Notes under the pieces: model-generated
The model's database searches: none
Told to the model about the DNA's origin: nothing
What the model saw: the letters and a program-made list of their open reading frames with translations, nothing else
Assembly: GCA_048772705.1 (NCBI GenBank)
Contig: JBLWGC010000036.1
Coordinates: 270,175 to 334,174, forward strand
Length of the DNA stretch: 64,000 bases
From: Leidyana gryllorum EB-2025a
Lineage: Eukaryota > Protista > Apicomplexa
Reading direction: 5' to 3'
Made by a program: the position numbers and the translations under genes
Part shown: positions 1 through 64,000 of the stretch, in pieces
How positions within the stretch are numbered: the first letter of the stretch is position 1
Layout: every line of letters starts with the position of its first letter

Positions 1-3000
1 TCGGAGTCATCGCTAGTGGTGAAGTGGGTGTTGGATGAGGCGTCTCGAATTGGGACGTCGCGCCTCTCAATTCACCTCTGCCGGGAACATCGGCAGGCAG
101 TGGAGATTTGACTCCTCTCTTGGGAGCCGGTGGCGGTCGGGTGTAGGGACTGGTGGGTTGAATTTTCTTCGTTTGGCTTGAGGACATTGGAGTGCTCACT
201 ACGAGCTGAGCTGTGGGCGTGGCAACTTTTGTTGGAGTGTTCGTCTCAGTCAATTCAGTTTGAGCGCCGGCAGCCTTTGAGTTCTCAACATCGGTCCATT
301 GCTTCGCTTTGTATTTGAGAAAATCGATAGTTCCTTCCCAGAGATCTTTGGTCGTATTCGAGGAGCTCTTCTTGTTCGGCTTCACGAAAGCATATTTGAT
401 CGTCGTCTCTGGGGTCGGAGAGCTGTTGCGGGCGGCGGGTTTGGCGTCGTCTCCGCCGAGCGTGGCTGCAACCGGCTTGAAGACGATGGCCCATTCGGGG
501 TCTGCGTGGTCGGCTTGAGCTGACAAGATGCACCAGATGAGCAAATCGTTGCGGTCACAGAGCTTCTCGATCATCTTAGCCTGCGAGAAACAACTAATGT
601 CAGCTTTTCGGGCTTTATCCAACATATCCTGGAACACAGAGTCAGCAAACTGTTGGCTGTCAAAGAGCAGTTCCAGATAGGCTATTTTGGCGTCAGAGAG
701 CAGCAGTGAGAACAGTTCCGACACTGAGCTAAAGTGTTGCTCTCCCAGGGTCGGAGTTATATTGCGACTGGAGAGAAAAGCGATGGCAGTCTTCAAGATC
801 GTTTGTTCGATCACACTTCGATCAGCCACTGTTGGGGAAGGAAGTAATTGAGCAGAATGTGCCAAACGATCACTCACTTGTGATTGAGTCTCTCTGTGAG
901 CAGTCCACCCACGAGCCACACAGAGCCTTTGTGATCGACAGAACACTGCCGGATGACTTTTTCGGCAATTGAGATCGGAGTTTGCGGCTCAGTCCGTTGA
1001 GTTTGACATCCTTGGCAGCCAATGTATTGAAGGTATTGGCTGCCAGTTCTCCCCTATAGGACGTGGATGAGAAGGGAAAGTTGAGTGAAAGTCGCTTACC
1101 CGTTCTCCAATAAGAGGTAAAGGATTCGGCTTCCGAGTTCCTCGATATCCTCGTGGTAGTTTGGTACGTTCGCTGTGGGCGACTTATCAGGCTCAGATGC
1201 CGGCATCCGACTGAGACTGTCGTCGGCTGCTTCCCCGTTAGTTGGAGATCCCGGACACGTGTCGAGGCCTCCCCCATTCTTCTTCTTGCGACTCTTCTTC
1301 TTTTTCTTTTTGCTCCCGTCTTCCGCACCCTTATCTTCCCCATCGCTTTCGATTTGTTTCATAATGTCATCAACAGTCGTGGGTGGGGGTGCAGCTGGAG
1401 TCGGTGAGGGGGTGACAACCGGCGGTGGAGGAGGGATGGGTTGAGCAGCGGCGAGTTCGCTGAGTTTCATCTCGAGGAGATGAGCCTTCCGTCGCGCTGC
1501 CTCGGTTTGTTGATGCATCCGACCACCTGCTGCTGCGAGTTCGGCAGCCATGCCCTTGAGACACCCGGCCAGATGGCCGTCGATGGTGAGACTGGGGCTT
1601 GTGATGAACTCATCGCTGCCAAATAGATCGCTGGGGTGGCAGTGGCTTCCCTGTGAGCCCCATCGACTGCGGAACCTCTCTCGGATGTGACGGCCAATCG
1701 ATTGAGGTGGAGGGTTGAACATAAAGTTTGCCATCTCGCGTCGCCAAATGGCGGCCTTGAGCCTCCTCAACTGGAAACTCGGAACGTCGCAGAGTCTAGA
1801 GTCCGCTTCATCCTCAAAGTCATCGCTGCCCTCTATTTTACCGTCCTTCCGAAGATCCTGCCACTCATCTGAGTCTTCTTGTGACTCGGGAGTCGGGATT
1901 TGTGTCGTCCGCTGATCGTCCAGGACGCTCAATGTTGGAGGTTTGGGGACCGGACGACACAACTTTTCCAGTGACATGACGGGCAGAACCTCTGAGAGCT
2001 GTAACGCGTGGGCCAATGCCATTTCGTCATCAGTGAATGTGACAAACGCAACCAGTATGTGTAGATCCATGCCACTCTGGACAAAGCTTAGGCCCTCTCT
2101 GGCCACCGTCAAATGCTCGACCGTCTCCCCGAAAAGTAGGGATCGAGCAGCATTATCGAGTCTCTGAGCCTGGGACCACTTTAGACCGACCTCGCCTTTC
2201 ACACTGAGAGTGGCGGCTGGGTGATGAAGGTTACTTATACAGGCTGACTCTAATATGGCCTCGCCACTGCCAACAATACTCCCGACGCGCCATGTCTCGC
2301 TCGCAGCTGAAAAGTAGGCGAACAGTATGGGCTCTTCCAGTTTACCCTCCTTTCTCCGTGTCTTCCAATAGTTATCGACCCAAGCGCCACTAACAGGAGT
2401 TTTGGGGGCGTGCGGCTCTCTGCCCGTCTCGATACCGGGCAATTTGACATAAATTGGTCGGAAGTTGTACATCCGATCCAACAAACAGAAGGCGCCGCGC
2501 AACGGTTTGAACTCAGCACTCGTTATCAGATGTATTCTGAGGGGCAGATCGGCCAATGCCATAATGTGCGCTTCTCCGGCAGCCAGAGTACCGATTCCGT
2601 TACTTATAACATCATCAGACCCCGTCTTTCGAGAATCCACAATTGTAGTGGTGTTGTTCCCGCCGCTCTTTGACGATGTGAAAGGAATAACGGGACGCCA
2701 TATCCCATATCTTCTCGTACCTTTCCGGAGACATATGACAACGTGCTGACGCCTCTTATCGTCTGAGCCGGACTCATTAGGGCCACTTCGCTGACTGGAA
2801 TTGCTTGTTGGTGAAGATTCCTCTTCACATATGGGCCCGAGACACATAGAATGCCCGGCCAGATCGATTATTCGGAGACTCAGCATCCCAAATCCTTCGT
2901 CGCCCTCGTTGTCCTTATATCCTTTGACCATATACTTGGCGGCTTCAGTGTCGTCACACACGCTCGTGCTCAACACATAGGCATTGTCCTCATCCGACCT

Positions 3001-6000
3001 CCTCAGGACATAGTCTCCGGAAGGGAAATCGGGGATTGTGGAATGTACAGTCAGTAACATTGGAGTCCACAACAAACTAACATCCAGTTCCCGAAGATTC
3101 AGCCGACTTCGGCCGCCTTCGTTCCAGTCCACATCCAGCCCTCCCGGGCCGATACTCAAGCGGTTGTATTGGCTCGTCAGAAGCGTTTCATACTGTCTGC
3201 TCAAGAGACAGCTGACCAGAGACAGAGACGGGTTACTGCTGACGACCATCTTCCATTTGCCCTCAGTGTTGTCGTACACAACAGCAGTTTTGGCGAAACT
3301 GCCATCACTATTGACTTTACAGTATACAGGTTTGTCTTCTATCATCAATCGAGTCCTGCCGTAGAGTGCGAGGATCGAAGTATCCTCACAGCTCAAACTT
3401 AAGCGGAAAGCGGGATCTTCACATTCCTCGCGAGCAATGACGGCGAAGCTTGGAATGCTCTCCAGGCCTTCGGAGGTGGCCACAAACCACCCACTGTTGG
3501 TCGGACAGGGGCCGCTTACGTCTCCTTTGGGGTGTTTGAGCAGAGGTTGGCTGAGATCAGTTGGACTCAAAGTGAAGGCAATCTTGTCGCTGACAGCCAA
3601 TGGGCCCGCCACTCCTCCTATCTGCACGCTCCCAACAATCTTCCACTCCATCATTCTCGAATCGTACAGAAGTTTTCGGACGCCTTTGCAGCCGCGGTGC
3701 TCATACACCGGACGGAAGCTTTCGATCTCCCCATTCAGATGATACGTTCCTAATATTCCCATTTCATCCTTCCCTGCTGCCGCATCTGTGATGACAACTT
3801 CAACGACACGTGGTACACTATAGTCACCGCGGCCCGAGCGTAAGGTGAGGGGCATCGAATTCTTCACTCGAATCGACAGCTCCAACAGAACCTCGCAGCT
3901 TTCACTGCAGCATCCATATTGGTGGGCCAACAGCAAATCTACTGGCATCCCGCGCTGACACACGGGGCACAACTCGTAATTGCTCGGCAACAGCTGGACG
4001 ACCAAACTGGCAAAGTTGCTGTCGCGGAACAGCTGTCCACAGGTGACATGTTTGAGCGGCAGTGAACTCAGCGCCCGAGTGCCCAGATGCTCCTGGAAGA
4101 ACATTAGCGATGAGTCTGTGGGCAGATTGTCGACATCCATCATGGCGGCTTCGAGGTTCTCTTGCAGTAAGTGTAGTTTGGATTTGACCCCTTCTTCGCC
4201 CCGCAGAACAGCTTCACTCTCGTGCAGCAGACAGGCGACGATATCTCTCCTCAGACTGAAGATATCCTTCATGGTGCGTTTCAAAGCGAGCTGAATCACC
4301 GAGCTATACATATGCAGCTCGTCACTACTTTTGACCATCAGAGTCCCCAGATACATGGAGGACATGTCCGCGGGGTTATATCCTTTCAGAAAGAGGAGGA
4401 TTGTGCCTTCTTCGACGGCACAGCACGTAGTCGGGAGGAAGTCATCCGCTTCTTCGTCCTTCAAAAGCTCCATCGCGTGCTGTAAGCTTTCATTTGGGGT
4501 TGCATTGGCAAAGTACCTAACGTAGCCGCAGATATTGACAAAATAGGAACTCAGAATGCTGCCGGGCTTCTTGACGCCGATCAGGAATATAGCATTACAA
4601 ACCGCTCCCTTTTGTGTATTCCTGGTGGTCGGCATGATGGTTACATAACTATCCACCAAGTCCAACGGCTGCATTGGCTGCAGACCGCATGTCCAGAGCC
4701 TCTGACCACTGGCGTCCGTAACTGGTTTGGTTTGGAGAGCGTACAGTGCCGACTCTTCCAGGGCATCGCCATGGAGCAACGATAAGAGGAGCGCGAGGTC
4801 CGCTACTTCCGTCTTGCTGCGACACGCCACGTGGAATGTGATGGGCAAAGTCTGCATTTTGAGCACTGCGAGTTCCTCCGTACTGAACATCTCTCCCAGA
4901 CCGCCGTTGGACAACCATTGGTGTCCAGTATTCAGGAAGGCTAAAACTGGATCAAAGTCGTCACTCAGGCGCACTTCGCCGGCCGCCAGACTTTGCCATC
5001 CACGCCCGGCTTTCCCATTCTGCGCAGAGGGAGGAGAGTCGGCGGCATCCCCTCTTGTAGAAGCGCCTCGTTTGCTTCTCAACTTGGGGCGACGAATTAT
5101 GCTTCTCAGAGCGTCGCAGTTGATTCCATTCATCATTTGAACGTCGTCAACCAGAAAGATATCGATAGCTCGGTCGTCTTGGCCGGCAAAGTTCCCACTC
5201 AACGAGGCTGGAGGGCACCCGTGAAGTCGTTCTCCGCCTTTGAACCGATCGGCAAAGTGCCCTTGGGATTTGTAGTGGGTTGTGAAACTAACAGTCTCCA
5301 TCAGTGTCTGCGGGGGAGGAACTCCCGGATGAGGATTCTGCAAAGGTGTCCATTCCATTGCGAGCTTTGCAGACTCAGCCCCCGGTGCAGGGTCGCGTCG
5401 CTGAACCACAGTGCTCGGTAGAAGCCGTGGCTTCCGTTTACCACTCTTCGCTCGCCTCTTCGACAGCTCCTCTTCGTAGTCACTCGTTCCCGAGCTCACA
5501 CCGCTCAGGTTGTCATCAAACAATTCACATATGCGTTTCACTGACGGTGCATTGCGATCCTTAAAGAAAGAAGTCCATTTTGCATTGCCTCGGGTCTGAT
5601 AAGATTGTGGAGAACCGTCGTCGGACCTGTCGTCCCCGCTTAGCTCGTGGATGTCTTCCAAGTCGTCGCTGGGAATGAACAAAGGCTCCTCATCTTCTAC
5701 CAAACCCTCACATTCACAGACGTCCAGTCCCTCAGACTCGAACCGTTCTAACATCTGACTGCGGAATTCTCGACAACTGCGCTTTCTGCTCTCATCGATC
5801 ATAACCGGCGGGAAACTGCTCTCCTTCCAGGTGACCACCCCCTCGTCGAACGTGGGGAAGTTTAAACTCCAGTCATAGTTCCGACCATCAGATTTCTGAA
5901 AGACCTCATTGATCTCGCAACTCGGCCTCGCGACGTCGATACCCTCATTGAACATTACCGCTCCCAATGCAGCGTACTCCATTGGCGCGTCATCGTCACC

Positions 6001-9000
6001 ACTCCCGGCCGTCTCGCTCTCGAGTGCCGGAGCCGCCTTGGATTTGGCCCCCGGTTTCCCGTGACCCGAAGTGTCCACCACTTCCGGAAGCGAGAAGAAG
6101 AGGGGCAGTACTCGCAGAGTTTGATCCAAATCCTGCCCAGCACGGAGCATCGCGACCACTCGGGCTACGTGATCGACTTTGGTGTAGGTGAAGTGTAATG
6201 GAACAAACCCGGCATTGAAGGTCCAGTAGTTGCACGGCACCTGTCCAGTATTCAGGAGCAAAAGTTCGTCACTCATTTGATCCTCGTCTATCCCAAATCC
6301 AAATATAAATGATCGTCCTTCCACCGATGTGGTGTTGTGGATTGTACTCGTGGCCGACCCCGAGAGCCCATCAAACTGCAGTAGAGAGGCGTCAGTCCGT
6401 GGATCTTCATTGGTCCCCGTCCTAACACCCGAGCCGCCTGCGTTCTCTCGGGCGGGAGCCCATTCTGCCGGCTGACTCTCTCCCGAGGCAGCCTCACCTT
6501 TCGCTATCAGCGTCTCCACATACTGTCGGGTTTGCGGGAGGGGATAGAGACCCGGCACGTGCTCGGTGGAGACAGACCAGGTTCCAGTCAGATAGTCTTT
6601 GACGAAACACACAATGCGGTGGGCACCATTCGACCCTCCAACCGGCACAGCAGCCAGAATGGAGTTCAGGAAGAAACGCGAACGCGCTTCCGGCAGGGCA
6701 CCTTTGGCCGGACTGCCGGCCACACCTTTGAACAGTCCACCAGCTGACTCTTCCTTCTCAAAGTCTTCCTCCTCTTCCATCAGTTCGCCGAGATCCAGGT
6801 ACTCCGGAACAGTCAGAGAGCCCCGTGACTCGCTCAGAGAAGCTGTGCTGCAAAACTCGTCCACTCTCGAGTGCAGCACATTGATACTCATTTCCACAGG
6901 CAGTGAGATTAGCGTAGTCTGAGCAGTCACTGAGCATTCCTCCCCATTGGGCATCAGAAAATTGCTCAGAGACCGCTCCGAGCAGTAAGCGGAGATGAGA
7001 TTCTCAAGCGATACGTTGGCATTAGGGTCATAATGCAGCTGAAGTTGCTCTATGGTCCGCGCGTTCACGTAACCCTTTGAGGCAAAGTCCACACCTTCAC
7101 TCGCAGATTGCGATTTCGCCTGAGCACCACCACCGCCCTTGCCGCCTGACGAGTTGTTTTGGGGCACCACCAAAGTTGCCTCATCCAAACACAGGAAGGT
7201 TTGGACGAGGTTTCGACATGAATCGGCCGCGCTCTTCGCTTCACCATCGACCAAAGAGGGGTAACAGGCCTCGGTGGCAGCAATCAGTGTCGGTCGCAGC
7301 GCTTGTAGAAGAGTGTAGACATCAAATACCTCCAAAGCAGAGTGCAAGCGGCACAGCTCGGTTGTTGCTTTGACTATCCGGAATATCCACTTTCGAGGAA
7401 TTCGCCGAGTGGGCTCCTTCTGGGAAGCCCGCATGGCACCCTTAACGGTGGCCACCAACAGCACCGCCAGCGTCGGTAAACTCAGATTCTCGCGACCTTC
7501 CAGAGTGATACGACTCGGCAGATTCAACCTCATCCGAACGCCGTTCGCCTCAGGGTCGCTGGGGTCGGGGGCGGTGTTCCGCTCACTATTGTTCTGGGCT
7601 AAAGTCTTTGGATTCAGACCGAATGCCTTCATAGTCTCGTGTGACACCGAAACAGTCTCCTCTGCAGCTTGCTGATTGCGTGTCTCCTTGAGCCAGGTAC
7701 GCACTGCCTTGACCACTGCGCGATGGTGTATGTAGTGCAGGAAGCTGAGCACCATCTCCACACTCGGTGTGAAGAGAGTGCCTTGGATCAGAGGTTCCAA
7801 GGCCTGCCAAGCCTCGCTTGTGGATCCCAAGCAGCCTATTTCGAACCACGGAAGGAGATTGCGAAGTTGGCGGACAAGTGGTTTGTCCGACCGCAGGGCA
7901 TCCTCGCGGGCGAAACGGCCTTTCCAGATGTCTCCGGCTTGTTTTACGGGATGCTCCAGGCTCAGAACAGTTCCTCTTTGCTCAAAAGCCATGCGGAAGC
8001 GCTGACTCTTTCGGACACAGTGCGGTCGCACAGTCGCCGTGATGGTGGAGATCATTTTGTTCTGATCACCGTGTCTGGGAACCACTGATTCGTAATTCCA
8101 ACTCAAGGGACTCCAATGATTGACCCGTTTCGCGAGTTCATCGAGTTCTTCCTCGTTCAGTAAAGCTTCGGTATCCCTCTTCTTGGACCTATTCGCGGCA
8201 CCCATTTTCCGACGGGCAAAATCGCCAGGTACCAAGCATCGCTGTACCGGTTCAATGAATCGTGAGGCAAGCCGAATGCGCAGAACGGCTTGCGCGGGTT
8301 TGCCTCCAACGAAGGTTTTGCCAGTCTTGCTATTGATCTCAGTTGACAAAACTTGTGCTTTAGTGAGCCTTGGAATGTCTATGACGGGATTGCTGTTGCT
8401 TATTGCTTGAATACCCCAAACGCTGGCGCTATGGTCGTTAATGTTGCGCCAATTGAGTAACGTGACCTCGTAGAACACCTGTGGGACACTCCACATGTAG
8501 CTTTCGAACGTAGGGGAGTTACTATTGGGTGGCCGCGCGGGTTTGTGAAACTCGAGTCGCACAGCGACGCTATCGGCCATGGGCGGCGGCGGATTCTTCA
8601 CTCGGATTCCCCGTTTGCGATGCCTGAGAGTCTCTGATGATCCACCACCGGCCCCACCTGGAGCCGGATTGATAGCCGCTGTAACCTTAAGATGCAAACC
8701 TCCGATTGTACGTCTTTTTCCCTCAGCAGTAGCTGTACGTTTAGATAGCAGAGTGGGCACATCAAGTGACACCACATCAGCGTCCACCCAGCCTGTAGCA
8801 TCTTGGCAGCAAAGGTGGTTTACGAAAAACTCGCTTCCGGTTTGCTTCATGAACGAGTGCACAGTTATATCGAGTTGCTCTTTCAGAGTTCTACCGTCAG
8901 GTGTAGATAGTTTGTTGGCCGGGGTTTCGGGTCGTAGCCGAGTCCACGCCACTCCTCTGGCGCTCAACGCCGTTCGTCCGTCTCCCGAGCGCTTGTACAG

Positions 9001-9327
9001 TTGAAAGGTGCCTTCTTTGGCGTGGTCATTAACGGGACCGAAAGAAACTCCCATGTCATCCAATTCTTCAATCAAGCGTTGTAGCCGGACTCTGGTGCCC
9101 CATCCTTGCGCGAGTGCCGTCAAGCGAGCGATTTGAATCTTGTGTGCGAATGCTCCGTCAGTATGGGGCCACCACACACCGCCTTCCGAGTACGGAACGG
9201 GGACCCTGACAACGGGCATAAACCAACATGCTGAACGGAATGGACTGTGACAGTCAACAATCTGATCAACTATCTCGTATTCGCTGCAGGTATACTCGCT
9301 CTCAACGTCTTCGGCCGATGTGGTCAT
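1..9327 (-). CDS. Giant (>3,070 aa) multidomain hypothetical protein, 3' end outside window; degenerate USP-like region, UBZ-like zinc finger, three beta-rich internal repeats, coiled coil with poly-Lys NLS-like tract
   Basis: The 2743-aa ORF 9327-1096 ends at a GT donor (GG|GTAAG). Introns 1099-1054 (46 nt) and 877-829 (49 nt) keep the frame open through exons 1053-878 and 828-1, with no stop before base 1. Domain calls are motif resemblance only. Confidence 0.85.
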
Positions 9328-9396
9328 CTCGACCGAAAAAATTCAATTCGAGTACTACTCGGCCGTGCGTGTTACCCCAGAGCCTAACTACCAAGA

Positions 9397-10700
9397 TCAT
9401 CCACCCAGGTACACAATGAGGGGCAGAATGATGCAAACTGCCAAGAGGATCAGACAGGTGGATATGTAACATGCCCACTGCGAGAAAGGTGTCTATTTTG
9501 ACGGTGTGAACTCACTTTCTTAGACTTGGCTTGATTTATTCTGGCCTGGACCAAGTCCTTCTCGGCTTTCTCTGTATAATCCTTGGCGTTCTGGACGGAG
9601 AACTCTATCTGGTCCAACAGTTCGCCCTGCGCCTCTACCAAGGTCGCTAGGTCAACGAACATTTGGTGCAGTTCCTGGACACCTGACAGTTATGCATAGT
9701 ACACATCGACCGCCCAGCAGCTCACTCTGTTCGAGCCGTTTGACGTCTCGATGCTTGAGTTCAATATCATGGACTGCATAGGCCAAATTCTCATGTGCGC
9801 CGGTCATACGAGCGTGTATAGCCTTCTGAGCCACCATATTATCGGCGTCATCGACCATTTCCTGTATTTCACGATCACTGGCGCCAGGGTAGACTGCCAA
9901 TAAACAGTCAGTTCACTCGCGGACAGCTCGCCTACCTGCCGGGGAGTGATCACATAAACGGTCTTTCCCTCAGACCCAATCAAACGTACCTATTTTCACT
10001 TGACGTTCTATCTTCTCCTTCACTGCGTTCTTGTATTCCGTCTGCAGCGCTCTGTAACCCTGCAATAGCTCTCGGAACTTGCGAGTGAGGGCAGCGTGCA
10101 TTCCATCTCGAATACGAGCCTCGCTGGAATCAGCATTCCTTGACCGAAAAAGATCATTGTCTTGCTTGAGGTTCTCCAAAGCCTTCTTTGTAGCCAAAAC
10201 AGATTTGTTTGTAACAGTGATCTTCTGCTGCAGTTGGGTTGAAGCCTCTATTCATCGGCTATGGAAGATCGGGCGTAGATCCATACTCACGCTGTTCCTC
10301 CGAAGGTGTAGCAGCCTTCACCATCTCCAATTTGAATCTCTTGATCTCGTCCATAGATTTATATATCTCGGCTATCCCAGCTTGTATGCCGTTAATTGAA
10401 CCCAGATAGTCCGACATGAACCCCGCTTCTGACACCTGACCCACATCAGAGTACACACTCAGCCACCAGCGTACACACACACACAGAGGTACATTCCGCC
10501 TCCCAATGAATACACGCAATTGAGACGTTCAGTCTCACCTCGACTTGACTGGCGGCACCCACTTGGGCCTCGAAAACACCCATGTCAGTACCTTCATGGG
10601 GGCGAGCCAAAAGAACGGCCGAAGAGTCCGGTAGAAGTTCCGCTAAGCCGTTGTCCCTGGCCTGAACTAACGCCTTGAGGTCAGATAGACGGTCCTGCAT
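9397..10700 (-). CDS. STX1-like: Syntaxin (Qa-SNARE, plasma-membrane syntaxin-1/SYP1/Sso type), multi-exon
   Basis: N-terminal MQDRLSDLK, Habc helix (ARIRDGMHAALTRKF), SNARE motif MFVDLATLVEAQGELLDQIE, and a last exon encoding the TM anchor WACYISTCLILLAVCIILPLIVYLGG* (stop 9397). Confidence 0.93.
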
Positions 10701-10718
10701 ATCTTCTTGTTAAGGTCA

Positions 10719-10728
10719 TATATATATA
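10719..10728. promoter_or_regulatory. (TA)n/TATA-like element between divergent genes
   Basis: A TATATATATA run in the short gap between the syntaxin ATG (10700, -) and the first ATG of the + gene (10728). The same arrangement recurs at 42776-42787. Confidence 0.4.
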
Positions 10729-13233
10729 TGTTGACGACTGTTTTTTCGAGGCAACAGGGCCGCTCCTCCAATGGCAAAAAGGCGGGCCTCTACTGGACTG
10801 CTGTAGGCGGCTCGCAATTCCTAGACGGCTCACGGACGAACTCAATATCGCAAGCGGCCCAACTCTATAGCGTTGTTCCGCCCTTATTACCTCAACATGC
10901 TTACATGCGTAAGCGGCGATGTTTGATGCCGCGTCGGTCAAATCTGGATTTGGTAATGGATACCTTTTCACTATGTCTTATTGATGACATACTCAAAAGC
11001 GGTGATATCACGGGACTTCTAGCTGCTTGTGCGCCAGAAAGATTGCCTACGGGCTGGTCTGTGCTCCAAAAAGCCTTGTGCCTATATTCTGTCATAGTGG
11101 CTCTTGAGACAAACATTATACCGAACTGTTCCTTCATAATTGAAGAATGGATCAAGAACCCGCATCTGGCCAAACTCGGTTGGAGCAGCTTTCTGGGGCG
11201 GTATATTCGGTGTAATCCATTCTCGGTCCCTGCCAGCGCAATGCACTCGATGATCCAAAGACATCCTTCCGCCGACAGCGCGCCCCTGCTCGAAGCCGTC
11301 TCCATGCGTGTGCTGCCGTACTATTTCGATCAATCACATTGGTTATGGAATATTTTATTGCAAGCCATTCTTCAGGACGGCATACGCAAACCTAAAACTA
11401 TTGCATTCGATATTCCGTGGCCGCGTTCTCAAATTTCAAAAGCGCTCGTGTACACATTCGCCCGATCTCCCCGGAGACCGCCAGAAACCACCGATTATCT
11501 GGCCGCAGATGCGGCTGCCCGTCTAGTTCTACCGTTCTTCCGAGAGAGCCGTAGTAATCGGCTTATACTTCAGATTCTCATGTTATACCTCAATCTTGCG
11601 CACACAGCAGTGGGGTTGGATGTGTTGACTGAGGTTCGCCTTTATGGTGCTGTCAAAGTAGACGCTCAGCATGTGTCTGTGTTGTTGGCGAGAGACTATC
11701 ACTCAGAACAGAATGTGTTACGCAATCTGGTGGCAGCGTCATCCCGACTTTCCAAAAAGACGCAACGGCAGTTGTGGAGCGATCTAGTCAGACTATTGCT
11801 TCCGGAGTTGCGCAACCGAATTGAGAACTCCCTGTACCGGGTGAGGAGACAGCCGTTCTATGGAGTTCAGTCTGCCTCTCAGCACCTATCAATTGAGGAT
11901 CTATGTTGCCAGCCGAGCGGGGGTCCAACAGAGGATGCATCAACTACTCCTGCAGATTCGCGTCTTGTCACTAATCTTTCGTCAGCAACGACGCCAACTA
12001 ACGGTGCAGATGCCGCGTTGAATCGTTTCATGTCGAGTGGGGGGACGTCGCCGAGTCCCAACATGAACAGGATGCAATGCTGGATTGCAGGCAACAGCCG
12101 TGAACCTGCAACGTGCTCGGCCGGTGACACGGTGACGATAACCAGTCTGCCCAATCCTAAGGGCGATTCTGTCAGCACTTTCTGCTATCAATTACAAACC
12201 CATGTGCTCTTGGATAGTCGACAATCGGTGTTCGCATATGCGCTGGCCTCGTTGTCCGACAATGACGGTAATCTTTGTATACAATGTTTTGATGCCTATT
12301 GATGGAGCAGTTGGATCACACATTTGTGGGGTTCTTGGCAGTATAACTATTCGAGTTGGGAGCGCCAAACGCACAGTCGCTGGTCTCGCATTCGATTTTA
12401 GTGTTGGACAAGCGCTCGAGTTACCGGAACCGACCTATGACCCCTCACGGATGATCCCACTACACAGCATCAGCAATCCTTACTTGACACGACCGCGGAT
12501 CCCTGTTGCTTTTATGATCGGTATTACAGAAGAGGACATTAGTTGGACGGCACAGAGGACCAGTCGAACGAGAGTTGCGGTGCAGTGGCCGAAAAGCCAA
12601 GAAACTGATATGACAATGTTCGTTGTGGTGGCGAGCAGAAATCAGAAATTCGTGGAGATTGCTGTTGAGCCAGGCGCTGGTCCCGCTCCTTCCCATTCCT
12701 GTCTGCGTTTCCATTGCTGTGCCCACCCTACAGGCGTTACGCATCCACGGCAAGTATGGGGGTCTACTTTCAGACGTCAGGACTTGACATTGGACCACCT
12801 GGCAATTCTGGCAAGCGTCCGAGCACCATCCACAGACTCGAAGAGCCAACCTCGTTTGAGGACCACTCAACAACAGCAGAAGGGACGAACGTCAGCAACC
12901 GGCCGTGGCCGCTCCTCTCAAACCCCCAAAGGTCAGCGACCAACACCTTCCTCGGACGGGAGTCGATCGTTGGCTACCAAGCAACTTGACGACTGTGCAC
13001 AATGGATGAGCTTACAGCGTCAGGGGTGCCCCCTCTGTCACATCAGCCCCCGCCAGCCATACGAACAAGGTTTGGAAATATCTCCGCCGGATGAGGCTGC
13101 TGAAGAAGTGTCCCAGCTGTGGGGAGGCCAGAATGGGAGTCGAACGCTCCGTGCTTGGCAGCTGTTTGCGGTGAGAATGGACTTCGGAGCGCCTGGCAGG
13201 TTCCAGAGGTTCAGGCACAATGACAAGCGCTGA
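10728..13233 (+). CDS. Hypothetical protein (~820 aa), two exons; start uncertain
   Basis: The 531-aa and 343-aa ORFs join in frame through a 43-nt GT-AG intron at 12268-12310. No family recognised, and a downstream ATG may be the true start. Confidence 0.7.
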
Positions 13234-13243
13234 CTATGATTGA

Positions 13244-15157
13244 TCAACTCATTTCGGGCTCCGATTCGCACTGATAGTTAGTTAGCACTCCATCTTTTGA
13301 TAGCGCTAAGTAGAAGTCGTCTGACAGCCTATCAAAGGATGCCGACGTGAAGCCCTTTGTACCCTGATACTGCACAACAAAGTCGTACTTCTTCTTGTCC
13401 TTTTGAGTGTAGAGCCGGATACCAGCATCAGTCGCCACCAGCAGGTGTTTTCCTGTATAAAGTGATAGAATTACTGCACACACCAAAGGGACCTACCGGA
13501 ATGATCAAACTCAGCATGAAGTGCTGCCGCACCCAAGTCGAGCTCCTGAATCACAGCGGTCTTTCGCAAATCCCATATCATCGCAGTGCCCCCTGAAGTC
13601 GCAGCCACCAGAGTGTATCCAATCTCATTGAAGGCAATCGTTGTTATGTCGCCTTTCACATTCGGAGGAATCGATGGCTCTGCTTTGAGCTCCCTCTTCT
13701 TCATGTCCCACACTGGCAGTTCACGCTGTGTGGCTCCCACAGCCACCATGCCATCGGGCTGGAAGGCCAAACACCTAATCTTGGACTGAGGCTTCACCCC
13801 ATCCATCCTCCATCCAATGGCGCATTGGGCGATGTCCAGTACAGTCCAGCTGTCTCCATTAGTACACACAGCTGCGTGAGTCCCAGACGGATGCAGCTCC
13901 ATATCCGTGACCGGTCCTTCTCCTACTTGGAACACATATGCACAGGACATTTTGAGCTCCTTAGGAATTAAGTCAGGGTTCTTCAAATCCACGAAGCGAC
14001 CGGACCCGCGGACAGTGGGACCGCTGGTCAGCCAAACCAGGTCATCGAGAGTGTTGTGTCCCTCATCTTTCCAGTATCTGATGCATCGAAGCACACACAT
14101 TTGAGACACACGCTTCTTTCCGTTGCACTCACCGGACAGTGCCGTCCTCTCCAGCAGTGAGGATCATGAACGCGGATTTGAAGGGAGCAGCGGACGAGCT
14201 GCTGGCGCGCAGGGCCGAGAGCGCCGATGGGGCCAAATGTGACTCCGAGGGGAAGAGCAGACAACGAATAGCGGTGATCCGGCCCTCGTGGCCGGATAGA
14301 GTGGCAAGAACGGCTTTGGTCTGCCAGTTTACGAGAATCAGGTGTCCGTTGTCACACCCGAGAGCCACAATAGCCGGGACTTTAGGTTTAGTGGGCTCTG
14401 TGATGCCGGCGATGGCAACTTCAAACGCCGTTATAGTGCCTTCAGGAGCCTTGTACTCTTCAGACTCTTTACATTGCTCCTTCATTTTATCTGCTGTGCG
14501 ATACTGCACAGTCCTCTGTTTACGAGCCGCCAGCAATGACTTTTGCAGCTCAGTCCAGCGCTGCGTCGTTCCTTCTATGTCGACAGCAGTGCGGGCCTTC
14601 TTGCTGGCGGGTTCCATGGATCCGGATCCTCCGGCTGCCTCAGCTTGCGAAAGCTTCTGTTGAGCTTCTTCCAGTTGTCGCCTTAGGAGGTCGATTTCCT
14701 CTATCTTCTGAGCCACAGCTCGGGTGGATCCGTCTCGGAGATATAAAAGGTTGGTGACCTGCATTCGAGCTTCATCGCGCTCCTTGTGCAGACGAAGATT
14801 CTCAATGCTTAATAAGTCAAACTGTTTCTGAACCGCACCCAATAAGTCGCCAACATCTCCGAGGATAACAGACGACGGCCTTTTGATCCCTGAGTCTGTG
14901 AGCAGAAGATTGTGTGTGTGGTGTTTGCGTCACACCGCTTACGTTTCAGCGCAATCAAGTCTTTCTTGCTCAAGGGGTTTCCAGTGACTGGACACGTAGC
15001 TGTCTTGGCTAGATGCTCCTCAATCAACCGGCGGTCATATAAGTGACCCTCTGTATGGGTTTGATTGACGTGGAAGGGTTTGTTATCGCAAGACTGTACC
15101 TGGAGTAACTACTGGGTCCGTTGGGACCTGGCCAGATATCTCGCATATGAATGACAT
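13244..15157 (-). CDS. PRP19: Pre-mRNA processing factor 19 (U-box, coiled coil, WD40)
   Basis: Starts MSFICEISGQVPTDPVVTP, with U-box CPVTGNPLSKKDLI, the Prp19 coiled coil (QVTNLLYLRDGSTRAVA) and WD40 repeats (LSGHEGRITAI, WDLRK). Several short GT-AG introns. Confidence 0.92.
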
Positions 15158-15191
15158 GCTGCACGAAACGGCCAAAAAAAGGAGCGTCAAC

Positions 15192-16012
15192 TCAGTAAAA
15201 AGCTTCGTGCTCGTTTTCCCAATGGAACTTGACCCTCTGCCTCATCATATTGATGCCTTTGCCCACTGACTCTTCCACTTTTGGTGTATATTCCGGACAC
15301 TCCTTGCGGATGAGAGCCACTCGCTTCAGCACAGCTTGGATATGCTCATCCAAGTTCGCTATTCCTTCCTTTGCTCCGTGCTCTGTAGAGAGTGTGGGTG
15401 TGTGATAGTCGGGGCTGGTTTGACGACTCACCGCGAGAGGTCACACGGTCTAGATACTCCATTATTTCATTCAGATGGTCGCGCAAATCTTCACAGATGA
15501 AGGTTACGTCGAGCAGAGTTGACAGTTTTAGCCATTCCTGCGCAATCTCGGGATCGGACAGCAATCCGGGGACGGTACGAGCCATCGTATGTAGCTTTTC
15601 ATACTCGGATTCCCAGAATGCCACATTCTGCAGGGAGATGTGGGTTGAATTGTCTCGCGGGGTTCAGGCAGACTCACCACACAGAAGTCAAGAGTGTCGC
15701 TCCAATTAGCAGCCAGGATGCCGCGGCGTAGTCGCTCAGATCTCTTATGAAAACGCTGTTGTTCTAGCGGTCCCGCAGTCTGGGGAGAGACGGCATTGAG
15801 CCATGCCGAGTCTTCAATCCAAGTTGTGCTGACGGGGCGAACAGACTTGGCAGATGATGTCCCTAACCACCCACGTGTCGCCTTGGGCGCGGCGATCCCA
15901 GTGTGGAGTGCCGCTGGGCTGGATAGAGAATTAGTACAGTACAGGCAGGCAGGCAGGAATATACTCACCGTAGGACGAAGGGCAATTTGGAGGAACTTCC
16001 AATACTGAGCAT
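15192..16012 (-). CDS. Small multi-exon protein with mitochondrial-presequence-like N-terminus
   Basis: ATG at 16012 gives MLSIGSSSKLPFVLR|PAALH..., which is basic, hydroxylated and acid-poor. Short GT-AG introns link the ORFs 15968-15528, 15624-15346 and 15431-15192. Function not assigned. Confidence 0.6.
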
Positions 16013-16080
16013 TATAGTCGATTAAAAGTCTTTTCGTATTAATTGTCCACTATTTCCTATTCATAGAACTTTAACGACGA

Positions 16081-19122
<3,042 letters not shown>

Positions 19123-19150
19123 ATTAGTAATCGAAAAAAAGAATCGGTAG

Positions 19151-22100
19151 ATGGGCGAGGAGGCAGGTTCACCTCCTGCGAAGAGGCCTCGACTGGACGA
19201 TGAAGGCAGAAACCGTGATAATGATGAGGCTGAGCGAAAGAAGAGGGAGCGAGCAGAGAAGTTCAGGCAACTGAGAGATGCCAAGAAACGAAAGGAGTCA
19301 GATGCACCGCCCCCCCCTCAACCTACAGTGGCGGGTCCTACATCGAGACCCACCCCAGTTGTTCCTGCGGCCGTCACTATGCCCGCTGTCGCGCCCAAGG
19401 TGGTCATTAGGAAGCCGAATTCCCGTATAAGTGTCAATCTGCGGATGGAGGCCGGGCCGCCCCCTCCAGACACTGCAACACCGCGTAGCTGTCGAGATGC
19501 GTTTAGTGCTCAGGAAGCGCTTTTTCAGGAGCTGCTGCCGCATAGTGCATCTGGCCCACTGAGTACCGACGGGAGCTCTCGCTCCGCGTTGCCGCTGGCA
19601 GAGTCGGACTCTCTGGACGAATATATGCAGCAAGTGGACAAGAGATACCGAGCGGATGTCGTGGACACATTGGAGAGAATGGCACGGACGCAGAGGCGGG
19701 AGGAGCGCGTCGCTGCCGCGACCGAAGCCGCGAGAGCCCAAACTCAACCCAAACAGTCAATTACATTGGATGAAATCTTGGAACACGGCGGAGAGTCAGA
19801 AACCCAAGAAGTGGATATCAGCTCTTTTATGAACGCTCTGCGTCAACACGAGCAGAAAGGCGAAGAGAGCCATTCTCCACCATCAGTCTCCACTCAATCT
19901 CAACAGCTGGCGATTCGAGATGAGCAACCCCCGCCCCCGTCAAGTCCCGAGCCCGCAGACAGTGATATGGCCAGTCCTCAAGAGGAGCCTCAAAGCAATG
20001 ACAGCATCCTTTTGGGGGTGGACGACGACGAAAATCAACAGGGCGCAATCGATGATTTTCTCAGTGCTCCGGGCGAGCCGGAAGCCTCTTACTTTGACTT
20101 GTTGGCGGTAAGCAATAAATGGCGACGGAGACTGAGTGCGGTGACATTTTACCTTTCCAGCAACACGGGTCCAAGAAAGAGCTCCAGTTGGTGGACCACT
20201 CGAAGATTGACTACGAGGACTTCACCAAGAATCTCTATATCCAAGTCCGAGAGATCACTCAAATGAAGGATCACGAAGTGGAAGCACTTCGACGAACAAA
20301 TGGAAACATTCGTGTCCGAGGCAAAGGGTGTCCGCGTCCGATCAAAGAGTTCTCTCAGTGTGGGCTCAAAGACGCTCTCCTTCAGGTGAATAGACCTGCT
20401 GCGATCTGCTCGCAAAAAGTAATCACTCGGTAGGTTCTGGCCAAGCGAGGATGCGATGTACCCTTCCCAATCCAGATGCAAGCTATTCCGGCGCTCATGG
20501 CAGGTGAGTACACCACCCCCGACCGAACCTTAATGGTCATCGTTGGTAGGCCGTAACGTAATAGGCATTGCTGAGACCGGCAGCGGTAAAACGTTGGCCT
20601 ACTTGCTACCACTTCTACGACATGTCTTGGCGCAACGCCCTCTCGCCGACGGTGAAGGACCTATCGGTCTCATAATCACTCCCACTCGGGAGTTAGCCCA
20701 GCAAATCGCTCAAGAAGCCAAGAGGTACTGCAATGCTGTCAAACTACGGTGTGCATTGGTCTATGGAGGTGGTGGAATTGGAGCTCAGCTCTCCGAGTTA
20801 AAAAGAGGAGCCGAAATTGTAGTCGGTACACCAGGAAGGATCACTGAAGTTCTCACAATCAACCGTGGGCGCATATGCAATCTTCGGGTAAGGCGCGCTC
20901 GGCACATTGAACCTGAAACTTCCATCAAATCAGCGTGTCACCTTCCTGGTTCTCGATGAGGCAGACAGAATGTTCGACTACGGATTCGGACCTCAAGTAG
21001 AGCGTATAATGAGTGAGTGGTCTCCCATGGTCACCAGTTGTCACTGTGCCGCCTAATAGGTAATGTGCGACCCGATGCCCAGATGGCCATGTTCTCGGCA
21101 ACCTTTCCGGCCATAATCGAAGGTGAGCCCATCTCCTCCTCCAACTGGCATCTCCTTCACAGGGTTGGCCCGTAAATGTATGTATAAACCATTGGAGATC
21201 ATCGTGGGCGAGAAAGGCCGAACTGCGAGCACAGTGACTCAATATGTCGAGGTGATGCCAGACAAAGAGGCCAAGTTTCTGCGGTGAGTGTGTTCGGGCC
21301 GTCTCCCACACACACACTGTTCTCCTCAGTTTATTGAAGATACTCGGCGAATGGTACGACCACGGTGAGTCTATCCTTATTTTCGCGAGTCGCCAAGTGG
21401 AGGTGGATGAGTTGGCTCTGCATCTCGGAAAGTTTGGATACGACTGTCTCATTCTGCACGGTGGTCAAGATCAAGAGGAACGAGAACTCGCCCTCGACGA
21501 CTTTAAACACAAACGCAAAACAATCCTGGTGGCAACCAGTATTGCTTCTCGCGGTTTGGATGTGAGATCTGTCGTGTTAGTCGTCAACTATACTCCTCCC
21601 GATCACTTGGAGGACTATGTCCACCGCATCGGGAGAACAGGGAGAGCCGGCAACATTGGGGTGGCATACACTTTCTTCACTCCTGATGAAGCTGACAAAG
21701 CCATGGATGTCGAACGTGCACTGTCTGAATCAGGTCAGAGAGTGCCTGAAGCTTTACACAGTCTCGTCGAGGAATACCAAGCCCAGCTGCAGGGCGGCAC
21801 TGTGAGGCATCGCAAAGTCAAAGGCTTCGGGGGACGCGGGTATAAGTTCACCGCTGCAGAGCGGAGTGCCCAACAAGAAGCGAAGCAGTACTGGAAAAAG
21901 GAGCTTGGTAGGCGAAACTCTCAAGGGGCACCGCAGTACACACACACTCTGTTTGTGCAGGTATTGGCGAGGAAGCCGTGGAGGAGGAGAATCCGGACGG
22001 CGACGGCGCTGGCTCGTCTGAGACAGCCGGAGGGTCATCTGTTGGACCGAGCAGTGGGGGAGCGGGACTTCCGTTGCGGCCGCCCGCGCCTCCTCCTCCT

Positions 22101-22856
22101 TCAGGTGGCAGCACGCCCAATGCGGCTCCAGCCACGCCGTCCGCCAATGCCGCTGGGCCCGGGAACATACAACCCAATATTTGGGAGGAGATCAACGCTC
22201 AGGCGGTGGCATTGGTCAACAACTGGACTGCTGCAATTCTTGATCCTGCTCAGAAAGCTCAACAGGTCGAGAGTCTGGTGCCTGCTATACGGCAGATCAT
22301 CGCACAACGTCATTCACTTCCCGTCGGCGGTGTTCCGGTCGCTGCTAATGGGCGTCCAATGCCCAATGTTTCTCAGATGGTCCAGGACGCAATCCAACCC
22401 CTCAAAGCTGGCCTTCCCAAGGGAACTGCCCGTCCACTTTCCCAGGCCGAATATATAGACCCTGTTACGAACAATTTCGTCACCTCCATATCCATAAATG
22501 ATTATCCTGCTCAGGCGCGGCACAAGGTTTCGCAAAAGGTGAGTGTGGACACACGTGTGCTGACTGACACTCGACTTCAGGAAACATTGAACCGCATATC
22601 GGAATCTACGGGCGCCGCTCTTCAGGTTCGCGGCGTCTACATCGATCCCGATCGACGACGGGCGGCCCCAATTCAATTAGGAGCAAAGGAGCTCCATATA
22701 GAAATCATAGCTCCAACACAAGTGGGAGCTCAGCGCGCTAGGTGAGTTGGCTGAGAAACTGAACTCAACTTGTGTGTGAACAGACGTGAGCTTCACTCCA
22801 TTTTGGAGACAGTGGCCAAGAAGCAGCTAAACGCCCCATCCAATGGCCGATGGTGA
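19151..22856 (+). CDS. PRP5: DEAD-box RNA helicase Prp5/DDX46
   Basis: Motifs [40 protein letters not shown] and [12 protein letters not shown], plus the Prp5-specific GFGGRGYKF and C-terminal [14 protein letters not shown]-like region. About 10 canonical short introns. Confidence 0.95.
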
Positions 22857-22937
22857 TCGATCACACGAGCGCGAGTGAGTATCACTCTCTATTAGTAGAC
22901 CAGCTCCCCAGCACCAATCTATAAAGCAATTATCTAT

Positions 22938-25170
22938 CTATAAAGCTCCCGCCGTCGGTATTTTGCGTCGCTTGGTGGTCTGGACCTTGGGAGAGCTGCT
23001 AATGTGTTGGCGTTTCCGACTGGTGCCTGGTCTCGACACCGGCTCGCCGTTCCGTTCCCCATTCCGATTGGCCGCCGCTTTCCTCACTCCCTTTCGCTTT
23101 GTGGGGGGAGGCAGATATTGTCGAAATAAAGCCGTCGCCATCGACTTGGGTATCTTGAGCCGGGAGGTCGTAAACCCTGCCGTCCGCACGTAATTATCGA
23201 GAGAGAGACAGACAGCCACTGCCTGCACTCACCGAGATGAGTGACCTTGTCTGCAGCTGTCATGTCTGCAATTAGTCGCATTCCTTCCGGCAGCCGACTG
23301 TTCAATGGTTGCTTGTGACCCAGACGGCGGCCATCATTACGCTTACTCTACCAAGTCTCGGTGACAGTTTGCCCTGTAAGACACCAGCACCGCTTGTTGG
23401 GCCCGCGCGTTTGGGGAAATCCCGACAATGAGGACCTGCGGTGACCTCGCGAGGTTCCCACCCGACACAATCCGGGTGAGGATTCCACACGCTCGTCGCA
23501 TCGCAAAGTGGGAGGACGCCAACTCTGGCACCAAGTCTTCATCGACATAACCCTCCAGAATGCCTTTTTGTCCCGCCAGCAGATCGCGGGCAACTGTACG
23601 ACTTGCGTTCCGTCGCGTGATGAGCCTCTCCACCTGCGTGCGAAGCGGGGAAACGACTTTTCCTTTATAGCCACAATTGCTTACCAACTGATGCATGTCG
23701 CGGCTGACTTTGAGGGCGTGGCGAGACAGCAGTAGAATGCTGGGAGCGTGAGGCCACTCTTCAGATCCGGAGAGGCTGTCAACGCAATTGCATTCACACA
23801 CACACGAACACACACATCCATCAATACCTCTCCAACAACTTGAGACAGTGCATGAACCGTCGCAGCTGAGAACTGGCGTGCGACGCTGCTCGTTGGGGCT
23901 TTTTGACCTCTTCAAGGGCGAGCCGCTCGGTGTCTTCGGCCTCCGCCGCTGTTATAGATGCATGGCTTTCGGTGTCCCCCCTAATGCTGCCCACCACAAA
24001 GCGTGTCCATTGTCATGGCGTGGCCCAGGAGCAGCGAGAAGTCGATGTTGGTGATAAAGTCGGGGAGATCTTTCTGCATTGGAAGAATAGGGGCAAAGCT
24101 GTATTGGTCTGTAGCCATCACTTTTACAGAGCAGACGGCCAACTGGGAACTGGAGGGTATTTCTCACCTCGACAAGTGTGACATAGAACGCTGGCACCGT
24201 CACGTCAAACTTGAGTTGGGCCGTCATGGGGTTGTTAGCCACGAGCTTGGTGAGTGCCGCCCTGCACACGTCATGGGCAGCCAGCGAAAGAAGGCCCTCA
24301 CGGTAGAGTATTTCTCACTGCTTTCTTGACGGCTATATATTTCCATCGAGCAGGCAGGGGCTCACCAAGACAACTCGATCTGCGACCGCCGCCCATGAAG
24401 CCTACTTGGTGGTCAATATCTCCGTCTACAACCTGATGTAACGGGGTCGGTTACCTTGTCGAGTTGCATTTCGAGTCGGAACGACCCAAGATCAATGTGC
24501 AGATCACGCCGAGATCCAACGTTGAATACCTATGCGACCATTGCGGGACAATTTCAACGTTCTCTCACTCGTGTGGCCACAAAGAACGGACAACTTTGCA
24601 CTGCTTCGCCTATGGAGGTGAAGCGCATCAGCGGCATGAAGACCTCTTTGGGCTCAAAGCCAACACGAGAGGTGTCTCCAGAGCTCCGACATTCGCTGCG
24701 GGCTGCATAATGGAGAAGCAGAGGGGGCGAGAGAAAGTTTCTCACCTATCTTTGATACTCTTATACTCGTCGGCCAGTTGCTGAGTATATGTCTCATACT
24801 CGTCCCGCGATAGCGAATGGTTGACCAGATGGTAGGCAATACCAATCGAGGTGGTCCTGGGATTGGGACAGATTCATTATTCCGCGCGTGTCTCTCCTCA
24901 GACGTAACATACCAAATGCTCTGGATCGTCTCGCATCCGGCGTCTCTCAGCGCCTCTGCTATGATTGCGCACGAAGGAGCAGCGAAAAACTCGCCCCCAG
25001 TTGACGCCAGACACCCAAATAGACCTTCAGATGTGACCAAATCTGTTTCTTTCGATAACGTTAATCCATGCTCCAGATTCTCGGAGATTAGAGTCAACTC
25101 GTCGGCAGAGACGCACAAATGACATAAGGTCTGTTAAGATTATATCAGATACTGACTGAATGGGGGCGAT

Positions 25171-25221
<51 letters not shown>

Positions 25222-25758
25222 GGAAGAGTTCTTAGTGCAGTGCGGGGTAGTCCGGTGTTCAACGTACGTCTACCGTGTCATTTGGCAGCGATGTCTGACA
25301 GTACAGCGGATCGATTGGTCGATTAAAGTCAACAATGAACCAGTGATGAGTGTCGGAAACTTGTTGTTGTCGTTGTTGATGGGGAGGAGCCGAGTCCATG
25401 TCACTTTGCAATAATAGGACGCGGAGATCATGTCGAGCTCCCATATTGATGAAAATAATCCCAGGTGTCAGGACATTGCGAGCCTCGCAGAGGGCGTAGA
25501 CATTTCGGAGCTCAGCATAATCGGCCACAACATATAATCGGACGAGAACACCCAAGTGATCTGTCAGAAACCTCTACTCCGAACGTTGGGTTGGGAAAGA
25601 TTGATATATACCTGGAGGATGAACACCGAGCATAGGGCGTCAACATCAGTCGAAGAGAAAATTGTGGTAGACCTGCCAGTACATCCGTGGGCAATTAGCT
25701 TGGGGAAAAAAAGGCTGGGCGGAATCAGCAAGTCATTCAGCAGACTGGAGCTGCTCAT
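22938..25758 (-). CDS. CDC45: Cell division control protein 45 (divergent CDC45), multi-exon
   Basis: Exon 1 gives TTIFSSTDVDALCSVFILQ (DHH-like motif). Later exons give IIFINMGARHDL, WFIVDFNRPI, IWTTSIGIAYHL and FMPLMRFTSIGEAV, all colinear with CDC45 motifs. The track lists it only as fragmented ORFs. Confidence 0.82.
25173..25219. repeat. (GT)23 microsatellite inside an enlarged (~137 nt) CDC45 intron
   Basis: Perfect GT dinucleotide run visible in the sequence, flanked on the - strand by a GTACGT donor and an AACAG acceptor. Confidence 0.95.
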
Positions 25759-25797
25759 GCTGGTTGACTTGCAGATATTTTTGTTCAAGCTTTTCGG

Positions 25798-27237
25798 ATG
25801 GAATGCGGGAGTGTCAGGCTTGCGAAGCTCAAGTCTTTCTGCGACGCCAAGCGACCCCCCCTCGGTAAGTTTAATCAGTCCACAGCACCCATTCGCTCTC
25901 CCATCAGACGACCTCAAGAGTTTTGCGTGGTGCGGGTTACCTGATGGCACGTCTTTCAAAGAACGCGCCCTGATATGGAATGTCATGTTGGGCTATCTGC
26001 CAGTCGATGCAGTCGGCCGTGAGAGTGGTGAGTGCAGCCGCCAAACTCGCATATCCGACCCACCGATCGCGTGCCGCGCACAGTTCTGCAGTCAAAACGT
26101 CGAAAGTACCATCAAAGCGTCGATATGTACTTTGGGGCCTATGTTGACTATGCCGACTCTGAGACCGAGGACCCCTCAGACGGAGAGGACGGCAAAACGG
26201 AGCCTCCCACCAGGCGCACTGGGTCTCGTTCGGACCTGCAATCAGACGCTTCTCCGGCTACACTCCCCTCCGTCCCCGCTGGGAGTATCGATCTCAAGCA
26301 GTTAAGGCAAATTCGAGCCGATCTTGCCCGGACACGTCCCCGCGGATTCGAAAAGCTCTTTTCGAATCGGAGAGTGCAATTTGTATTAACACGTTCGCTG
26401 TATATATGGGGAATCAAACATCCAGCCGCTGGCTACGTTCAAGGCATTAATGATCTGCTCGTCCCATTCTTCATCGTCTATCTCCTTGCCGAGCTTGAGG
26501 AAGCCGCCGCAGGAGGGGGGTGTCTGGTATCGCTCGACTCCCTCACCAGTCCTGACGAGAGACTGCTTGCCGATATGCCTCAAGCCCTCCTGAACGCTGA
26601 GGCCGATAGTTACTTTGCCTTCGATGCACTAATCGGCGACATACAGGTACGACGAGTGTCATTCTTCTTCGATCTATCTGTCTGTCATTCCCTGTGGTCA
26701 ATAGGATTTTTACATAAGCGGCCAGCCAGGGATCAACAGAGAGATGGAGACTCTGAAAGCCATAGTTCGACGAACTAAGCCCACTTTGGCGAGCCATCTG
26801 GACAGAGAAGGGGTGTCATTTCGAGACTTTGCCTTTCGATGGTACAATTGCCTGATGACTCGCGAGCTGCCGCCGGGGGCCATCATTCTGTTGTGGGACA
26901 CATTCCTAGCTGAAGGCCTCGAGAATCTGCCCTCCCTACTGAACTACATTTGCGCAGCCTTCATTGGGCGCTTCGAAAACGATCTGACGGCACAGTCCAG
27001 CTTCCAAGAGGTAGGCGGAGAGGCGTTCTTTACAGTGACAATTGCTTTACTGTTGACTGTAGATTATGATATTCATCCAGAACCCTCCGTCGCAGGACTG
27101 GGAGACTGGCGACATACGTGCTTTGACGTCCGAAGCGTAAGTGGTTCGATATAACGATAGCATCACATCGTCGTGTCTATAACAGATTCGTCCTAAAAAG
27201 CCTCTTTGAGAATTCGCCTAATCAGTTGGCGGCCTGA
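25798..27237 (+). CDS. GYP1: TBC-domain Rab GTPase-activating protein (GYP1/TBC1D22 type)
   Basis: Spliced protein MECGSVRLAKLK..LKSFAWCGLP..RALIWNVMLGYLP, with R-finger IRADLART, Q-finger GYVQGINDL, FAFRWYNCLMTRE and C-terminal SEAFVLKSLFENSPNQLAA*. Confidence 0.92.
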
Positions 27238-27980
27238 GTCGGGTATTTGACCAACAATCTGACCGGCTCTCCTGCGGTGGTCTGTTGCTCCAATTGAGCG
27301 AGCGCGGATTGATCAATCACCGGAGCATCAATACGAGCAAGTGCAGACTCGAGTGCAGATGAGGCCTTCAGCGGCTTCTCAAGCACAAGCAGAGCACGCG
27401 GCTTCTCCAGCGCTTCGGGTTGCTCCTTAATAAGAGTCATGAGCATCCCTTCCTTGACATTGGGAACTTCGGATGTGAAGAGGTGACGGCCACGCTCGGC
27501 CGGAATCTCAATGTTGAGATTCTCGGTACCTACGGGCGGCACAGAGAGCCCAACGATGGATTCGTCAGCTGATGCGGCCGTGGACGCCCAGATCAAACCG
27601 GTCGAGACCAACTCAGCGTAGGGTGAGGTGGAGGGGTCTGTGGGTTTGAGGAGAGCAGATGCTTGGACGGCTCGAAGGTTCCCGTTTTGAGCGAGAGCCC
27701 GAACTGGTGATGGCAACACGGGGAAGTCAGCGGGTGTGGCATCAAATGTCCAATGGTCGATCTGATATTCGTTGCCGTCCAGAGCAATGCCACATTGGAA
27801 CTGATCAGATGGCTTCAAGGTGATAGAGTCGGCTAACGGGCGGGACAAAAGGATAGGAACCGTGGCTGCAGGATTGCACAAGACACTAATCTCAATATCG
27901 CGACGGTCGCCTTCCGCTGGAGTCACCAACCGGCCTTCAGTGGCAACGATACAAAGTAGCAGAGCGTAAGCAGCAATCAT
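27222..27980 (-). CDS. Secreted hypothetical protein (252 aa), possibly a catalytically dead alpha-carbonic-anhydrase-related protein
   Basis: Intronless ORF with signal peptide MIAAYALLLCIVATEG. Weak colinear resemblance to alpha-CA segments, without the zinc-binding His residues. Confidence 0.7.
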   Translation of the reverse strand: MIAAYALLLCIVATEGRLVTPAEGDRRDIEISVLCNPAATVPILLSRPLADSITLKPSDQFQCGIALDGNEYQIDHWTFDATPADFPVLPSPVRALAQNGNLRAVQASALLKPTDPSTSPYAELVSTGLIWASTAASADESIVGLSVPPVGTENLNIEIPAERGRHLFTSEVPNVKEGMLMTLIKEQPEALEKPRALLVLEKPLKASSALESALARIDAPVIDQSALAQLEQQTTAGEPVRLLVKYPTQAAN

Positions 27981-28118
27981 TATGCTTAGCTTTTGAGTGT
28001 TCTTGAGGTGTTCGAGCGACTCGGACTTATATTGTAAATCATTCTGACAACTAGATCGCCCAGAGGTTTTCCGCCGAAAAACATCTCTCTCTTAGTCTCG
28101 CGAATTTGTGAATCGTGA

Positions 28119-29012
28119 ATGGCAGCCTCGCCCATACAACAAGTGTGGAGGTCAAACCTACGTAAGTATCATCATTATATCTCACTCTGTGATGAAATGG
28201 CACCACAGACTCCGCCATAGTACAGATATCCCAACTCATTGATCAATTTCCCTTCGTGGCCGTGGATACTGAATTTCCTGGAGTAGTTGCCAGACCAATT
28301 GTTGATCATGACAGAGTATATAAAACCATAAAGTGCAACGTTGACCAACTGAAACTCGTCCAAGTCGGCCTCAGCTTAGCAAACGCTAACGGGGTGAAAC
28401 CACTAGGAACCAGTACATGGCAGTTCAACTTCCATTTCGACCCCAGGTAGGCTGACAGTGCCCCCAAAGACTCAAATCGGTCTCCACTGGCAGTCACGAC
28501 ACCTGCTCAGAAGAATCGCTGGAGTTCCTGGAGGCAACTGGGGTCAGCTTCCGGCAACACAAAGATGACGGGATTGACGGTTACGAGTTTGCTAGTCTGC
28601 TGATGACCAGCGGATTAGTTTTGAATAATTCAGTCACTTGGATAAGCTTTCATGGCGCGTACGACTTTGCATACTTGCTCAAGGTAAGCCACACGCAAAT
28701 AAACACACATGAATGTGCAATATCGACCCCAAGCTGCTGACTGGTCGTCCACTCCCGTACGACAGTGCACAATTTTTCCGTCTGATGGACGACTACTTCC
28801 CCCGCGTATTCGACATCAAGAGTCTGCTTAGCCCTATGCTCCCTGTCGAAAGCTCACTTCGTACTGCCTGTGTCAGTATGGGAGTGATGCGTGAGGGAGT
28901 GGAACATCAGGCTGGCCCTGACAGCTTGACGACTTGCCATCTGTTCTTTCGCTTGGGAGGGCGTCGTAGGTGGACCAGTATGGCACCAACTGGAGTTTTC
29001 GGAGCTGTGTGA
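28119..29012 (+). CDS. CAF1: CCR4-NOT deadenylase subunit CAF1/POP2 (CNOT7/8)
   Basis: Motifs VAVDTEFPGVVARP, KCNVDQLKLVQVG, TWQFNF, WISFHGAYDFAYLLK, FDIKSL and HQAGPDS (DEDD nuclease). Three introns. Confidence 0.95.
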
Positions 29013-29208
29013 TAGTAGCAATTGCCCAAATAATAATAGGCGTTGGGGACAGCGACTTCGCACACACACAGATATAGTTATTTTGAGAAGAGGAAATTGT
29101 ACCTGTTGTTGAGTTGTGTGATCTTCTTTGGCTTTCACCTTCAAAGCATTTTTCTTTGAGTGAAGTGCCACACAGGCTTTTTCTGGACTATATTTGCCTC
29201 TTACTAAG

Positions 29209-30782
29209 ATGGGAAACGCTAACAGTAACCTGTGCTCTGGTCCCGTTGAGACGGCCCAGCCTCTTGATGCCGTTGTCGTCCCGACCGAGGAAGAAATTCA
29301 GACTTATGTATCTGAAGTGAAGCAGGTTGTGGAGGACACCGTTGAGTCTCCTGAGGCCCGGTTTGAGGTGAGTTGCGGCGCCGAAGAGGTTTATGAGTTG
29401 ATGTTCTTTCGCAGCGTTACATCAAAGCTTTCAAGCCAGATCACGAGCGGTTGCGGGTGTGCACCCAGAGCTTTGTGGAGGAGCTGGAGTTAGGGTTGGC
29501 TAACCACAAGGCGGTCAAGATGGGTCAGAAGCCAGAAGAGTGCTCCTTTAAGTGCCTGGACAGTTTCGTACCTCGTGCCCCGTCCGGAGATGAGAGTGGT
29601 GTCTACTACGCGCTCGACTTTGGTGGCAGCAACTTCAGAGTTGTTCGGGTTGCTATGGACCACGGAAGATTCAAAATCAGTGCAAAGAAGGCTTCATTGT
29701 CCGACTGCGACACTGGTCATCCCAGAGGTGTCTTGGACCCTAAGGCTACTGCCACGCAGATGTTCAATTTTTTCGCTCAAACATGCGAAGAATTTCTGCG
29801 CGAATCTGGTGATATGGACAAGGGTCTTGAGTTCGCTGTCGGTTTCACTTTCTCCTACCCGGTTAACTCACGTCGTCTGGACAGCGGTGATCTGATGGTT
29901 TGGACGAAGGGTTTCGAGACTGGCCGCGACACTAACGACCCAGTGGAAGGTTGCGATGTTGGTGAACTGCTCAACCAAGCCTTCGCACGCCGCGCCCTTC
30001 CGTTGAAGGTTAACTGCGTCTGTAATGACACTGTCGGCACTCTGATCTCGTGCGCTTACAGCTTACCTCGTGAACAGCCTCCGTGCGCCATTGGTTTGAT
30101 CTTGGGTACCGGTATGAACGCCTGCTATTTGGATGAGCGTGCCAACGACTGGGGCTATGTGAGTAAAATCATCAACATTGAATGCGGCAACTTCAACCGT
30201 GACACTCTGCCTCGAACCAACGTCGACTTTGAGTTGGATTTCGACGATGTTGGAGGCCGTGGTCGTCAACACCTTGAAAAGATGTGCTCCGGAGCTTATC
30301 TGGGCGATCTGTGCCGTCGCATTTGCGTCAAAGTCTTCCAATATAAAGCCCCTCCTCGCATGTGGCAACGTGATAGCTTCACCTCCGAAGATGCTTCCAC
30401 TATAATTAGCGACAAGTCCGAGGAAATGATTGTTGTCCAGCGGAAGACTCAGGAGCGATGGAATCACACCTTCAACAAGACAGAATTGGAATGGATCAAA
30501 GCTATTTGCAGTGTAGTTTTTGAGAGGGCGGCGGCTATGGCTGCTGTTATCATCGCTGCTACCGCCCTTAAATCTGGCCGTCTGCAGGAAGCTATGGGTG
30601 GTGTTACCGCTGGTATCGATGGTTCTATCTACAAATGTAATCCATTCCTGCGCGATGACCTGCGAAGATATCTCAACATTATCTTGGGAGAAACTCAGGC
30701 CAACCTGGTGAACGTTGCCTTTGCCGATGACGGTTCTGGTTTGGGAGCTGCTATTGTCGCAGCGGTCGCTGACGCCAACTAG
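29209..30782 (+). CDS. HK: Hexokinase (intact catalytic motifs) with predicted N-myristoylated extension
   Basis: Intron 29368-29414 joins an MGNANSNLCSG exon to the main ORF. Motifs LDFGGSNFRV, FTFSYP, WTKGFETG, NDTVGT, GTGMN, EKMCSGAYLG, DGS and DDGSGLGAA are all present. Confidence 0.96.
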
Positions 30783-30904
30783 AATGATTAACTCAGCCTG
30801 TCCTACTTTTTCTGACCTCCCAACCCATTCCCCCATATTTTCTATCTGCGTGGGTGAACTGCCCCCCCTCGAATCGAACTAATACTGATTGACTGTAGAA
30901 TGTC

Positions 30905-31330
30905 CAGTAGAGTTTCTACGCGTCTGGTGAATACCTGAACGACAACGCACCGTGCTCAGAGGTGACGTTACACCTACCATTCCAAAAGTCCGAGCTAGGG
31001 ATCTAACCGTAGAGCCGATCCTTACCAAGCACGCTCCGTTTTTATCCCGAAGTCGCGGGTCCTTTGGCCATCCATGTAACGTGCTTGGCAGAAGTAGTCG
31101 TCTAATCCAGTAAAAGGCTTCGACGACTGCTTGATGACCTCTGAAGTCTCACAAGTAACTCTCACTACGTTAGGGACTGGAGTTGGGGTAGATTCAGTGA
31201 GTAACTGCACTCGAGTACGATCTGGCTTGTCAAGCAAACGCACTTTGTGTGTTGGACAGGATGCAGCCCCGAACCTTCGTGGAGTCGGTGTGCCACGAAG
31301 TATGTGAAAGTCTATCACTGAATAACTGTG
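30905..31330 (-). other. Orphan exon(s) of an unresolved small gene
   Basis: The 98-codon open frame at 31318-31022 is preceded by CTAAC..CACACAG (branch/acceptor) and ends at TG|GTAAG. A plausible next exon gives WCNVTSEHGALSFRYSPDA*. No in-frame ATG exon was found. Confidence 0.3.
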
Positions 31331-31482
31331 TGGAGGTAAGTTAGAATGTATGGCTGTGCTATAGGGATTGCGGAATCGTTTGATGTCTATACACCGAATC
31401 GCGCTGTCAATGTTGAAGGAGCATTAGACACAGCAATTGCTGTGACGCTCGCAAACAAAAAAGACAAGGGATCAATAGTCAA

Positions 31483-34400
31483 TCAGTCGGTGCCGAGCTT
31501 CGCCCTTTTGGACTCTGACATGCGCGAGCTGTCCATCTTGCGCTTGTTGGACGTGTCGGAGACAACGCCGTGCCTCCAGCCAGGCGACACTGCTTCTTCA
31601 CCTACCGTGGAGGTACGGGTAACCTGTCGTGAGGAAGTTTGAGAGAGTACGGAGAGGCGGTGGGTGAGCCGCGCAGCTTTGCTGGGGCTTTGAGCAGCGA
31701 GCATCTCCATATGGGCTTGGCGAACGGTTTCCATCTCTTTGTCAATATCAGCCAGAGTGTTGTCAAGTCCTGAAATACGTCCACCTCTGACGCCGAAAGA
31801 GGTACGGATCACTGTTCGTCCGAGAGGTTCATCGTTGGTGGTGCTCAACGTGTTCGACATTTGGTCGCGAAGTTTGGCAGCGGCACTTTGGCTTTCAGCG
31901 ATTTCGCGCAGACTACGTTGCTGTTCCTGCAGCAGAGCATTCAGCGTGCTGCACAAACCATTGGCGTCCTTCCTCGATCGCGATAGACGATTGAACATCG
32001 TTTCGATGGTGCCAATCATGGTTGCCCACTCCTCGTTGCCAGTTCCCAGTCCATCTTCGAGGCCTTCAGGAGTGATACCATTCTCAGCCATAATACGCTT
32101 AATGGTAGCGGATAAATCAGCAATGTCAGCTTCTTTATTGCTCAGTTCAGAAGTAACTTTGTCTGTGGGAGAAGGGTAATTGATGTGTGTGTAAGAGCGA
32201 GTGGCGGTTGTGGCTTACCGATTTCAACCCGTAATCGATCTTGGGCAGCCATACTGAGTTTCAACTTTGCTTCAATCCTCCGAACTTCGTTGTCCTTTTC
32301 GTCAGCCAATTCAGCAACAAGGAGTTGATGTTCACTGATCTTGTTGTTGAGCTCTGTGACCATACGTGTAACTCGTTCGGAGTCTACTGCTTGAGCTTCT
32401 GCCAATTCCTGGCGCAGTCGATCGAGCTCGGCCTGCAGCTTATTCTGCATATCGCGTAGTCCTCTGTTTTCACTCAGCAGCGCGTCCCGTTCGGCTTCAA
32501 ACTGCAGACGCTGAGAATCGATGTGTTGCTGATGATTCCGCTGCAAGTCCTGTCTGAGATCCACAAGTTCCTGTTGCAGGCGGAACACTTCACCCTCGCG
32601 GTCGTCCAGAGAGGCGACCAACTGCTTCATGTCCATATCATATTGGAATGTGCGGCTCCGGAACTCAGTCTCGAAGGCGCTCAAAGTCTCGAAAACCGTA
32701 GTGTACGCGTGATCATGGCCTCCGGCGGGGGCGGACGACAATTTGTGGCGCAGATCTTCGAACATTTTGTTGAGTTGTGACTCTAACTCTGCATTACGCT
32801 TCAGCGCTCTGCCCAACTCATCGTTTGTTCGAGTGAGGTCATTCAATTGTTTGTCACGGCGTGTGATCTCGGCTGCCAAAGTCTGCCTTTGCTTTCGCAG
32901 ACTCTCTTCCAAGATGGAACATTCGTCGGCCAACGTCTGACGCTCGCCGCGAAGGGATTGTAGTTGGAAACGGAGCTGCTCCTTCTCGCCGTCCTGAATG
33001 GGTCGGGCTGTTCGGAAGGACTGCAGGTTGCCTTCAAGCTGCTCGATCTTCTCCTGTCGCTCAGTGACTTGGCCTTTGAGATGGTCAATCTCGGCAGCCA
33101 GGCGCTTCTGCTCTGCAGCGGCTCGGGCGCTCTCGAGGTCAGACACTGAGGCCGCGGGAGTTTGTCGATAGGTTTGTGCCAGAGTCTGCAGTTCGCTCAG
33201 TCTCTCCATCAATCCCGCCTTCCAGTCTCGTCGGCCCTCTGACATTCTATGGGGCCTCTTCTGGAGCACTTGTAGACGTTTGCGTTCGTTTTCCAACTCA
33301 TCACTCAACGCCTTCTTTTGTGCTTCCGATCGGGCCAGTCTGGGTGAGAGTGATATTTTCGATCGATCAATGTGTGAATAAGAGAATACTTACTGCGCCG
33401 TGAGATCGATTATTTGCCTATCCAAGTCCGCTTTCTCGACCTCTGAAAGACCCGTGGGGTTCTGGGAACGCGACTGGAGTGCGGTCAGCTCGCGAGTCAT
33501 TGCGTTGACTCTGGCTTCCATATCGAGCTTCTGACGACGAGTCTTGGCGACCTCCTCCATATGGATACGCAGTTCGTTGTGGAACTTCTCTGACATATCT
33601 GCTATCATTGCCTCGAGCTCCTCGTTACGCTTGAGCATCCGTCGGAGGTCATCGTGATCCTCTGTCGCCGGACCCTTTTGACTGCGGATCATACTGCGAA
33701 GCTCCTCGACTTGACGGGTGGTACTCTTCTCATAGTCCTGGTACTGCCGAGTCATTTGCACCAGAGCCGCTTCCTTCTCCTCGATTGCAGCCTGCAGCTG
33801 GTTTACACTCCTCCCGAGTTTCAGCTGTTCGTCCACCGCGGCATCACGATCCCGTTGGGCCTGAGCTAACGCGGACTTGAGGCTTTCGACTTCCTTCTGC
33901 AGGTCTGATGTTGCGTGCGCGACCAGTCCCTCCAGACTGCGTTTGAGGTCTGCGATTCGCTCCGCTGTTTCCTGTTCGGCCTCGCGGCGAACGGCTTCAA
34001 CACGACTGCGAACCTCTTCGTCTTGTGCCTTCATAGCCTCCCGCATCCGTTCCAATGTACTCTGCAACTGTGTGTGGTTCCGTTGCGCTTCCTGGAGGGC
34101 GCGGTCCTGAGCCACCTTGAGTTCATTCCACTCTCTCTCCTTCTGTCTGAGAACATTGGCGAACTCGGTGTCTTTGGCGGCCTCGGCAGCTCTGATACGC
34201 TCTTGGAGGTTGTCCTCTTGAGCTTTGAGCTCGCGGGCGTGCGCCTCACGAATATTGCGGATCAAAGCATCGTACTCCTTCTGCAACCGAGCGATCTCGC
34301 GGCGAGTCGAGTCAGTATTGGCAGTCAGAGCTTTCTCCAGGGCGACCTGGAAACTCTCCCCAGCACCGGTCTGGAGGCTCGAGCCTTCAACCCGGCGCCG

Positions 34401-36271
34401 TCTCTCCACTTCCGACTCCGCGGCTTGCAGACGGCGCTTAGTGTCTCTCAAGGTACCCTCCAGGAGTTTGAGGTCGTTCTCTTGCGTTTTGACTCTCTGC
34501 TCGGCGTTGCGTAGTTCCGAGGTCGTGGCTTGCAGGTCTGCCCGCAGACGGCGGACCACAGGCGCGTCATCGCCCACTGCAGCAGACAACTTGTCGGTGA
34601 AGCTCGCCAGGAGACGTTCTAATTCAGAGTTGCGTTGCAACAGAGACTCGGCTCTTTTGTGGATGCCTTGAAGTGATGTAATCTGTTCCTTCAAACGCTT
34701 AAGAGACTCCTCCGAGTGGTCTTTCTCGATTTGGCGTCTCTCTTCGCTCTCTGCCAGAGACACTTTGAGGTGTTCAATCTCCGCTTTGGTTCTATCGACG
34801 TCAGTAATGCGGAGTCGGAGTTCGTCGTTCTGCTTGCGGAGCGTATCGAGATTCTCCTCAGCCCTGCGCCAATTGGCCTCAGCCACTTGAAGTTCAGCTT
34901 GTAGGCGGGCAGCTCCTTGTGCCCGTGTTTGGCCCTCGTTATTGGCTTCTTTGAGCTTCAGTTTCATATCTTCGAGCAGTCTCTCGTGTCGCTCAGCTGA
35001 CATCCGCAATTCCTCCTCCAGATCGTTGTTCTGCTCCAACAAGCCTTTAAGCTCAACCGACACGCCGGCAATGTTGTTCATGTGCGCTTGGCGCTCCTTT
35101 GACAGCTTTTCCAGAGCCATCCGCTCTCTCTCGATGATTCCTTTGAGCTCTTTGAGCTCAACATCAGCTCCGGAAAGCTCAGACCTGAGGGTGTTCAATA
35201 ATTGTTACAGAGGGGCTGAGGTACCTTAGTTTGACTATTATGGACTCTTTCTCGGCAATACTTCGTCGCAGTTGTAAGATATCGTCGGTGACACGTGACG
35301 ACTGCTGAGCATCTCTAAGCTCAGTTTCCAATGATAATATGCGTGAAGTGTACGTATCAGCCCGTTGATTGGCGTTGTTGAGTTCATCGTGTGCTTTACG
35401 ACGTAAATCTCTCTCCTTTTGAAGCATTGCGTCAGCTTCGTCTTGTACAGATGCGATCAACATTTCGAGTTCGGAGTTGCGCTTGAGTAACTCTTGAGCA
35501 TGTTGTTGGGTGCCTTCCAAAGACTCAATAGTTTGACGACGCATCTCTAATTCGGCTTCATTGGCAGCCAATTGGCGCTTCAGATTCTCTAACTCTTCTA
35601 CGTGCCCCCGCACAGCCTCCTTGGTTTCTCTTACCCTGCAGAAACAGCCGATGGAGACGGGCAACATTTGAACGGGGGCACCAATTAGGGGAGGGAAACA
35701 TATCGTGTGATGGACACTGTGTGGTGAGACGCTGGTGGGTGAGCTCAGAAAAGTCATAGCGACCCCCGTTACTCCGCATCCAGATATCATTATTGGGATA
35801 AGAAGTGTTAGACACGCAATTCAAGTTTGAGGAAGGTATACCTTTGATTCAGACGATCATCTTGGTGTTGACTACTAGAGCGATAACGATGGGTGCTGGA
35901 GGATCGTTTGAAGAAGTTTACGACACTGCTCAGCCGGCTGGGACGTTCAGGCAAAGGCGTGTCGATACTCGGACGGAAGTCGGGTGGGGAAGGCATTCCG
36001 ACACTTGAACTGGCACTCCATTCTCGTGAGGCGCCCACCCCCGTAGTTTCACAGGGAGCGGCCGTGGAGACTGCGGACCGACGGGTATGGAATTGGTCGG
36101 CACGGACTGAGACTCACTGATAGACGCGTTGACAGAGGCGGTCGGGGAGACTGTGAAAGCCTTCTTGGCAGGCTGGTCAACATCACCCTCCCGGCGTGGG
36201 GTGCTCTGTTCCACTCGAACCCGTTGTGTAAACTGCTCATCGATAAAGAGTCTATTGATGGGCGTTGCCAT
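31483..36271 (-). CDS. Large coiled-coil protein (~1,450 aa; myosin-tail/centrosomal-like), multi-exon
   Basis: Consecutive E/Q/K/R/L-rich heptad ORFs (602, 388, 203 and 202 aa) separated by short GT-AG introns. An internal repeated motif LL[KQ]RNSELE / LKRNAELE / LKRNEELE is present. Confidence 0.8.
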
Positions 36272-36360
36272 GATGACAAAGCAAATTTATGAGGTTGGCT
36301 CTGCGATGGCGGTGTGGACTAAGTGGGTGCTCAGTGTCTCCAAACCCTATTTTGGGGGTG

Positions 36361-38302
36361 TCAGCCGACGGGTTGTGGTGAAGAAGAGTTTTTCTTGAGT
36401 GAATGGCTGACGCGTCTCCGCAATTCTGCCTCCGTTATGGGCACGTTATACTGCCAAAGTTGTTCCAGACACTCAGAAAGGACTACTCTCTCAAACTGCT
36501 CAACTTCTCGAGCTACTTGAGACTTGACACTCTGCACACTCATGTTGGCTGTGGCCTGAGACTCTTTAACAGCCGACTGAAGCTGCTGAATCTGAGCTCG
36601 GAGCTCCTGATGGGTTTGATCCGCCCTGGCAGCAACGCGTGCGTTGAAATCTTGTTGATCTTTCAAGAGTTTGTCTTGCAGTTCTCGACTGTTTCAAAGG
36701 TGTCTATGTGCCCCTCTTTAGCATCAAAGCGACTCACCATCTGTCTTTCAATGCCTTCTTCTCATCCTCCGCGCGTGCCTGAGCCCTATCGGCGAGATAT
36801 TTGTACCCATCGAGCAGATCGGCCATCTTCTTCTTGCTTTCGGCCTCGAATTTTCTGCAAGCCTCATCTGCGACCCTCCTACATTCTGCCATCTTCTTCT
36901 CTGCCAGGTTTCGTGCCTTCTTGGCGGCACCTGTGGCGTCTGCCGCAACTCGGGCATATTGCCTGCGGAAACGTTATATATCATTCGCACACACACGAGT
37001 GTATTGATTGCCTCACTTTATGATGTGGTCTACTTGCTCCAGCGTTTCGGCGCGGGTTTGATTCATTTTGTCGGGAATGGATGCACGCACTCCCTCCAGT
37101 TGTTTTTCATACATCTTCTGCATTTTGTCTCGCTTGCAGGCTTCCGCTCTCAAGAGCCCGGCCAGATGAGCTTCGCGAATCGTTTCCTCCTCGTCGTCCG
37201 CTTGGCAGCCGTGGGCACCACATGGTTCCTGATTTCCGTCTTCCAGCAGATTCTCCCCCCCCAACCCCTGTAGGCTGGCATACTGTTCGAGTTGTCCCTG
37301 AAGTACGTTGCCTCTGTGGCGTTCCATCGCCAGTTGCTGCGCCAGCTGGCTGATGGTGCGCTTTAGCTTTTGTGTCTGGAACTCGCCACACGGAAGTCCC
37401 TGGTTCCCAAGTGCGTTCAAGTCAGGCGAGATTTCCACAGTTCGATTCTCCCCGGGCCAAAGAACGGGGCAGACTTCAACTGGTCTCCGATTTCTGTGTC
37501 GCCTCTCTCTACGAGCCGCCGCCGCCGGACGTGGAGAGGACTCACGCGAGGGCGTGGGTCCTGACGGTGGAGTCTGTTCGGGCCGACGTCGACGCGTCCG
37601 GGGTGTACGCGAGGCTCGGGAGGACGGGGGCGGGGATTCTGCTGTACTGAGGTTGGAGGGCGAGCCTGTTGGACTCATGGTGGGAGACGGGGGAGGTCCC
37701 TGCTTGGACATTGCGCGTTTTGCCTTGGCAACCATTGATTTTGAGGGCACGGCAGAAGGCTGGCGCTGATTGGGAACCATGGACGGTTGGCGAGTGGGGA
37801 CCATGGAGGGCTGCCGGTCTACTACCATCGAGGGGGACCGACTCGGTGGCCGAGCTGCCATGGAGGGTTGTCTCGGTGGAGGACCCATTGACGGTTGCCT
37901 TGGGGAAGCTGCCATGGAGGGCGCTCTCGACCCCATTGGGGAAGGAGCGACCGAGGGAGATCTGACAGGCGGTCTTGAGGCGCCCACGCCGCCTGGGGGA
38001 GCCGGTGGATGGTATCCGGCTCCCGTTACTTTCTGAGGATAAACCGAGCCGCCGCCCGGACGACTCGGAGACATTGAGAATTGTCTGCCAATACGCTTCG
38101 AGCCTAAACTCTTGGCCATGGACGCTCTCATCGGTGTCGTGGGAGTTGCAGGGGGGCTTCTTGCAGTTTGTGGTGCACGACGTCCAGGCAATGTAGACCG
38201 CGAAGCAAGTGCCTGGAGGGGCAAAGGACTACCTTGATACCCAGATACCTTCTTTGATAGTGTAGACCCCCTAGGCAAAGACCCGCCGTGTTTCGTCTCC
38301 AT
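36361..38302 (-). CDS. Pro/Ser/Arg-rich protein with RQPS(M) repeats and C-terminal coiled coil, multi-exon
   Basis: A 429-aa first ORF with five RQPS[M/A] repeats, followed by coiled-coil exons ending at 36361. Confidence 0.75.
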
Positions 38303-38335
38303 TCTTCAGTCGCACCCGCATGCACCCTGGACAAA

Positions 38336-40189
38336 TCAATTGCCGCCCTTAACGAGGCAAGTCAGGATTGCGGTGCCATGGATGACTACGTCTTCGGCGG
38401 AGAAGAGATGAATCATCGCAGACTTGTCGTCTCCGAGAATGACTCTCAAATACTTTCTGATCTGCACAAACAGGGTGAGAGTGGCAGTGATAGGGATCGG
38501 TGCCGAAGCGGTGTGGTCAAATTCGAGTGAATGAGTGAGGGACGGGGGACGGGGGGGGGAAGGGGGTTGAGAGACGCTCAGACGAAATGCCCACTTACAA
38601 TATTCTGGAACCAGGGATGGCGTATGTGGGGGGCATTGTCGAGAACAACACTGGTTCCGGTGTTGGCAAGCCGTCCAGTGCGTTTGGCAAGTGCGGCTAT
38701 GGCCGCAGCAGCTAACGCTGCGGCTCTTTCGAACACCAGAGCACAGAGTGTTTTCAACAGACTCCTGGACTGAAAGTCAACATCCCAATCCCAGAGGCAG
38801 TAGAATATTCTATAGGTGACAATGAGATCTGGGGTCTCATCAGTCGCACACAGTAATGCCAGTTGAGTGGGGAGAGAGTCCGGGTGCCAGGCTAACGGAG
38901 GCATTTGGGAAGTCCATATTCGTTGGATAGCATATCGAATTATCTCGCCCAAGTATAGGCCACCAATCATTTTCTCCAGCAATCGCTGACCTTTGGCAGA
39001 ACTGTCCGCCAGATCGACACAATGGTCGGCATCCGTCATTCGCAGTCCCCGGACGAATTCGCCAATTTCACTGTTCACGATTACCCCTGTGTAGCCATAG
39101 CTCGCTGCGCGAGGCTCGACGTAGGCCCCGTTGGCACCACTACCCATCAGGAAAGACATGTAACACTGAGGCAAGTCGGGGGGCGAAGTCAGCCAGCCGC
39201 TTAACAAGGCACATATCTGCGACGCGAACTGGAGCGGCCGCGGACAACCGACTTACCACGTCAGTAGTCACGCCCACCACCTCTCCGGATATTCCTCTGC
39301 GACGCAAAGCGCTTTCCATTAGAATTCCAATATCACACCCTTCCACTGGATCGGGGCATTTTCGTCCCGTCTCGAATCCCTGCAGAATTGGGGGGGGGAC
39401 AGATAATGTTCGATCGAGCGAGCGTCAATTGAAGGATGTCTCCTTCTATTCCCGCTAGCCGCCCTTTCGGCTTCTCCCCTTTCGGTACCCACCTTTATCC
39501 ACTTTGGCATTATTGCCCATTTGAGGCCAGACTGGTAAATGGGGAAGGCTATGGAAACTCCCACAGGCATGTCGAGGACATGGCCTTGTACCTCGCTTTT
39601 CAGGAGTTCCTCCAATGTCCGAGCCATCACATCAAAAAGATGTGAACTCGTTTCTGTTGCGTCCAAAAGTCCTCTGGGAGCTGAGCTCCGTTCAGATCTG
39701 AGATCTACTCGGTTCTTCGAGAGTGTCGTTTTCCCAGTTTCTTGGAAGACGGCTCGAGCTACTTGAATTGTCATATCTGAAAATTCGATACTGTATACAG
39801 TTCCTTGCTGATTGCGGTCGGGAAGTCTCTGAACGAACGAATCCTGCATCATCAGTATGTCAGGGTGGCCGTCTCCTTTGCTTCTGGCTCGAGCAGCCAT
39901 TTCCATATCGACCGTCATCTCTTTGCTGATCTCGACAATGTGGGCGCAGTCCGGCATAAAATATGATACATAGCGCTGAGAGAATCTCGCAGATATATGA
40001 GAGACTCCTCGATCGCCCAGCCTTGTCTCTCACCTGAGCTCTCATGGAGATGGTCTCCGACACATTTGGTGGGATACTCCCATCTGGTCGTTGTAACTGT
40101 TTGCCATGGCTCTGTTTGGCCGTATTGCGCCCCTGCCGGCGTGATATGGCGCTCGGCTCAATGGAGATCTGTCCAATCAGTTCCGACAT
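38336..40189 (-). CDS. Degenerate hexokinase paralogue (probable pseudo-enzyme), 5 exons
   Basis: Colinear with HK (WIKG|FETGRECPDPVEGCDIG, GSGANGAYVEP, NSEIGEF, LEKMIGGLYLGE, RKYLRVILG). ATP-binding motifs are replaced: IEFSDMT for LDFGGSN, DNA for DGS, EDVVIHGTA for DDGSGLGAA. The reading frame is intact after splicing. Confidence 0.88.
38539..38566 (+). repeat. G-rich tract (potential G-quadruplex) in the long last intron of the hexokinase paralogue
   Basis: GGG-AC-GGGG-AC-GGGGGGGGG-AA-GGGGG gives four G-runs with 2-nt loops. Confidence 0.6.
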
Positions 40190-40263
40190 TCATTAGCGAT
40201 TGATAGGAAAAATGGGTTTATGTTGAAGAAAAAGGATAAAAAATCGGTGTAATGTGACTCCTC

Positions 40264-41097
40264 TCACTCAGGCTTGGCCTTGAGGTACATGGTCAATTTG
40301 AGAGTCTGCTTCGGTGGGATGTTAAGACGAGTCTTGGGGTCGTTGAGTCCATCAGCGCCCCACACAACCGGCTCGAAGCACACAAAGTTATGATCTGCAG
40401 CGCCATTGGGTTCAGACCAGATTTGGATCCGTTGGTAGTAGTACTCCCCAGCCGGGCTCGGTTCTTCCTCAAACTTCATAGTGCCCAAGTTGGGGAATTT
40501 GATGGTTGCAGCTTTGCTAAATGCAACATTGTAATCTGGGGTGGTTTCCTTGGTTTCCCAGTCCCAATCCGAGGTCTTGAAACCCTCAAAGTCCACCTCC
40601 AGTCCCTTCTTGTCTGCCTGCGCACAGGTGAAGTAGGGGTGAAGTCCTGGCTGCACCGGGAGCACTTTGTTCTCTTCTCGGTTCTCAAAGATGGCCTCGT
40701 GTTTGATCACTCCCTCCTCTACCAGAGTCGCGTTCATGGTGAACTTGAACTTGAAAGGGTACATCTTGAAGGTGTCGTCATTGTTCTCGATGTAGCAAGA
40801 GACACCGTCCTCCCGAGGCTGTTCGACGTTCCACTTCATGTTGCGACCGAATCCGTGATGCGGCAATTTGGTACCCGTTTCCAGGAAGGTCTTGTCACCT
40901 CGGAGAGAGCTAAAGTTGGGAACCATCAGGGGAAGACCGGCGCGCATCAAATTCTTGGTTTGGACTGGTCGGTAGAGTACCTCCCAGTTTTTCACCTTGA
41001 ACCCAGTCACCAGACAACGCTCTGGCATGACACGCATCTCAGTGTCCCCCTTACGGAACACCAACTCGCTGTCGAAAGCCTGCTCCTCGAACGACAT
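40264..41097 (-). CDS. Aldose 1-epimerase / galactose mutarotase-like protein (bacterial-type), intronless
   Basis: Motifs VMPERCLVTG, RAGLPLMVPNF, HHGFGRN, YPFKF, GLHPYF, QIWS and FVCFEP carry the mutarotase His/His/Glu catalytic pattern. Confidence 0.9.
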   Translation of the reverse strand: MSFEEQAFDSELVFRKGDTEMRVMPERCLVTGFKVKNWEVLYRPVQTKNLMRAGLPLMVPNFSSLRGDKTFLETGTKLPHHGFGRNMKWNVEQPREDGVSCYIENNDDTFKMYPFKFKFTMNATLVEEGVIKHEAIFENREENKVLPVQPGLHPYFTCAQADKKGLEVDFEGFKTSDWDWETKETTPDYNVAFSKAATIKFPNLGTMKFEEEPSPAGEYYYQRIQIWSEPNGAADHNFVCFEPVVWGADGLNDPKTRLNIPPKQTLKLTMYLKAKPE

Positions 41098-41269
41098 TTG
41101 AACAACTCAAACAAAAAGTAGATTTATTCAAAAGAGCCAACAAGTCTGTGCACCCGCGTTTGGGGCGGCAGCGGCGTCGTCGTCGTCCCCTCCGCACACA
41201 GATCGGGACATCCCTATTCTCGCTCCCCAGGTTTGATGGACACATCGTCGAGCAGTCAACATTGAAACG

Positions 41270-42773
41270 TTAAGAGGAGGTTTCCTCTGACGACACTGCC
41301 GGTTTGGCCACAGGCTTGCGCTCTTCGCCACCCGCCTGGCCAGATGCCGCCGACACGTTTTGTGGATTCACAAGAAAATCACTCTCGTATCGGGGAGTCC
41401 TCCGAAAACGACTGAACTGAGTCCCCCAGCTGGTATTGGCCGCCGGAGTGGCCGAAGGGACCACTATCCGTTGACGTCGCTCAGTGTCGTACGAACTGAT
41501 GAACGGGGAGGACGCAGTGGGCGACGCTGGCTTGCTCTCCTGCTCAGCCGTCGAAGCTGTTAGGGTGGGGGGTTTGGGCGGGAGCAGAGGCGACAGCGAT
41601 AAGGTCGGAGCTTGTTGACTGTGACAACGGGGTCGGAAAGGGCTCGAGGGCGACTCTTCGGCTGTCTGTTCCTCGAGAATAGGCCTCGAATTCGCGGTTT
41701 GTTGTTCGAGATTCATCCTCTCATACGCCGCGACTCGGGCTCGCGAAAGGCTGCTCACTCGTCTCCGTGGCGCTCGGGTCCCTTCCACCGAATCCGGCTG
41801 GGATCGCGCCTGGAGCAAACTGTCGCCCGGATGCTCCCCTTCCGGCAGGGCAAAGTTGTACGGCAGCCGTTTCAAATTCCGCAATACTGTTAACTTCACC
41901 ATCTCCGTGTCTATATTTTCTCGGATACGCTCAGCCTCAAGCAGCTCTCTGCGTCTCTCGACTGCCAATTGCTCCCGCATCCGCAGCAAAGCCCGAGTGA
42001 TCCGCCCTTCAATAACCTGAGCCACGGCATCTTGTTCTCGAGGCCGTCGTCGCCGAGGGGCAGCTACCGGAGCCTCCATGTCTTCAGATGGCGGCTGATC
42101 AGCTTGTGGTCTCCGTCGTTGGCGCCTCGCGCGCAGGGAGGCCTCAATTCCGTTGTATCGGGTCGAGGCTGCCACAGAGTCAGCCATCGCATTCTCCAAG
42201 TTATATTCGGTTTGAGTATAGTCAGCATCGTTGGACTCGTTTTGAGGAGTATCTTCCTCCTCGTAATAGAAGAAATTCTCATCTCCGTCTTCTTCTTGTT
42301 CGAGGGTGTCACTGAGAAAAACCTGCTTCACGTGTCTCACATCGATCAGAACCCCATTGGTTCGATACATTCCGAGTTGACTGAATCGTAGACGGCATTG
42401 CGGGCAGGATGTGTCTCTCCGAGCCCAGAACTGACATGACAGCATTATTTCAGAGCGGCATCATGGGAGGTTATGACTCACCTTGATGCAATTGGGGTGA
42501 AATAAGTGCTGGCATATGTCAGGCTGTCCAATGAGCACTAAATCATCTTCTGGATTGTAACCGGCTTCAGTATTGTCCACCAAAGGCAAAAGACAGGCGC
42601 CTACCGTTCAAGAAAATCCAAAGATAAGCTTCTGATCCCTAAGGCTTACCACAATCCTCAGTAGTCAGCTTTTCTAGGTGTAAATGTACAGCGGGGAAGC
42701 TGGTGGAGTCAATTCGACGCCGTTTGAGGCGGTCCTGCAGTCCGCCAGCACTCCCTTTACCTGTTGTGGACAT
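41270..42773 (-). CDS. RING-H2 (C3H2C3) E3 ligase-like protein with long disordered C-terminus
   Basis: Splicing two short introns yields C-GA-C...C-Q-H-LF-H-PN-C-IK-F-W...C-PQ-C. ATG at 42773. Confidence 0.85.
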
Positions 42774-42775
42774 TT

Positions 42776-42787
42776 TATATATATATA
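42776..42787. promoter_or_regulatory. (TA)6 element between divergent RING and SNARE genes
   Basis: TATATATATATA lies in the 66-nt gap between ATG 42773 (-) and ATG 42840 (+). Confidence 0.4.
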
Positions 42788-42839
42788 CAACTGCTATCTA
42801 AGGGGTTATTGAATTTGGAATGCTTTTCAGTCAGAGTTG

Positions 42840-43879
42840 ATGGTGTCGCACCAAAATTACAGTCAGTTCATGCAGGATGAAGACGAGCGATATCTAAACC
42901 TATGTGGCAAGATTAAGCGGAGGATAGAATGGATGCGTGATGCTGCTCAAGAATTCAGTGACGTAAGCGCTAAAAGGAGGGTGCCGTGCCCGAATGCTCG
43001 ATTCACCACGACAGCCTCCTGCATTCGGAGGAAATAGCTCCTCGACGGATATGACATCTCGAATGCGAGTAGTCCATAGCATTGTTCGAAGCACACGCAG
43101 TGACCTTTCGCGTCTCCACAATCTCGCCACACTCGACTACCTAAATGAAGCGGAGAAGGTATGTGCATAGTCAAAGTACGTTGCTCAAGTCATGTCTTTC
43201 TCTACAGTCTAAACGCCAACAAATGTGCCGGGCCCTCTCTGCAGCCCTACATCATGCTTTGAAAGCAATCGAGCTACGGGCCAGTCGAGGTGAGCAGCGG
43301 CAGATCTCGGCCTTTTGTTATAAGATCCTCATGTAAGGCTTGGGGTCAACTACTACTGGGAGCCGGCGACCCTCCTCGATGAGTCAGTCGAGTATGACCA
43401 GCGCCAAGCAGTCTCTGGGAGCTGTAGGGGGCAACGAATTCGTACGGGTTGAAATATCGGATGCCAGCGTTAGCGGCGAGAACACTGACCTCGAAGAACA
43501 AGCCAATTTGTTGACAAGTTTGCAACGTGACATTGAACATATTGCCCAAATGCAGCGAGACTTCAGCTCAATTGTGGCCGCAGGGACTGAGGATTTAGCA
43601 CAGATTGAGGCATCTGCTTCGACAGCATTGCTTCAGGTGTCGGACGCTCATGCTCAGCTGACTGTTGCTTCCGAGACGGAGTCTTCCCGGAGATTCACCT
43701 TGTAAGTTGCCAGTGGAAGGGGGGAACAGGGCGTGTGTATGTCGTGTTTGTGTCTCCTAGTGGCACTGTGTCTGTGTGGTAGCGGTAAATTGAGGGTAAG
43801 ACGATGCGATTGCAGGCTGGTGGTGATCGGTGTAGTGATATTCGCATTGACCATTGCGGCCCTAGTCATGTTTTTGTGA
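42840..43879 (+). CDS. Atypical syntaxin-like Qa-SNARE, tail-anchored, multi-exon
   Basis: SNARE heptads LTSLQRDIEHIAQMQRDFSSIVAAGTEDLAQIE, and a final exon encoding the TM LVVIGVVIFALTIAALVMFL* (stop 43879). Confidence 0.75.
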
Positions 43880-43892
43880 GCATAAAAATCTG

Positions 43893-44852
43893 ATGGCCGC
43901 CGCTCCAGCTGGCGGAGAGTCGCGAGCACTGGGAGCGTGGGTTGTGAGAGATAATGTAGAACCTCCACCTTATTGGAGATATCAAACCTTGCTGTTTGGA
44001 CGGTCTGCGATGATCTTGGGGGCTGTATATCTATTCGAGTACCTGTTTAGAAGACATCCGAACATCTTACCACTCATATGCAGATCGCTGAACGACTCGC
44101 AGCGACGCCTGAAGGTTTTCAACATCGAGATCAGTGGCAATGTGCGCCGAGCGACAACGCGCATTATAAGCGGGTATTTATGGGTGCTACGGGCCGCAGT
44201 AGTCGTCGTTGTCTGTTACATCTGGGACGCGCTGATTGTGCGAACGGCCCAATTCGATCTGAGCCTGTCCTCCTCTTGGAACTCGGTGACCCTGAACTGT
44301 GCCACTGGATGGCATTGTTACGCTCTGAATTATCCAAGCGCGGTTGAGGGGCCCGGCGGACTGACAAAGGTGTCTGGAATCTCTCACTTCTTGAGAGTGT
44401 ACTTTGTTTGGGATCTAGTGGAGGTCTGTGACTACTTCTTTACTGCAGACGAGTTGGGTCCCTCGTTGGTACACGATCAAAGACACCGAGAAAATTCGGT
44501 ATCGTGCTGGTCAATCGGCACAAGTTCCTTCACTGAGATATGTGGAGGTCTGGGAGTTTGCTTTGCGATCGCTGGGCTAATCATCCTGGGCTTCGAGTGG
44601 CTGACCGCCCTTCTCCTACGGCACCGGAGCAAGCGTCCGCGATTCAATCTGTACACGTGCGTCAAAGTGCTGATGCTGTTGTTTCTGATATCATGGGTGT
44701 TTGTACTGGTCTGGGAGGCGTTGACTGCCATATCGGTCTGGACGGTGCACCTGACCTCGTTGGTGGCTCCCATCCTCTTTTGGCAAGCCGCGTCGGTGGC
44801 GCAGATACTACAAGCGGAGTTGCAACTACTGGATGACGCCAAGGCAGCGTAA
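43893..44852 (+). CDS. Multi-pass membrane hypothetical protein (319 aa), intronless
   Basis: ATG-initiated ORF with about 5 hydrophobic segments and a Cys-containing loop. Confidence 0.75.
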   Translation: MAAAPAGGESRALGAWVVRDNVEPPPYWRYQTLLFGRSAMILGAVYLFEYLFRRHPNILPLICRSLNDSQRRLKVFNIEISGNVRRATTRIISGYLWVLRAAVVVVVCYIWDALIVRTAQFDLSLSSSWNSVTLNCATGWHCYALNYPSAVEGPGGLTKVSGISHFLRVYFVWDLVEVCDYFFTADELGPSLVHDQRHRENSVSCWSIGTSSFTEICGGLGVCFAIAGLIILGFEWLTALLLRHRSKRPRFNLYTCVKVLMLLFLISWVFVLVWEALTAISVWTVHLTSLVAPILFWQAASVAQILQAELQLLDDAKAA

Positions 44853-45268
44853 GTTCCCGGCGTTCGGCTGGACGTTATTCAGGGTGTTCACAGGGCGTTG
44901 GCGAGTCCTGAAGTAGGCCTAGCATTGGACAAAGTGAGTGTTAGAACGCGCGCGCGCTAGACTGCCAAGTAACTGTTTGGCTTGCAGATCGCTGGTTCTA
45001 GAGGTCACTTGGATGAGGGGTCATTCGAGGACCTCCAGAATGGCGAGGTATCGCGTCGGGCTAGGTATAGACCCCGAGCACTTGTCGCCCGTTTTCGACG
45101 ACGGGCTGCACAAGAAGCCAGTTAGGAAACAAAAAAGGGGTCTCAAATAAACGAAACGTTGTGATCAGTCGGAGTCGAGTAACAAAAAACGCCTTGTTTT
45201 TTAGCACTGTTGCTTGCTGTGGTGTCCTACAGAAGCGTAGGACGTGGCCGATTCCTTAAAGAGAGAAG

Positions 45269-46502
45269 ATGTCAAGTGACGAACAAGTTCAGCAGCCCCC
45301 CCAAGACGCTATTGGGACCAACTGCGATGAAGTGGTCGAGACTTTTGAGGGCTTGAACCTCTGCGAGGGCCTGGTCCGTGGCATCTACGCCTACGGTTTC
45401 GAGAAGCCTTCTGCCATTCAGCAGAGGGGAATCAAGCCCATCCTGGAGGGTCACGACACCATCGGTCAGGCTCAGTCCGGTACTGGAAAGACTGCCACTT
45501 TCGCCATCGCCGCGATCCAGAAAGTGAACCTCAAGTTGTTCCAATGCCAAGCCCTTATCCTGGCGCCCACTCGTGAGTTGGCCCAGCAGATCCAGAAGGT
45601 CGTGCTCGCCCTCGGTAACTACCTCCGCATCCGCTGTCACGCCTGCGTCGGTGGTACCGATGTTCGCGAGGACGTCCACAAGCTCAAGGACGGAGTCCAC
45701 ATCGTCGTCGGTACCCCCGGCCGTGTGCTCGACATGGTTGTCAACCGCCAGTGCCTGTCCCTGAACAGCCTCAAGCTCTTCGTCCTCGACGAGGCCGATG
45801 AGATGCTTAGCCGTGGTTTCAAGAGCCAAATCCACGATGTCTTCCAGCACCTGCCCAACGACATCCAAGTTGCCCTCTTCTCCGCCACCATGCCCAATGA
45901 AATTCTCGAACTCACTCAGCGCTTCATGCGGAAACCTCGTATCATTCTGGTTAAGAAGGACGAGCTCACCCTCGAGGGTATCAAACAATTTTTCGTCCTG
46001 CTTGAGCACGAAGAGGAGAAGTACCAGACCCTCGCTGACCTTTACGAGACCATCGAAATCCAAGCCTGTATCATCTACGTCAACTCCCGTAGAAAGGTCG
46101 AGGAACTCGCTCAGCGCATGGTTGATGACTCTCACACTGTCTCTCGCATGGTAAGCCACATCAATTTTAGACTCCACCCGTCATATCTCTCCCCAACAGC
46201 ACGGTGAAATGCCCCAGAGCGAGCGTGAAGTGATCATGAAGGAGTTCCGTAGCGGTTCCAGTCGTGTCCTCATCACCACTGATCTGCTGGCCCGTGGAAT
46301 TGATGTCCAACAAGTCTCTCTGGTCGTCAATTACGACCTCCCAGGCTCTGTTGAAAACTACATCCACCGTATCGGCCGCAGTGGTCGTTTCGGTCGTAAG
46401 GGTGTGGCCATCAACTTTGTCACTCAGCACGACTACGACCAGCTTAAGTACATCGAGACTTACTACAACACTCAGATCGATCCCCTCCCCTCCGAGCTTT
46501 GA
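45269..46502 (+). CDS. eIF4A: Translation initiation factor eIF4A
   Basis: Motifs [48 protein letters not shown] and [15 protein letters not shown]. One intron at 46151-46199 and strong C-ending codon bias. Confidence 0.97.
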
Positions 46503-46572
46503 GAAGCCCTGTAGCTGTCTTTTTCATTAACTGAGAGCAAATACTAAAAACTGCTTACGCAGCCATTCGACC

Positions 46573-47545
46573 ATGTCTAGCCAGGCTCCAGTGCCCTCTC
46601 GTATGTACGGTGCTCCCTGTAGTAGACCGTAGATCATGCCCTTCCTCCCCCATGCAGGATGCTCCAGGCCTTCAAGGGCCGAAAGAAGGGAGCACAACAG
46701 GGACACTCACTCCTCAAGAAGAAGTCCGATGCTCTCACAGCCCGCTTCCGCGGGATGCTCAAAGAGATTGTGGACGTAAGCTCGGCCTCACCGCCGCCTG
46801 CCAATGCCTTTCAGACTAAGGGCGAGATGGGAGAGGAGATGAAAGAAGCCAGCTACTCCCTGGCTAAGGTCGCTTACGTGACGGATCAGGGTAGCAATTA
46901 CCAGAGCCAGATCATGCAAGCGGTCAAACGCCCTGCTGTCACATTGAAGTTGAGCACTGAGAATGTTGCCGGCGTTCGGCTCCCCGTCTTCCAGATGAAC
47001 ATTGACAACTCTGCTGACAGTGGGTGCCGCACACACGTTTCCTGTAATATTGCTGAGCCGTCAGTTCTGGGTAACATGGGTATCGCGCGCGGCCATCAAG
47101 TTCTGCAAAGTGCCCGGGATCGGTTCCTGCGCTCTCTAACATTGTTGGTGCGACTGGCGTCTATCCAAACTGCCTTCTTCACATTGGACGCGGAAATCAA
47201 GATGACTAATCGACGTGTGAATGCGCTGGACAATGTAAGGGTGCCGCTTGTCGATATAACAACGACTGCCACTCCAGGTTGTCATCCCGACCCTGGAGCA
47301 TAACATCAACTACATTTCGCGCGAACTCGACGAACAAGAACGCGAGGAGTTCTTCAGGTGAGCTGCTGAGCGAGCTGATGGGTTCCGACGTATGTCCTGA
47401 TAGGCTGAAGAAGATTCAGGGTAAGAAAAAGGCCAAAGCGGAGGCCGAAGAAGCCGAGAGGAAAACCTATGCAAAACGCTACGACGACGACCAGAATCAC
47501 TCTTCCACGATATTCGGGCAGAAGGACGCAGATATCATTTTCTGA
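46573..47545 (+). CDS. ATP6V1D: V-type ATPase subunit D
   Basis: Motifs GHSLLKKKSDALTARFR, ENVAGVRLPVF, LASIQTAFFTLD, TNRRVNALDN and ELDEQEREEFFRLKKIQ. Five introns. Confidence 0.96.
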
Positions 47546-47556
47546 GTATTGTCTCA

Positions 47557-48433
47557 ATGGAGAGTTTGTATGGTCTGAAAGAGGGGGACGCAGGCTTGCT
47601 GGTTTGTTCGGAGTTGCAATTTGCCTCCGTCATTGCGGAGGTCAGTTAACTGAGTTGCACTTTCGCTGCTTAGTATATCTCTGTTGCAGGTCGTTGCAGA
47701 GAGGGGTGAGAAAGCGGTGGTCGTCGTGGACGGGTATGGATGTTGGCTAGGCAATGACTTACTCCGATCAGTATCGCAGTTGGTTGTTCGTGACCGGAAG
47801 GAATTGGTGGCCGCCTTTGATGCTTGTTTGTGTGATGATCAGTTGATTCTTTGCATTCTGCCAACAACGCCTGATGTGGAAGACGCCTCCGCTTTCTTCG
47901 AGAGTGATATGTGGGGAAATATAACGACTGTGTTACCGTTCACTGCGTTGTATCCAATCACGGAGCAGTTACGTCAGTGTCACTCGGTGCTCCTATGCCT
48001 GCTCGGTGACACGGATCCATTTGTAGCGCCTCCCCCATCGCTTTTTGCGGCTACGATGCGACTTGGCCCCTCACTGGAGATTGTCGAACGGTCTGTTGAC
48101 CGGGGGGCAGTGTACAAACGGCAGCTGCAGACGTTTAGGCGGTCCCTACGAGAGGCTTTCAGCGGTCTGCAGACCTCCGAGGGAGAGTCTGGCGGCGGCG
48201 GCGGCGAACTGTTGCCCACTTCGGAGGCCAACATTCCGGTCTCTGATGAGGGAGGCGCGATCGCAATGCCTCTGTCTCCACGACAGGGATTATCGCTCTG
48301 CTCTCGCTTCGTCTCAGCCCCGCCTCCGCGGACGCCCAAAGGTGGCAAGAGTCCGAATGGAGTTGACGCTTCGTTTTGGTCAGATTTACAAGAATTGTTA
48401 TCGCCATCGTATCGTGAGGACCGAACTGACTGA
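47557..48433 (+). CDS. Hypothetical protein (~275 aa), two exons
   Basis: Exon MESLYGLKEG...VIAE at 47557, intron 47641-47689 (GTCAGT..TGCAG), then the 249-aa ORF frame. Confidence 0.65.
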
Positions 48434-48542
48434 CTGATTGATGAAAGAGTGGTTGGAGATCGATATGTTGGTAATATTCGATATTATTATTTATCATAAA
48501 AGCTTTTGGTCATTGGTGAATGGATCGGAGAGAATTATTACT

Positions 48543-49259
48543 TCACCAGCATGGGAACATGGGGATGTCCGCAAATCGAGACATCAATCCCGGTGTGCAG
48601 CATGGCTCTTCGGGGGTTGGGGGGCAGTCCATGTTGGATTGGCTGTCCCTGACGAGGTGAGGCTGTTCTTCCAAGTTGATGGGGTCCAGTTCTATTTCGC
48701 TGACCCGTGCTACTCGAAGGTCATCGTCGTCAGCTTCATCTTCGTCATATTCGCTGGTTTCTTCCTCCTCCTCGGTATACTCTTCTTCATCTTCGGCAAC
48801 TTCATAGTCGGCTACGCTGACGAGGTGAGTGGCCAAGTTTTTGATAAAGGCGCGGAATAGCTGCCAATGGCACTTGAGATTCTTGCGCCAGTAGTGGATG
48901 AGATATATGGTCCATTGCTGGAAAGGAACTTGGGCAAGACTTGGCTGGTTAACAAAATTCTGAAAGACGGCTTGGAGGGGTTTGGGTTGGGTGACGAGAT
49001 CGCAAGTGCTCTGGCCATAATGATATTTCCATAGGAGTCCCTCAACTAGTTTGAAAATGCATCTCTCTACCAGTGCCGTGCATATAGCCAGATCGGTCTG
49101 CCCCATCCGTTCCTCATTCTCTGCCCACAGTTCTTTGCACTCCTCAACGGCCGCAACCAAGAGGACCTTGAGCTCCAACGAAAGGTACCACCCCGGTTCC
49201 TCGCTACTCACTGGATCGTAGTCATAGATTCGATTCTTGATAATCTCAAGCCTCTCCAT
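48543..49259 (-). CDS. Hypothetical protein (238 aa) with acidic tract, intronless
   Basis: ATG-initiated ORF with a helical N-terminal domain and a D/E-rich tract. Confidence 0.7.
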   Translation of the reverse strand: MERLEIIKNRIYDYDPVSSEEPGWYLSLELKVLLVAAVEECKELWAENEERMGQTDLAICTALVERCIFKLVEGLLWKYHYGQSTCDLVTQPKPLQAVFQNFVNQPSLAQVPFQQWTIYLIHYWRKNLKCHWQLFRAFIKNLATHLVSVADYEVAEDEEEYTEEEEETSEYDEDEADDDDLRVARVSEIELDPINLEEQPHLVRDSQSNMDCPPTPEEPCCTPGLMSRFADIPMFPCW

Positions 49260-49282
49260 GACTGCGTAGTCCCAAATTTTTT

Positions 49283-50293
49283 TTAGCCGTCAAGTGCCGA
49301 TCTGTGGCGATAAAGATCATACTTAGGTTCAATGCAGCTGACTATTATGACCAGGTTCGCTGAGTCTGTACTCGTTGCGTCTGACTGAGTAACTGAGAAC
49401 ATAACACCGTAGCTGGAAAAGAAATCACCACAACTTCCCCAAATACGCTTGTAGACTGTGTCACTCTCCCGAAGTCGGCTCAGAATCAGTAACACAACAG
49501 AACCGACTTCTCGCTGCCAGTAAGAATATAGCTTGCCACCAGACCGACTAGCCATAAATTGAGGCAATCGTCATGTAGCCACCTCATTCAAACTCGATCC
49601 CGCACACAATTCTTCTCGGAATCTGTTGGAGTACAGTTCAATCCTGAGGTCGTGTCTCCCATCCACACACACGCGGGCGAACACATACACCAATCCGCCG
49701 AGAGACTCTGCTACAGCTGGAGGTAAGCTAAGGAGGCTATTGATTAGAACGGAAGCATTGCCGATCTGGGGCATTAGCAAAGCACATATCATATACCTCC
49801 TGCTGAGAGTTGCCGTTAAGCCGCCTGGCATTCTTCAACTTTAGTGCTCGGCTTCACCACTCCAGATTCCTTCCTGCTGGGAAGACATTCGGATTGCGGC
49901 AGAGGCAGCAGACTAAGTACAATTAAGGTACCACGGTCCGTTGCAGGGCCCGACACTGGTTGAGGTGACGCAAGGATGGGCGGGAATTAGAAGAGTGTTG
50001 GTGTCGTCACTATCATCACGGCTATCGTGATTGGTCTTTGAAGCCGATGTGGAATTTGGCAGTCGTGATTCCCGCCTGTTTCTGTCTGGTGTGGCTCCAA
50101 CATATATAGTACACAACAAGTTCGGGGGTCTATCGCCTAGTGAAGGGGACCGATTTTGTGGCCACAGAGACGAGGTGTCGTCTCTTGAGTTCGTCACTGT
50201 CACCACATCACTGTGTGAGCTCCATGAGACGATCAAGCCATTTTTGTGCTTTAGCCCCGACAGAATAGTGCAACATGATGATAGGAGAGGCAA
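49283..50293 (-). pseudogene. Possible decayed coding sequence
   Basis: Three ORFs (126, 86 and 94 aa) lie in the same frame separated by stops, with no convincing introns. The region could equally be non-coding. Confidence 0.2.
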
Positions 50294-50696
50294 AATGGCG
50301 GCGGATATCAGAGTTTGAAACGGAATCTGCTCCGATAGTCGGAAACACGGTGGAACGATAGGTCTGTCGTCTGCGATTGAACTTTATTGGTATCGGAATG
50401 TTGTGTCAACCGGGCGAGATTAGCCTTTGTGCTCAATAACGAACCAATAGGTCTATCTGTCAATTGTTCGAAAGCTTCCGTAAGCTCTCCCCCTCGCCCG
50501 TGTGCACCAGCGAGACGATAGACACCACACTTCCGACAGCCACGACAAAGAGCATTCAGCCAGGTAAAAAAGCACCCGCCTGAAATCTGATCACCGATGC
50601 CGAGACGGCGAGAGGGCAGGACTCTTCACCCAATTGAAGCTCGTAGTCAAAAAACCTCAGTGAAAAGACCGTCAATAACGCCAACTGCCGCCAGCC

Positions 50697-51227
50697 ATGT
50701 GCAACTGTTCCCAAGCACTCAAAGATCTATGGCGGGAGAATCGGACGACGCTCGTCGTACTTGTCATCGAGGGAGCGTCGTACTTTGCCCTGCTGGGATG
50801 CTTGATCTGGTATATCCGTCAGCACAGCCCAGCCCTGTCGAGAGGGGTGGCGGCCGACAGTTGGTGGGCGATGCTCGCGCAGACAGCCCTGAGCGCGGCG
50901 ATGGGCCAGTTGTAAGTTCGGGTTGATCTGATTGGTAACAGCCCTAATAGCGTACGTTTCATCTTCTTTAACTCGGTGAAGTGGTTGCTGAAGAAGTGTA
51001 CGCAACAAAACCCAGCCCAAGATGAATTCGAAGACCTGCTTAGGCGCCTAGAAATCTGCGGTCGGGATATGGTGCGCAACGCGAGGCAGGCCGCAAACGA
51101 CCCAAATGGCGCGGAACCGGTAACAGCGGCGCGCATCATTGGTGCGACCACTGCGGAAGTGGACGCCCAAGGCCGTCGAGCTGATACATCAAATCAAATT
51201 TACGACTACAAATCCAGTCGTATTTAA
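50697..51227 (+). CDS. Small membrane protein (~165 aa), two exons
   Basis: The 72-aa ORF ends at TT|GTAAGT. Either of two nearby AG acceptors restores the frame into the 83-aa ORF. Two hydrophobic segments. Confidence 0.65.
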
Positions 51228-52288
51228 TTCCAATGATCACAACAATGCCTCCAGATATTGGATGGATGTACAAATTGAATGTGAAGGAGTGACGTTGAAC
51301 AACTTCGTCCCCTCATACTGTTACCACAAATGTTGGACGCACACGACTATGAATGCTCTCAGCTGCCGACTGGCCACTTAGTTCTGACTTCGGGGTGTCG
51401 GCACAAGTAGGTGACCGGCCGTCTTTGGCAAACTGCCTCACCGAGTCTCACTCGCGTTGCTTTGTGCATCGGGGAGACGCTTGCGGGCGGGTCTGCTCCT
51501 GACGCCAGAAGCGCGTCCTTTCAGACTGCTTTCGGAAACCGCTGTCGCGACTCCTCCGTCTCCCTGGCGGCCTAAAACTCGATCTCTCGTCGGCCGACGG
51601 ACTCCAGCACAACGCGAATGATCTGATTGTGCGGGTTGACGGTGTCCTGCAGCGGAGTTCGGAAAGCGCAATCGAGGGGGGTCGGATGAAGTTAAGCATA
51701 TCTACAATATGTCGACACCGTCACGCCCTTCAGAGTCGGTAGAGGCTGACACACGCCACTCTCATTGTATTGGAACCATCATCGAACTGAGGACCGCGCA
51801 CCCTCCGTGCGCCTGCCTGCTCGACCAGGTAGCCAAAGCTGTAATGTCCCGCCGGGATCAGTGGTGCTCGGTATATGCAAAAATACGACAAACCCTGTGG
51901 TCCGCGAATGGCTTTCGGACGCGGAATGGAACGCTATTAGCAGACGACACTGAGAGTCCGCCTGTAAGTCGTGTAGTAAGCACAGAGATCGAGAATAGAC
52001 ATCAAGTGCCGTACTCAATGCTTTGAGGTCTCGAGCCTCGTCAACACCATACTATAAGGCACTTTATTTTTTCCTTCAGCAAACACTTACATCACTGTAG
52101 TGTGGACCTCACAGCTGCTGACATTCGACTGCTTAGTGCTCCCGATCCGGAAGCCTTACTTCGTGTTCATCTGCACAAGATTTGACTACACGTGCAGTAG
52201 TGGTCGTATTTTTATCTAACCGCAGAGCTCACCGAGACTGATTTTCACTCTGAAGTGATAAGCAAAGAAAGCCGTTGACCGGCGAACT

Positions 52289-54337
52289 TCAAGAAGTTTG
52301 TTTCCATTTTGACCACAGGTGACTCGCACAATGTAAAAGCCCCGCAGGCAGTAATCTGGAAGTTCTGGATTTCTTCTCCCTTCGCGGGAACACCTCTTCG
52401 TACAGCGACGCGGGACAGACAGCCGGTAACTTTAACGGAAGATCAAAATACTCCAATTCTCTGTAGCGCTGAGTCAACAACGCACGCCCGAACCACCAAT
52501 CGCCTTTGCAAAAATAGGCGATGAAGTCGAACACTCCGCCGACGGAGGTCTGAGCCTCTCGCAATGTCCCTTCCAACATTTCAGCGTACCACTGAGTGAC
52601 AAAGGCCTTTGGAAGGCCGAAGTAATGAGTGTTTGAGGGAAGTGTTGACTCAGCGTGGACACTTCTTTCTCGCAGCTCTGTCCATTGTTCTGGATGGTCG
52701 GCAGTCTGAGCCCTCAGACACAGACCGATCTCTTCAGCAGAACACCCGATGTATTTCAGCACAGCCTCGAGAGTGGCATCGGTATAGAGTCCCGAAACGA
52801 GTTCCAATTGGACCTTAGGCCACGGATAGTGCAAAAGGGCTGCAGCTTGGAGACCGAAACGGACCCGAACGCCTCTCCGTCGCCAAATGGAGTGCCCAAC
52901 CAAAAACCAGTCAGTCAACTTCGCGATGTTCGACGGCACTCCGGTGACACCGACATATTGAATTTGACACCTTTCAATCAAACGTCGCATCGCTTCCGGT
53001 GAGGCATCCCGTTGGGTGTGAAGGCATAGCACCCGGACACAGTCGGGGGGCCAATGGGCGGGGGTCGCGCTCTCACACAGTCCTTCAACGAGCGCCCATC
53101 CCTCCAGAGGTAATTCGATACGCTTCAGATTCTGAAGGGGCAGAGCTTCGAGTACGCTTTCAGTCAGAGTCGGAGTGGAGTTGTTGTTGACATAGAGAAC
53201 CCGTGTCACCTCTGACCACTCCACTGGATGTTTAATGCCGGTTGCGCTCAGATAAAGTGTATTGTCACTCATCGATCCAAAGTACGGAGGAGGGTACACA
53301 GCTGGAGGTTCGGTCAGTGGGAGCGCGCTCCACCGGAAAGGGGGTGAATCCAGATCCTTTGTTCGGGCCAACCGAAACCATCCGAGGTTCGAGTAGACGC
53401 GCCGCAGCACAGTGCCATCTTCTTGAGTCTCGTTCACAAGCCGTTGTGAATATAGTTTGGTCACGAACGGCTCATTCCGCAGGAAAGTGCGACACAGCGG
53501 ATGCATATGGCGCTCCCGATCGCTCCATTCTCGTCTGAGGTACTCCCAGAGCCTCTGTGACCCTCTGAATGAAAAGTAAGTTAATGCTTCCAGGAAGCCT
53601 CACCTCGCGCACTTTGGCCACGTGTGTGTGAATCCGATTCGGAACTCCACTGGATCGCTCGCCCAATCCTGCGCCTCGGGTAAATGTTGCACAAGACACG
53701 GCGATGTCTGCCATCCCCCGTTTGCCACAGAGGCTGCGGTGTCGTTAATTTTGAAGACCCAATGCCTGAAGTGTGGCTTTGTCACCGACACAATCAGGTC
53801 GTTGCCGCCATCACCGACAGCCCTATAGAGCTCCACCGCCAAATCGTGGCGAATGAAAGGAAGTTGATTTCTTGTGACGACTAAACATTCCAACTCCGGA
53901 GCATCGATAAGCAGCGACCCTTCAGACAGGTGTGAGTCTGAGATGTCCAAGAACTTCAGGTTGGGGAAACTGAAAGTGTGGGTCTGCCACGACCCCCGAC
54001 TTTCGAAAACGGTGCCTATGGTCGCTTCCGTTAATCTCGGCAATCCCCATTGGGACATCTTTTGTAGCAGATCAGTGAATATCAGGCGTTTGAATGTGTG
54101 TCCTGTCCAGCTCAAGGACTCCAGGTGACGGCACGATCGGCAAAGCCACGCTTCAAACCAAGAGGCGCGCTGAACCCAGGCCCACTGTGAGGCTGCGAGA
54201 GAAAGGCGTTGAGAAACCAATAATGAGTTCTCAGAGTGAAGAATACTGTGTAGCTGTTTCGAGATTCCTGCCGCTTTTGTCAGCTCCCACAGCGGTAAGA
54301 AAGCCAGAATTTGGGTCCAGATGTCGTCGTTCAGCAT
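52289..54337 (-). CDS. F-box/LRR-like protein, copy 1 (669 aa; intron 53565-53603)
   Basis: N-terminal F-box LNDDIWTQILAFLPLWELTKAAGISKQL and LRR strands (LESLSW, LPRLTEATI, FPNLKFLDIS, APELECLVV, LQNLKRIEL). The 39-nt GTGAGG..TTCAG intron removes the in-frame TGA and fuses the 245-aa and 405-aa ORFs. Confidence 0.88.
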
Positions 54338-54406
54338 TGGTCAACACAGAGACCGGCAATGTTGTCTGCACACACTCGTGTGCGATCTAGAGCACCAGCC
54401 CAAGCA

Positions 54407-54874
54407 ATGTTGTGTAGTGATGCCGGAGGGGATGTCGTCAGGATTTCCCGACGTAAACTTGGCAACGAGCACTTTACTAAGCGAGACATGGAGCACAGAG
54501 ATGCTGACCGCGTCGCGCTCGATATATGCAAAGATACGACAAACCCTGTGGTCCACGGCTGACTTTCGGACGCAGATTACAACGCCATGTGCCAGACGAC
54601 ACTGAGAGTCCGCCTGTAAGTCTTGTAGTGAGCACAGAGATTGAGCAGAGCCATCAGGTGCCGTACTCAATGCTTTGAGGTCTCGAGCCTGTCAACACCA
54701 TACTATAAGGCACTTTATTGCCTTTCGGCAAACACTTACATCACTGTAGTGTGGACCTCACAGCTGCTGAAATTCGACTGCTCAGTGCTCCCGATCCGGA
54801 AGTCTTACTTCGTGTTCATCTGCACAACATCTGACTTTACGTGCAGTAGTGGTCATGATTTTGTCCAAACGTAG
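54407..54874 (+). pseudogene. Companion gene relic (in-frame TGA 54560-62; intron 54616-54657)
   Basis: ATG lies 70 nt from the F-box ATG on the opposite strand. The frame continues past the TGA to a GTAAGT donor and a second exon. Confidence 0.45.
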
Positions 54875-54932
54875 AGCTCAGGGACACTGATTTTCACTGG
54901 CTGAAGTAAAGAAAGCCGTTGACCGAGGAATC

Positions 54933-56981
54933 TCAAGAAGGTTGTTTCCATTTTGACCATAGATGACTCGCACAATGTAAAAGCCCCGCAGGCAGTAATC
55001 TGGAAGCTCTGGATTTCTTCTCCCTTCGCGGGAACACCTCTTCGTACAGCGACGCGGGACAGACAGCCGGTAACTTTAACGGAAGATCAAAATACTCCAA
55101 TTCTCTGTAGCGCTGATTCAACAACGCACGCCCGAACCACCAATCGTCTGTGCAAAAACGGGCGATGCGGTCGAACACTCCGCCGACGGAGGTCTGAGCC
55201 TCTCGCAATGTCCCTTCCAACATTTCAGCGTACCACTGAGTGACAAAGGCCTTTGGAACGCTGTAGTAATGAGTGTTTGATGGAAGTGTTGACTCAGCGT
55301 GGACACTTCTTTCTCGCAGCTTTGTCCATTGTTCTGGATGGTCGGTAGTCTGAGCCCTCAGACACAGACCGATCTCTTCAGCAGAACACCCGATGTATTT
55401 CAGCACAGCCTCGAGAGTGGCATCGGTATAGAGTCCCGAAACGAGTTCCAATTGGACCTTAGGCCACGGATAGTGCAAAAGGGCTGCAGCTTGGAGACCG
55501 AAACGGACCCGAACGCCTCTCCGTCGCCAAATGGAGTGCCCAACCAAAAACCAGTCAGTCAACTTCGCGATGTTCGACGGCACTCCGGTGACACCGACAT
55601 ATTGAATTTGACACCTTTCAATCAAACGTCGCATCGCTTCCGGTGAGGCATCCCGTTGGGTGTGAAGGCATAGCACCCGGACACAGTCGGGGGGCCAATG
55701 GGCGGGGGTCGCGCTCTCACACAGTCCTTCAACGAGCGCCCATCCCTCCAGAGGTAATTCGATACGCTTCAGATTCTGAAGGGGCAGAGCTTCGAGTACG
55801 CTTTCAGTCAGAGTCGGAGTGGAGTTGTTGTTGACATAGAGAACCCGTGTCACCTCTGACCACTCCACTGGATGTTTAATGCCGGTTGCGCTCAGATAAA
55901 GTGTGTTGTCACTCATCGATCCAAAGTACGGAGGAGGGTACACAGCGGGAGGTTCGGTCAGTGGGAGTGCGCTCCACCGGAGAGGGGGTGAATCCAAATT
56001 CTTTGTTCGGGCCAACCGAAACCATCCGAGGTTCGAGTAGACGCGCCGCAGCACAGTGCCATCTTCTTGAGTCTCGTTCACAAGCCGTTGTGAATATAGT
56101 TTGGTCACGAACGGCTCATTCCGCAGGAAAGTGCGACACAGCGGATGCATATGGCGCTCCCGATCGCTCCATTCTCGTCTGAGGTACTCCCAGAGCCTCT
56201 GTGACCCTCTGAATGAAATGTAAGTCAGCGCTTCCAGGAAGCCTCACCTCGCGCACTTTGGCCACGTGTGTGTGAATCCGATTCGGAACTCCACTGGATC
56301 GCTCGCCCAATCCTGCGCCTCGGGTAAATGTTGCACAAGACACGGCGATGTCTGCCATCCCCCGTTCGCCACAGAGGCTGCGGTGTCGTTAATTTTGAAG
56401 ACCCAATGCCTGAAGTGTGGCTTTGTCACCAACACAATCAGGTCGTTGCGGCCGTCACCCACAGCCCTATAGAGCTCTACCGCCAAATCGTGGCGAATGA
56501 AAGGAAGTTGGTCTCTTTGGACGACCAAACACTCCAACTCCGGAGCATCGATAAGCAGCGACCCTTCAGACAGGTCTGACTCTGAAATGTCCAAAAACTT
56601 CAGGTTGGGGAAACTGAAAGTGTGGGTCTGCCACGACCCCCGACTTTCGAAAACGGTGCCTATGGTCGCTTCCGTTAATCTCGGCAATCCCCATTGGGAC
56701 ATCTTTTGTAGCAGATCAGTGAATATCAGGCGTTTGAATGTGTGTCCTGTCCAGGTCAAGGACTCCAGGTGACGGCACGATCGGTAAAGCCACGCTTCAA
56801 ACCAAGAGGCGCGCTGAACCCAGGCCCACTGTGAGGCTGCGAGAGAAAGGCGTTGAGAAACCAATAATGAGTTCTCAGAGTGAAGAATACTGTGTAGCTG
56901 TTTCGAGATTCCTGCCGCTTTTGTCAGCTCCCATAGCGGTAAGAAAGCCAGAATTTGGGTCCAGATGTCGTCGTTCAGCAT
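54933..56981 (-). CDS. F-box/LRR-like protein, copy 2 (669 aa; intron 56209-56247)
   Basis: Same structure as copy 1; intact. Confidence 0.88.
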
Positions 56982-57050
56982 TGGTCAGCACCGAGACCGG
57001 CAATGTTGTCTGCACACACTCGTGTGCGATCTAGAGCACCAGCCCAAGCA

Positions 57051-57506
57051 ATGTTGTGCAGTGATGCCGGAGGGGATGTCGTCAGGATTTCCCGACGTAA
57101 ACTTGACAACGAGCACTTTACGAAGCGAGACATGGGGCAAGAGATGCTGACCGCGTCGCGCTCGATATATGCAAAGATACCACCAACCCTGTGGTCCGCG
57201 GCTGACTTTCGGACGCAGATCTCAACGCCATGTGCCAGACGACACTGAGAGTCCGCCTGTAAGTCTTGTAGTAGGCACAGAGACTGAGCAGAGCCATCAG
57301 GTGCCGTACTCAATGCTTTGAGGTCTCGAGCCTCGTCAACACCATACTATAAGGCACTTTATTGCCTCTCGGCAAACACTTACATCACTGTAGTGTGGAC
57401 CTCACAGCTGCTGACATTCGACTGCTCCCGATCCGGAAGTCTTACTTCGTGTTCATCTGCACAACATTTGACTACACGTGCAGTAGTGGTCGTATTTTTA
57501 TCTAAC
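57051..57506 (+). pseudogene. Companion gene relic with extra indels
   Basis: Same sequence as the other companions, with TGA at 57203-05, a 1-nt deletion near 57139 and a short deletion near 57425. Confidence 0.45.
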
Positions 57507-57576
57507 CGTAGAGCTCACCGAGACTGATTTTCACTCTGTCTGAAGACAAGCAAAGAAAGCCGTTGACCCGGGAACC

Positions 57577-59625
57577 TCAAGAAGTTTGTTTCCATTTTGA
57601 CCATAGATGACTCGCACAATGTAAAAGCCCCGCAGGCAGTAATCTGGAAGCTCTGGATTTCTTCTCCCTTCGCGGGAACACCTCTTCGTACAGCGACGCG
57701 GGACAGACAGCCGGTAACTTTAACGGAACATCAAAATACTCCAATTCTCTGTAGCGCTGATTCAACAACGCACGCCCGAACCACCAATCGTCTGTGCAAA
57801 AACGGGCGATGCGGTCGAACACTCCGCCGACGGAGGTCTGAGCCTCTCGCAATGTCCCTTCCAACATTTCAGCGTACCACTGACTGACAAAGGCCTTTGG
57901 AACGCTGTAGTAATGAGTGTTTGAGTGAAGACTTGACTCAGCGTGGACACTTCTTGCTCGCAGCTTTGTCCATTGTTCTGGATGGTCGGCAGTCTGACCC
58001 CTCAGACACAGACCGATCTCTTCAGCGGGACACCCGATGTATTTCAGCACAGCCTCGAGAGTGGCATCGGTATAGAGTCCCGAAACGAGTTCCAATTGGA
58101 CCTTAGGCCACGGATAGTGCAAAAGGGCTGCAGCTTGGAGACCGAAACGGACCCGAACGCCTCTCCGTCGCCAAATGGAGTGCCCAACCAAAAACCAGTC
58201 AGTCAACTTCGCGATGTTCGACGGCACTCCGGTGACACCGACATATTGAATTTGACACCTTTCAATCAAACGTCGCATCGCTTCCGGTGAGGCATCCCGT
58301 TGGGTGTGAAGGCATAGCACCCGGACACAGTCGGGGGGCCAATGGGCGGGGGTCGCGCTCTCACACAGTCCTTCAACGAGCGCCCATCCCTCCAGAGGTA
58401 ATTCGATACGCTTCAGATTCTGAAGGGGCAGAGCTTCGAGTACGCTTTCACTCAGAGTCGGAGTGGAGTTGTTGCTGACATAGAGAACCCGTGTCACCTC
58501 TGACCACTCCACTGGATGTTTAATGCCGGTTGCGCTCAGATAAAGTGTGTTGTCACTCGTCAATCCAAAGTACGGAGGAGGGTACACAGCGGGAGGTTCG
58601 GTCAGTGGGAGTGCGCTCCACCGGAGAGGGGGTGAATCCAGATCCTTTGTTCGGGCCAACCGAAACCATCCGAGGTTCGAGTAGACGCGCCGCAGCACAG
58701 TGCCATCTTCTTGAGTCTCGTTCACAAGCCGTTGTGGATATATATCTGTCACGAACGGCTCAGTCCGCAGGAAAGTGCGACACAGCGGATGCATATGGCG
58801 CTCCCGATCGCTCCATTCTCGTCTGAGGTACTCCCACAGCCTCTGTGACCCTCTGAATGAAATGTAAGTCAGTGCTTCCAGGAAGCCTCACCTCGCGCAC
58901 TTTGGCCACGTGTGTGTGAATCCGATTCGGAACTCCACTGGATCGCTCGCCCAATCCTGCGCCTCGGGTAAATATTGCACCAGACACGGCGATGTCTGCC
59001 ATCCCCCGTTCGCCACAGAGGCTGCGGTGTCGTTAATTTTGAAGACCCAATGCCTGAAGTGTGGCCTTGTCACCGACACAATCAGGTCGTTGCGGCCGTC
59101 ACCCACAGCCCTATGGAGCTCCACCGCCAAATCGTGGCGAATGAAAGGAAGTTGGTTTCTTGTGACGACTAAACATTCCAACTCCGGAGCATCGATAAGC
59201 AGCGACCCTTCAGACAAGTCTGACTCTGAGATGTCCAAAAACTTCAGGTTGGGGAAACTGAAAGTGTGGGTCTGCCACGACCCCCCACGTTCGAAAACGG
59301 TGCCTATGGTCGCTTCCGTTAATCTCGGCAATCCCCATTGGGACATCTTTTGTAGCAGATCAGTGAATATCAGCCGTTTGGATATGAGGCCGCTCCAGGT
59401 CAAGGACTCCAGGTGACGGCAGGATCGGCAAAGCCACGCTTCAAACCAAGAGGCGCGCCGAACCCAGGCCCACTGTGAGGGTGCGAGAGAAAGGCGTTGA
59501 GAAACCAATAATGAGTTCTCAGAGTGAAGAATATTGTGTAGCTGTTTCGAGATTCCTGCCGCTTTTGTCAGCTCCCATAGCGGTAAGAAAGCCAGAATTT
59601 GGGTCCAGATGTCGTCGTTCAGCAT
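57577..59625 (-). CDS. F-box/LRR-like protein, copy 3 (669 aa; intron 58853-58891)
   Basis: Same structure as copy 1; intact. Confidence 0.88.
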
Positions 59626-59694
59626 TGGTCAGCACCGAGACCGGCAAGCTTGTCTGCACACACTCGTGTGCGATCTAGAGCACCAGCCCAAGCA

Positions 59695-60157
59695 ATGTTG
59701 TGCAGTGATGCCGGAGGGGATGTCGTCAGGATTTCCCGACGTAAACTTGGCAACGAGCACTTTACGAAGCGAGACATGGGGCTCAGAGATGCTGACCGCG
59801 TCGCGCTCGATATATGCAAAGATACGACAAACCCTGTGGTCCGCGGCTGACTTTCGGACGCAGATCTTAACACCATGTGCCAGACGACACTGAGAGTCTG
59901 CCTGTAAGTCTTGTAGTAGGCACAGAGACTGAGTAGAGCCATCAAGTGCCGTACGCAATGCTTTGAGGTCTCGAACCTCGTCAACACCATACTATAAGGC
60001 ACTTTATTGCCTTTCAGCAACCACTTACATCACTGTGGTGTGGACCTCACAGCTGCTGACATTCGACTGCTTAGTGCTCCCGATCCGGAAGTCTTACTTC
60101 GTGTTCATCTGCACAACATTTGACTACACGTGCAGTAGTGGTCGTATTTTTATCTAA
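59695..60157 (+). pseudogene. Best-preserved companion gene: ~139 codons, open except for one TGA (59848-50); intron 59904-59946
   Basis: Reads MLCSDAGGDVVRIS...NPVVRG*LSDADLNTMCQTTLRVCL|AVRNALRSRTSSTPYYKALYCLSATTYITVVW...GRIFI*. Confidence 0.5.
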
Positions 60158-60230
60158 CCGTAGAGCTCACCGAGACTGGTTTTCACTCTGTCTGAAGTGA
60201 TAAGCAAAGAAAGCCGTTGACCGGGGAGCC

Positions 60231-62279
60231 TCAAGAAGTTTGTTTCCATTTTGACCACAGATGACTCGCACAATGTAAAAGCCCCGCAGGCAGTAATCTT
60301 GAAGTTCTGGATTTCTTCTCCCTTCGCGAGAACACCTCTTCGTACAGCGACGCGGGACAGACAGCCGGTAAATTTAACGGAAGGTCGAAATACTCCAATT
60401 CTCTGTAGCGCTGATTCAACAAAGCACGCCCGAACCACCAATCGTCTGTGCAAAAAATGGCGATGAAGTCGAACACTCCGCCGACGGAGGTCTGAGCCTC
60501 TCGCAATGTCCCTTCCAACATTTCAGCGTACCACTGACTGACAAAGGCCTTTGGAACGCTGTAGTAATGAGTGTTCGAGGGAAGTGTTGACTCAGCGTGG
60601 ACACTTCTTTCTCGCAGCTCTGTCCATTGTTCTGGATGGTCGGCAGTCTGAGCCCTCAGACACAGACCGATCTCTTCAGCAGAACACCCGATGTATTTCA
60701 GCACAGCCTCGAGAGTGGCATCGGTATAGAGTCCCGAAACGAGTTCCAATTGGACCTTAGGCCACGGATAGTGCAAAAGGGCTGCAGCTTGGAGACCGAA
60801 ACGGACCCGAACGCCTCTCCGTCGCCAAATGGAGTGCCCAACCAAAAACCAGTCAGTCAACTTCGCGATGTTCGACGGCACTCCGGTGACACCGACATAT
60901 TGAATTTGACACCTTTCAATCAAACGTCGCATCGCTTCCGGTGAGGCATCCCGTTGGGTGTGAAGGCATAGCACCCGGACACAGTAGGGGGGCCAATGGG
61001 CGGGGGTCGCGCTCTCACACAGTCCTTCAACGAGCGCCCATCCCTCCAGAGGTAATTCGATACGCTTCAGATTCTGAAGGGGCAGAGCTTCGAGTACGCT
61101 TTCAGTCAGAGTCGGAGTAGAGTTGTTGTTGACATAGAGAACCCGTGTCACCTCTGACCATTCCACTGGATGTTTAATGCCGGTTGCGCTCAGATAAAGT
61201 GTGTTGTCACTCATCGATCCAAAGTACGGAGGAGGGTACACAGCGGGAGGTTCGGTCAGTGGGAGTGCGCTCCACCGGAGAGGGGGTGAATCCAAATTCT
61301 TTGTTCGGGCCAACCGAAACCATCCGAGGTTCGAGTAGACGCGCCGCAGCACAGTGCCATCTTCTTGAGTCTCGTTCACAAGCCGTTGTGAATATAGTTT
61401 GGTCACGAACGGCTCATTCCGCAGGAAAGTGCGACACAGCGGATGCATATGGCGCTCCCGATCGCTCCATTCTCGTCTGAGGTACTCCCAGAGCCTCTGT
61501 GACCCTCTGAATGAAATGTAAGTCAGTGCTTCCAGGAAGCCTCACCTCGCGCACTTTGGCCACGTGTGTGTGAATCCGATTCGGAACTCCACTGGATCGC
61601 TCGCCCAATCCTGCGCCTCGGGTAAATATTGCACCAGACACGGCGATGTCTGCCATCCCCCGTTCGCCACAGAGGCTGCGGTGTCGTCATTTTTGAAGAC
61701 CCAATGCCTGAAGTGTGGCTTTGTCACCGACACAATCAGGTCGTTGCGGCCGTCACCCACAGCCCTATGGAGCTCCACCGCCAAATCGTGGCGAATGAAA
61801 GGAAGTTGGTCTCTTGTGACGACCAAACATTCCAACTCCGGAGCATCGATAAGCAGCGACCCTTCAGAGAGGTCTGACATTGAGATGTCCAAAAACTTCA
61901 GGTTGGGGAAACTGAAAGTGTGGGTCTGCCACGACCCCCGACTTTCGAAAACGGTGCCTATGGTCGCTTCCGTTAATCTCGGCAATCCCCATTGGGACAT
62001 CTTTTGTAGCAGATCAGTGAATATCAGCCGTTTGAATGTGCGTCCTCTCCAGGTCAAGGACTCCAGGTGACGGCACGATCGGCAAAGCCACGCTTCAAAC
62101 CAAGAGGCGCGCTGAACCCAGGCCCACTGTGAGGGTGCGAGAGAAAGGTGTTGAGAAACCAATAATGAGTTCTCAGAGTGAAGAATACTGTGTAGCTGTT
62201 TCGAGATTCCTGCCGCTTTTGTCAGCTCCCATAGCGGTAAGAAAGCCAGAATTTGGGTCCAGATGTCGTCGTTCTGCAT
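60231..62279 (-). CDS. F-box/LRR-like protein, copy 4 (669 aa; intron 61507-61545)
   Basis: Same structure as copy 1. The start MQNDD at 62279 is assigned by homology; the 368-aa ORF call is over-extended upstream. Confidence 0.88.
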
Positions 62280-62348
62280 TGGTAAGCACCGAGACCGGCA
62301 AGCTTGTCTGCACACACTCGTGTGCGACCTGGAGCACCAGCCCAAGCA

Positions 62349-62814
62349 ATGTTGTGCAGTGATGCCGGAGGGGATGTCGTCAGGATTTCCCGACATGAAC
62401 TTGGCAACGAGCACTTTACGAAGCGAGACATGGGGCACAGAGATGCTGACCGCGTCGCGCTCGATATATGCAAAGATACGACAAACCCTGTGGTTCGCGG
62501 CTGACTTTCGGACGCAGATCTCAACGCCATGTGCCAGACGACACTGAGAGTCCGCCTGTAAGTCTAGTAGTAAGCACACAGATTGAGCAGAGCCATCAGG
62601 TGACGTACTTAATGCTTTGAGGTCTCGAGCCTCGGCAACGCCATACAATTAGGCACTTTTTTGCCTTTCAGCAACCACTTACATCACTGTAGTGTGGACC
62701 TCACAGCTGCTGAAATTCGACTGCTCAGTGCTCCCGATCCGGAAGTCTTACTTCGTGTTCATCTGCACAACATCTGACTTTACGTGCAGTAGTGGTCATG
62801 ATTTTGTCCAAACG
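62349..62814 (+). pseudogene. Companion gene relic
   Basis: TGA at 62502-04, and the second exon is more diverged. Confidence 0.4.
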
Positions 62815-62875
62815 TAGAGCTCAGGGACACTGATTTTCACTGGCTGAAGTAAAGAAAGCCGTTGACCGAGGAATC

Positions 62876-64000
62876 TCAAGAAGGTTGTTTCCATTTTGAC
62901 CATAGATGACTCGCACAATGTAAAAGCCCCGCAGGCAGTAATCTGGAAGCTCTGGATTTCTTCTCCCTTCGCGGGAACACCTCTTCGTACAGCGACGCGG
63001 GACAGACAGCCGGTAACTTTAACGGAAGATCAAAATACTCCAATTCTCTGTAGCGCTGATTCAACAACGCACGCCCGAACCACCAATCGTCTGTGCAAAA
63101 ACGGGCGATGCGGTCGAACATTCCGCCGACGGAGGTCTGAGCCTCTCGCAGTGTTCCTTCCAACATTTCAGCGTACCACTGACTGACAAAGGCCTTTGGA
63201 ACGCTGTGGTAATAAGTTTTTGGGGGAAGTGTTGGCTCAGCGTGGACACTTCTTTCTCGCAGCTTTGTCCATTGTTCTGGATGGTCGGTAGTCTGAGCCC
63301 TCAGACACAGACCGATCTCTTCAGCAGAACACCCGATGTATTTCAGCACAGCCTCGAGAGTGGCATCGGTATAGAGTCCCGAAACGAGTTCCAATTGGAC
63401 CTTAGGCCACGGATAGTGCAAAAGGGCTGCAGCTTGGAGACCGAAACGGACCCGAACGCCTCTCCGTCGCCAAATGGAGTGCCCAACAAAAAACCAGTCA
63501 GTCAACTTCGCGATGTTAGACGGCACTCCGGTGACACCGACATATTGAATTTGACACCTTTCAATCAAGCGTCGCATCGCTTCCGGTGAGGCATCCCGTT
63601 GGGTGTGAAGGCATAGCACCCGGACACAGTCGGGGGGCCAACGGGCGGGGGTCGCGCTCTCACACAGTCCTTCAACGAGCGCCCATCCCTCCAGAGGTAA
63701 TTCGATACGCTTCAGATTCTGAAGGGGCACAGCTTCGAGTACGCTTTCAATCAGAGTCGGAGTGGAGTTGTTGTTGACATAGAGAACCCGTGTCACCTCT
63801 GACCACTCCACTGGATGTTTAATGCCGGTTGCGCTCAGATTAAAGTGTGTTGTCACTCATCAATCCAAAGTACGGAGGAGGGTACACAGCGGGAGGTTCG
63901 GTCAGTGGGAGTGCGCTCCACCAGAGAGGGGGTGAATCCAAATCCTTTGTTCGGGCCAACCGAAACCATCCGAGGTTCGAGTAGACGCGCCGCAGCACAG
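62876..64000 (-). pseudogene. F-box/LRR-like protein, copy 5 (partial; 1-nt insertion at 63840-41 shifts the frame)
   Basis: CTCAGATTAAAGTG here versus CTCAGATAAAGTG in copies 1-4. This is either a pseudogene or a sequencing error; the 5' part is outside the window. Confidence 0.6.

Follow-up and report, generated by a model that had tools for sequence, protein, structure and literature searches.

What does an apicomplexan with a genome of 15.5 Mb do with a row of near-identical genes for F-box proteins, and why do these genes differ from each other mainly in a few short patches? The question is raised by the end of a contig of the gregarine Leidyana gryllorum EB-2025a (JBLWGC010000036.1), of which we analysed positions 270,175 to 334,174. 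This stretch of 64,000 nucleotides is the window in what follows, and all coordinates are counted within it. A sequence-only reading that preceded our work took the genes for a diversifying repertoire of ubiquitin-ligase receptors.

The tandem array and its genes

The array lies on the minus strand at 51866-64000 and comprises four complete units of 2.64-2.65 kb and a truncated fifth. According to a direct-repeat search the units follow each other at 2644, 2644, 2654 and 2645 nt from start to start, and in alignment they are pairwise 95.6-98.3% identical. TRF did not detect these repeats because its longest period, 500, is shorter than the unit. The stop codons are at 52289, 54933, 57577, 60231 and 62876, and each complete copy consists, once its intron is removed, of 669 codons and a stop. 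Spacing, unit alignment and intron-removed frames thus bear out what had been read from the letters, namely at least five near-identical units of 2.65 kb, four of them complete and encoding 669 amino acids. The extent proposed then, 52289-64000, is correct for the array but not for its left edge, since homology between units begins at about 51866. The repeat unit contains the F-box gene alone, with spacers of 595 nt, and the array shares its contig with adjoining housekeeping genes.

Copy 1 (52289-54337, 669 amino acids) has its exon 1 at 53604-54337, an intron at 53565-53603 and its exon 2, stop codon included, at 52289-53564. Copies 2 (54933-56981), 3 (57577-59625) and 4 (60231-62279), also on the minus strand, have their introns at 56209-56247, 58853-58891 and 61507-61545, respectively. 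Copy 5 is present with exon 2 only (62876-64000, minus strand), as it runs past the end of the contig, which is also the end of the window. A 1-nt insertion shifts its reading frame, and this is either the mark of a pseudogene or a sequencing error.

If read without splicing, every copy contains an in-frame TGA, which lies inside the GTGAG donor of the intron. In copy 1 this is a phase-2 intron of 39 nt (53565-53603, minus strand, GTGAG...TCAG), and its position is conserved across paralogues: of the 30 that we modelled, 29 have an intron of 38 or 39 nt there and the remaining one has 35 nt. An intron of 38 nt alters the frame, therefore splicing is needed to keep the frame open. The first methionine is invariant in all 30 paralogues. 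In our opinion, this comparison establishes the predicted gene structure with a spliced intron of 38 or 39 nt. Exons 1 and 2 were searched and folded separately, while codon alignments were joined exon by exon with the split codon dropped.

The family in the genome

A genome-wide count of the family had been suggested along with the first reading. Exon 2 has 95 matches in the 15.5 Mb genome, about 34 of which are close copies with an intact frame. Distant members of the family number about 40, and the Pfam F-box model has 48 matches in the whole genome. The family is spread over more than 20 arrays, and diverged subfamilies are likewise arrayed, on more than 15 contigs. Divergence goes down to 23% identity with the architecture conserved, and pseudogenes are present. 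With some 70-80 genes of about 2.6 kb each, we estimate that the family takes up about 1% of the genome.

Could such arrays be a product of the assembly, made from duplicated or collapsed haplotypes? Many of them, including that of the window, stop at contig ends, therefore the assembler must have struggled with the repeats, and no telomere repeats are found at the array-bearing ends. However, five regularly spaced copies that are 2-4% apart stand on one contig beside housekeeping genes, and the diverged subfamilies repeat the same layout on their own contigs. We find an artefact of this kind extremely improbable. Separately, the idea of a subtelomeric position was abandoned, since telomere repeats are lacking at the ends of the array-bearing contigs.

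Another explanation takes the genes for selfish or incompatibility elements of a toxin-antidote or drive type, whose F-box protein would degrade an essential or a partner protein. The precedent is in Caenorhabditis, where young F-box genes are reported as a cause of hybrid incompatibility and as members of toxin-antidote contexts (PMC11573670, PMC12680543). Tandem amplification, rapid turnover and the pseudogenes of the family would also suit such elements. But the 595-nt spacers hold no gene for a partner toxin, and a family that has diverged this far while keeping its architecture is an old one. Hence, selfish elements are, in our view, a very unlikely explanation.

The F-box and its predicted docking on Skp1

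In copy 1 the F-box corresponds to amino acids 1-40 (54218-54337, minus strand), as outlined by Pfam PF00646, the helices of the model and the predicted Skp1 interface. PF00646 matches 30 of 30 paralogues at E values up to 0.1, the best being 4.6e-5. The copies of the window, with 20.8-21.5 bits (20.8 for copy 1), just pass the cut-off of 20.5. In a scan of the genome with the same profile three complete copies of the window reach 23.9-24.6 bits and copy 4 reaches 22.1 bits. A distant subfamily with 23% identity scores 24.2 bits. The scores, 20.5-24.6 bits, are marginal, at or barely over the Pfam cut-off, yet they are consistent. The AF2 model of exon 1 (pLDDT 76.6, pTM 0.77) has N-terminal helices at residues 4-11, 16-25 and 27-34 (pLDDT 75-89), and its top structural matches, aligned from residue 1, are SKP2 (Z 8.1), FBXL5 (8.0), FBXL3 (7.7), FBXL17 (7.5), COI1 (7.5) and TIR1 (7.3). 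The identity of the F-box is established at the level of sequence and fold. It is also nearly invariant, with an omega of 0.07-0.29 over amino acids 1-40, just as had been read from the copies of the window.

The genome carries one Skp1 gene (92.2 bits), one cullin at 124 bits together with a second cullin gene, and Rbx1 at 88.5 bits. Amino acids 1-110, which include the F-box, are predicted to form a complex with this Skp1, entered as three exon pieces: the ipSAE is 0.73 and that of the best control is 0.09. When the docking mark was calibrated, 51 of 78 solved complexes attained it, as did 2 of 108 mismatched pairs. Between runs at least 86% of the contacts agree, with a partner pLDDT of at least 70. 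In the predicted interface, residues 1-30 and 41-44 lie on the C-terminal helices of Skp1 in the canonical arrangement. The pass may, for its part, stem from a resemblance to solved SCF complexes, and the division of Skp1 into three pieces is a further caveat. Profile, fold match and predicted docking together uphold the assignment to the F-box family made at the outset.

Amplified and fast-evolving families of apicomplexans are usually host-interaction genes. One has to ask then whether these proteins are effectors, exported to hijack the SCF of the host through the conserved Skp1 interface and to degrade host proteins in an arms race with the host. F-box mimics are indeed known effectors of intracellular bacteria (PMC3417536), which provides a precedent. 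Moreover, Skp1 is so highly conserved that, with a docking pass for the parasite protein, Skp1 of the host may be a partner as well. On the contrary, the F-box starts as early as residue 2, with its first helix at residue 4, which leaves no room for a signal peptide, and no other leader is seen either, as judged from the N-terminus alone; the invariant first methionine of 30 copies fixes this start. The same start is the one fact that bears on the action inside the cell, for example against viruses or selfish elements, which the sequence-only reading considered probable. The genome also encodes the complete SCF core itself. A role as host-directed effectors seems to us distinctly unlikely.

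The LRR-like region and the C-terminal domain

The sequence-only reading described the product as an N-terminal F-box plus an LRR-like protein, and for the LRR it holds in part. A weak fit extends over about amino acids 44-200, where AF2 strands and site tests delimit hypervariable positions 48-50, 76-82, 133-136, 155-157 and 197-198 (53744-54202, minus strand). The profiles LRR_4 and LRR_At5g56370 both score 16.3 bits against a cut-off of 27, below the Pfam threshold. Structural matches to LRR proteins have Z values of 6-8 over 110-175 residues, which is middling. A profile of exon 1 draws genuine LRR proteins onto amino acids 120-160, a lead only, and a PDB sequence search with exon 1 returns only the LRR of TLR4, at E 0.85. 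We would tentatively describe amino acids 44-200 as a short and irregular LRR-like solenoid.

The description does not extend to the last 424 amino acids. For this region of about 420 residues, encoded by exon 2, there is no domain in Pfam, no sequence relative in PDB and no homologue among 5.8 billion proteins. Its strands are 27-32 amino acids apart. Fold searches with Foldseek, VIA-align and Atlas gave nothing beyond generic TIM-like beta/alpha folds (Z up to 5.2, TM up to 0.33), and Atlas feature matches, all below 0.9, are leads to FNIP and LRR only. FTH, FBA, Kelch and FBD are found by Pfam in neither exon. An exhaustive profile search returned just eight orphan proteins with an F-box plus repeats from Logan assemblies, SRR28734874 being one source, and two of the eight have a weak C-terminal core in common (hhalign 75%). 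Amino acids 481-500 show 0 nonsynonymous against many synonymous changes.

Hypervariable patches and diversifying selection

All peptide variants cited in the first reading were recovered, including the variant of the first C-terminal patch in copy 5. Its statement that amino-acid changes cluster just after the LxxLxL strands is right for the N-terminal patches: nine of the ten sites in exon 1 with a posterior above 0.9 fall 0-3 residues past the end of a predicted strand. By strand register alone, these hot sites would be placed on the concave face. Further on, the patch at amino acids 276-284 (53447-53473, minus strand) contains sites 280 and 281, with a posterior of at least 0.99 for omega above 1. 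The two C-terminal patches, at amino acids 552-562 (52613-52645, minus strand; selected sites 556 and 560) and 590-599 (52502-52531, minus strand; selected sites 592 and 595), are hypervariable as claimed, but they sit in the region that has no recognisable fold relative.

Within arrays the gene-wide omega is 0.45-0.88 and strongly heterogeneous along the gene. When the patches named from the window are examined in seven other arrays, their omega is 1.47 versus 0.51 elsewhere (Fisher p = 6e-6). The ratio of patch dN to gene-wide dS is 1.68, and it exceeds 1 in seven of seven other arrays (p = 1.7e-5). A binomial test is significant when the gene-wide synonymous rate is used, but not when only synonymous changes inside the patches are counted (p = 0.09).

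Likelihood tests were run with our own code, not with codeml or HyPhy, and with branch lengths fixed from M0. Because recombination violates the assumption of a single tree, tree-based site tests are kept secondary and cited only beside tests on pairs. The joint tree-based model gives an LRT of 126 for M1a/M2a, while 13 independent pairs, free of any topology, give 98.4 for M1a/M2a, 100.7 for M7/M8 and 97.6 for M8a/M8. Hence the site-wise comparison of M7 with M8, which the first reading had put forward as a check, favours a class with omega above 1. About 6% of sites have an omega of about 5, 57% are under strong purifying selection and 37% are at omega = 1, which leaves a large part of the protein under weak constraint.

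It could be argued that no adaptive diversification takes place at all, and that relaxed constraint on redundant duplicates, together with tracts imported by conversion, mimics an omega above 1. The gene-wide omega and the large class at omega = 1 agree with this, and so does pervasive recombination. Many codons at hot sites differ by 2-3 nucleotides, and some motifs are common to arrays on different contigs; omega may thus be inflated by imported diverged tracts or by mutations of several nucleotides at once. Relative to M1a, a neutral hot-spot class is by itself already better by 39 lnL units. However, omega above 1 stands when the third class is allowed to mutate faster as well, and the omega class beats the neutral hot-spot class (LRT 20.3, 1 df, p = 6.6e-6). 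Both import and mutation hot spots should raise the synonymous density, and this density is equal in the patches and elsewhere (0.52 versus 0.49 per codon), which counts against them. As many as six of eight independent arrays show the same sites, and relaxed constraint would hardly leave more than half of the sites strongly purified and some 34 copies with intact frames. We consider this explanation unlikely. Omega above 1 at discrete sites is established, and positive selection on the variable patches, as first proposed, is upheld in independent arrays and by likelihood.

Gene conversion

Within arrays over 50% of the site pairs that are informative fail the four-gamete test, and a PHI-type test gives p values of 0.003, 0.001 and 0.018 in three arrays; it is not significant in the cluster of the window itself (p = 0.10). 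The copies are mosaics that arose through gene conversion, by which they exchange segments. This was overlooked in the sequence-only reading, which was right about the F-box family, the conserved F-box and the patches with omega above 1, and only partly right about LRR.

Comparison with known systems

In FBXL-type proteins (SKP2, FBXL2/3/5/17, plant TIR1/COI1/MAX2, TgFBXL2 of Toxoplasma), as in ours, an N-terminal F-box is followed by strand-helix repeats, and they provide the best structural matches. The differences are considerable. Just about six irregular repeats match, with LRR profiles below threshold; about 420 C-terminal amino acids have no relative in sequence or fold; and the family counts dozens of copies, while each FBXL gene is single and conserved.

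To our knowledge, F-box proteins are few in the apicomplexans studied to date, and all are conserved regulators. In Toxoplasma 18 putative F-box proteins are reported, two of L-type (PMC11166348). Adaptive expansion of F-box genes is known in nematodes and plants and is not known from apicomplexans, and our literature search on gregarines found no paper on an F-box expansion. The adaptive families of nematodes and plants have been connected with immunity, with self/non-self recognition and with hybrid incompatibility. Nematode FBXA/B/C and plant F-box families are reported to show lineage-specific tandem expansion, a conserved F-box and positive selection concentrated in the putative substrate-binding part (PMC8120010, PMC3719486). 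The family in L. gryllorum shares with them the tandem expansion, the conserved F-box and an omega above 1 confined to the part outside the F-box. It differs in its apicomplexan lineage, in residing in a genome of only 15.5 Mb and in its unassigned substrate-binding domain, in which Pfam finds none of FTH, FBA, Kelch or FBD. The likeness concerns the mode of evolution and does not make it a member of those families.

S-locus F-box (SLF) arrays of plants are clusters of paralogues that are thought to cover variable targets jointly. The likeness to our arrays lies in the clustering of F-box paralogues; the domains are unrelated, and here we see evidence neither of a linked variable target gene nor of a mating function. 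In the var, rif, SVSP and other amplified families of apicomplexans, too, duplication and gene conversion have moulded arrays that contain hypervariable patches. However, these proteins are secreted or at the surface, with signal peptides or transmembrane segments, whereas ours start with the F-box at residue 2 and have no leader.

The hypothesis and its implications

We think it probable that more than 20 tandem arrays, that of the window included, hold a lineage-specific family of SCF substrate receptors with diversifying patches. In such a receptor, the F-box (amino acids 1-40) would dock on the single Skp1 of the genome. An LRR-like solenoid at amino acids 44-200 would expose hypervariable residues right after each strand, amino acids 366-505 would form a very conserved core of beta/alpha repeats, and the C-terminal part would hold two further hypervariable loops. 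Each paralogue would thus offer a slightly different binding surface, and the protein bound there would presumably be passed to Cul1-Rbx1 for ubiquitination. New specificities may arise by tandem duplication, by point changes under diversifying selection and by gene conversion of short tracts that shuffles the patches.

As targets we infer fast-evolving proteins, for example those of viruses, retroelements or other partners in genetic conflict. One can speculate further, although we find it rather unlikely in this full form, that more than 70 SCF receptors constitute a repertoire resembling innate immunity, which sends proteins of the organism's own retrotransposons or of viruses to the proteasome and in which gene conversion acts as a generator of combinatorial diversity. 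If true, this would be the first intracellular defence repertoire based on degradation to be described in an apicomplexan. The residues at the hot spots provide a concrete and testable set with which targets may be sought, and the family suggests that genetic conflict in this lineage has a layer which has so far gone unrecognised.

Selection on the copies

The question put to the selection tests was that of variation among copies: DIVERSIFYING? Taken over the whole gene, the four complete copies in the window have pairwise dN/dS (omega) of 0.41-0.80 at dS of 0.03-0.05, with 4-8% divergence in their spacers, and within-array omega from parsimony counts is 0.45-0.88 over eight arrays. The distribution along the gene is very uneven. 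Omega in the F-box, which the sequence-only reading had called almost unchanged, is indeed 0.07-0.29, and aa 481-500 hold no nonsynonymous change and many synonymous ones. Hot spots lie at aa 41-50, 71-82, 191-200, 226-240, 271-285, 536-565 and 585-599, and sites 197 and 198 have changed in six of the eight arrays.

The same reading had placed the amino-acid changes in short patches. Five of these, defined on the window copies, were measured only in the seven other arrays, which makes the test independent, and the clustering held: patch omega is 1.47 versus 0.51 elsewhere (Fisher p = 6e-6), at an equal synonymous density (0.52 per codon in patches, 0.49 elsewhere). Patch dN over gene-wide dS is 1.68, exceeding 1 in all seven arrays (conditional binomial p = 1.7e-5).

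For the site-wise test we used our own code for a Goldman-Yang-type codon likelihood (F3x4, branch lengths fixed from M0), with one omega class per codon column common to the arrays and only within-array divergence. M0 gives omega = 0.70, and the tree-based comparison of M1a with M2a an LRT of 126. Because recombination invalidates single trees, the tests were repeated on 13 disjoint pairs, for which topology is irrelevant. The LRT is then 98.4 for M1a/M2a (p = 4e-22), 100.7 for M7/M8 and 97.6 for M8a/M8, with site classes of omega about 5 at about 6% of sites, 0.17 at 56% and 1 at 39%. Under the tree-based M2a, a posterior above 0.9 is reached at sites 48-50, 78, 80, 133, 134, 197, 198, 218, 280, 281, 324, 556, 560, 592 and 595, and the pair-only set is largely the same. 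Nine of the ten exon-1 sites fall 0-3 residues past a predicted strand end. In LxxLxLxx terms they are the 'x' positions, the usual location of LRR ligand contacts; the argument is one of strand register, not of mapping onto a surface.

Gene conversion, and relaxed constraint as a possible rival

The four-gamete test fails for more than half of the informative site pairs within arrays. Recombination is significant by a PHI-type permutation test in three arrays (p = 0.003, 0.001 and 0.018) and when the window's subfamily is pooled with its sister (p = 0.005), but not in the window's cluster on its own (p = 0.10). The copies are mosaics, and duplication with conversion homogenises arrays while reshuffling the variable patches.

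It is possible to ask whether relaxed constraint plus gene conversion would suffice. Many hot codons differ at two or three nucleotides and a few motifs are shared by arrays from different contigs, and imported conversion tracts or multi-nucleotide events may inflate omega. Against such inflation as a full explanation speaks the synonymous density, which is unchanged in the patches. Further, a neutral third class mutating 4.7 times faster fits worse by 9.7 lnL units; freeing both parameters gives omega = 3.8 with a rate multiplier of 1.4, and omega = 1 with the rate free is rejected (LRT 20.3, 1 df, p = 6.6e-6). In our opinion this explanation is unlikely.

Array and gene model

The head-to-tail array occupies 51866-64000 on the minus strand, unit homology beginning at about 51866, with start-to-start spacings of 2644, 2644, 2654 and 2645 nt and 95.6-98.3% identity between aligned units. 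It has four complete copies and a truncated fifth, and all the peptide variants quoted in the sequence-only reading are found in the array. Since the window end is the exact end of contig C36 (334,174 bp), the array is cut by the assembly. Copy 5 (62876-64000) has a 1-nt insertion that shifts the frame directly after the ...MSDNTL motif in exon 2, reflecting either a young pseudogene or a sequencing error. Two plus-strand housekeeping genes, for a DEAD-box helicase (45269-46204) and V-ATPase subunit D (46659-47300), lie no more than 6 kb away; with such genes about 5-6 kb from its boundary, the array sits inside normal gene-dense DNA. Elsewhere in the window, a 2743-aa ORF (1096-9327, minus) matches no Pfam domain at an E-value of 0.001 or below. 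In the 595-nt spacers variability is highest immediately after the preceding stop codon (28 variable columns per 100) and falls towards the following ATG (7 per 100), a pattern suggestive of constraint on a promoter or 5'UTR.

Read unspliced, each copy is a 245-codon ORF, an in-frame TGA and 437 more in-frame codons (405 aa counted from the first ATG of this second stretch). The TGA falls within the GTGAG donor of a 39-nt GT..AG intron, whose removal gives a 669-aa product. From 24 fetched loci we built 30 full gene models in eight arrays, and a GTGAG..AG intron stands at the same position in all 30 (39 nt in three subfamilies, 38 nt in others, 35 nt once). As 38-nt introns leave the two exons in different frames, splicing is needed for the protein, and this requirement is the strongest available evidence, at the sequence level, for the putative intron.

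Family size and spread

A six-frame exon 2 search of the organism's own 15.5 Mb assembly returned 95 matches. By our count from this match table, about 34 copies are intact and close (53-100% identity) and about 40 are distant (20-32% identity), with about 8 fragments or pseudogenes besides; over 20 tandem arrays are involved, spread across more than 15 contigs. That these are selfish or incompatibility elements seems to us quite improbable. One distant subfamily (L021, G000:C35:236000-245999) is a tandem array of 665-674-aa single-exon ORFs that match only the C-terminal core of the window family and have no Pfam F-box match.

Many arrays lie at contig ends with genes oriented inward. No telomere repeats were found at the array-bearing ends and several contigs end inside a copy, so we take this location to mean that the assembly broke within repeats; the real number of copies is probably above the count given here. 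Both ends of the 92-kb contig C186 bear the same array of two copies, in inverted orientation (L006, 1-8000; L007, 84000-92302), with 97% aa identity between L006_270 and L007_4393 and 94% between L006_3928 and L007_8068. Chromosome ends may have undergone a large inverted duplication here, or the assembly may be palindromic. That the window's array is an assembly artefact we hold to be very improbable indeed.

Protein and predicted docking on Skp1

The sequence-only reading took the protein for an F-box/LRR protein, and the F-box half of this stands more firmly than the LRR half. Pfam F-box scores 20.8-21.5 bits on exon 1, which encodes 244 aa (cut-off 20.5), matches all 30 paralogues and reaches 24.2 bits in a 23%-identical subfamily; LRR profiles are faint and all below their cut-offs. 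An exhaustive profile search with exon 1 (1.84 billion representatives) gave 25 matches. Eight come from Logan assemblies: they are single-stretch orphan proteins of F-box plus repeats, and Pfam finds an F-box in several of them. The others are bona fide LRR proteins, aligning repeatedly onto aa 120-160. The AlphaFold2 model of exon 1 (36-row paralogue alignment; pLDDT 76.6, pTM 0.77) opens with three helices at the N-terminus and continues as a series of strands and helices. Foldseek E-values are weak. VIA-align places SKP2 first (Z 8.1, 175 residues aligned, rmsd 4.5), then FBXL5 (Z 8.0), FBXL3 (7.7) and FBXL17, COI1 and TIR1 (7.3-7.5), all aligned from residue 1; this model-based list is coherent with the Pfam result, though the Z values are middling.

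Exon 2, encoding 424 aa, has no Pfam domain, no sequence relative in PDB and no homologue in a 5.8-billion-protein index; two distant Logan proteins have a weak core in common with it (hhalign probability 75%). Its model (pLDDT 75.6, pTM 0.78) alternates strands about 27-32 residues apart with helices, ending in a helical C-terminal part, and matches only generic beta/alpha (TIM-like) folds (Z up to 5.2, TM up to 0.33). We leave the domain unassigned, though the LRR-like solenoid may continue into it in degenerate form.

The genome encodes one Skp1, at least two cullins and Rbx1. The single Skp1 gene (L025, G000:C230:900022-903165, minus) has three exons and short introns with GTAAG donors, one of which breaks the helix ahead of the AANYLDI motif. 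For the complex prediction each of the three Skp1 exon pieces was entered as its own chain, opposite F-box aa 1-110, and the score is 0.73 versus 0.09 for the best control. In calibration, 51 of 78 solved complexes attained the mark, as did 2 of 108 mismatched pairs. The pass may reflect likeness to solved SCF (Skp1-Cullin-F-box ubiquitin ligase) complexes, and the job is unlike the calibration set. Contact agreement between runs is at least 86% and partner pLDDT at least 70, and the predicted contacts, F-box residues 1-30 and 41-44 against the Skp1 C-terminal helices, are those of the canonical interface. The prediction supports Skp1 binding, and does not show it. That the proteins are instead effectors directed at the host we regard as having a low probability.

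What the family may be

What the evidence supports best is that these genes form an amplified family, specific to the lineage, of SCF substrate receptors whose discrete recognition patches are under diversifying selection; by analogy with the wider F-box family, bound targets would be degraded. Viruses or selfish elements, which the sequence-only reading proposed as targets, are an attractive possibility. Of the 18 putative F-box proteins of Toxoplasma, only two are L-type (PMC11166348), and our literature searches on gregarines turned up no account of an F-box expansion in that group. Adaptive F-box expansions of nematodes and plants likewise combine tandem growth, a conserved F-box and a positively selected receptor part (PMC8120010, PMC3719486). 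The substrate domain of the window family differs from theirs and is unassigned. The mode is known from nematodes and plants, and what is new here is the setting.
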